Shown here piece by piece: positions 1-32,000 of a DNA stretch of 32,000 nucleotides; positions within the stretch are counted from its first letter, which is position 1; each line of letters opens with the position of its first letter. The notes beneath the pieces were generated by a model. The model searched no databases and was not told the origin of the DNA. It was given only the letters and a program-made list of their open reading frames with translations. The DNA comes from Alkalilimnicola ehrlichii MLHE-1 (GTDB lineage: Bacteria > Pseudomonadota > Gammaproteobacteria > Nitrococcales > Halorhodospiraceae), in contig NC_008340.1 of NCBI RefSeq assembly GCF_000014785.1, positions 1,380,001-1,412,000 on the forward strand, given 5' to 3'. The position numbers and the translations under genes were made by a program.

Positions 1-666
1 CGGGACGGGGAGGATGAGCTCCGGGAGGAGCACTTTGAGTACCTGTTGGCCGCCACCGGCCGGCGTCCGAACGTGGACCGGTTGGATATCGGCAATGCCG
101 GGCTGGCGCTCGATGACCAGGGGCTGCCGGTCTTCGACCGCTATACCCTGCAGTGCGGCGACAGCAGCGTGTTCATCGCCGGTGACGCCAACAACCATCT
201 GCCTCTGCTCCACGAGGCGGCCGATGAGGGCGTCATTGCCGGGCGGAACGCGGCCCGCTTCCCGGAGGTGGCGCCGGGACATCGGCACTGCCCGCTGAGC
301 ATCGTCTTCACCGATCCGCAGATCGCGATGGTCGGCGATGCCCGTGCGGAGCTGGAAGAGGGCACCTATGCGGTGGGTGAACTGGATTTCAGCGCCCAGG
401 CTCGGGCCAGGGTGATGGGCGAGGACCATGGTCTGATGCGGGTCTACGGCCGCTACTCGGACGGCCGGTTCTTGGGGGCGGAGATCTTCACACCCCGGGC
501 GGAGCACATGGCCCATCTATTGGCCTGGTGCCGGGAACAGGGCCTGACCGTTGCCGAGATGATCGACAAGCCTTACTACCATCCGGTGCTTGAGGAGGGG
601 TTGCGCAACGCCCTGCAGATGCTTCAGAGCCGTCTGGAACAGGGCCGAGGCCAGGTCCGGCCCTGA
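1..666 (+). CDS. FAD-dependent pyridine nucleotide-disulfide oxidoreductase, dihydrolipoyl-dehydrogenase-like (C-terminal part; 5' end lies outside the window)
   Basis: Frame 1 is open from base 1 (RDGEDELREEHFEYLLAATGRRPNVDRLDIGNAGL...) to the TGA at 664-666. Motifs FIAGDANNHLPLLHEAADEGVIAG, LSIVFTDPQIAMVG and KPYYHPVLEEGL fit the central and C-terminal dimerisation parts of class I disulfide oxidoreductases. Strong GC3 bias. The exact enzyme cannot be decided from sequence alone. Confidence 0.75.
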   Translation, partial: RDGEDELREEHFEYLLAATGRRPNVDRLDIGNAGLALDDQGLPVFDRYTLQCGDSSVFIAGDANNHLPLLHEAADEGVIAGRNAARFPEVAPGHRHCPLSIVFTDPQIAMVGDARAELEEGTYAVGELDFSAQARARVMGEDHGLMRVYGRYSDGRFLGAEIFTPRAEHMAHLLAWCREQGLTVAEMIDKPYYHPVLEEGLRNALQMLQSRLEQGRGQVRP

Positions 667-696
667 TGGGGCGCCGGCGACCGGCCATCGGCATGA

Positions 697-713
697 CCCC
701 CGCGCTGCGGGGG
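697..713. terminator. GC-rich hairpin between convergent genes (CCCCCGC-gct-GCGGGGG), no U-tract
   Basis: A 7-bp perfect stem with a 3-nt loop sits in the 67-nt gap between the stop at 666 (+) and the stop at 734 (-). There is no flanking T/A run, so this is only a weak terminator candidate. Confidence 0.25.
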
Positions 714-733
714 CGTCCGGTGGGTGGGGGGCG

Positions 734-1207
734 TCAGGCGAAGCCCGGCGGATTCCACTCGTCCATCATCTTGCGCCGCGCCGCATCCAGGCGCTCCGAC
801 ATCAGACTGGCGAAGTGTTTGAGGATGGCGTAGCCCAGCCTCGGGTCCTTCTCGCAGTGCTGGCGGATGACCTCGCCCTCGAACTCCACCAGCCGGGTCG
901 GTGCCTCGGCGCGTGCCTGGAAGGTCCATCGGTAGGGTGGGATCAGCCAGGACCAGCCCAGCACTTGGCCTGCCGTCAGGCTTTGTACCTCCAGTGTCGG
1001 CCCTTCAATGGCAGGGACCTCGATCACAATGTTGCCATCCTTGAGCAAATAAAAGTGACGGGCCGGATCGCCGTTGCTGAACAGCACCTCGTCCTTGTCC
1101 AGGGAGATCTCGCTGGCATGTTCGGCCAGCAGGTCCAGTACGGCATTGTCGAAATCGGAGAAGAAATCCTGATCGGCCAGGAATTGTTTGATCGCTGCTT
1201 TGGTCAC
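734..1207 (-). CDS. stand-alone cyclic nucleotide-binding (cNMP/Crp-type effector) domain protein, 157 aa
   Basis: The translation FFSDFDNAVLDLLAEHASEISLDKDEVLFSNGDPARHFYLLKDGNIVIEV...GQVLGWSWL...ARAEAPTRLVEFEG follows the beta-barrel cNMP-binding domain pattern. No DNA-binding HTH follows. GGAGG-type RBS (aaggaggtagcacc) lies upstream of the ATG at 1207. Confidence 0.8.
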   Translation of the reverse strand: MTKAAIKQFLADQDFFSDFDNAVLDLLAEHASEISLDKDEVLFSNGDPARHFYLLKDGNIVIEVPAIEGPTLEVQSLTAGQVLGWSWLIPPYRWTFQARAEAPTRLVEFEGEVIRQHCEKDPRLGYAILKHFASLMSERLDAARRKMMDEWNPPGFA

Positions 1208-1475
1208 GGTGCTACCTCCTTGCCCGTCCGCCGCCGTTTGCGGTTATGGTTCGGGCCAGCCAGTGCCTTCTTATGATTCTTTAGAGCCCGCGGGCGACTT
1301 TGGTGTTCCCGCGGACCGACGTATTTTGTGCGGAGCACTGCCCCCAGCCTAGACTAAGCGGCGGGGCGTGTAACCCTGCACCGAGGCGGCAGATCAGCAC
1401 ACCGGCCCGACGCCCCGCGGGCGAAACGTAGGGTGGCTGCCGCCGGTGAGCGGCCGGTCAAACGGCGGGAGGCAG

Positions 1476-1784
1476 ATGATGAAAGTGACGGTGGATTTGT
1501 GCGTGATTCCCCTCGGGGCCGGGGTCTCTCTGGGCGGGTATATTGCCGCCTGTGAGCGGGTCCTGGAGGACGCCGGACTGAGCCACGAACTCCATCCCTA
1601 CGGCACCAATATCGAAGGCGAGTGGGACGCGGTCTTCGCCGCCGTCCGCCGTTGCCATGAGGTGGTGCACGACATGGGCGCCCCGCGGGTCTTTACCACC
1701 CTCAAAGTGGGCACCCGCACCGATCGGGACCAGTCCCTGCAGGACAAGGTGGCGAGTGTGCATCGCCATCTGGGCCAGGCATGA
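1476..1784 (+). CDS. MTH1187/YkoF-family (DUF77) small thiamine-binding-like protein
   Basis: MMKVTVDLCVIPLGAGVSLGGYIAACERVLEDAGLSHELHPYGTNIEGEWDAV...RVFTTLKVGTRTDR...KVASV is the typical ~100-aa DUF77 pattern. I prefer the ATG at 1476 (RBS GGGAGG 4 nt upstream) to the GTG at 1446 in the ORF track. Confidence 0.8.
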   Translation: MMKVTVDLCVIPLGAGVSLGGYIAACERVLEDAGLSHELHPYGTNIEGEWDAVFAAVRRCHEVVHDMGAPRVFTTLKVGTRTDRDQSLQDKVASVHRHLGQA

Positions 1785-2188
1785 GGGTGTTCCGCACCCT
1801 TTTCCCCGCGGAAAGCCGGCGCCTGCCCGCTCAGCGTTGGGTCAACATCGGGCTGCGCTCTCTGCACCTGATGGGGACGGCCGGACTCGGCGGCGCCTAC
1901 CTCTATGAGGCGCCGCAGGCGGCCTGGTTGCCCTATTTCTGGCTGACCATGGTGTCCGGGGTGTTGATGGCGGCTATCCACATCTGGAACAACGGGATCT
2001 GGCTGATCCAGGTGCGCGGCCTGGCGATCATGGCCAAGGTGCTGCTGTTGTTGCTCATTGCATGGCTGGAGGGCGCGGATCTTGCGCTGTTTCTGTTGGT
2101 CATACTGATATCGGGTGTAATCGCCCATGCGCCGGGTGACCTGCGCTATTACTCGCCATGGTATGGAAAACGCATGGAGAAACTGTAG
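1781..2188 (+). CDS. hypothetical small polytopic membrane protein (135 aa)
   Basis: ATGA start/stop overlap with the DUF77 gene (1781-1784). Several hydrophobic segments (LGGAYLY..., FWLTMVSGVLMAAIHIW, IMAKVLLLLLIAWL, LALFLLVILISGVIAHA). GC3-rich codons. No family recognised. Confidence 0.6.
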   Translation: MRVFRTLFPAESRRLPAQRWVNIGLRSLHLMGTAGLGGAYLYEAPQAAWLPYFWLTMVSGVLMAAIHIWNNGIWLIQVRGLAIMAKVLLLLLIAWLEGADLALFLLVILISGVIAHAPGDLRYYSPWYGKRMEKL

Positions 2189-2496
2189 TCATAAGAGAAG
2201 CGCGTCACAAAATGAGTCGTCAGACACTTGCCTGCGGACAGTCATATGCCTACCCTGCGTTATTCGTCTGCGCGGCCGATTCCAAGTGAGGTCGTATATG
2301 TCCGGGTGGTGGCTGCCAAGCCGTTGATCCCAGGGCCATCTCTTTGCGGGCGTTGCGGGGGCCGAGGGCCCCGGGCGCCAAGTTCGACACCTGTTCCGGG
2401 TGCCGTTCCGGGTTTCTGGTAGGTCCAGTGCATGTCCGGCTGTAGGCGGGCAGGGCCGGGCCTTCGCCGGAGCCCGCGATATGTGGGAGGAAGATT

Positions 2497-3867
2497 ATGA
2501 GCCAAATGCTTCCGCTGCGTCCCGTCGATCGGGATGGAACCTTCGAAGCGCGTCGATTCCAGGTCTTTACGGCCCGCAACATGGACAAGATTCCGGGGCT
2601 GGACCGGATGCCAGAGGACGAGCGCTTCGCCATGCGGGTGGTGGCCAATGTGCTGCCCTTCCGGGTGAATGAGTACGTCATCAACGAACTTATTGACTGG
2701 GAGAAGGCGCCGGATGACCCCATCTACCAGCTGACCATCCCCCAGCGGGGCATGTTGGCTCCGGCGCTGTTCGACCGCATGGCCGATGTGCTGCGGCGGG
2801 ACGCGTCGCGTGAGGAGATCAACCGGGTGGCCTGGGAGATCCGCAACGAACTCAATCCCCACCCCGCGGGCCAGATGAAGCTGAATGTCCCCCAGCACGA
2901 CGGCGAGAAGCTGGAGGGCATGCAGCACAAGTACAACGAGACTGTGCTGTTCTTCCCCAGCCAGGGCCAGGTCTGCCACTCCTACTGCACCTTCTGTTTC
3001 CGTTGGGCGCAGTTTGTCGGCGATAAAGACCTGCAGTTCGCCTCCAACGAGGCGGAGCGGCTGCACGCCTATCTGCGCGACCACCGGGAGGTCAGCGACC
3101 TGCTCCTCACCGGCGGCGACCCCATGGTCATGAAGACCCGGAAGCTCGAGGAGTATCTCGACCCCCTGCTGGCGGCCGACCTGGAGCATGTGCAGACGGT
3201 GCGGCTGGGCACCAAGGCGCTGACCTTCTGGCCTTACCGCTTCGTCACTGACAAAGATGCCGACGATCTGCTGCGGCTGTTCGAGCGGCTGGTCAACAGT
3301 GGCCGGCACGTGGCGCTGATGGCCCACTACAACCACCCGCAGGAGCTCAAGACGCCGATTGCGGAGGAGGCCATCCGGCGTATCCGCGACACCGGCGTGG
3401 AGATCCGTGCCCAGGGGCCGCTGCTCGCGCACATCAATGACAGCAGTGAGGCCTGGGCGGAGCTTTGGCGCAAGCAGGTGCGGCTCGGCATCATCCCCTA
3501 TTACATGTTCGTGGAGCGCGACACCGGGGCCCGGCACTACTTCGAGGTGCCCCTGGCGCGGGCCTGGGAGATCTACCGCGACGCCATGAAGCAGGTCTCC
3601 GGGCTGGGACGCACCGCGCGAGGCCCGTCGATGAGCGCCGGCCCGGGCAAGGTGGAGGTGCAGGGCATTACCGAGGTCCAGGGCGAGAAGGTATTCGTGC
3701 TGCGCTTCATCCAGGGGCGCAACCCGGACTGGGTCCAGCGGCCCTTCTTTGCCAAGTTCGATCCCAACGCCACCTGGCTGGATCAGTTGCAACCGGCGTT
3801 CGGTGAAGATAAATTCTTCTTCCAGGATGAATATGACGCCATGCTGGCGTCGGTCGAATCCGACTGA
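2497..3867 (+). CDS. KamA-family radical SAM aminomutase (lysine 2,3-aminomutase-like), 456 aa
   Basis: Radical SAM cluster motif CHSYCTFCFRW follows MQHKYNETVLFFPSQ. Also present: LLLTGGDPMVM, VRLGTKALTFWPYRF, HVALMAHYNHPQE and IPYYMFVERDTGARHYFEVPL, all characteristic of KamA/EpmB-type aminomutases. Strong RBS GGGAGGAAG before the ATG at 2497. Confidence 0.9.
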   Translation: MSQMLPLRPVDRDGTFEARRFQVFTARNMDKIPGLDRMPEDERFAMRVVANVLPFRVNEYVINELIDWEKAPDDPIYQLTIPQRGMLAPALFDRMADVLRRDASREEINRVAWEIRNELNPHPAGQMKLNVPQHDGEKLEGMQHKYNETVLFFPSQGQVCHSYCTFCFRWAQFVGDKDLQFASNEAERLHAYLRDHREVSDLLLTGGDPMVMKTRKLEEYLDPLLAADLEHVQTVRLGTKALTFWPYRFVTDKDADDLLRLFERLVNSGRHVALMAHYNHPQELKTPIAEEAIRRIRDTGVEIRAQGPLLAHINDSSEAWAELWRKQVRLGIIPYYMFVERDTGARHYFEVPLARAWEIYRDAMKQVSGLGRTARGPSMSAGPGKVEVQGITEVQGEKVFVLRFIQGRNPDWVQRPFFAKFDPNATWLDQLQPAFGEDKFFFQDEYDAMLASVESD

Positions 3868-3890
3868 CCCACCTGACCCACCCCCACCCC

Positions 3891-3922
3891 GGTCCCCCGC
3901 TCCTGCGGGGGACCTTCGGTTT
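3891..3922 (+). terminator. rho-independent terminator after the KamA-family gene
   Basis: GGTCCCCCGC-tcct-GCGGGGGACC (10-bp perfect stem, 4-nt loop) followed by TTCGGTTT, starting 24 nt after the stop codon. Confidence 0.6.
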
Positions 3923-3990
3923 GGGCCGGTGGTTGCCCGGCCTGAGCCTGGTGCAGGCCGGCTGCTGTAACCCCGTGAGGCAAGGCCCTG

Positions 3991-5115
3991 ATGCGTATCG
4001 GTCTCCAGCTCATCATTCTGTTCTTCCTTATGCTCGTCGGCGGCGCCGGTTGGTACGCGCTGATGCTCTCCGCGGCGGACGGGGAGGGCGACCAGCGGCC
4101 CTCGATGGCCGCGCCGGTTCAGATTGCCCCGGTGGAGCGCGATGAGGTGCTACGCACCGTGGAGTCGGTGGGGTCCACCCGGGCGCTGGAGTCAGTGACG
4201 GTGACCCCGGAGGTCTCCGGTCGCATCGCCACGATCCATTTTGCCGAGGGGGATCGCGTCGGTGAGGGCGATGTGCTGATCAGCCTGGATGATGCCCGCC
4301 ACCAGGCGCGGCTGGCGGAGGCGCTGGCCACCTATGACGACGCCCGGGCCCAGTACGCGCGCGCCGAGCGGTTGCTGGCCACCAACCACATCTCCCAGGC
4401 GGAGCTGGATCAACGGGAGGCGGCCATGAAGGTGGCCGGGGCCCAGGTGCAGGTCGCCCGTGCCGAGCTGCGTGACCGTCAGATTCGGGCACCCTTTGAC
4501 GGTGTGACCGGACTGCGCGGGGTCAGCGTGGGGGCCTACGTCACCACCGACACGGTGATCACCACCCTGGACGACCTGGAGCGCCTGCGGCTGGACTTCT
4601 CAGTACCGGAGCGTTTCCTGCCGACGCTGCAGGTGGGGATGCCCGTGCTGGCCTACAGCGACGGTTACGGCGGGGCCTTCGAGGGTGAGGTCCGGCGATT
4701 GGACAGCCGGGTGGATCCGGTGACCCGGACCTTGCGCCTGCAGGCGGAGTTGGACAACCGGGACAATCGGCTGCGTCCCGGCATGTTCATGAACGTCGAC
4801 CTGGTGCTGGAGCGGGAGCCGGACGCCCTGCTGGTGCCCGAGGAGGCCCTGCTGCTGGAAGGGCGGGGCAAGTACGTCTTTGTCCTCCAGCGTGGAGAGG
4901 GCGACGAGCCTGACCTGGTCCGGCGCCAGGCGGTGGAGACGGGCATCCGGCGGGGCGGCCGGGTCCAGGTTACCGACGGCCTGGCGGAGGGTGACTACGT
5001 GGTTCGGTCAGGGCTGCAGCGGCTGCGCGACGGCGCTGAAGTGCGTGTCCTGAACCCGCCCGAGGCGACCGAGGGCGAGGAGGTCGTCGCCGCGGCCGAC
5101 GGCGCCGAGGGCTGA
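3991..5115 (+). CDS. efflux RND transporter periplasmic adaptor subunit (MFP/HlyD family)
   Basis: N-terminal TM segment, then VTPEVSGRIATIHFAEGDRVGEGDVLISLDD, a coiled-coil segment, IRAPFDGVTGLRGVSVGAYV and PGMFMNVDLV, which are typical MFP lipoyl and beta-barrel motifs. It lies 6 nt upstream of an RND pump gene. Confidence 0.9.
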   Translation: MRIGLQLIILFFLMLVGGAGWYALMLSAADGEGDQRPSMAAPVQIAPVERDEVLRTVESVGSTRALESVTVTPEVSGRIATIHFAEGDRVGEGDVLISLDDARHQARLAEALATYDDARAQYARAERLLATNHISQAELDQREAAMKVAGAQVQVARAELRDRQIRAPFDGVTGLRGVSVGAYVTTDTVITTLDDLERLRLDFSVPERFLPTLQVGMPVLAYSDGYGGAFEGEVRRLDSRVDPVTRTLRLQAELDNRDNRLRPGMFMNVDLVLEREPDALLVPEEALLLEGRGKYVFVLQRGEGDEPDLVRRQAVETGIRRGGRVQVTDGLAEGDYVVRSGLQRLRDGAEVRVLNPPEATEGEEVVAAADGAEG

Positions 5116-5121
5116 GCCGTT

Positions 5122-8100
5122 ATGGTCCTTTCCGATATCTCCGTCAAACGCCCGGTACTGGCCACGGTGATCAGTCTGGTCATCGTGGTGCTGGGGGTGG
5201 CCTCGCTCAGCCAGCTACCGATCCGGGAATACCCGGACATCGACCCGCCCGTGGTGTCGGTCACCACCACCTATACCGGTGCCGCCCCCCAGGTCATTGA
5301 CACCGAGATCACCGAGGTGATCGAGTCGGCGGTCAGCGGTGTCGACGGTATCCGCACGATCACCTCCGAGAGCCGTGATGGCCGCGGCCAGACCACCATC
5401 GAGTTCCGCACCAGCCGTGATGTGGACAACGCCGCCAATGACGTCCGTGACGCCATCAACCGGACGTTGGACGACCTGCCCAATGAGGCGGACCAGCCGG
5501 TGGTGGCCAAGGCGGATGCCGACGCCCGGCCGATGATGTGGATCACCCTCAGCTCCGAGCGTTGGACGCCGGAGGAGGTCAGCGATTACGCGGAGCGCTT
5601 CCTGGTGGACCGCCTGTCGGTCCTCGATGGGGTCTCCGATATCTTTATCGGCGGTGAGCGGCGCTACGCCATGCGGGTGTGGCTGGACCGCCGTGCCATG
5701 GCGGCCCGCGGCATTACCGTGGCCGACGTGGAGAGCGCGCTGCGGGCGAATAACGTGGAACTGCCCGCGGGCCGGGTGGAGTCCCGGATGCGCGACCTCA
5801 CCGTGCGTACGGAGACCCGGCTGGCGGAGCCGGAGGAGTTCGCCAACCTGGTGATTCGGCGCACCGACGACTACCTGGTCCGCCTCGGCGAGGTGGCCCA
5901 GGTGGAGCGGGGCGTGGAGGACGACGACACCACCGTGCGCATGAACGACCAGACCGCCATCGGCCTGGGGATTCTGCGCCAGTCCCAGGCCAATACCATC
6001 GCCGTCTCCGACCGCGTGCAGGAGGAGATGGAGGCGATCCGCGCCTCGCTGCCCGAGGGTATGGCGATGGAGGTGGGCTACGATGAGTCCATCTTTGTGC
6101 GCGATTCCATCCGCGAGGTGGTGCGCACCCTGCTTATCGCCGTGGGTCTGGTGATTCTCACCATCTTCATCTTCCTGCGCAGTCTACGGGCCACCTTCAT
6201 CCCCTCGGTGACCATCCCGGTGGCGGTGATCGGGGCCTTCACCGTGATGGCGCCCCTGGGCTTTTCGGTCAACGTCCTGACGCTTTTGGCGCTGATCCTC
6301 GCCATCGGACTGGTGGTGGACGACGCCATTGTCATGCTGGAGAACATCCAGCGTCGGATCGACGAGGGGGAACCGCCTCTGTTGGCGGCCTATCGGGGTG
6401 CCCGCCAGGTGGCCTTCGCCATTATCGCTACCACCGTCACCCTGATCGCCGTCTTCGTGCCCCTGTCCTTTATGGAGGGCAACGTTGGCCGACTGTTCAC
6501 GGAGTTCGGGTTCGTGCTGGCCGCGGCCGTGGCCTTCTCGTCGCTGGTGGCGTTGACCCTAGCGCCCATGCTCTGCTCCAAGTGGTTACGCAGCGGCACC
6601 GAGAACCCCGGGCGGTTGAAACAGGCCACCGATCGACTGTTCCAGGGGCTGACCAACGGCTACCGTTGGGTCCTGGAGCGTTCGTTGAAGATGCCGGTGG
6701 TGGTGCTGGGGGTGGCCGCACTGTTCGCGGGGACCGCCATCACCCTGTTCCAGGCCCTGCCCCAGGAACTGACACCGACCGAGGACCGCGGGGTGTTCAT
6801 TGTGCCCGCCACCGGGCCCCAGGGCGCCACCAGCGAGGCGCTGGATGAGAGTCTGCGGGAACTCGAGGCGCTGCTGGCGCCCCTGCGCGACGAGACCGGT
6901 GAGGCCTTTCGCATCCTCTCCATCGGCGGGTTCCGCGGGGTCACCAACCGTGGTTTCGTCATCGTCGGGCTGACCCCCTGGGGGGATCGCGACCGCCGGC
7001 AGCAGGACATCGTCGCGGAGATGATGCCACAGATCATGGGCGTCCCCGGGGTGCGGGCCTTTGCCGTCAACCCGCCGGGGCTGGGGCAGAGCGGCTTCCA
7101 GCAACCGGTCCAGTTCGTGATCGGCGGGCCCGACTACGAGGATGTGGCCGAGTGGGGCGAGCGGGTCATGGCGCGCGTGCGCGAAGAGAACCCCCGGCTG
7201 GTCAATCTGGATATGGACTACGAGGAGACCCGGCCGCAGGTTCAGGTCCAGGTCAACCGCGCCCGCGCCTCGGACCTGGAGATCCCCATCGATGTGATCG
7301 GCGGGACGTTGCAGACCATGATGGCCTCGCGGGAGGTGACCACCTATCTCGATCGCGGGCGCGAGTACCAAGTGGTGTTGCAGGCGGGAGACGAGGCCCG
7401 GGCCAGCCCCGATGACCTCAGCCATATCTTCGTGCGGGCGGGGGTCAACGGGGAACTGATCTCGCTGTCCAGCCTGCTCACCCTGCGCGAGGAGGGCTCG
7501 CCGCCCACCCTCAACCGGGTGGGCCGGCTGCCGGCGGTCACCCTCACCGCCTCGTTGGCGGACGGCTACGATCTGGGCAGCGCGCTGGAGTACCTAAATC
7601 GGGTGGCGGCCGAGGAGTTGCCGCCGGAGTCCCGGATCAGCTACCTGGGACTGTCCGAGGAGTTCATGGAGACCTCCGGGGCGCTGGTGCTGACCTTCGC
7701 CCTGGCGTTGTTGATCGTCTTCCTGGTCCTGTCGGCCCAGTTCGAGAGCTTCATCCATCCGCTGATCATCCTGGTGGCGGTGCCGCTGGCGGTGACCGGG
7801 GCGCTGGCGGCATTGTTCGTCGGTGGCCTGACGCTGAATATCTATAGCCAGATCGGTATGATCCTGCTGATCGGGTTGATGGCGAAGAACGGGATCCTCA
7901 TCGTCGAGTTCGCCAACCAGATGCGGGATCGGGGGATGACCGTGCGCGAGGCCATCCTGGAGGGCGCCACCCTGCGTTTCCGGCCGGTGCTGATGACCGC
8001 CATTTCTACTATCTTCGGGGCCCTGCCGCTGGTGCTGGCTTTCGGCGCCGGCGCTGAAAGCCGGATGGCCATCGGTACGGTCATTATCGGTGGTATGAGC

Positions 8101-8232
8101 TTTGCCTCCCTGCTGACGCTGGTGGTCATCCCGGTGCTGTACGACCTGTTGGCGCGCTTCACCCGTCCGGTGAACGCCGTGGCGGAGGAGCTCAAGGCGC
8201 TGGGGGCGGAGGAGAGCGCCTACACCCGGTAA
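5122..8232 (+). CDS. efflux RND transporter permease subunit (AcrB/AcrD/AcrF, HAE1-like), 1036 aa
   Basis: SDISVKRPVLATVISLVIVVLG...LPIREYPDIDPPVVSVTTTYTGAAP, LLALILAIGLVVDDAIVMLENI and LIGLMAKNGILIVEFANQ are hallmark RND motifs. The length fits a 12-TM pump. Confidence 0.95.
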   Translation: MVLSDISVKRPVLATVISLVIVVLGVASLSQLPIREYPDIDPPVVSVTTTYTGAAPQVIDTEITEVIESAVSGVDGIRTITSESRDGRGQTTIEFRTSRDVDNAANDVRDAINRTLDDLPNEADQPVVAKADADARPMMWITLSSERWTPEEVSDYAERFLVDRLSVLDGVSDIFIGGERRYAMRVWLDRRAMAARGITVADVESALRANNVELPAGRVESRMRDLTVRTETRLAEPEEFANLVIRRTDDYLVRLGEVAQVERGVEDDDTTVRMNDQTAIGLGILRQSQANTIAVSDRVQEEMEAIRASLPEGMAMEVGYDESIFVRDSIREVVRTLLIAVGLVILTIFIFLRSLRATFIPSVTIPVAVIGAFTVMAPLGFSVNVLTLLALILAIGLVVDDAIVMLENIQRRIDEGEPPLLAAYRGARQVAFAIIATTVTLIAVFVPLSFMEGNVGRLFTEFGFVLAAAVAFSSLVALTLAPMLCSKWLRSGTENPGRLKQATDRLFQGLTNGYRWVLERSLKMPVVVLGVAALFAGTAITLFQALPQELTPTEDRGVFIVPATGPQGATSEALDESLRELEALLAPLRDETGEAFRILSIGGFRGVTNRGFVIVGLTPWGDRDRRQQDIVAEMMPQIMGVPGVRAFAVNPPGLGQSGFQQPVQFVIGGPDYEDVAEWGERVMARVREENPRLVNLDMDYEETRPQVQVQVNRARASDLEIPIDVIGGTLQTMMASREVTTYLDRGREYQVVLQAGDEARASPDDLSHIFVRAGVNGELISLSSLLTLREEGSPPTLNRVGRLPAVTLTASLADGYDLGSALEYLNRVAAEELPPESRISYLGLSEEFMETSGALVLTFALALLIVFLVLSAQFESFIHPLIILVAVPLAVTGALAALFVGGLTLNIYSQIGMILLIGLMAKNGILIVEFANQMRDRGMTVREAILEGATLRFRPVLMTAISTIFGALPLVLAFGAGAESRMAIGTVIIGGMSFASLLTLVVIPVLYDLLARFTRPVNAVAEELKALGAEESAYTR

Positions 8233-8287
8233 CCGCCGGTGCGGGGCAGCGGTCGACCGAGGGAGCTAAGGACGGAGGGGGAGGGCC

Positions 8288-10015
8288 ATGGCAGGCAAAG
8301 GGATTTCGATTCCGAGGCGATGGTTGTGGGCCGCGGCGGCCCTGCTGGTGCTACTGGTGCTTGTGCGCCACCTGCCACCGGCGGCCGGTGCCTGCAGCGG
8401 CGATTTCACACCGATTTACCAGGTCACCGGGGACGAACCGGGCGAGGCCCTCGATCCGGGGACGTCCGTCCGCGTGAAGGGCGCGGTTACGGGGGTCTTT
8501 CTGGACGACGGGGGCCTCGACGGCTTCTTCATCCAAGGCGAGGGCCCCGGCGACGGCCTGCCCAGCGGGGTGTTTGTCTATGCGCCGGGGCTGGCGCCGG
8601 AGGAGATGGCGCGGGTCCGTGCCGGCCGCCAGCTGGCCCTGCGGGCGCGCACCGGGCGCTGGCAGGGGCAGATCCAGCTTCAGCGCGTGCGGGCGTTAAA
8701 CGACTGCGGCGAGGCGGCGGAGTTGGCACCGCAGCCCGTTCGCTTCCCGCTGCATCGCCCGGAGCGGCGCTGGGCCGGCTTGTGGGTGCGGGTGGAGACC
8801 CCGATGACCGTCAGCGGCAGCCACGAACTGCAGCGTTACGGCAGCCTGCACCTGGCGGCCGACGGGCGTGCCTTCCGGCCCAGCAACTTTCTCGACCCCG
8901 ATGAGCGTCCGCCCGGCCGGCTGCGTTTGATCCTTGATGACGGTAGTCATTCGGTCTGGCCGGAGCCGGTGCCCTGGCTGGATGAGCGGGGGACCCGACG
9001 GGTCGGGACCCGGGTGGAGGGCCTGGAGGGGATATTGGCCGACACCTTCGGTGCCCTGCGACTGCACCCCACCCGCACGCCCCGGTTCGTCGACCAGAAC
9101 CCGCGTCCAGCCCCCCCGGAACGGGCCGGGGAGGGGCTGATCCGGGTGGCCGGTTTTAACGTGGAGAACTACTTCCTGACCCTCGGCGAGCGGGGGGCGG
9201 ACAGTGCGCGGGCCCTGGATCGCCAGCGCGCCCGCCTGCTTCCGGCGCTCGCGGCCCTGGACGCGGACATTGTCGGCCTGGTGGAGATGGAGAACGACCG
9301 CGCCGCGCTCGAGGACCTGGTTGCGGCGCTGAATGATCACCTGGGCGCCGACCGGTACCGGGCGGCGCCCGGCACACCGGACACCGGCAGCGACGAGATC
9401 AAGGTCTCGCTGATCTACCGCCCTGACCGGGTCGAACGGGTGGGCGGACCGCTCCGTGACCTGGAGCCCGTCCATCACCGGCCACCGGTCAAGGCGGCTT
9501 TCCGGCCGGCGGCGGGGGGCGCGCCCTTTGCCGTTGCCGTGGTCCACCACAAGGCCAAGGTGGGCTGCCCCGACAGCGACGACATCGACCGCGGCCAGGG
9601 CTGCTGGAACCTGCGCCGCCAGGCGCAGTCGGAAGCCCTGCTCGAGGCCATTGGCCGCTGGCGTGAGGATCGCGCGGACGACCTCCCCGTGCTCATCGTC
9701 GGCGACGTGAACGCCTATGGCGGTGAGGACCCGGTGCGCGCACTGCTGGCCGGTGGCAAGCGCGACCTGCTGGCGCGCCACCTGCCGCCGGAACGGCGCT
9801 ACACTTACGTCTTTCGCGGCGAGTCCGGCTACCTGGATCACGCCCTGGCCCCGCCACGGCTTGCAGACCGGGTGCAGGCCGCCGGCACCTGGGCCATCAA
9901 CGCCGATGAACCGCGGCTGCTGGAGTACGATGCGCGTGGTATCGAGCGGCGCTTCCGGCCCGGGCCCTGGCGCAGCTCGGATCACGACCCGGTTTGGGTG
10001 GACCTGCGGCCCTGA
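8288..10015 (+). CDS. ExeM/NucH-family extracellular endonuclease (endonuclease/exonuclease/phosphatase fold)
   Basis: Signal/anchor segment WLWAAAALLVLLVLV. Next come CSGDFTPIYQVTGDEPG...VRVKGAVTGVF...GFFIQ and PMTVSGSHELQRYGSLHLA, an OB-like N-terminal pattern of ExeM/NucH. The EEP core follows: IRVAGFNVENYF, IVGLVEMEND, VVHHKAK, LIVGDVNAY and SSDHDPVWVDL. Confidence 0.8.
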   Translation: MAGKGISIPRRWLWAAAALLVLLVLVRHLPPAAGACSGDFTPIYQVTGDEPGEALDPGTSVRVKGAVTGVFLDDGGLDGFFIQGEGPGDGLPSGVFVYAPGLAPEEMARVRAGRQLALRARTGRWQGQIQLQRVRALNDCGEAAELAPQPVRFPLHRPERRWAGLWVRVETPMTVSGSHELQRYGSLHLAADGRAFRPSNFLDPDERPPGRLRLILDDGSHSVWPEPVPWLDERGTRRVGTRVEGLEGILADTFGALRLHPTRTPRFVDQNPRPAPPERAGEGLIRVAGFNVENYFLTLGERGADSARALDRQRARLLPALAALDADIVGLVEMENDRAALEDLVAALNDHLGADRYRAAPGTPDTGSDEIKVSLIYRPDRVERVGGPLRDLEPVHHRPPVKAAFRPAAGGAPFAVAVVHHKAKVGCPDSDDIDRGQGCWNLRRQAQSEALLEAIGRWREDRADDLPVLIVGDVNAYGGEDPVRALLAGGKRDLLARHLPPERRYTYVFRGESGYLDHALAPPRLADRVQAAGTWAINADEPRLLEYDARGIERRFRPGPWRSSDHDPVWVDLRP

Positions 10016-10032
10016 CCGGACGGGCGCCGGCG

Positions 10033-11025
10033 CTACCAGCGCACGCTGAGGCTCAGTGACCCGTACTCGGCGTCCTCCGGTTGCCCCTTGAACTCCCGGG
10101 TGCGGTAGGCGTGGGTATAGGCGAGCCGGGCCCACCGGTTGGCCACCGCCAGGCCGACGGTGGCCTCGGCCACCCAGGGCTCGCGGCGTACGCTGCGGCT
10201 GCGTCGGTAAGTGTTGCCGTCCAGGAAGACATCACGGGCCCGGCCCTGGCCATCGATGCCAGTGAAGACATACCAGCCCCAACGTTCCGCGGGGACGAAC
10301 CGCATGGACCCGGGAAAGGCGGGCTGGATGCGCGGCGGCGAGAAGTCATTGGGCATGTGCCGACCGAGGCGCAGGGTCAGCCCGGTGCCGGCCAGGGTGA
10401 AGGGGGTGCCCAGGGCGAGCCCCAGGTGGCCGTTGAGGTCGGCGCCCCAGCCGTCGACCCGGGGCATCTCCCAGACGCGCTCGATCCGCTCGGCGCTCAC
10501 CATCAGGGTGGGTTCGTTGCGCAACTGGGTGTCCCAGCCCCGGGGCATGTCGGTGTCGATGAGCCGGTGCACCTCCTTCTGGGTGCGTTTCGCCAGCGAG
10601 GCCGGGCCAACCATCCCCACCGTGACCATCACCCGGGTCAGGCTGTCACTGCGCAACTGGCCCAGGCCCGTGCTGACGTTGAGCCAGCCGGCGTAGGGGC
10701 GGTCGTCCTCCGGCGGGTCCGGGTCGGTGATGTCCTTGGGGGTGTACATGTTCTGCCCCAGGGAGAAGCTGTAGCTTATCGGTTTTCCCGGATCGACCAG
10801 GCGGCTGCGTTCGCCCACCAGGGTGACCAGGTCGTAGAGGAGCCCCGGGCGGCCCGTGCGCATCCAGGTGGCGCGCACGCCATTGGTGTACCAGCGGTCA
10901 TCGCCGCCGAACAGATCGTTTTCGTACTCGAGGATCAGCGTGGTGTCCTCCGCGACCACCTGGCCGGGAAGGGCTATGCTTGCCGCTAGCAGGAGGCTAC
11001 TGAGCAGGGGGGCTATCGGGCGCAT
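10033..11025 (-). CDS. LpxR-family (DUF2219) outer-membrane lipid A deacylase-like protein
   Basis: Signal peptide MRPIAPLLSSLLLAASIALPG, then LEYENDLFGGDDRWYTNGVRATW and a C-terminal LAYTHAYRTREFKGQ...YGSLSLSVRW typical of the family. I chose the ATG at 11025 (start of the signal peptide) over the upstream ATG at 11091. Confidence 0.75.
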   Translation of the reverse strand: MRPIAPLLSSLLLAASIALPGQVVAEDTTLILEYENDLFGGDDRWYTNGVRATWMRTGRPGLLYDLVTLVGERSRLVDPGKPISYSFSLGQNMYTPKDITDPDPPEDDRPYAGWLNVSTGLGQLRSDSLTRVMVTVGMVGPASLAKRTQKEVHRLIDTDMPRGWDTQLRNEPTLMVSAERIERVWEMPRVDGWGADLNGHLGLALGTPFTLAGTGLTLRLGRHMPNDFSPPRIQPAFPGSMRFVPAERWGWYVFTGIDGQGRARDVFLDGNTYRRSRSVRREPWVAEATVGLAVANRWARLAYTHAYRTREFKGQPEDAEYGSLSLSVRW

Positions 11026-11137
11026 GAGGTCGTCTTTCCCTGGCAATTCCTGAGTCCCATTTTCGGGAACGGCTTGCGGTGGGTTTTGCAAGGTCCGTTA
11101 CAATAGCGCGTCAACTCACGAAAGCGGAGCACAACAC

Positions 11138-11536
11138 ATGAAGATCGTGAAACTGCAGGATATCATCGGTACCGAGCGCGAGGTCCACGGTGAGGGGTGG
11201 CGCAGCCGCCGGATCCTGCTGAAGAAGGACAAGATGGGCTTTTCTCTGCATGAGACCATCTGGCCCCCCGGTCACGAACTGCGCATGTGGTACAAGAACC
11301 ACCTGGAGGCGGTCTATTGCGTGGCCGGCAACGGCTCCATCGAGGACCTGGAGACTGGCGAGGTCCATGAGCTCTACGATGGCGTCTGCTACGCGCTGGA
11401 CAAGCACGACCGCCATATCCTGCGGGGTGGCACCGAGGAAATGCGGCTGGTCTGTGTCTTCAACCCGCCGGTGACCGGGTTGGAGGTCCACGACGAGGAC
11501 GGGGCTTACTGTCTGGTCGAGGACGACGACGACTGA
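11138..11536 (+). CDS. ectC: L-ectoine synthase
   Basis: [79 protein letters not shown] is the conserved cupin EctC sequence pattern. GGAG RBS upstream. On the opposite strand to ectAB. Confidence 0.95.
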
Positions 11537-11564
11537 GGCCGTTTCCGGCGCGGTTCAGCGGTGC

Positions 11565-11604
11565 AAAAAAAACCGGCGCCGGTGGCAACACCGGCGCCGG
11601 TTTT
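11565..11604. terminator. bidirectional rho-independent terminator shared by ectC (+) and ectB (-)
   Basis: AAAAAAAA-CCGGCGCCGG-tggcaaca-CCGGCGCCGG-TTTT: a 10-bp GC stem flanked by an A-run on one side and a T-run on the other. It sits 29 nt after the ectC stop and 33 nt after the ectB stop. Confidence 0.8.
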
Positions 11605-11636
11605 CTCATGGGTGACACCCTGGGAGCACCCGGCGG

Positions 11637-12959
11637 CTACTGGCTGGAGGCGGCGTCGCGGTTCATGCCCAGCTCCTCCATGGCCGCCACCAGCGCCTGC
11701 TCGATGATCGCCAGGCCCTTCTCCAGGTCCTCGTCGGAGGTGACCAGCGGCGGCAGCAGCTTGAGCACCTCGTCGCGCGGCCCGGAGGTCTCGATGATCA
11801 GCTTGCGCTGGAAGGCGTGCTCGCTGATCTTCTCGGCCAGCTCGGCGTTATCGAAGGCGATGCCCTGCATCATCCCGCGGCCGCGGACCTGACCCGGGGC
11901 CTGCGGGTACTTTTTCAGCAGGCCGGCCAGGAACTCGCGCATCTTCTCGCCCTTGCGCAGGACCTCCTTCTGGAAGCTGTCGTCGCTCCAGAACAGTTCC
12001 AGTGCGCGCTTGGCCGTGACCACGGCGGGGTTGAAGCCGCGGAAGGTGCCGTTGTGCTCACCCGGCTCCCAGATGTCGTGCTCCGGCTTGACCAGCGTGA
12101 TGGACAGGGGCATGCCGTAGCCGCTGAGCGACTTGGAGACGGTGACGACGTCCGGCTTGATGCCGGACTCCTCGAAGCTGAAGTAGGACCCCGCGCGACC
12201 GTTGCCGGCCTGGATGTCGTCCACGATCAGTAGCATGTCGTACTTCTTGCACAGTGCTTCGACCTGGCGCATCCACTCCGCGCAGGCCACATTGAGGCCG
12301 CCCTCGCCCTGGATGGGCTCCATGATGATGGCCGCGGGGTGGTCCACGCCCGAACCCCCATCCTTGAGCATCCGGTCCAGGTAGTCGACGCAGTTGCGCT
12401 CGCTCCCGCCGCGGTTGACGCAGGGGCCGAAGTAGCCGCAGTAGGGCATGGTCTGGCCGTGGGTCAGCGGGATGCCGGCCCCCTTGCGCTTGAACTCGTT
12501 ACCCGTCACCGACAGCGAGCCCAGGGTCATGCCATGGAAGGCGTTGGTAAAGGAGATGACGTCCTCCCGGCCGGTGACCTTGCGCGCGATCTTCAGCGCG
12601 GTCTCGACGGCGTTGGTCCCGGTGGGCCCGGGGAACTGCACCCGGTAGTCCATGCCGCGCGGCTCCAGGATCAGGCGGTGGAAGGTATCCAGGAATTCGG
12701 CGCGGGCCTTGGAGGCCATATCCAGGCTGTGCGTGACGCCGTCGCGCTCGAGGTATTCGATCAGCGCCTTTTTGATCTCCGGGTGGTTGTGCCCGTAGTT
12801 CATGACGCTGGCGCCGGCGAAGAAGTCCAGGTAGGCCTCACCGTCCAGGTTATAGAGGTAGCTGCCCTTCGCAGTGTCGAACACGGTGGGGAAGCTGCGC
12901 ACGTAGGAACGGACGATGGACTCGTGTTCCTCGATCGTGTGCATATAATCGATAGTCAT
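11637..12959 (-). CDS. ectB: diaminobutyrate--2-oxoglutarate transaminase
   Basis: MTIDYMHTIEEHESIVRSYVRSFPTVFDTAKGSYLYNLDGEAYLDFFAGASVMNYGHNHP...ISFTNAFHGMTLGSLSVTGN...LIVDDIQAGNGRAGSYFSFE...VTVSKSLSG is a class III PLP aminotransferase of the EctB type. The ATG at 12959 is preceded by GAGGGA. The 116-codon upstream extension in the ORF track overlaps ectA and is rejected. Confidence 0.95.
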   Translation of the reverse strand: MTIDYMHTIEEHESIVRSYVRSFPTVFDTAKGSYLYNLDGEAYLDFFAGASVMNYGHNHPEIKKALIEYLERDGVTHSLDMASKARAEFLDTFHRLILEPRGMDYRVQFPGPTGTNAVETALKIARKVTGREDVISFTNAFHGMTLGSLSVTGNEFKRKGAGIPLTHGQTMPYCGYFGPCVNRGGSERNCVDYLDRMLKDGGSGVDHPAAIIMEPIQGEGGLNVACAEWMRQVEALCKKYDMLLIVDDIQAGNGRAGSYFSFEESGIKPDVVTVSKSLSGYGMPLSITLVKPEHDIWEPGEHNGTFRGFNPAVVTAKRALELFWSDDSFQKEVLRKGEKMREFLAGLLKKYPQAPGQVRGRGMMQGIAFDNAELAEKISEHAFQRKLIIETSGPRDEVLKLLPPLVTSDEDLEKGLAIIEQALVAAMEELGMNRDAASSQ

Positions 12960-13014
12960 GGTGATCCCTCTGTATGAATGAACCTTGGTTGTCGAGTGCC
13001 CGGCAGCTGCCGGC

Positions 13015-13560
13015 TCAGGCGATGCAGTCGCCGTAGCGCCGCCGGACCTCGTCCGGGTCGAGCGGGCCGATCCGGAAGAGCAGCTCCGCCTCGTGCCCCT
13101 GATCGGGGTGGAAGTGCTCTTCGGTGAAATGCGGGCTTTCGATGTTGTCCACGCCCAGCTCGCGCGCGATGGAGGCGAACAGCGCCCGGGAGGCCTCGTT
13201 GGAGGGCGAGATCGTGGTCTCCAGCAGCGTCGCGCCGCGGGCACCGGGGGCGGCCAGGAAGGCGCGGAGCAGCCGCTTGCCCAGGCCCTTGCCCCGGGCC
13301 GCCGCATCCACGCCCACCTGCCAGAGAAAAATGGAGTCGGGGCGCTTAGGCGGGCGATAACCGATGACGAAACCCACGATCTGGCCGTCCATCTCCGCCA
13401 CCACGCTGGTGTCCGCGAAGTCGGTGGCCATCAACAGGTAAAGATAGCTGGAGTTCAGGTCCAGCACCCCGGAGTCGCGCACCACGCGCCACATGGGGCC
13501 GCCGTCATCAACGGTGGGGGTGCGGATTACAATGCCGTCCGCCGCGTTCTTATCAGACAC
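13015..13560 (-). CDS. ectA: L-2,4-diaminobutyric acid acetyltransferase
   Basis: IVIRTPTVDDGGPMWRVVRDSGVLDLNSSYLYLLMATDFADTSVVAEMDGQIVGFVIGYRPP...LFLWQVGVDAAARGKGLGKRLL is the GNAT pattern of EctA, and the gene is directly upstream of ectB. I prefer the GTG at 13560 (RBS GAGGAGA 5 nt upstream). The ATG at 13659 would add 33 poorly coding-like residues. Confidence 0.88.
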   Translation of the reverse strand: MSDKNAADGIVIRTPTVDDGGPMWRVVRDSGVLDLNSSYLYLLMATDFADTSVVAEMDGQIVGFVIGYRPPKRPDSIFLWQVGVDAAARGKGLGKRLLRAFLAAPGARGATLLETTISPSNEASRALFASIARELGVDNIESPHFTEEHFHPDQGHEAELLFRIGPLDPDEVRRRYGDCIA

Positions 13561-13758
13561 GGGATTCTCCTCGCTGGCTAGCTGGATGCGTGACAGAGAG
13601 CGGGTGTGTGAATGCCCCAGGGCCGACGGGCGGTTTCCGGGCGGGCCCGGGCCGGGCATTCAAGGGATGAATCGGTGTGATTGTTGAGGCCGCCGGTGGT
13701 TGCCGGCTTATTCTGTAGGGCTCGCAAACCGAGTCCTCGTTGCTCCTTTAAGCCCTTC

Positions 13759-13787
13759 ATTCAAACATTCCGCTATAAGCAGGTCAA
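13759..13787 (-). promoter_or_regulatory. candidate sigma70-type promoter for ectAB (-35 TTGACC, 17-nt spacer, -10 TTGAAT on the minus strand)
   Basis: The minus strand reads TTGACC-TGCTTATAGCGGAATGT-TTGAAT. This would give a ~190-nt leader before the ectA GTG. It is a sequence match only, and the -10 is weak. Confidence 0.3.
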
Positions 13788-13854
13788 GCTGGGCGCCCCG
13801 GGGGCATGAATGGCGAAGGGCGCCGGCGTATACTGTCCGTCCTTATCACTATAG

Positions 13855-14559
13855 GTGGCGGTAGCGGTGATGGTGCAACGAATTCTGGCCCTGGATACGG
13901 CCACGGAGGCCTGCTCGGCGGCGCTGGCCGTGGGCGATGCGGTATTGGCGGACAGTGTCATCAGCCCCCGCGGCCATACCGCCCGGGTGCTGCCCATGGT
14001 CAAGGCCTTGTTGGCCGAGGCGGGCATCTCGCTGGCGGCATTGGACGGCCTGGCCTGGGGCTGCGGCCCGGGATCGTTCACCGGGTTGCGCATCGGGACC
14101 TCGGTGGTCCAGGGGCTGGCTCTGTCCCACGATCTGCCGGTGGCGCCGGTCTCGAACCTCGAGATGCTGGCCCAAGGGGGCTGGCGGGCGGTTGGCGCCG
14201 CCCGGGTGGTGGCCGCCCTCGATGCCCGGATGGGCGAGGTCTACTGGGCCGGCTACGAGATCGGTGAGGATGGGCTGATGCACCCGGTTGCCAGGGCCCG
14301 GGTCTGCGCTCCCGAGGCCACCCCCTGTGTGGTCCGCGGGGAGGGCTGGTGGGGTGTCGGCCGGGGGTGGGGGGCGTACGGTGACGCCCTGGCGCGCCAG
14401 CAGGGCGAGTTGGCCGGCACCCTGCCGGAGGCCGTGCCGTTGGCCCGTGACGCGCTGGCCCGGGCCCGCCAGGTGTTGCGGGATGGCGAGGGGGTTTCGG
14501 CGGAGCAGGCCCAGCCGGTCTACCTGCGCAACCGGGTGGCGGAGAAGCCGCGGGCCTGA
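13855..14559 (+). CDS. tsaB: tRNA threonylcarbamoyladenosine (t6A) biosynthesis protein TsaB
   Basis: ILALDTATEACSAALAVGD...GHTARVLPMVKALLAEAGISLAALDGLAWGCGPGSFTGLRIGTSVVQGLAL...PVAPVSNLEMLA is the YeaZ/TsaB pattern. The start is uncertain: GTG at 13855 or ATG at 13870. Confidence 0.85.
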   Translation: MAVAVMVQRILALDTATEACSAALAVGDAVLADSVISPRGHTARVLPMVKALLAEAGISLAALDGLAWGCGPGSFTGLRIGTSVVQGLALSHDLPVAPVSNLEMLAQGGWRAVGAARVVAALDARMGEVYWAGYEIGEDGLMHPVARARVCAPEATPCVVRGEGWWGVGRGWGAYGDALARQQGELAGTLPEAVPLARDALARARQVLRDGEGVSAEQAQPVYLRNRVAEKPRA

Positions 14560-14610
14560 ACCCGGCACCCGCAGTGGTCGTCCCGGCGACCGATGCCCGG
14601 GCGTGCGGCG

Positions 14611-15600
14611 TCAGGCCCGGGCCAGACAGGCCGCCAGGTCGTCGGCCAGGCGCTCCATCAGCTCGAACCAGGCGTCCGGGCCGGGTTCCAGGGTTGCGCC
14701 CAACGGGTCGAGGACGCCGGCCTCGGCCCCGGTGCCTTCCACCAGGGTGGTCACCAGGCTCGGGCGGAACTGTGGTTCGGCGAAGACGCAGCGGGCACCG
14801 GTATCACGGATGCGCTGGCGGAGTTCTGACAGCCGGCGGGCGCTGGGCTGGCGCTCCGGGCTCACCGTCACCGAACCCACCGGACTGAGGCCGTAATGCG
14901 CCTCGAAGTATTGGTAGGCGTCGTGGAAGACCAGATAGGGAAGCTCAGCCAGCGACGCCAGGCGTTCATGCAGTGACGCATCCAACCGCTCGATCCGCTC
15001 CAGGGTGGCGGCGGCGTTGGCGCGATAGGCCGCGCCGTTGTCCGGGTCGAGGACCGCCAGCCTCTCCGCCAGCGTGTCGATAAACTGGCGCGCGAAGGCC
15101 GGGGAAAGCCACAGGTGAGTGTCGTAGTCCCCGTGGTGGTCGTGGGGCTGGCCATGACCATGGTCATGGTGGTGGTCACTATGGCCGTGGCCATGGGGTT
15201 CGTGGCTGTGATCGTCGTGGTGGTGCGGGTCCCACAGCCCCCCCTCGCGGATCGGGTGCAGGGGGATACCGTCCAGCGCCAGCAGCGTCATCTTCTCCGC
15301 ATCACCGGCCAGGTTGCGCAGCGGCCGCTCCAGGAACCGCTCCAGTTCCGGGCCGACCCAGATGACCAGCTCGGCGTGACGCAGATGCTCTGCCTCCGAC
15401 GGCCGCAGGCTGTAGGTATGTGGCGAGGCGCCACCGGGGAGCAGCAGTTGCGGCTCGGCCACGCCGTCCATGACCGACGCCGTCAGGCTGTGCAGCGGCA
15501 ACAGGCTGGCGACCACCTTTGGCGGCTGCGCCAGGGCACCGATGCTTGTCGTGAGCCCCAGAAGGGCACAGCCAAGCAGGCCGAACAGTTTGCTTTTCAT
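14611..15600 (-). CDS. znuA: zinc ABC transporter substrate-binding protein ZnuA with His-rich loop
   Basis: Signal peptide, then KVVASLLPLHSLTASV...GASPHTYSLRPSE...HLWLSP...LVFHDAYQYFE...VFAEPQF is the cluster A-I SBP pattern. The loop DPHHHDDHSHEPHGHGHSDHHHDHGHGQPHDHHGDYDTH is encoded at 15115-15231. The gene is divergent from zur-znuCB across a Zur box. Confidence 0.92.
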   Translation of the reverse strand: MKSKLFGLLGCALLGLTTSIGALAQPPKVVASLLPLHSLTASVMDGVAEPQLLLPGGASPHTYSLRPSEAEHLRHAELVIWVGPELERFLERPLRNLAGDAEKMTLLALDGIPLHPIREGGLWDPHHHDDHSHEPHGHGHSDHHHDHGHGQPHDHHGDYDTHLWLSPAFARQFIDTLAERLAVLDPDNGAAYRANAAATLERIERLDASLHERLASLAELPYLVFHDAYQYFEAHYGLSPVGSVTVSPERQPSARRLSELRQRIRDTGARCVFAEPQFRPSLVTTLVEGTGAEAGVLDPLGATLEPGPDAWFELMERLADDLAACLARA

Positions 15601-15674
15601 GGGCTTGTCGGGGTTCCAATGGGGAGAGTGGGCCGCTCGGCGCCGGGGCGCCCGGGTTCCGTGAATCGGTTCAA

Positions 15675-15688
15675 AATGTTATAACATT
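15675..15688. promoter_or_regulatory. Zur box (perfect 14-bp palindrome AATGTTATAACATT) in the znuA / zur-znuCB divergent promoter region
   Basis: The perfect palindrome contains the TGTTAT/ATAACA half-sites of Fur-family Zur operators. It lies 34 nt from the zur ATG and 75 nt from the znuA ATG, in the only AT-rich patch of the 121-nt intergenic region, and overlaps TATAAC -10-like hexamers on both strands. Confidence 0.75.
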
Positions 15689-15721
15689 GCACACTGTGGA
15701 TGCAAAGCGGGACGTCATACC

Positions 15722-16210
15722 ATGAACGAGCCGGGGGTGGTCACCGATTTCCACGACCACGGCCATGACCATGCCGGGTGTCAGCAGGCGGCGCTGCGCC
15801 GGGCCGAGGCGGTCTGTAGGACGAGCGGGGCACGACTCACGCCCCTGCGGCGCCGGGTACTGGAGCTGATCTGGGCGAGCCATGAGCCGGTCAAGGCCTA
15901 CGAATTGCTGGCCCGGCTGCGGGAGGAGCGGGCCAGTGTGGCGCCGCCCACCGTCTACCGGGCCCTGGAGTTCCTGCTCGCGCAGCGGCTGATCCACCGG
16001 CTCGAGTCCCTTAACGCCTACCTGGGCTGCGGCGCCCCGGACCGGCCTCACGCCTGTCAGTTCCTGATCTGTGAGCGGTGCCAGGCGGTGGCGGAGTTGT
16101 CCGATGACGATATCAGTCGGCTCATTGAGCGCAAGGCGCGCGACCTGGGCTTCCAGATGGACCGGCAGACCATTGAACTGACTGGCGTGTGCCCCGCATG
16201 TTTGGCCTGA
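15722..16210 (+). CDS. zur: Fur-family zinc uptake regulator Zur
   Basis: RLTPLRRRVLELIWASHEPVKAYELLARLREE...APPTVYRALEFLLAQRLIHRLESLNAYLGC is a winged helix. Two Cys pairs are present (CQFLICERC and GVCPAC). The position between znuA and znuCB matches the Pseudomonas/Xanthomonas-type locus. Confidence 0.9.
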   Translation: MNEPGVVTDFHDHGHDHAGCQQAALRRAEAVCRTSGARLTPLRRRVLELIWASHEPVKAYELLARLREERASVAPPTVYRALEFLLAQRLIHRLESLNAYLGCGAPDRPHACQFLICERCQAVAELSDDDISRLIERKARDLGFQMDRQTIELTGVCPACLA

Positions 16211-16977
16211 TCCACAATCCGCCCCACGCAGGGCGGCTGCCGGCCGCCGCCACCACCCTGGTGGAGGCCCGGGGGTTGACGGTGCGCCGGGGTGACCAGC
16301 CGGTGCTGTGCAATGTGGATCTGGTGGTGGAGAGCGGACAAGTGGTCACCCTGGTGGGGCCGAATGGCTCCGGAAAATCCACCCTGGTGCAGGTGCTGAC
16401 CGGCGTGATCCGGGATTACCGGGGGCAGGTGGGGCGCCGCACGGGGCTGCGGGTGGGCTACGTGCCGCAGCACTTTCGCATCGACCGCAACCTCCCCATC
16501 ACGGTGCGCCGGTTCATGAAACTGGCGCCGCGGGGCCGCCGGGGCCACTGGGCGGAAGCGGTGGCCGATGCCGGTGTCTCGCAGTTGCTGGACCGGCCCA
16601 TGCAGGGGTTGTCGGGTGGCGAATTGCGGCGGGTGCTGCTGGCCCGGGCACTGCTCTCACGCCCGCATCTGCTGGCGCTGGACGAGCCGGCAGCGGGTCT
16701 GGATCAGCGTGGCCAGGGGGAGCTGTACCGTTTGATCCGCCATGTGCGGGATCGCTACGGCTGCGGCGTGTTGGTGGTCTCCCACGACCTCAACCTGGTG
16801 ATGGCGGCCACCGACCAGGTGCTCTGTCTGAGCGAGGGCCATATCCTGTGCCGTGGGGCGCCGGAATCGGTGCGCGCCCACCCGGAGTACCGGGCGCTGT
16901 TCGGCGCGCACCTGGGGCCGGAGACAGCGGTCTTCCCTCACGCACACGGGCCGGGGGAGGGCTGCACTCATGGATGA
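16189..16977 (+). CDS. znuC: zinc ABC transporter ATP-binding protein ZnuC
   Basis: Walker A GPNGSGKST, signature LSGGELRRVLLARAL, Walker B LLALDEPAAGLD and H-loop VVSHD. Start is uncertain (GTG at 16189 or ATG at 16198); both overlap the zur stop. The 3' end overlaps znuB by 8 nt. Confidence 0.9.
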   Translation: MPRMFGLIHNPPHAGRLPAAATTLVEARGLTVRRGDQPVLCNVDLVVESGQVVTLVGPNGSGKSTLVQVLTGVIRDYRGQVGRRTGLRVGYVPQHFRIDRNLPITVRRFMKLAPRGRRGHWAEAVADAGVSQLLDRPMQGLSGGELRRVLLARALLSRPHLLALDEPAAGLDQRGQGELYRLIRHVRDRYGCGVLVVSHDLNLVMAATDQVLCLSEGHILCRGAPESVRAHPEYRALFGAHLGPETAVFPHAHGPGEGCTHG

Positions 16978-17791
16978 TTTCCTCCTTCGTGCCCTGTTGG
17001 CCGGTTTCGGACTGGCGGCGGTGGCCGGGCCGTTGGGGAGCTTCGTGGTCTGGCGGCGCATGGCCTATTTCGGCGACACCCTGGCCCACTCCGCCCTGCT
17101 GGGGGTGGCCCTGGGCTTTCTCATCGGCCTCAATGTCAATCTCGGGATCTTGCTGGTCTGTGGGGCGCTGGCGGTGCTGTTGGTCGTGCTGCGCAGCCGC
17201 CAGCGGCTGGCTGACGACACCATCCTGGGCATCATGGCGCACAGCACCCTGTCCCTGGGCCTGGTCTCTCTGGCGTTCCTGGAGCACGTTCGGGTGGACC
17301 TGATGGCCTACCTGTTCGGGGATATCCTGGCGGTGGGCCCGACCGAGTTGTGGTGGATCTGGCTGGGTGGGCTGGCGGTACTGGGGGTGTTGGCGCTGAT
17401 CTGGCGTCCCCTGCTCACCATGACCCTGCACGAGGAACTGGCTCGGGCCGAGGGCGTGCCGCTGCTGCCGATGCAGCTGCTGTTCATGGGTCTGATGGCG
17501 GGGGTTATTGCCATTGCCATGAACATCGTCGGTATCCTGCTGGTTACGTCGCTGCTGATCATCCCGGCGGCGACCGCCCGCCTGTTTGCGCGGACGCCGG
17601 AGCAGATGGCGGTACTGGCCTCCCTGCTGGGTTGCCTGGCGGTAGCGGGGGGGCTGCGGGGCTCCTGGAATTGGGATCTGCCCACCGGGCCTGCCATCGT
17701 CGTTACCGCCACCCTGTTGTTCACCCTGGCGATGGCGGCGACCTCCGTCTGGCAGGCACTCAGGGGTGATGGTGGGCGGGTCAATGGCTGA
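16970..17791 (+). CDS. znuB: zinc ABC transporter permease ZnuB
   Basis: MDDFLLRALLAGFGLAAVAGPLGSFVVWRRMAYFGDTLAHSALLGVALG...LLIIPAATARLFARTPEQM is the ABC-3 family permease pattern. I chose the ATG at 16970, since the upstream part of the track ORF is out of family and overlaps znuC. Confidence 0.9.
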   Translation: MDDFLLRALLAGFGLAAVAGPLGSFVVWRRMAYFGDTLAHSALLGVALGFLIGLNVNLGILLVCGALAVLLVVLRSRQRLADDTILGIMAHSTLSLGLVSLAFLEHVRVDLMAYLFGDILAVGPTELWWIWLGGLAVLGVLALIWRPLLTMTLHEELARAEGVPLLPMQLLFMGLMAGVIAIAMNIVGILLVTSLLIIPAATARLFARTPEQMAVLASLLGCLAVAGGLRGSWNWDLPTGPAIVVTATLLFTLAMAATSVWQALRGDGGRVNG

Positions 17792-17818
17792 TGCGTCCGG
17801 CCCGGCGCCGAGCCTCGT

Positions 17819-18634
17819 TCAGTCGGCCGGCCGGGCGTCCTTCAGCCGGTAGAACATGCCCATCTCATTCGGGTCGAGCAGTTCGAGCTCACCCTCCAGG
17901 GTGAGGGCATCGAATGTGAAGGCCAGCCCACGGTCTGTCTTGACCTCCACCACGCTCTCCGGTCCGCCCGGGGCGCAGTAGAAGCAGCTCGGGGTGCTGG
18001 CGCTGAGCAGGAAGTGGCGCTGCCGGTCGCCCTGTTCCAGCGGCATCATGAAGCCCTGGACCCGGACGGTCTGGCCCTCCAGGGCCAGGATGTCGTCGGG
18101 GAACTCGGCGGCCAGCAGGTCCTCCTCCTCCCAGGTCTTCAGGGCGCCGAGCCGGCGCCAACTGAGCACATCGTCGCGCTCCGGCAGCTCACCCTCACCC
18201 ACCTGGTGGTCGCCGTGTTGGTCCGCCTCCTCGCCGCCCACACGCAACCGCAACTCTCCCCGGGCCTCCCCGGGACCGGAGATCTCCAGGGTGTCCTGCC
18301 CGCCGCGTTGGGCTAGCAGCCGGGTGCGGGCAAAGCCGTCGGCGTCGGTACGCGGGGCGGGGTGGGTGATGAGATTGCCCGCGCGGGAGAGCACGGCCAG
18401 CCGCTCGCCCGCGACCGGCGCGCCATCGGCATCGGTAAAGCGGAAGGCCAGGTGGACCTGATCGCCGGCGTCCAGGCTCAGGGCCTCCACCTCGCCGAGT
18501 TCCAGGTTGCCGTCCAGGTAGGCGCTGATCCGCGGCTTGCCGGCGCCGTCCCGGCTGTCATCCGCGCAGCCCACCAGTGCGAGGACGGCCATCAGCGCAA
18601 CCGCAAGGACCTTGCCGGCCATGGTTCGTGGCAT
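17819..18634 (-). CDS. lipoprotein with Ig-like N-terminal module and DUF3299-like C-terminal domain
   Basis: Lipobox in MPRTMAGKVLAVALMAVLALVGCADD. The middle part VHLAFRFTDADGAPVAGERLAVLS...TDADGFARTRLLAQRGGQDTLEISG resembles bacterial Ig-like (Big) domains. The C-terminus WRRLGALKTWEE...FPDDILALEGQTVRVQGFMMPLEQGDRQRHFLLSASTPSCFYCAPGGPESVVEVK fits my recollection of the DUF3299 pattern. Start at 18634 (RBS GAGGGGG); 18679 and 18622 are alternatives. Confidence 0.7.
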   Translation of the reverse strand: MPRTMAGKVLAVALMAVLALVGCADDSRDGAGKPRISAYLDGNLELGEVEALSLDAGDQVHLAFRFTDADGAPVAGERLAVLSRAGNLITHPAPRTDADGFARTRLLAQRGGQDTLEISGPGEARGELRLRVGGEEADQHGDHQVGEGELPERDDVLSWRRLGALKTWEEEDLLAAEFPDDILALEGQTVRVQGFMMPLEQGDRQRHFLLSASTPSCFYCAPGGPESVVEVKTDRGLAFTFDALTLEGELELLDPNEMGMFYRLKDARPAD

Positions 18635-18722
18635 CGGGTTCCCCCTCGTCGTGCGGCCTGAGCCCTCGGAGTATGCCATCTCGCCGCGCCGGGTGCCCGA
18701 GCGGCCGGTCCGGCGCCGACGG

Positions 18723-20129
18723 CTACCGCTCAGACAACGTCAGGGCGATGTCGGTTCGATAGGCCTGCCAGGCCGGCAGCAGGGCGGCGACCAGGCCGAT
18801 GCCGGCGGCGATCAGCAGTAGCCAGCCCTCGCTCGGCACCCAGGTCAGGCCGGTCAGCTCCAGCGGCCGGTCGCGGCCGATCCAGCGGCCGATCAACTCG
18901 GCCGACAGGTGGCCGCCGGCAAGGCCCAATAGGGTGCCTGTGAGGGCCAGAAGCTGGCCTTCCAGGAGCACCAGGCCACTCACCAGTCGGGGCGAGGCGC
19001 CGAGACTGCGAATGATCGCGATGTCGTGCCGCCGTTCCCGCAGGGCGTTGTAGAGGCCAATGAAGACGCCCAGGCCGGCGGCCAGCAGCAGCACCCCGCC
19101 GAAGGCCTTCAGGGTGTCCAGGCCGACACCCATCATACTCATGAGGCGCGCGCTCTCGTAGGCCGGAGAGGCGGCCTGCAGGCCGGCCTCGGCGTTGATG
19201 GCGCGGGGCAGTTGCATGGCAGCCAGCGGTGAGCGGTAGCGGACCAGCAGGGCGGTCAGTTCCTGGTCTGCGGTGGCCACATCGTCGTGGCCGGCGCCCG
19301 GCTCCCGGTGGTCATGCCCTTGCCCGGCCGGATGCCCGTGGTCGTGATCCGGGGCCGGCTCGTGGGTGTGAGCCCGGTCGGCCTCATGGTCATGGCCATG
19401 GCCGGCCTCAGGGTGGTCGCTGTGGTCGTGCTCATGGTCGTGCTCATGGTCGTGATCGTGGTCGTGATCGTGGTCGTGATCGTGGTCGTGATCGTGGTCG
19501 TGATCGTGGTCGTCGTCATGGACGTCCCAGACGCTCTGCACCGAGGTCAGGACCAGCCGGTCCATGACCGTGCCGGTGGGGGCCAGTATGCCGACGACGG
19601 TGTAGGGGGCGTAGTCGTGGACATGGCCATGGCCGCCACCCAGGCCGTGGGCGCCGACGATCTCATCGCCGATGGCGAGCCCATGGCGGGCTGCCACCGC
19701 GGATCCGAGGGTGGCCTCCATGGCCTGCTCCCAAAGGCGCCCCTCGGCGAGTTCCCCCCGGTAGAGATCCACGTAGCCCGCGTCCGTGCCCACGATGCGG
19801 TGGCCGCGGTAGTTGTCACCCAGGGCCAGGGGGATGACCTCGCTCACCAGCCGGTGGTCCGCCAGCTCGCGGGCGGTTCGTTCAGGGATGTTGCCGGTGG
19901 GGATGTCCAGGTGATAAACGCTGGACAGGATCAGCTGCATGGGGCTGCCACTGGCGCCCACCACCAGGTCGATACCCTGGGCATCGCGGGTGAACTGGCG
20001 CTCCAGTTGATGGCCGTATAGCAGTAGCAGGGCAATGGTGCCGGTGCCCAGCGCCATCAACAGCAGATTGAGCAGCGCGGGGAGGGGACGGAAGCGCAAC
20101 CAGTTGAGAGTGAGGCGCAGGGCGTTCAT
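18723..20129 (-). CDS. FtsX/MacB-type ABC transporter permease with an 80-residue His/Asp-rich insertion in the periplasmic domain
   Basis: MNALRLTLNWLRFRPLPALLNLLLMALGTGTIALLLL is TM1. A large extracytoplasmic domain follows, then LKAFGGVLLLAAGLGVFIGLYNALRERRHDIAIIRSLGASPRLV...ALLPAWQAYRTDIALTL, an FtsX-type three-TM C-terminal module. The ATG at 20129 overlaps the ATPase stop (ATGA). The His/Asp tract is residues 204-283, encoded at 19281-19520. Confidence 0.85.
   Translation of the reverse strand: MNALRLTLNWLRFRPLPALLNLLLMALGTGTIALLLLYGHQLERQFTRDAQGIDLVVGASGSPMQLILSSVYHLDIPTGNIPERTARELADHRLVSEVIPLALGDNYRGHRIVGTDAGYVDLYRGELAEGRLWEQAMEATLGSAVAARHGLAIGDEIVGAHGLGGGHGHVHDYAPYTVVGILAPTGTVMDRLVLTSVQSVWDVHDDDHDHDHDHDHDHDHDHDHDHDHEHDHEHDHSDHPEAGHGHDHEADRAHTHEPAPDHDHGHPAGQGHDHREPGAGHDDVATADQELTALLVRYRSPLAAMQLPRAINAEAGLQAASPAYESARLMSMMGVGLDTLKAFGGVLLLAAGLGVFIGLYNALRERRHDIAIIRSLGASPRLVSGLVLLEGQLLALTGTLLGLAGGHLSAELIGRWIGRDRPLELTGLTWVPSEGWLLLIAAGIGLVAALLPAWQAYRTDIALTLSER
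19428..19511. repeat. in-frame 12-nt tandem repeat: 2 x GTGCTCATGGTC then 5 x GTGATCGTGGTC (minus strand encodes DHDH x5, DHEH x2)
   Basis: Read directly from the sequence. There are seven contiguous 12-nt units. The five units at 19452-19511 are identical; the two at 19428-19451 are identical to each other and differ from the other five at 3 positions. Confidence 0.95.
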
Positions 20130-20773
20130 GCGGCCACCCTCCCTTCGGCGAGATCCAGCCGCTGGGGCAGCCAGCGGCCCAGGCGGCGGTCGTGGCTGGC
20201 GACCACGAGGGTGGCCGCGCAGGCCTCCGCCTCGTCGCACAGCAGCCGCGCCACCCGCTCGGCGTTGGCCTCGTCCAGGCTGGCGGTGGGCTCGTCGGCG
20301 AGCAGGATGCGCGGCTGATTGACCACCGCGCGGGCGATGGCCACCCGCTGGGCCTGGCCCTGGCTCAGCTCATGAGCACGCCGGTGGGCCAGATCGGCGA
20401 TGTCCAGGCGTTCCAGCGTCGAGTGGACCCGCACCCCGTCCCTGGGGAGTCCGGCCAGGTAGCGGGCCAGTTCCAGGTTGGCGGTTACGGTCAGGGCCGG
20501 CAGCAGATGCAGCCGCTGGAAGACCATGCCGATATGGCGGCCGCGGAAACGGTCGAGCTGGGCCGGCGCCAAGGTGGTCAGGGCCTGCTCCCCCACCCGC
20601 ACCTCCCCGGTCGCCGGCCGCAGCAGGCCGGCCAGCAGGTGCAGCAGCGTGGTCTTGCCGCTGCCCGAAGGGCCCGACAGCCACCATTGCTCACCGGGGC
20701 CGGCGGTCCAGTCGGGGAACCGGATGGGCTTGCCATTGCGGTAGCGGTAGGTCAGTGCCGAGGTCTGCAGCAT
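20126..20773 (-). CDS. ABC transporter ATP-binding protein (MacB/LolD-like partner of the FtsX-type permease)
   Basis: MLQTSALTYRYRNGKPIRF..., Walker A GPSGSGKTT, Q-loop MVFQRLHLLP, signature LSQGQAQRVAIARA, Walker B ILLADEPTASLD and H-loop VASHD. The ATG at 20773 is preceded by AGGAGC. The 138-codon upstream extension in the track ORF runs through the intergenic region and antisense-frame hisI sequence and is rejected. Confidence 0.9.
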   Translation of the reverse strand: MLQTSALTYRYRNGKPIRFPDWTAGPGEQWWLSGPSGSGKTTLLHLLAGLLRPATGEVRVGEQALTTLAPAQLDRFRGRHIGMVFQRLHLLPALTVTANLELARYLAGLPRDGVRVHSTLERLDIADLAHRRAHELSQGQAQRVAIARAVVNQPRILLADEPTASLDEANAERVARLLCDEAEACAATLVVASHDRRLGRWLPQRLDLAEGRVAA

Positions 20774-20818
20774 GGTGCTCCTGCCTGAGGGTAGTGGGCC
20801 ATCGGACGATAGGTTGAT

Positions 20819-20837
20819 AATGTTATGTGATAACGTT
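20819..20837. promoter_or_regulatory. second candidate Zur box AATGTTAT-GTG-ATAACGTT upstream of the ABC ATPase/permease/lipoprotein operon
   Basis: Arms match 7 of 8 as an inverted repeat with a 3-nt spacer, and both arms share sequence with the znuA/zur palindrome. The site lies 46 nt upstream of the ATPase ATG in a locally AT-rich patch (ggttgataatgttatgtgataacgttg), downstream of the hisI stop. Confidence 0.6.
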
Positions 20838-20898
20838 GCGCCCGCAAAGCCGTCCGATCGCTGAAATGGCCAAGGGGCCCGCTCACCGTCGGACCCAC

Positions 20899-21327
20899 TC
20901 AGCGGTGGTAAAGGGTCTCCGGGTCGATCTCCGGCGCCGCGATGACCTCCAGGCCGTCCCCGTCGAGCCGGTTGTAGAAACAGCTGCGGCGGCCGGTGTG
21001 GCAGGCCGGGCCGGTCTGGTCCACCCGCAGCAACAGGGTGTCGCCGTCGCAGTCCAGGCGTAGCTCCACCAGTCGCTGCACCTGACCCGAGCTCTCCCCC
21101 TTGCGCCAGAGGCTGCGCCGGGAGCGGGAGTAATAGCACACCCGCCCGGTGCGCAAGGTCTCCTCCAGCGCCTCGCGATTCATCCACGCCATCATCAGCA
21201 CCTCGCCGGAGTCGTGCTGCTGGGCAATGGCGGGGAGCAGCCCCTGCGCATTCCAGGGCAGGGCCGCGAGCACGGCGGGGAGATCCCGGCGGGTGCCGGG
21301 GCGGGCCTTCTCCAGATCCTTGAACAT
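20899..21327 (-). CDS. hisI: phosphoribosyl-AMP cyclohydrolase (monofunctional HisI)
   Basis: LPWNAQGLLPAIAQQHDSGEVLMMAWMNREALEETLRTGRVCYYSRSRRSLWRKGESSGQVQRLVELRLDCDGDTLLLRVDQTGPACHTGRRSCFY is the conserved HisI pattern. The ATG at 21327 is 2 nt after the stop of the upstream gene. The track ORF N-terminal extension is rejected. Confidence 0.9.
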   Translation of the reverse strand: MFKDLEKARPGTRRDLPAVLAALPWNAQGLLPAIAQQHDSGEVLMMAWMNREALEETLRTGRVCYYSRSRRSLWRKGESSGQVQRLVELRLDCDGDTLLLRVDQTGPACHTGRRSCFYNRLDGDGLEVIAAPEIDPETLYHR

Positions 21328-21329
21328 GG

Positions 21330-21956
21330 TCAGCGTTCTTCCAGGGCGGTTCTCAGGTGGTCGGTGATCTGCGGGAGCAGTTCGGCCAGGGCCCGGTTGG
21401 CGGCCTTGGCGCCGGCCACCGGGTGGCGCCGTTCGGCGGTCACCTCGGCGTGGAAACGGCGGGTGGTGAGCACCTCGCCGGCCTCGCTGTCCAGCAGCTG
21501 GATGCGCAATGTTAACACCACCCGGCCGGCGTCCTCGTCGTGCTCGAAGCGGTGTTCCAGGCGTTTCAGCTCCGTGTGCAGGCGCAAGGGGGCGTCGACC
21601 ACGGTGGGGCCGTGAATCACCTGGCGGAACGGGCCGTCGTGCTCCAGCACTGCGACCAGCGCCGGAGTGAGCATCCGCGCCGGGGGCTCCACCCACTGGT
21701 GGTGGGCGAAACGTTGCAGTTCCCAGTCATCGCGGCGGTAGCGCATGGCACTGCTGGTGTAGCCGGGCGCCGCCTGGGTTGCCATCACCCGCACGGCGCC
21801 CGCCAGGGGTTCGGATCCGCCCGGGGCCTCGCTGGGCGCCCAGGTCAGGCTGTAGGTACGCGGCGACTCGGCCGGGCCCGGCAACGCGAGGCCGCAGGCG
21901 TTCAGGCTGAGGGCCAGGGTCAGGGCGGCAATCAGGGCCGTCAGGCAGCGGGTCAT
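21330..21956 (-). CDS. ABC-type transport auxiliary lipoprotein (PqiC/DUF330-like)
   Basis: Lipobox in MTRCLTALIAALTLALSLNACG. Its ~200-aa size and its position directly after an MlaD/MCE gene are typical of PqiC-like components, as is the ...YSL...W...P pattern. This is a family-level call only. Confidence 0.7.
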   Translation of the reverse strand: MTRCLTALIAALTLALSLNACGLALPGPAESPRTYSLTWAPSEAPGGSEPLAGAVRVMATQAAPGYTSSAMRYRRDDWELQRFAHHQWVEPPARMLTPALVAVLEHDGPFRQVIHGPTVVDAPLRLHTELKRLEHRFEHDEDAGRVVLTLRIQLLDSEAGEVLTTRRFHAEVTAERRHPVAGAKAANRALAELLPQITDHLRTALEER

Positions 21957-21957
21957 G

Positions 21958-22890
21958 TCAGCGCGTCTCCTCTCCGGGGCCCGGGGCGATGGGTTGGCGG
22001 CCGTAGATCAGCATCTGCGGCTCGTCGCTGAAGTCCTCCAGGGTCCGTTCCAGATCCTGTGACAACCGGCGCATCTCGTACATCAGGGTGCCCAGTTCGG
22101 GGATCAGGGTCTGATTGACATCGATAAGGGTGGTCTCGCCCCGGCTGGCCAGGGCGTCCAGGGTGTCACCGGTCCGGCCCAGGTCGTCGGCCAGCCGCGC
22201 CCAGCGCGCCAGGGTGTCGTCGAGCCGGTCCATGCTCTCCGGCAGCCGCGCGGCGGCCTCATTGCCCTGGTCGAGCAGTTGGTTGAACCGAACCATGGTC
22301 TGGTCCAGGTCCTCGCTGCCCTCGGCCAGGTTGGCGACCAGCACGTTGGCGTTCTGGAGCAGCCGGGCCACGCGCTCGCGATTCTCCTCGCGCAGGAGGT
22401 CGCGCACCTCGTCGGCCACCACCCGCATCACACCCAAAGCCTCGTCCACCGTCTGCTCCAGGCGGCTGCCGAAGGAGGGGACGGTGCGGAGGGCGGGCAG
22501 GTCATCGCCGGCGCGCGGTTGCGGCGTGACGGGGTCGGTGGTGCTGCCACTAAGCTCGATGAAGGAGATCCCGGTCAACCCCTGGGAACGGAGCGTGGCC
22601 ACGGTCTCCCGGCCGATGGGGACCCGCTCCTCGACGGAGATGACGATGCGGACCTCGTCCGGATGCCGGGGGTTGAGGGTGATGGCCTGGACCCGGCCCA
22701 CGTCCACGCCGCGGTAACGAACGGGGGCGCTGACATTGAGCCCGGCCACCGACTCATCCATGTAGACGGCATAGTCGGTATGAGGCTGGGTCCGGATGTC
22801 GCCACCGAGATAGAGCCCGGCGCCGATGATGGCCAGGGTGAGCAGGATGACGAACAGCCCAACCAGGGCGTAGCTCACGCGGGTTTCCAT
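21958..22890 (-). CDS. MlaD/MCE-domain protein (substrate-binding component of an MCE-type ABC transporter)
   Basis: METRVSYALVGLFVILLTLAIIGAGLYLG is a TM anchor. YAVYMDESVAGLNVSAPVRYRGVDVGRVQAITLNP...VRIVISVEERVPIGRETVATLRSQGLTGISFIELSG is an MCE domain, followed by a long helical C-terminus. I chose the ATG at 22890. Confidence 0.85.
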   Translation of the reverse strand: METRVSYALVGLFVILLTLAIIGAGLYLGGDIRTQPHTDYAVYMDESVAGLNVSAPVRYRGVDVGRVQAITLNPRHPDEVRIVISVEERVPIGRETVATLRSQGLTGISFIELSGSTTDPVTPQPRAGDDLPALRTVPSFGSRLEQTVDEALGVMRVVADEVRDLLREENRERVARLLQNANVLVANLAEGSEDLDQTMVRFNQLLDQGNEAAARLPESMDRLDDTLARWARLADDLGRTGDTLDALASRGETTLIDVNQTLIPELGTLMYEMRRLSQDLERTLEDFSDEPQMLIYGRQPIAPGPGEETR

Positions 22891-22891
22891 G

Positions 22892-23665
22892 TCAGCGGTC
22901 CCTCCAGGCGGCGGTGCGCGATCCACCGAAGTAGGCCTTGATCAGCGGGTGGTCATTGCGCGCAAGCTGCTCGATGGGCTGCACGGCCAGGACCCGGCGG
23001 TCGCCCAGAAAGGCCACCCGGTGGGTGGTGGCCCAAAGGGCATCCATGTCGTGGGTGACCATGATAACCGTAAGCCCCAGCAGCTTGTGCAATTCCGCGA
23101 TCAGTTCGTCAAAGGCGCCGGCACTGACCGGGTCCAGTCCGGCGGTGGGCTCGTCGAGAAAGAGCAGCTCCGGGTCCAACGCCAGGGCGCGGGCCAGGGC
23201 GGCGCGCTTCACCATGCCGCCGCTCAGTTCGCTGGGGTAAAGGTGAGCCGCATCCAGCGGGAACCCCGCAAGTTGGATCTTCAGCATCGCCAGGTCCTCG
23301 ACCGTGGCGGCATCGAACCGGGTGTGTTCCCAGAGCGGCAGGCTGACGTTCTCCTTGACGGTGAGCCCGGTAAACAGCGCCCCCTGTTGGAAGAGCACGC
23401 CCATGCGCTGGCGCAGGGCCTTCTCCTCGCCCCGACCGAGGGACCGGGTGGGGGTCCCCAGCAGGTGGATCTCCCCGGCCTGGGGGCGGTGCAACAACAG
23501 CATGCTGCGCAGCAATACCGTCTTGCCCGAGCCGCTGCCGCCCACCAGGCCGAGGATCTCGCCCCGCCGGACCTGCAGATCCAGGTCCTGGTGCACCGTG
23601 GTACTGCCGAAGCGGTTTTCCAGGCCGGAGACCGCCACCGCGATGTCGCCCGGGATAGCGCTCAT
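22892..23665 (-). CDS. ABC transporter ATP-binding protein (MlaF-like)
   Basis: Walker A GGSGSGKTVLL, Q-loop GVLFQQGALF, signature LSGGMVKRAALARAL, Walker B LLFLDEPTAGLDP and H-loop MVTHD. The ATG at 23665 overlaps the permease stop (ATGA). The upstream extension of the track ORF is rejected. Confidence 0.9.
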   Translation of the reverse strand: MSAIPGDIAVAVSGLENRFGSTTVHQDLDLQVRRGEILGLVGGSGSGKTVLLRSMLLLHRPQAGEIHLLGTPTRSLGRGEEKALRQRMGVLFQQGALFTGLTVKENVSLPLWEHTRFDAATVEDLAMLKIQLAGFPLDAAHLYPSELSGGMVKRAALARALALDPELLFLDEPTAGLDPVSAGAFDELIAELHKLLGLTVIMVTHDMDALWATTHRVAFLGDRRVLAVQPIEQLARNDHPLIKAYFGGSRTAAWRDR

Positions 23666-24795
23666 AGCCCCACCAGGTTGAACAGGATGGAGAAGACGGC
23701 GTCGGTGACAATGACCAGGAAGATGGCCTGCACCACCGTGATGGTGGTGGCTCGGCCGACGCTCTCGGCACTGCCCTTGACCCGCATCCCCTGGAAGCAG
23801 GCGATGCCGACGATGATCAGTGCGAACACCGGCGCTTTGACGAGGCCGACCCAGAGGTGGGAGGTGGCGATGGCCTCCGGCAGGCGGTTGATAAAGTCGT
23901 GCATGGCCACGCCGAACATCAGGTCGGCCACCAGCATGCCGCCGAGAATGCCCAGGACGTCGGCATAGATGGTGAGCAACGGCAGCACCACCATCAGGGC
24001 CATCAGCCGCGGCAGGATCAGCATGTCGAAGGGGCTGATGCCCAGGGTACGCAGGGCGTCGATCTCCTCGGTGATCTTCATAGTGCCCAGTTGTGCCGCC
24101 CACGAGGAGCCGGTGCGCCCGGCCACCACGATGGCGGTGAGCATGGGGGCCATCTCCCGCAGCATAGTCACGCTGACCAGCTCCACCAGGAAGATGTTGG
24201 CGCCGTAACGCTCCAGGGTGTCACCGCCCTGGTACGCGATCACCAGGCCGGTGAGAAAGGCGAGCAGGCCGATGATCGGCAGCGCCTGGACCCCGGCCTT
24301 CTGGATCTCCGCGGAGAGCTGTTTCCAGCGAATCGTCCAAGGGCGGAGGAGGCGGGGCAGGGCCTCCAGGGCGATCTCCCCGATGAACGCCAGGAACGCC
24401 CAGAAGTGCCCGAGCCGGATCACCGTCTGCCGGCCCAGGCGCTCCAAGGGCCCCGGCGGCGGCGGGGGCGGGCGGCGTTCACTGACCGCACGCTCGGTGA
24501 AGGCGAGCAGGCCGTCCATGTGCTCCGGGCGCTCCTCCCCCAGCCTCACGCTGTCGCCGCGCTCGCGCAGTCGCTCCTGCAGCCGGTGCAACTGCCGGGC
24601 ACCGGTCAGGTCCAGCCTGCCCATGGCGCTGGCATCCAGGGTCCAGCCCCCGGTTCGTGGCGGTGGCAATGTGCGCAGGTCCTGGCCGGCCAACCGGGTC
24701 AGGCCCGTGCGGGTCCAGTCACCGCTGCATTGGATGAGCCCTCGGACCTCATCCCAACTCAGCCCGGCCGTTTGTGCTTGCATGTCCCTGGTCAC
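23662..24795 (-). CDS. MlaE-family ABC transporter permease with N-terminal STAS-like extension
   Basis: The C-terminal ~260 aa (LPIIGLLAFLTGLVIAYQG...REMAPMLTAIVVAGRTGSSWAAQLGTMKITEEIDALRTLGISPF...GMRVKGSAESVGRATTITVVQAIFLVIV) is the MlaE pattern. The N-terminal ~110 aa (CSGDWTRTGL...LDLTGARQLHRLQERL) looks like an anti-sigma-antagonist/STAS fold, followed by RRPPPPPPGP. Start is uncertain (GTG at 24795 or ATG at 24783). Confidence 0.85.
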   Translation of the reverse strand: MTRDMQAQTAGLSWDEVRGLIQCSGDWTRTGLTRLAGQDLRTLPPPRTGGWTLDASAMGRLDLTGARQLHRLQERLRERGDSVRLGEERPEHMDGLLAFTERAVSERRPPPPPPGPLERLGRQTVIRLGHFWAFLAFIGEIALEALPRLLRPWTIRWKQLSAEIQKAGVQALPIIGLLAFLTGLVIAYQGGDTLERYGANIFLVELVSVTMLREMAPMLTAIVVAGRTGSSWAAQLGTMKITEEIDALRTLGISPFDMLILPRLMALMVVLPLLTIYADVLGILGGMLVADLMFGVAMHDFINRLPEAIATSHLWVGLVKAPVFALIIVGIACFQGMRVKGSAESVGRATTITVVQAIFLVIVTDAVFSILFNLVGL

Positions 24796-24912
24796 TGCCT
24801 CAGTGTCCCTGCCTTGGTCGTTGGGGCGGCCGGCGCCCCACCGGTGGGGGCACCCTTGGGAGGCCCTTTGGTGCTACCATTCGCACGGGTAAGTTATCGC
24901 TAGAGGTGTGAA

Positions 24913-26454
24913 GTGAGCAACGGCAGTGATGCCATGGAGACACAGGCAGAGTTACTTGCGGCGCTGCGGAACCCCCGGGTCTACCCCTGGCCGGCGGAAG
25001 GCGTGGAGGTCATAGAGACCCACATCTCCACCGTTTTTCTGGCTGGAGACCATGTGCTGAAGATCAAAAAGCCGCTGGATCTGGGCTTTCTGGACTTTAG
25101 CACCCTGGAGCGACGGGCCTGGTGCTGCGAGGAAGAGGTGCGTCTGAACAGCCGGCTCGCGCCCGATTGGTATCTGCGCGCGGTGCCCATAACCGGCCGT
25201 GCCGACGCGCCGGCGCTGGAGGGTGACGGCGAGCCGCTGGAGTGGGGGGTGCTGATGCGCCGTTTCCCCCAGTCGGCCCTGATGGATGCCCGGCTCGAGC
25301 GCGGAGAACTGCCGGTGACGGTCATGGAGGACCTGGCGCGGGTGGTGGCCGAGTTCCATGCCGAGATCCCCGGGGCGGGGCCGGATACCGATTACGGCTC
25401 GGTGGATTCGGTGCTCGCGCCCATGCTCCAGAATTTCGAGCAGCTGCGGGGGTTGGAGGCGGCCGGGGCCGACCCGGCCGCGTTGGACGCCCTGGAGGCC
25501 TGGACCCAGGCGCAGGGGGATGAACTGGAAGAGCTGATAGACAGCCGGTTCCAGGGCGGATTTGTGCGCGAGTGCCACGGGGACCTGCACCTGGGTAACA
25601 TCGCCTGGCATGAGGGCCAGGTGATTGTCTTTGACGCCATCGAGTTCGAGCCCTACCTGCGCTGGATCGACGTCGCCAACGAGGTGGCGTTTGTGATCAT
25701 GGACCTGGACCACCGCGGCGCCAGTGATCACCGCCACCGGTTCCTGAACGCCTACCTCGAACACACCGGCGACTACGGCATGGTCCGCCTGCTGCGCTTC
25801 TATGCGGCCTATCGGGCCATGGTGCGCGCCAAGATCAACGGCTTCATGGCCAGCCAGGCGGAGGCGGGCAGCGATGCCCGCCAGGCGGCGCGCCAGCGGG
25901 TGACCGACTACATGGCCCTGGCCCAGCGCTACACCCAGCTTCGCCGCCCCGAGCTGGTCATCACCCATGGCCTGTCCGGGGCCGGCAAGACCCGCGTGGC
26001 CGGTGAGCTGGTGGCCGCCGAGGGCCATCTGCGCCTGCGCTCGGACGTGGAGCGCAAGCGGTTGTTCGGCCTGAGCCCGGATGCGCGCCGGGACGATGAG
26101 CCCGAGCAGGGGTTGTACACCGCTGAGGCCACCGAGCGTACCTACAGTCATCTGGAAGGATTGGCCCGGGAGATGCTGGAGGCCGGCTGGTCGGTGGTGG
26201 TGGACGCCGCCTTCCTCGACCCCCGGCACCGGCAGGCCTTCCGTGACCTGGCTGAGGAGTTGGAGTGCGACTTCCGCATCCTCGCCGTGCAGGCCCGGCC
26301 GGAGGTGCTGCGGGAGCGGGTCAAGGCCCGTGCTGATGCCGGTGGCGATGCCTCCGACGCCACCCTCACCGTCCTCGAGCACCAGCTGGCGGACTACGAG
26401 CCGCTGAGCGAAGCCGAGGCGGCGGTGGCGGAGGTGGTCCGAACGGACGGTTGA
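24913..26454 (+). CDS. bifunctional aminoglycoside-phosphotransferase-like (protein-kinase-fold) / P-loop ATP-binding protein, 513 aa
   Basis: The N-terminal half (ETHISTVFLAGDHVLKIKKP..., VRECHGDLHLGNIAW...VFDAIEF) has the APH/choline-kinase Brenner-type HGDLHxxN motif. The C-terminal half has Walker A GLSGAGKT and VVVDAAF, a Walker B-like motif. GTG start at 24913 with a GAGG RBS; ATG at 24934 is an alternative. Confidence 0.8.
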   Translation: MSNGSDAMETQAELLAALRNPRVYPWPAEGVEVIETHISTVFLAGDHVLKIKKPLDLGFLDFSTLERRAWCCEEEVRLNSRLAPDWYLRAVPITGRADAPALEGDGEPLEWGVLMRRFPQSALMDARLERGELPVTVMEDLARVVAEFHAEIPGAGPDTDYGSVDSVLAPMLQNFEQLRGLEAAGADPAALDALEAWTQAQGDELEELIDSRFQGGFVRECHGDLHLGNIAWHEGQVIVFDAIEFEPYLRWIDVANEVAFVIMDLDHRGASDHRHRFLNAYLEHTGDYGMVRLLRFYAAYRAMVRAKINGFMASQAEAGSDARQAARQRVTDYMALAQRYTQLRRPELVITHGLSGAGKTRVAGELVAAEGHLRLRSDVERKRLFGLSPDARRDDEPEQGLYTAEATERTYSHLEGLAREMLEAGWSVVVDAAFLDPRHRQAFRDLAEELECDFRILAVQARPEVLRERVKARADAGGDASDATLTVLEHQLADYEPLSEAEAAVAEVVRTDG

Positions 26455-26490
26455 CCGACCGTCACCCAACACCCCATGGAGACGTTGTAA

Positions 26491-27858
26491 ATGTCCGCAC
26501 CCGACGAGGCGGCAGTGGCAGAGCCGGTCACCCGCAAACAGGCGCTGGTGGACTGGGTCGCCGCCGGCTGCAAACCGCCAGAGGATTGGCGAATCGGTAC
26601 CGAGCACGAAAAGTTCGTGTTTCACCGCGGGGACCTGAGCCCCGTGCCTTACCAGGGCGAGCGCGGCATCGGCCAGTTTCTGGCCCGCCTGCAGCGGTTT
26701 GGCTGGGCCCCGGTGCACGAGGGCGAGCACATTATTGCCCTGAAGAAGGACAAGGGCAGCATCACCCTGGAGCCCGGTGGCCAGCTGGAGCTCTCCGGCG
26801 CCCCCCTGGAGAATATCCATCAGTCCTGCCGCGAGGTGCAGGAGCACCTGCGCCAGGTGGACGAGGTGGCGCGGGAGCTGGATTTGGGCATGATCGGGCT
26901 CGGTTTCCATCCCACGGCCCGCCGCGAGGACATCCCCTGGATGCCCAAGGGGCGTTACGCGGTGATGCGCAACTACATGCCCAAGGTCGGCACCCTGGGG
27001 CTCGATATGATGCTGCGCACCTGCACCGTGCAGGTGAACCTCGATTTCAGCTCCGAGCGCGATATGGTGCACAAATTCCGGGTGGGATTGGCCCTGCAGC
27101 CGCTGGCCACCGCGCTGTTCGCGAACTCACCCTTTGTCGAGGGCCGGCCCAGCGGCCTGCTCAGCTACCGCAGTCACGTCTGGACCGACACCGACAACGA
27201 TCGCTGCGGCATGCTCCCCTTCGTCTTCGATGAGGGCATGAGCTTTGAGCGCTACGTGGAGCATGTGCTGGACGTGCCGATGTACTTTGTCTACCGCGAC
27301 GGCCGGTATATCGACGTCGCCGGCCAGTCGTTCCGCGACTTCATGTGCGGCCGTCTGCCGGGGCTGCCCGGCGAGTACCCGCGGATGAGCGACTGGGAAG
27401 ACCACCTGTCCACGCTCTTCCCGGAGGTGCGCATGAAGCGCTTTATCGAGATGCGCGGTGCCGACGGCGGTCCCTGGGGGCGGCTCTGTGCCCTGCCGGC
27501 GTTCTGGGTCGGGTTGCTCTACAGCGATCGGGCCTTGGATGAGGCGCTGCAGTTGATCGCGGACTGGAGTGTGGAGGAGATCAGCGCCCTGCGCGAGCAG
27601 GTGCCGAGGGAGGGGCTGGCGACCCGGTTCCGCGGCGGCACCCTGCGCGAGGTGGCGCTGGAGGTGCTCGCCATCAGCCGTCGCGGCCTGGCCGATCGGG
27701 CGTGGCTGGACCGGCGCGGCCGTGACGAGGCGCACTTCCTCGACCTGTTGGACGGGATCGCCCAGAGCGGCCGTACCCCGGCGGAGGAATTGCTGGAGGC
27801 GTGGGCGGGGCGTTGGCAACAGGATGTGGCCCCGGTGTTCCGGGAGTTTGCTTATTAG
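26491..27858 (+). CDS. gshA: glutamate--cysteine ligase, plant/alphaproteobacterial type (GCS2 family)
   Basis: [81 protein letters not shown] and [10 protein letters not shown] are hallmark motifs of plant-type gamma-ECL. GGAGA RBS before the ATG at 26491. Confidence 0.9.
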
Positions 27859-27918
27859 CCCGATCCAGGGGCCCATCGGTCACGGGGGGATTGTCACGGG
27901 GCCGCACCGGGCATAGGC

Positions 27919-27937
27919 TTGTACAGGTATTGTACAG
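27919..27937. promoter_or_regulatory. direct repeat TTGTACAG-gta-TTGTACAG (11-bp period; TGTACA cores are palindromic), a candidate operator upstream of the DUF523-DUF1722 gene
   Basis: Read directly from the sequence, 21 nt upstream of the ATG at 27958 in a locally AT-rich patch. No cognate regulator gene is present in the window. Confidence 0.35.
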
Positions 27938-27957
27938 TTAGGTCCGGAGGGATCCCA

Positions 27958-28938
27958 ATGAGCCAGGCCAGCTTTATGCCGCCCCGTGACCACACCAAGA
28001 TCCCCGTTGGGATCAGCTCCTGCCTGCTGGGGGAGCCGGTGCGCTATGATCGGGGCCACAAGCGCAGCGCTTTCATCACTGATATCCTGGCCGCGTATTT
28101 CGACTTCCGCCCCGTCTGTCCGGAGGTGGCAATCGGGCTGGGTGTGCCACGGCCACCCATTCGGCTCGCCGGTGACCCGGAGCGACCGCGGGCGGTCGGG
28201 GTGCGGGATCCGCGCGTGGACGTCACAGCGCCGTTGCGCGCCTACGGCGAGCGCATGGCCGGTGAGCTCGATTACATCAGTGGCTACATCTTCAAGAGCA
28301 AGTCCCCCAGTTGCGGGCTGTTCCGGGTGAAGGTCTACGGCGAGTCGGGCAGAGCGCCCTCCGCGACCGGTCGCGGGCTCTACGCCCAGGCCATCACCGA
28401 GGCCAATCCACTACTACCCGTGGAGGAGGAGGGCCGGCTTAACGACCCGGTCCTGCGCGAGAACTTCATCGGCCGGGTCTACGCCTACCACCGCTGGCAG
28501 ACCCTCCTGGCCGAGGGGGTGACGGCGGAACGGTTGGTCGACTTTCACACCGCGCACAAGCTCATCCTGATGGCACACGGCCGTCAGGGCCTGCGGGAGA
28601 TGGGACGACTGGTGGCCCAGGCCGGCCACGGAAATCTGGAGCGGATCACGGAGGCCTACGGGGCGTCGTTCATGCGCACGCTGAGGCACAAGGCCACCCG
28701 GCGGCGGCACACCGATGTGCTCTTCCACCTGCTGGGCTACCTCAAGCGCACCCTGGAGAGCGACGAGAAGGCCGAGGCGGTGGAGCTGATCCACGACTAC
28801 CGGGAGGGGCGGGTGCCGCTGATCGTGCCTGTGACCCTGCTGCGGCACCACTTTCGCAAGCATCCCGAGCCCTACGTCGAGCGACAGCTCTATCTGCACT
28901 GGCAGCCGGCGGGCCTGGGGCTGTGGAACGCCATCTAA
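27958..28938 (+). CDS. DUF523 (TudS-like Fe-S) / DUF1722 (YbgA-like) fusion protein
   Basis: IPVGISSCLLGEPVRYDRGHKR...RPVCPEVAIGLGVPRPPIRL...IFKSKSPSCG is the DUF523 Cys pattern. VYAYHRWQ...LVDFHTAHKLILMAHG...LGYLKR...EAVELIHDYREGRVPLIVPVTLLRHH is the DUF1722/YbgA pattern. The ATG at 27958 is preceded by GGAGGG. Confidence 0.85.
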   Translation: MSQASFMPPRDHTKIPVGISSCLLGEPVRYDRGHKRSAFITDILAAYFDFRPVCPEVAIGLGVPRPPIRLAGDPERPRAVGVRDPRVDVTAPLRAYGERMAGELDYISGYIFKSKSPSCGLFRVKVYGESGRAPSATGRGLYAQAITEANPLLPVEEEGRLNDPVLRENFIGRVYAYHRWQTLLAEGVTAERLVDFHTAHKLILMAHGRQGLREMGRLVAQAGHGNLERITEAYGASFMRTLRHKATRRRHTDVLFHLLGYLKRTLESDEKAEAVELIHDYREGRVPLIVPVTLLRHHFRKHPEPYVERQLYLHWQPAGLGLWNAI

Positions 28939-28981
28939 CCCGGGCTGTTGACCCGACGGCCGGTACAAGGACGACGATGCA

Positions 28982-30238
28982 GTGATCGGTAACAAGATCT
29001 TACAGTTTCTGCTGCCGCCCCTGGTGATTGCCGCCGGGGTGGCCCTGTTTATCGGTCTGCGCGCCACCGCCCCGGAGACCGAACCGCAACCGGTGGAAGA
29101 ACCGGCCTGGACGGTGGACAGCACCGTCGTGACGCCGGCCCCGGTGGCGCCGCGCCTGCGTCTCTCCGGCCATCTGGAATCGCCGCGCACCAGTGCGCTG
29201 ACCGCGGCGGTGGAGGCGGACGTGATCGAGGTGTCGGCGCGCGAGGGACGCCGGGTGGCGGCCGGTGAGCGGCTGGTGCAACTGGACGGGACCGATCTGG
29301 AGCTGCAGGTCCGGGAGCAGAGGGCGGAGATCAACGAACTCCAGGCCCAGCTCGCCCTGGAGGAGCACCAGATTGAGGCCGACCGGCGGGAACTGGCCAG
29401 CGAACGGGAGCTGGAGGCCATCGCCGAACGGGAGCTGGGGCGCGTACAGCGGCTTGCCGACCGCGATCTGGCCTCCGGCTCGGACCTGGATGGGGCCCGC
29501 CGGGAGCTGGCGCAGCAGCGCATGGCGGTGAGCAGCCGCCGGCTCGCCGTGGATTCGGCGGAGAGTCGTCTGGCCCAGTTGGCGGCCCGGCTGGACCGGG
29601 CCGAGGCCCTGCATGACCGGCTTGCCCGCGACCTGGGCCGCACCACTGTGCGCGCCCCCTTCGCCGGGCGGGTGGCAGAGGTGAGCGTCAGCCCGGGGGA
29701 CCGCGTTCGCCCCGGGGAGCCGCTGGTCGAAGTCTATGACAGCGGGGCGTTGGAGGTGCGGGCCCATCTGCCCGCCGGCCGGATCGGCCCAATCCGCCGG
29801 GTGTTGGCGTTGGGGACGCCGTTGTCTGCAACGGCGGTGGTGGATGCCGAGCCCCTGCGCCTGGAACTGGACCGGCTTGGCGGTCGTTCCGACCGGGGAG
29901 AGGGGGGCGTGACCGCGCTGTTCCGGGTCACCGAGGGGGGGGAGGACCTGCCCTTGGGCCGTTTCGTCGCCCTGGAGGCCATGCTGCCGGTGGAGCCCGA
30001 TGCGGTGGTCCTGCCCTTTGAGGCCCTATACGGGACCCGGCGGGTCTACCGGCTGGAGGAGGGGCGCATGCGCGCGGTGGAGGTGGAGCGGCTGGGCGAG
30101 GCGCCGCTGCCCGACGGCCGGCGCGGGATGCTGGTGCGCAGCCCGGAGTTGACCGCGGGCACCCGGGTGGTGGTCACCCAGATTCCGCGGGCCATGGACG
30201 GGCTGCGGGTGCGCGATCTGGGGAGTGAGGCACCGTGA
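28982..30238 (+). CDS. efflux RND transporter periplasmic adaptor subunit (HlyD/MFP family)
   Basis: TM anchor ILQFLLPPLVIAAGVALFIGL, then AAVEADVIEVSAREGRRVAAGERLVQLD, a long coiled-coil hairpin, VRAPFAGRVAEVSVSPGDRVRPGEPLVEVYD, and beta-barrel and MP domains. GTG start at 28982. The 3' end overlaps the following RND gene (GTGA). Confidence 0.85.
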   Translation: MIGNKILQFLLPPLVIAAGVALFIGLRATAPETEPQPVEEPAWTVDSTVVTPAPVAPRLRLSGHLESPRTSALTAAVEADVIEVSAREGRRVAAGERLVQLDGTDLELQVREQRAEINELQAQLALEEHQIEADRRELASERELEAIAERELGRVQRLADRDLASGSDLDGARRELAQQRMAVSSRRLAVDSAESRLAQLAARLDRAEALHDRLARDLGRTTVRAPFAGRVAEVSVSPGDRVRPGEPLVEVYDSGALEVRAHLPAGRIGPIRRVLALGTPLSATAVVDAEPLRLELDRLGGRSDRGEGGVTALFRVTEGGEDLPLGRFVALEAMLPVEPDAVVLPFEALYGTRRVYRLEEGRMRAVEVERLGEAPLPDGRRGMLVRSPELTAGTRVVVTQIPRAMDGLRVRDLGSEAP

Positions 30239-32000
30239 TCCGCGGCGACCGCGCCGGCGGCCTGGCTTGGTTTTCCCGCCACCCGGTGGCCGCCAACCTG
30301 GTGCTGATCCTGATGGTGGTCGGCGGGCTGTACTCTGTCACCCAGCTCAATACCCAGTTCTTCCCCAACTTCGAGCTGGACATTGTCAACGTTGAGGTGG
30401 AGTGGCAGGGCGCCACCGCCGAGGACGTGGCCGACGGCATCACCCGCCCGTTGGAGGATGAGCTGCGGGACCTGGACGGCCTGCGGGAGATGGTCTCCAC
30501 CTCCGCCGAGGGGATAGCGGTGATCACCCTGGAGTTTGCCGAGGGCACCGACATGGCCCAGGCGGTGGAGGACGCCAAGGAACGGGTGGGTCGGGTGCGC
30601 AATCTGCCTCCGGACTCGGAAACCCCCACCATCAACCGCATCACCCGCTATGACCCCATCGCCCGGGTGCTGCTCACCGGCGAGGTGCAACCCGATGAAC
30701 TGCGCGGCCTCGCCCGCAGCCTGGAGGAGAGCCTGCTGCAGAGTGGGGTGGCGCGGGTGCAGGTCACCGGCCTGCCGGCGGAGGAGATCCGCATCACCAC
30801 CCGCAATGAGCGGTTGCTGGACCTGGGGCTCTCCTTCGACCGCTTCGCCGGTCTGATCGCCAGTCAGAGCCGGGATCTGCCCGCCGGCGAGGTGGGCGAG
30901 GCCGACGTCGCCCGCCAGTTGCGCAGTCTGGAGCAGCGGCGCAGCGTGGCGGAGTTCGAGAACCTGCAACTCGCCATCGACGGTCGTAACATCCTGCTCG
31001 GCGACATCGCACGGGTGGAACGCCTGCCCCGTGACCGGGAGGTCGAGGTCTATTTCCAGGGCCGGCCGGCGGTGGAACTGCTGCTGGAGCGGGCCGAGCA
31101 GGAGGACGCCCTGGACAGCGCCCGTATCCTCGAGGAGTGGGTGGCGGAAACCCGGCCCACGCTGCCGCCCGGTGTGGAACTGCAGGTCTTCGATGAATCC
31201 TGGGAACTGATCAGCGAGCGCATCGGCCTGCTGGTAAAGAACGGCCTGGGCGGGCTGATTCTGGTGGTGGGCATCCTGTTCATCTTCCTCTCGGGGCGGG
31301 TGGCCTTTTGGGTCACCGTGGGCATCCCGGCCTCCTTTCTGGCCGCCCTGACCGTGCTCTGGCTGGTCGGCGGCAGCATCAATATGATCAGCCTGTTCGC
31401 ACTGATCATGACCCTGGGTATCATCGTCGATGACGCCATCGTCGTGGGCGAGGACGGGCTCTCCCACTACCAGCGCGGCGAGAGCCCCTTCCAGGCCTCG
31501 GAGGGCGGTGCCCGGCGTATGTTCCCGCCGGTGATCGCCTCCTCGCTGACCACCGTGGCCGCCTTCCTGCCACTGATGGCCGTGGGCGGTGTGATCGGCA
31601 ATATCCTGTTCGATATCCCCTTGGTGGTGGTCTGCGTCATCCTGGCGTCGCTGGTGGAGGCCTTCCTGGTGTTGCCAGGCCACCTGCGGCGCTCCTTTGA
31701 GGCCATGCAGCGGGCCGACGGCGGCTGGTCCGGACGGATCTGGCGCCTGCTTCGCCGGCAGCGGAGACAGCCTGCAGCGGAGGCTGGCGGCCGGACGGGG
31801 CCGCCCGGGCCCGGTCCGGTCCGCCGGCGTATCGACGGCGCCTTCGATACCTTCCGCGACCGCTACTTCATTCCGGCCGTGCGCCGGGCGATCGCCTTCC
31901 GCTGGACCACCATTGCCGTGGGCATCGCGCTGCTGATCGGCTCTGTGGGCCTGGTGGCCGGGGGGCGGATCGCCTTCACCTTCTTCCCCACCGTGGAGGG
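30235..32000 (+). CDS. efflux RND transporter permease subunit (AcrB-family; 3' end outside the window)
   Basis: This gene is not in the ORF track because frame 1 stays open to the window edge. My translation from the GTG at 30235 gives VIRGDRAGGLAWFSRHPVAANLVLILMVVGGLYSVTQLNTQFFPNFELDIVNVEVEWQGATAEDV... and later ISLFALIMTLGIIVDDAIVVGED, which are classic RND motifs. It is coupled to the upstream adaptor gene. Confidence 0.9.
   Translation, partial: MIRGDRAGGLAWFSRHPVAANLVLILMVVGGLYSVTQLNTQFFPNFELDIVNVEVEWQGATAEDVADGITRPLEDELRDLDGLREMVSTSAEGIAVITLEFAEGTDMAQAVEDAKERVGRVRNLPPDSETPTINRITRYDPIARVLLTGEVQPDELRGLARSLEESLLQSGVARVQVTGLPAEEIRITTRNERLLDLGLSFDRFAGLIASQSRDLPAGEVGEADVARQLRSLEQRRSVAEFENLQLAIDGRNILLGDIARVERLPRDREVEVYFQGRPAVELLLERAEQEDALDSARILEEWVAETRPTLPPGVELQVFDESWELISERIGLLVKNGLGGLILVVGILFIFLSGRVAFWVTVGIPASFLAALTVLWLVGGSINMISLFALIMTLGIIVDDAIVVGEDGLSHYQRGESPFQASEGGARRMFPPVIASSLTTVAAFLPLMAVGGVIGNILFDIPLVVVCVILASLVEAFLVLPGHLRRSFEAMQRADGGWSGRIWRLLRRQRRQPAAEAGGRTGPPGPGPVRRRIDGAFDTFRDRYFIPAVRRAIAFRWTTIAVGIALLIGSVGLVAGGRIAFTFFPTVE

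Follow-up and report, generated by a model that had tools for sequence, protein, structure and literature searches.

The genes of a canonical ectABC operon are co-oriented and contiguous and can form one transcript. Non-canonical ect clusters are known as a general class (Czech et al. 2018, PMC5924519). For Alkalilimnicola ehrlichii the exact arrangement treated here was already published, as passages of Schwibbert et al. (2011, Environ Microbiol 13:1973, PMC3187862) and of León et al. (2018, Front Microbiol 9:108, PMC5818414) indicate; in the latter, Alkalilimnicola appears among many scrambled ect clusters. The relevant passage of León et al. uses the word "divergently"; strictly, the two units here are convergent, with their 3' ends facing each other. 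The novelty implied by a first-pass annotation of this DNA is therefore lost. The convergent layout of ectAB and ectC is real, already known for A. ehrlichii, and ordinary.

The statement that ectABC is co-transcribed in characterised producers is over-simple. According to the passages considered here, a sigma-54-type start site was mapped 47 nt upstream of ectC in Halomonas elongata, and ectA, ectB and ectC of Marinococcus halophilus each seem to possess a promoter of their own (PMC2562377).

Gene content and orientation of the locus

The window analysed is a stretch of 32,000 nt of A. ehrlichii MLHE-1 (NC_008340.1, positions 1,380,001 to 1,412,000). Its features around the ect genes are listed in Table 1. 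The open reading frames of all three ect genes were recovered where they had first been placed, with ectC on the strand opposite to ectB and ectA, and profile matches supported each of them. EctC was matched by NCBIfam NF009806 (193 bits, cutoff 128) and Pfam PF06339 (198.6 bits, 1e-59), EctB by the ectoine_ectB equivalog TIGR02407 (631.5 bits, cutoff 552.2), and EctA, the L-2,4-diaminobutyrate N-gamma-acetyltransferase, by the equivalog TIGR02406 (190 bits, cutoff 120.6). EctC is identical to ABI56539.1/WP_011628934.1 and EctB to ABI56540.1 of A. ehrlichii, and the GTG start of ectA agrees with public assemblies.

Table 1 Features of the ect locus (positions in the window)
Feature	Position	Strand	Basis
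lpxR-family outer-membrane protein gene, 330-aa ATG form	10033-11025	-	PF09982, 352 bits
lpxR-ectC spacer, 112 nt, presumed ectC promoter and 5' UTR	11026-11137	+	position inferred
candidate -10 TACAAT, in lpxR-ectC spacer	11099-11104	+	picked by eye
Shine-Dalgarno GGAG of ectC, in lpxR-ectC spacer	11126-11129	+	
ectC, L-ectoine synthase, 132 aa	11138-11536	+	NF009806, PF06339
intrinsic-terminator-like hairpin between the two stop codons	11565-11604	.	folding, inverted-repeat analysis
ectB, diaminobutyrate-2-oxoglutarate transaminase, 440 aa	11637-12959	-	TIGR02407
ectA, diaminobutyrate acetyltransferase, 181 aa, GTG start	13015-13560	-	TIGR02406
ectA-tsaB divergent spacer, presumed ectAB promoter region	13561-13854	-	inferred only
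candidate TTGACC, 17 nt, TTGAAT, in ectA-tsaB spacer	13782-13787, 13759-13764	-	picked by eye
tsaB, t6A complex subunit	13855-14559	+	TIGR03725, 189.7 bits

The best PDB matches of EctC are the EctC structures 5BXX and 5ONM. In the alignment to both, EctC has the Fe ligands E57, Y85 and H93 together with W21, S23, R25, T40, Y52 and F108; position 38 is His, matching the active S. alaskensis enzyme. As all three ect enzymes are intact, the pathway output ectoine should, judged from the proteins, be unchanged. Physiological data on ectoine pools of A. ehrlichii were not found in the literature search; the EctD enzyme of this organism has been characterised in vitro. The locus has all of ectA, ectB and ectC, but on account of the reversed ectC they do not form one ectABC operon. 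This fits the non-canonical class.

The lpxR gene is divergent from ectC and is called with 330 aa in public assemblies. It marks the point where synteny with relatives stops, and in none of the relatives outside the Alkalilimnicola lineage was an LpxR match found adjoining ect genes. The neighbours of ectC are unrelated to ect (lpxR, an exeM-type nuclease, RND efflux). Upstream of ectA, the clade retains tsaB as a synteny anchor. The reported absence of adjacent ectD, ask_ect and ectR was borne out by a Pfam scan of the 35 ORFs of the window, in which the families PhyH (ectD), AA_kinase (ask) and MarR (ectR) were absent. Nine of these ORFs had no match; seven of the nine largely overlap a gene annotated on the other strand. 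No Rfam match at the gathering threshold and no tRNA or tmRNA gene was detected in the whole window.

The same layout occurs in L078 and L079, two metagenome contigs of a diverged Alkalilimnicola-like lineage. Identity to A. ehrlichii is 96% for EctC, 97% for EctB, 96% for EctA, 90% for LpxR and 79% for TsaB.

Putative terminator and promoter regions

Palindromic GC-rich terminators with an A-run and a T-run are common between convergent genes in bacteria. The hairpin between ectC and ectB resembles such bidirectional intrinsic terminators in its GC-rich palindromic stem, its A-run and T-run flanks and its place between two stop codons, 28 nt past that of ectC and 32 nt past that of ectB. It consists of A8 (11565-11572), CCGGCGCCGGTG, the loop GCAA, CACCGGCGCCGG and T4 (11601-11604). 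In the hairpin itself (11569-11604) the arms have 16 nt each and are 100% complementary, with a 4-nt loop that reads GCAA on the ectC transcript; the stem comprises 12 GC-rich bp and can be extended by 4 A-U pairs. For both strands a fold of -35 kcal/mol was calculated (z = -6.2 and -6.3), and 0 of 200 shuffles were as good.

The shared bidirectional terminator proposed in the first-pass annotation is supported in part. A strong hairpin is common to both units, but the U-tract is short on the ectC transcript, with only U4 (UUUUCUC) compared to U8 on the ectB transcript, and the terminator consensus scan reported the minus-strand direction only. From sequence, ectAB and ectC probably both end at this one Rho-independent palindromic hairpin, which would then act as a bidirectional terminator. 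Termination of ectC may be leaky because the U-tract on this side has only 4 nt. In contrast to this asymmetry, the U-tracts are symmetric in L078, where the hairpin is kept with altered stem-top bases, retained pairing and A7/T7 flanks (U7 on both sides). Terminator-like hairpins were also found between ectB and ectC in several canonical relatives. Neither the shared hairpin nor a conserved ectC leader is mentioned in the passages on this cluster in PMC3187862 and PMC5818414.

Since ectC is on the opposite strand, read-through co-transcription with ectAB is impossible. As a separate, inverted unit it must be served by its own promoter between lpxR and ectC, which agrees with the first reading of this region, as does the spacer length of 112 nt with the 330-aa lpxR start. 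Such a promoter is a logical necessity, and it probably lies in the conserved approximately 75 nt before the ATG; the -10 hexamer of Table 1 is a candidate for its exact position. Between A. ehrlichii and L078 the 74 nt from 11064 to 11137 have 3 differences and the last 54 nt (11084-11137) are identical, whereas the lpxR-proximal part of the spacer diverges. By this comparison the leader of ectC is strongly conserved, and it offers a defined fragment for promoter mapping. The ectA-tsaB spacer is 91% identical to that of L078, with an invariant block covering the candidate hexamers.

A sigma-70 consensus scan gave no promoter-like sites in 10000-14600 or in 1-20000. A search for sigma-54 sites (TGGCAC-N5-TTGCW, up to 2 mismatches), motivated by the H. 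elongata ectC promoter, detected none on the plus strand upstream of ectC, and the total count was below chance. Aligned with three solitary ectC loci and with the spacers between ectB and ectC in five canonical relatives, the region upstream of ectC showed no homology. Thus, it is not demonstrable that an ancestral internal promoter was carried along with ectC. Transcript data for the ect genes of A. ehrlichii were not found in the literature searched.

It appears unlikely that the uncoupling of ectC from ectAB is adaptive and not neutral. Speculatively, a separate ectC promoter could set the ratio of N-gamma-acetyl-DABA to ectoine, or the leaky U4 side could allow antisense transcription into ectB and thus a negative feedback of the last step on the first two. 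The sister lineage has U7 in place of the weak tract, and this lack of conservation argues against a selected antisense mechanism.

Origin of the inverted ectC

The comparison of synteny proposed at the outset was carried out. In the closest other relatives (L008, L010, L013, L082, L085 and L087) tsaB-(MFS)-ectABC(D) with co-oriented ect genes was found, and in these and in L080 tsaB is divergent from ectA. Arhodomonas (L082), Ectothiorhodospiraceae and Aquisalimonadaceae-like MAGs are the relatives keeping this layout, and canonical ectABC was present in 43 of the 74 sampled species loci. Since the relatives are co-oriented, inversion of ectC is, on synteny, a derived and lineage-specific rearrangement with its breakpoint just past ectB.

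The ancestral locus would have been zur-tsaB-(MFS)-ectA-ectB-ectC(-ectD), an order which persists in related genomes. The rearrangement in the Alkalilimnicola lineage would have left synteny intact through the end of ectB, with ectC flipped to the opposite strand beside unrelated genes, the MFS gene lost and ectD elsewhere. The outcome is two convergent transcription units, ectAB and a monocistronic ectC. The only consequence expected is that their coordination would have to occur in trans, not by co-transcription. We assign a probability of about 0.9 to this rearrangement of a co-oriented locus into convergent units with a shared hairpin and an own ectC promoter. Synteny with the relatives is absent downstream of ectC and gives no measure of how long the inverted segment is; no inverted repeats that might serve as its end-points were found around ectC.

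Alternatively, the cluster would have lost its ancestral ectC and later regained a solitary copy, either by transfer or from a different locus, which came to lie reversed beside ectB by chance or selection. Among close EctC relatives solitary ectC is indeed frequent: 14 of the 74 sampled loci lack ectAB within 2.5 kb. Some of these copies are equally close to A. ehrlichii EctC: L083 and L084 show 82% identity, and the solo copies of Wenzhouxiangella and Marinobacter (77-78%) are about as similar as those of canonical clusters. Because EctC is short and conserved and solo copies are about as similar, re-acquisition retains a small probability. Against it, the genomes with the best matches for EctA (60-70%) and EctB (65-69%) are also among the best for EctC (77-81%), which favours inversion in situ. 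The GC content of ectC is the lowest of the locus (0.59-0.64, compared to 0.70-0.76 in the flanks), but that of ectA and ectB is likewise below the flanks. The upstream region without detectable similarity to the ectB-ectC spacers of relatives would also suit an acquired gene; however, ectC occupies exactly the ancestral place directly after ectB, and no transposase, integrase or tRNA gene is near it. On balance re-acquisition is improbable.

That the hairpin is mainly a palindromic recombination or REP-like element which drove the inversion, or a protein-binding site, and not a terminator, is considerably less probable still. Such a role would fit its position exactly at the synteny breakpoint, and also its perfect inverted repeat of 16 nt, which contains CCGGCGCCGG palindromes. 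However, no further copies besides its own arms were detected in the 32-kb window, and the far side of ectC has no matching repeat. Flanking runs of A and T, as here, characterise intrinsic terminators; in L078 they were kept and lengthened to 7/7, and pairing was retained despite changed stem-top bases. Moreover, terminator-like hairpins already follow ectB in canonical relatives.

An assembly artefact hiding a co-oriented ectABC operon is hardly conceivable: no supporting evidence was found beyond the perfect palindrome at the junction, which could confuse assemblers, whereas gene order and orientation are identical in the 3.19-Mb complete genome, the 3.28-Mb MLHE-1 genome, the Logan assemblies of two separate sequencing runs and both metagenome contigs, and passages of two papers based on the MLHE-1 genome describe the layout (PMC5818414, PMC3187862). 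The recurrence in two complete genomes, independent assemblies and a second lineage excludes the misassembly against which the first-pass annotation had advised a check. Among the assemblies the junction sequence is identical except for an A8/A9 difference, and an exact protein look-up returned four NCBI accessions for the A. ehrlichii protein.

Comparison with other ect arrangements

As this locus illustrates, an osmoprotectant pathway can withstand the loss of operon linkage. Such tolerance is already documented for many marine and hypersaline Gammaproteobacteria, with A. ehrlichii by name. The additions made here are modest: conservation of the inversion in a second Alkalilimnicola-like lineage, tsaB-(MFS)-ectABC(D) as the probable ancestral state of the clade, counterparts of the ectB-side terminator-like hairpin between ectB and ectC of canonical relatives, and the strongly conserved ectC leader.

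A convergent ectC also occurs in an unrelated phylum, in the planctomycete locus L030, where ectA-ectB-ask converges on ectC. There, an aspartokinase gene lies between ectB and ectC, whereas A. ehrlichii has no intervening gene. No wording for an opposite orientation was found in the paper on ectoine in Planctomycetota (PMC13342039). In Micavibrio (L031) ectAB and ectC are divergent. Marinobacter and Nitrosococcus have ectAB and a distant ectC; in A. ehrlichii ectC is instead directly adjacent, with a spacer of 100 nt, and has its probable terminator in common with ectB. Spiribacter salinus, with ectAC and a separate ectB, is likewise uncoupled from a single operon, and according to the passage in PMC5818414 it still makes ectoine in proportion to salinity. 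The canonical ectABC(D) clusters of H. elongata, Chromohalobacter salexigens, M. halophilus and the relatives L008, L013, L082, L085 and L087 encode the same enzymes in the order A-B-C. The close relatives among them share with A. ehrlichii the tsaB anchor upstream of ectA, but differ in that ectC of A. ehrlichii is on the other strand.

Orientation and integrity of ectC

The three ectoine genes were located in the ORF list and the sequence where the first-pass annotation had placed them, and its structural interpretation, with ectC inverted relative to ectA-ectB, was right. The G+C content of the ect genes (0.59-0.68) is lower than that of the flanking genes (0.70-0.76; window 10950-13050).

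Features of the ect region and of other loci in the window
Feature	Position	Strand	Characteristics
ectC	11138-11536	+	132 aa; NCBIfam NF009806 193 bits (cutoff 128); Pfam PF06339 198.6 bits
ectB	11637-12959	-	440 aa; EctB equivalog TIGR02407 631.5 bits (cutoff 552)
ectA	13015-13560	-	181 aa, GTG start; EctA equivalog TIGR02406 190 bits (cutoff 121)
LpxR-family gene			upstream neighbour, divergent from ectC; PF09982; 330-aa start in public gene calls
Candidate ectC -10-like TACAAT	11099-11104		within conserved block upstream of ATG
GGAG	8 nt before ectC ATG		within conserved block
A-run	11565-11572		A8
Hairpin arms	11569-11584 / 11589-11604		16 nt each
ectA-tsaB spacer	13561-13854		294 nt, non-coding
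Candidate ectAB promoter block TTGACC-17-TTGAAT	~200 nt upstream of ectA		invariant vs L078
Terminator-like hairpin	13692-13707	+	in ectA-tsaB spacer
Zinc-uptake locus	14611-17791		adjoins tsaB
KamA-like ORF	2497-3867	+	456 aa
Two-domain kinase-like ORF	24913-26454	+	513 aa

EctC, EctB and LpxR matched A. ehrlichii MLHE-1 proteins ABI56539.1, ABI56540.1 and ABI56538.1 exactly. The gene order and orientation seen here recur in another complete chromosome (CP184336.1, 3.19 Mb) and in two Logan assemblies, each from a separate run. A diverged relative, represented by two metagenome contigs (L078, L079), also has the layout lpxR / ectC / ectB-ectA / tsaB, with identities of 96% (EctC), 97% (EctB), 96% (EctA), 90% (LpxR) and 79% (TsaB). 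Misassembly, for which a check had been proposed, is thus excluded as cause of the inverted ectC. At the ectC-ectB junction the only change in CP184336.1 is a ninth A (A9, L001:6428-6436) where the window and SRR9436228 have A8, which reflects either a difference between strains or a sequencing error in the homopolymer.

EctC is no degenerate orphan. Its best PDB matches were the ectoine synthases of S. alaskensis and P. lautus. All three iron ligands (E57, Y85, H93) are present. Also kept are W21, S23, R25, T40, Y52 and F108, described as contacting substrate and product in P. lautus EctC (PMC6344544). Residue 38 is His, which the active S. alaskensis enzyme also has at this position.

In agreement with the earlier statement that ectD, ask_ect and ectR are not adjacent, a Pfam scan of 35 ORFs of the window revealed neither ectD nor an aspartokinase or MarR-type gene. 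EctD of A. ehrlichii has been purified and characterised (PMC3979721), so ectD sits elsewhere in the genome.

Two further ORFs were observed. The 456-aa ORF resembles KamA-family radical-SAM aminomutases (TIGR00238, 144 bits) and matches lysine, glutamate and arginine 2,3-aminomutase models, all below curated cutoffs; no Pfam match was obtained at 1e-5. Beta-amino acids from KamA-type aminomutases can act as osmolytes, hence its proximity to the ect genes (about 7 kb) is of note. The 513-aa ORF, for which every NCBIfam model stayed below its cutoff, carries an APH-type phosphotransferase domain and, C-terminally, an AAA_33/zeta-toxin-like kinase domain.

Intergenic hairpin and candidate promoters

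Between ectC and ectB a repeat search identified two arms with 100% complementarity, 4 nt apart. The GC-rich stem CCGGCGCCGGTG/CACCGGCGCCGG with loop GCAA has A8 to its left and T4 to its right and lies 28 nt past the ectC stop and 32 nt past the ectB stop. A 58-nt segment reached a folding energy of -35 kcal/mol on either strand (z = -6.3 and -6.2), no shuffle being as stable, and no dispersed copies were found in the window. The first-pass annotation had described a shared bidirectional terminator. A stable hairpin between both genes was confirmed, but it is asymmetric: the ectB transcript has U8, the ectC transcript only UUUUCUC, and the consensus terminator scan called the minus strand only. 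In L078 the stem-top bases differ with pairing retained and A7/T7 flanks, which fits selection for a two-way terminator.

In canonical relatives (L013, a MAG; L080 and L082, Arhodomonas) the 100-130-nt ectB-ectC spacers (L013:5899-6000, L080:5874-6000, L082:5901-6000) each hold a GC-rich hairpin with a U-rich run after it, a terminator- or attenuator-like punctuation inside an apparent operon. These hairpins suggest that transcriptional punctuation downstream of ectB may be older than the inversion of ectC. In the hairpin of A. ehrlichii, the strong side that faces ectB may descend from such punctuation, although hairpins this short cannot be homologised.

With the 330-aa lpxR start, the lpxR-ectC spacer measures 112 nt, as annotated before. 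Immediately before the ectC ATG, the window and L078 share 54 nt without a difference, and over 74 nt there are three mismatches; the lpxR-proximal half is poorly conserved. The ectC promoter and leader would most obviously lie in the conserved block. Upstream of ectC, neither a consensus sigma-70 site (scan) nor a sigma-54 site (motif search) was detectable, and the region showed no similarity to the ectB-ectC spacers of relatives. Across the ectA-tsaB spacer, conservation with L078 is 91%. Independent control of the N-gamma-ADABA/ectoine ratio remains a suggestion for which nothing in the sequence calls.

Origin of the arrangement

Using the window EctC as query, 74 species-representative loci were surveyed. 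Canonical ectA-ectB-ectC was present in 43, and ectC without ectAB within 2.5 kb in 14; 13 contigs were too short to judge and two loci were co-oriented but reordered. One locus was divergent (Micavibrio, L031) and one convergent (Planctomycetaceae, L030:6001-9795). The latter, where ectA-ectB-aspartokinase on one strand faces ectC on the other, is an independent instance of inverted ectC and differs in the aspartokinase following ectB. Both cases indicate that opposite-strand ectC is uncommon, yet arose more than once.

The closest EctC proteins outside the Alkalilimnicola lineage (77-82% identity) belong to Arhodomonas, Aquisalimonadaceae and Ectothiorhodospiraceae genomes and to MAGs. At L008, L010, L013, L082, L085/L086 and L087/L088, tsaB is divergent from co-oriented ectA-ectB-ectC, in most cases with an MFS transporter gene after it; ectD follows ectC in some, and a Fur-family gene lies beyond tsaB in one. 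EctA (60-70%) and EctB (65-69%) had their best matches in these tsaB-linked relatives, which were also among the top EctC matches (77-81%). The window minus strand reads znuCB-zur-znuA-tsaB | ectA-ectB; the tsaB anchor is common with the relatives, and synteny ends where ectB ends. The parsimonious history would be that the locus was rearranged in the Alkalilimnicola lineage, the breakpoint lying directly after ectB; this would have reversed ectC, split it from ectD and deleted the MFS gene. A weaker alternative is that a solitary ectC was re-acquired; EctC is too short and conserved to separate this from rearrangement, and some solitary copies are as close to the window EctC as those of canonical relatives.

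Several further features were recorded. The MFS gene lies between tsaB and ectA in L080, L082, L085 and L087, where A. ehrlichii has a non-coding spacer. The zinc-uptake locus is complete, with znuA (His/Asp-rich loop), a Fur-family zur-like gene, znuC and znuB; L085 also has a Fur-family gene near tsaB. In Arhodomonas sp. SL1-type loci (L080:3237-5873, L081) ectA was not detected by tblastn, and a carbon-nitrogen hydrolase gene (PF00795) occupies its expected place upstream of ectB-ectC-ectD; ectB of L081 is split into two ORFs.

Comparison with known ect clusters

The inverted ectC has already been published for this genome, which was sequenced long ago; the arrangement is given in a passage of Schwibbert et al. 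(PMC3187862). The premise that characterised producers simply co-transcribe ectABC was too strong. In H. elongata, RACE mapped a transcription start with -12/-24 elements 47 nt ahead of ectC, and for M. halophilus genes in E. coli, PMC2562377 indicates that each gene is preceded by a promoter of its own. Rearranged or disentangled ect genes are an established class (Czech et al. 2018; PMC5924519), to which the A. ehrlichii locus belongs. A passage of León et al. (2018; PMC5818414) names Alkalilimnicola among the non-canonical clusters; of 35 genomes whose EctC is close to the Spiribacter salinus protein, it counts only 9 with a canonical cluster. The ect genes of S. salinus, non-canonical like those of A. 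ehrlichii, are scrambled, and according to the same passage ectoine is still made in proportion to salinity.

Follow-up and report, generated by a model that had tools for sequence, protein, structure and literature searches.

A candidate Zur-repressed, ZrgA-less type VII ABC operon of the Zrg/PA4063-PA4066 family beside the znu genes of Alkalilimnicola ehrlichii MLHE-1

The whole stretch of DNA analysed here (32 kb; the window) contains a three-gene minus-strand operon of Alkalilimnicola ehrlichii MLHE-1, composed of an ABC ATPase gene (20126-20773; 215 aa; Pfam ABC_tran, E = 1.3e-34), an FtsX/MacB-type permease gene (18723-20129; 468 aa; Pfam MacB_PCD at 50.3 bits and Pfam FtsX at 47.2 bits, each exceeding its cut-off) and a lipoprotein gene (17819-18634; 271 aa; assigned by Pfam DUF3299, 27.9 bits, AF2 and Foldseek). 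These coordinates and domains agree with the original prediction, which had placed three minus-strand genes convergent on znuB and expected ABC_tran, MacB_PCD plus FtsX, and DUF3299 in their products; the coupling of ATPase and permease was also as described, the permease start overlapping the ATPase stop as ATGA. The operon is directly flanked by hisI on one side and by znuB on the other, with a gap of 27 nt between the convergent znuB and lipoprotein genes. Pfam and NCBIfam searches bore out the identity of the neighbouring zinc genes, namely znuA (14611-15600, minus strand; Pfam ZnuA, E = 6.6e-69; NCBIfam ZnuA, 282.9 bits, above the cut-off of 268) and, on the plus strand, zur, a Fur-family zinc uptake regulator gene (15722-16210; Pfam FUR domain; best NCBIfam model Zur, 119 bits, below the cut-off of 167), znuC (16189-16977; NCBIfam ZnuC, 251.6 bits, below the cut-off of 306) and znuB (16970-17791; Pfam ABC-3; NCBIfam ZnuB, 283.3 bits, just below the cut-off of 284). 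The neighbouring ZnuA has a His-rich loop of its own.

The ATPase carries Walker A (GPSGSGKT), signature (LSQGQ) and Walker B (LLADEP) motifs and is of the LolD/FtsE/MacB type, its nearest NCBIfam models (FtsE, LolD and DevA) all scoring below their cut-offs. According to Pfam, this nucleotide-binding domain (NBD) is a separate gene and is not fused to the permease. In BLASTP comparisons the ATPase was 40% identical to PA4064 (E = 1e-40), and the two halves of the permease were 36% and 34% identical to PA4065 (E = 9e-31 and 1e-13). Transmembrane helices were placed at residues 15-50, 337-364, 380-418 and 432-458 of the AF2 permease model, which retrieved MacB, LolCE, HrtB and YtrF in Foldseek searches with E-values down to 2e-15 and identities of at most 16%. 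Judged by domain matches and the predicted fold, the system is a MacB/FtsX-type (type VII) ABC system, as had been proposed. A LolCDE identity was rejected on the basis of the TIGR02212 lolCE model (35.4 bits against a cut-off of 362) and the LolE models (15-18 bits against 439-540), and a MacAB-TolC pump on the basis of the separate NBD gene and the absence of a HlyD-type gene from the operon and from 80 related loci; the window does contain two HlyD genes, at 3991-5115 and 28982-30238, each lying directly before a large RND-type or RND-like gene. An importer of the Cluster A-I, solute-binding-protein-dependent type (ZnuABC type) was also rejected, since the permease has no ABC-3 match; the ABC-3 permease and ZnuA-type binding protein features belong to the adjacent znuA and znuCB. 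Type VII ABC proteins work in the periplasm by mechanotransmission and, to our knowledge, have no transmembrane substrate path, so that import by such a system would be without structural precedent.

The lipoprotein, identical over its full length to a public A. ehrlichii MLHE-1 protein (100% identity), has a lipobox (LVG-C23; Cys23 codon at 18566-18568) followed by two domains joined by a low-confidence linker. Residues 35-132 (18239-18532, minus strand) are modelled as an Ig-like beta-sandwich (AF2; pLDDT 84.7 for the lipoprotein model) that matches intimin and invasin Ig domains in Foldseek, with a Pfam Big_1 score of 23.6 bits, below the cut-off of 34.9. Residues ~150-271 (17822-18187, minus strand) form a DUF3299/OB-like domain by Pfam (above the DUF3299 cut-off of 22 bits), AF2 and Foldseek, the last of which matched it to PA4066 (PDB 4hsp; E = 3.4e-4, TM 0.51). 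The predicted union of an Ig-like module and a DUF3299-like domain containing CFYC was therefore upheld, the Ig-like part being weak by Pfam and supported by AF2 and Foldseek. The motif (C217-F-Y-C220; 17975-17986, minus strand) is a CxxC that is invariant in the subfamily, and its first Cys is universal among DUF3299 sequences (130/130); the second ligand position is taken by C or H at i+3 here and by H at i+2 in the PA4066 group. The Ig-like domain is indeed an addition to the DUF3299 partner, limited to about 9 protein clusters of a small Ectothiorhodospiraceae-like clade, and a permease, Ig-like and DUF3299 fusion was found in two independent samples.

The permease had been described as carrying an 80-residue tract with 28 His, a count that was reproduced for residues 202-281 (19287-19526; 28 His, 22 Asp and 6 Glu). 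H204 is followed by a variable insert (residues 205-291; 19257-19520 with H204, minus strand) with 27 His and 31 Asp or Glu among its 87 residues, predicted to be disordered, with pLDDT below 50 at residues 207-285 of the AF2 model. The further His patch reported upstream of the tract was identified as GAHGLGGGHGHVHDY (residues 159-173; 19611-19655, minus strand), which includes H161 and H171 and is modelled mostly in an inter-strand loop, residues 165-167 being of low confidence. The periplasmic H161, H171 and H204 are kept without exception in 202/202 permease sequences, PA4065 included, and are present too in a second PA4065-type permease; LolF, in a weak alignment, has no equivalents at the aligned positions. 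A 12-nt tandem repeat (8.6 copies; 19423-19525; TRF) encodes a (His-Asp)n run whose length varies between strains, A. ehrlichii protein P0001 being shorter by 16 residues of the run. In 78 of the 202 relatives, from several phyla, a variable insert likewise placed right behind H204 contains at least eight His; these inserts are built from different repeat units at the shared insertion point, suggesting that His-rich inserts arose independently. The earlier notion of a His-rich module grafted onto the permease stands in that the 28-His loop is on the permease, but the feature is neither specific to this genome nor a single graft.

A Zur-box-like inverted repeat, AATGTTAT-GTG-ATAACGTT, was located at 20819-20837, 45-46 nt upstream of the ATPase ATG, where a palindrome about 46 nt before the first ATG had been reported. 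The full site, AATGTTATGTGATAACGTT, had no other match in the window at up to three mismatches (0.01 expected by chance) and was the best match to the gammaproteobacterial Zur consensus in the 32 kb (17/23). The second-best match (15/23) was the perfect 14-nt palindrome AATGTTATAACATT (15675-15688), a second Zur-like site between the divergent znuA and zur-znuCB, which had no further match in the window with up to two mismatches allowed (0 expected). Both palindromes share their arms, as had been noted, although in different spacing (8-3-8 at 20819-20837 and 7-0-7 at 15675-15688). In Alkalispirillum L084 the znuA/zur palindrome is kept exactly, and the core of the 20819-20837 palindrome is kept amid diverged intergenic flanks. 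A search for the box, with up to three mismatches, in the window-derived segment and the 80 related loci gave 13 matches. Seven of them fall just ahead of the ATPase gene, at 597-800 nt before the permease start, and six of these seven between -692 and -800; six other proteobacterial loci have a similar box at the same relative position. The palindrome probably overlaps the -10 region of the ATPase operon, and the operon has, on these matches, a credible candidate Zur box.

Of the 80 related loci, 75 have a DUF3299-like ORF, which adjoins the permease in most, and synteny of znuA-zur-znuCB with the operon was kept in three lineages. Searches for ZrgA/PA4063 (PF10986) with phmmer, using PA4063 as query on ORFs from all six frames of the window and of the 80 loci, gave no match at E ≤ 0.01, in agreement with the claim that no separate gene for a His-rich periplasmic protein is present here. 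The insert was His-poor in 55 of these 80 ZrgA-less loci, indicating that the core function can do without the His loop and, most ZrgA-less relatives lacking it, that the loop is no simple one-for-one replacement of ZrgA. Taken with the His-rich inserts in 78/202 relatives, these sequence comparisons place the system as a common ZrgA-less branch of the Zrg/PA4063-PA4066 family. The architecture had been proposed as distinct, and it does differ from the two studied systems, but it is not unique, given the relatives with inserts of at least eight His.

We lean slightly towards reading the locus as a candidate Zur-repressed, ZrgA-less type VII ABC operon of the Zrg/PA4063-PA4066 family, serving zinc acquisition under starvation alongside the neighbouring znuA and zur-znuCB genes. 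When zinc is replete, Zur would occupy the conserved 8-3-8 palindrome over the likely -10 region, and zinc shortage would set off transcription of the three genes. A permease dimer would display the conserved H161, H171 and H204 to the periplasm as putative metal ligands, and the 87-residue disordered His/Asp tract after H204 may act as a low-affinity, high-capacity Zn(II)-collecting antenna, by analogy the task that loops of ZrgA/PA4063 and ZnuA perform on separate proteins. The membrane-anchored DUF3299 lipoprotein would be an obligate partner, as synteny and the natural fusion suggest; its universal Cys (CxxC here) may exchange metal with the permease, with the Ig-like domain as a presumed spacer. 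ATP hydrolysis by the LolD/FtsE-like ATPase would power a periplasmic conformational cycle by mechanotransmission, and the substrate would be the metal ion itself, with no metallophore. Tentatively, and with less than even confidence, we suggest that the periplasmic domain of the permease is itself the zinc receptor, handling the bare ion through the His triad, the optional antenna and the DUF3299 Cys, a reading that needs neither a classical solute-binding protein nor a membrane-fusion adaptor. If true, ABC-driven acquisition of metal would have a mode not described before, one common to thousands of bacteria in several phyla. The points new at the family level are the invariant H161/H171/H204, the universal DUF3299 Cys and the permease–Ig–DUF3299 fusion.

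The MacB fold is an exporter or extractor fold and the permease is homologous to PA4065, whose deletion in P. aeruginosa left cellular zinc unchanged and raised cobalt and pyochelin, PA4064/PA4065 being proposed there as a pyochelin-cobalt exporter (PMC11481552). The operon might by this token encode a machine that exports a metallophore or metal-chelator complex or acts as its periplasmic expeller, with the His loop and DUF3299 only modulating activity or sensing metal. The TonB-dependent receptor gene found near 20 of the 80 loci would fit such chelator traffic and is in keeping with the zinc-acquisition reading as well. We consider this unlikely: no membrane-fusion-protein or TolC-type partner genes were found in the 80 loci and no metallophore biosynthesis genes in the 32-kb window, many of the phyla in which the family is represented do not produce pyochelin, and the invariant His triad, recurrent His-rich inserts and universal partner Cys point to direct handling of the metal ion. 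A role as periplasmic zinc buffer or metallochaperone, in which the system stores scarce zinc on the His tract or passes it to envelope zinc enzymes or ZnuA and uses ATP for release, with no inner-membrane transport, also seems rather improbable. Such a role would suit the long, disordered, high-capacity loop, the position next to znuABC and the established periplasmic action of type VII ABC proteins by mechanotransmission. The micromolar sites of PA4063, a proposed chaperone, are in keeping with it as well (PMC8561739), but the high-capacity loop is missing from most relatives, and zrgABC sustains growth of V. cholerae without znuABC (PMC9820375), which is hard to explain for a system that merely feeds ZnuA.

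A locus with no link to zinc, in which the palindrome is a Fur box, another operator or a chance occurrence, the FtsX-type proteins have an envelope task and the His/Asp tract reflects a haloalkaliphile proteome, is in our judgement very improbable. The 20819-20837 site does match the Fur consensus at 12/19, a consensus promoter scan found no promoter, and in the fusion-bearing relative L082 there is no box upstream of the ATPase gene, which follows hisI by 32 nt. However, 15 places in the window score 12/19 against the Fur consensus, while no place exceeds the 17/23 that this site scores for Zur; the arms are common to the znuA/zur palindrome and both sites are kept in Alkalispirillum. In addition, zinc-linked neighbours recur across phyla (a Fur-family or COG0523 gene within 3.5 kb in 26 of the 80 loci), and homologous operons are experimentally zinc-regulated.

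The locus was compared with the known systems. The kinship with P. aeruginosa PA4063-PA4066, noted earlier as a locus of similar composition, is supported by the BLASTP homologues of PA4064 and PA4065 and by the fold match to PA4066. That operon is Zur-regulated and encodes the PA4064 ATPase, the FtsX-type permease PA4065, the DUF3299 protein PA4066 and the ZrgA-like PA4063. The A. ehrlichii operon shares with it the gene order ATPase, permease, DUF3299, identities of 40% (ATPase) and about 35% (permease), the three periplasmic His and, as a candidate, a Zur-type operator upstream, but has no PA4063/ZrgA gene. The insert has 30 residues and 1 His in PA4065 against 87 residues and 27 His here, and H73, D75 and H407 of the A. 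ehrlichii branch correspond to R, G and Y in PA4065. PA4066, with no evident zinc binding (PMC11481552), has CxH in place of CxxC, and the A. ehrlichii DUF3299 protein differs from it in being a lipoprotein with an added Ig-like domain. Vibrio ZrgABCDE, by published description a Zur-regulated backup to ZnuABC, likewise brings together an ATPase, a permease of the FtsX type and the DUF3299 protein ZrgE (PMC9817125, PMC9820375). It has in addition ZrgD (DUF2607) and ZrgA, a periplasmic His-rich binder that the system needs in order to function; both are absent from the A. ehrlichii operon. The mechanism of these systems is disputed, as had been anticipated, V. cholerae genetics favouring zinc uptake by an importer (PMC9820375) against the exporter model from P. 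aeruginosa (PMC11481552), a dispute that the permease-as-receptor reading would settle if true. With MacB, LolCDE, HrtBA and FtsEX the system shares a four-TM permease, a Porter/Sabre-type periplasmic domain and the ATPase type, but its identity to solved members is at most 16%, and it has no MacA adaptor, TolC link or LolA/EnvC-type partner. Like the loops of ZnuA and ZrgA/PA4063, all proteins of zinc starvation, the permease has a predicted disordered, His/Asp/Glu-rich periplasmic segment, carried here on a membrane permease instead of a soluble binding protein.

The operon under study consists of three minus-strand genes lying between hisI (20899-21300, minus strand) and the convergent znuB, in a window with a G+C content of 68%. 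These genes encode an ABC ATPase of the FtsE/LolD type (20126-20773), a permease with MacB_PCD and FtsX domains (18723-20129), whose start codon shares an ATGA with the stop codon of the ATPase gene, and a lipoprotein with a lipobox cysteine (Cys23) and a domain that exceeds the Pfam cut-off for DUF3299 (17819-18634). The gene arrangement, the ATGA overlap, the palindrome ahead of the ATPase gene and the Pfam domains of permease and lipoprotein all agreed with the original prediction. The lipoprotein was 100% identical to a public protein of MLHE-1, identifying A. ehrlichii MLHE-1 as the source, and the permease shared 97% identity with that of another A. ehrlichii strain. No RNA family matched at the Rfam gathering threshold in the entire window. 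The lipoprotein, as modelled by AF2 (pLDDT 84.7), comprised two parts, an N-terminal beta-sandwich (residues 35-132) resembling the Ig domains of intimin/invasin, so that the Ig-like module predicted for the DUF3299 partner was recovered at the level of the model, and a C-terminal domain whose structural match was PDB 4hsp. The permease model (pLDDT 72) contained four TM helices and a periplasmic domain, with residues 207-285 disordered and low confidence around H73/D75 (residues 70-77) and at residues 165-167.

The palindrome AATGTTATGTGATAACGTT (20819-20837) was the sole match to its pattern in the 32 kb, where 0.01 was expected by chance. Scoring was performed with the sequences that we take to be the gamma-proteobacterial Zur and the Fur consensus: this site obtained 17/23 for Zur, the top score in the window on either strand, followed by the palindrome between znuA and zur (15675-15688) with 15/23; for Fur it obtained 12/19, no better than 15 other places in the window. 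In Alkalispirillum mobile (locus L084), which has the gene order of the window and diverged intergenic DNA, both the core AACGTTATCACATAACAT and the 14-nt znuA/zur palindrome were kept. A scan of 80 related genome loci plus the window-derived segment, allowing up to 3 mismatches, yielded 13 matches to the operator pattern, seven of which preceded the permease start by 597-800 nt, a place just ahead of the ATPase gene (six of them between -692 and -800); the matches ahead of ATPase genes came from gamma-, beta- and alpha-proteobacteria. Taken together, the uniqueness of the operator, its Zur score, its conservation in Alkalispirillum and its position in related loci make Zur control of the operon well supported at the sequence level, and the Zur box originally proposed presumably binds Zur.

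The two palindromes share the arms AATGTTAT/ATAAC(A/G)TT with a spacing of 8-3-8 (20819-20837) versus 7-0-7 (15675-15688); one Fur-family dimer would not be expected to recognise the two in a single register. Both were verified by pattern search, since their arms are below the seed or length limits of the inverted-repeat finder, which misses them. The consensus scan of 17600-21000 for promoters and terminators gave no match, and any -35 and -10 elements around the Zur box are therefore putative.

In the Bacteroidota loci, a search for operator candidates by 8-mer enrichment, covering the 260 nt ahead of each ATPase gene, returned only AT-rich noise, and the linkage to zinc rests there on the adjoining Fur-family and COG0523 genes. 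Across the 80 loci, Fur-family genes were found near the operon in 17, in many cases co-directional and immediately downstream; other recurrent neighbours were COG0523 GTPases (n = 20) and TonB-dependent receptors (n = 20), and no membrane-fusion-protein gene was found alongside the family. In 12 loci (L009, L010, L013, L024, L031, L033, L042, L043, L048, L052, L070 and L078) a co-directional Fur-family gene came after that for DUF3299 and is apparently part of the operon. In 19 Bacteroidota loci (e.g. L044 at 4541-5017, L005, L010, L013, L031 and L033) the ATPase gene was preceded on its own strand by a gene for a MerC-like membrane protein, which could form the actual route for metal across the membrane in these operons. 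The Pedobacter loci L048 and L078 carried three tandem DUF3299 paralogues, and in six loci (ORF cluster 17; L008 at 7215-7499 and five others) a gene for a secreted His/Cys-rich protein of about 95 aa, with no Pfam match, lay between the permease and DUF3299 genes.

Residues 202-281 of the permease contained 28 His, the number counted in the original prediction, together with 22 Asp and 6 Glu, and the patch GAHGLGGGHGHVHDY corresponded to residues 159-173. A 12-nt tandem repeat (19423-19525) codes for the (His-Asp)n run, which lacks 16 residues (48 nt) in the other A. ehrlichii strain, suggesting that slippage of the repeat may tune the length of the loop. ZnuA (14611-15600, minus strand) bears a long His-rich loop of its own, HHHDDHSHEPHGHGHSDHHHDHGHGQPHDHHGDYDTH, so that both adjacent zinc systems display such tracts.

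The permease family is large (4882 matches scored), and an alignment of 202 members was built from the query, the top 120 proteins, the 80 genome loci and PA4065, the P. aeruginosa permease. The segment from H204 to T292 ranged from 19 to 140 residues (median 39.5), and its His content reached 8 or more in 78 permeases, 15 or more in 43 and 25 or more in 15; the window permease has 27. The repeat units differed among lineages (HD, HE, HDHK, DHDHG and others) and the carriers belonged to Pseudomonadota, Bacteroidota and Rhodothermota, indicating that a His-rich insert was probably gained many times over at one hotspot. In 55 of the 80 loci the insert was His-poor with no obvious substitute protein; the loop is therefore an optional addition, not a graft in place of ZrgA (PA4063), the separate His-rich periplasmic protein of the studied Zrg and PA4063-PA4066 systems. 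The proposal of a module grafted onto this permease as a distinct architecture was not supported in that form, as 78 of the 202 relatives carry at least 8 His at the same point and the 55 His-poor loci have no ZrgA either. Compensation for a His-poor permease by a small separate His-rich secreted protein was also rejected, such an ORF being present in 3/55 His-poor and 1/25 His-rich loci. No ZrgB/PA4065-type permease with a His-rich loop was described in the literature, of which coverage was incomplete.

H161, H171 and H204, the last directly preceding the insert, were invariant in all the permeases (n = 202/202), PA4065 included, and also in a second PA4065-type permease (L086), the only usable addition of that type, as L085 and L087 were frameshift-prone assemblies with uninformative permeases. 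D75 (n = 201/202), H73 (n = 176/202) and H407 in TM3 (n = 198/202) were conserved as well, although not in the PA4065 type, which differs in this from the window branch. The LolF positions aligned to the three invariant histidines, in a weak alignment, were not His. The first Cys of DUF3299 was universal (130/130); window-branch sequences showed C-x-x-C in 80 of 90 and C-x-x-H in nine, whereas the PA4066 branch showed C-x-H. An N-terminally extended DUF3299 was found in five of 81 segments (80 loci and the window), and the Ig-extended form was rare, with about 9 protein clusters from relatives resembling Ectothiorhodospiraceae. In two metagenome relatives (L082 and L083, at 5001-7052 in both) permease, Ig-like domain and DUF3299 formed one chain of 683 aa, assembled independently from the two samples with the same surrounding synteny. 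This fusion-bearing relative had a His-poor insert, its ATPase gene started only 32 nt after hisI and no Zur-like box was found there; it would be topologically consistent for the former signal peptide to serve as a fifth TM helix.

Elsewhere in the window, an MlaE/MlaF/MlaD-like operon with an ABC_trans_aux lipoprotein gene, followed by hisI on the same strand (20899-24795, minus strand), lies directly upstream of the Zur box, an order kept in Alkalispirillum. The gene for a 513-aa protein combining APH-type phosphotransferase and AAA_33/Zeta-toxin-like kinase domains (24913-26454, plus strand) adjoins that of a GCS2-type glutamate-cysteine ligase (26491-27858), a pairing also kept in L082. 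The ectABC genes normally form a co-directional operon; here ectC (ectoine synthase; 11138-11536, plus strand) converges on ectA-ectB (11637-13659, minus strand). Two ORFs with coding-like codon bias and no Pfam match at E<=1e-5 (2497-3867, 456 aa, and 1781-2188, 135 aa, both plus strand) precede an RND efflux pair (HlyD-type, 3991-5115; AcrB-type, 5122-8232).

The invariant histidines, the recurrent His-tract hotspot, the universal DUF3299 cysteine and the natural fusion jointly speak for the metal ion as the actual ligand and for docking of DUF3299 on the permease. Most economically, the locus is read as a zinc-starvation system, repressed by Zur, whose permease would bind metal directly through its periplasmic domain, with the His/Asp tract as a putative capture antenna, the lipoprotein as a candidate docking partner and the LolD/FtsE-type ATPase powering what would be a periplasmic conformational cycle. 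V. cholerae genetics supported import by Zrg (PMC9820375), and work in P. aeruginosa proposed export of pyochelin-cobalt (PMC11481552). Our evidence favours a metal ion rather than a metallophore as the ligand, and is compatible with import, hand-off or buffering.

The solved structures closest to the permease model were MacB, LolC/E, HrtB, YtrF and FtsX, all sharing 16% identity or less with it. Placement in the LolC/E family, which the original prediction had named as a competing assignment, was rejected because the LolCE model, whose cut-off is 362 bits, gave a score of 35. A fragment of PDB 4hsp, which is PA4066 according to the literature, led to the P. aeruginosa locus (L081). The window ATPase was 40% identical to PA4064, PA4065 was about 35% identical to each half of the window permease and the DUF3299 domains matched; judged from these comparisons, the locus is a homologue of the PA4064-PA4066 core. 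That core was present in about 75 of the 80 loci and ZrgA in none: a phmmer search with PA4063, a single-sequence search of limited sensitivity, found no match in the window or the 80 loci, in line with the predicted lack of a separate His-rich periplasmic protein gene. The operon leaves no space for one, and Pfam matched ten candidate upstream ORFs to MerC, histidine kinase, pseudouridine synthase and, weakly and below threshold, DUF2946, with ZrgA absent. The kind of system is already known. A branch that lacks ZrgA, whose permease bears the His-rich insert and whose DUF3299 is of the CxxC type, with an Ig-like extension in the present case, had no description in the literature searched. Zrg and PA4063-PA4066 systems are part of the zinc-starvation response in important pathogens, and their published models, zinc import versus metallophore export, are in dispute; the present locus and its relatives give testable handles on them. 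Interest in the system would grow if direct metal handling holds, as metal ions would then be a new substrate class for type VII ABC proteins, and next to the studied systems the three-gene ZrgA-less form is the simplest version for reconstitution.
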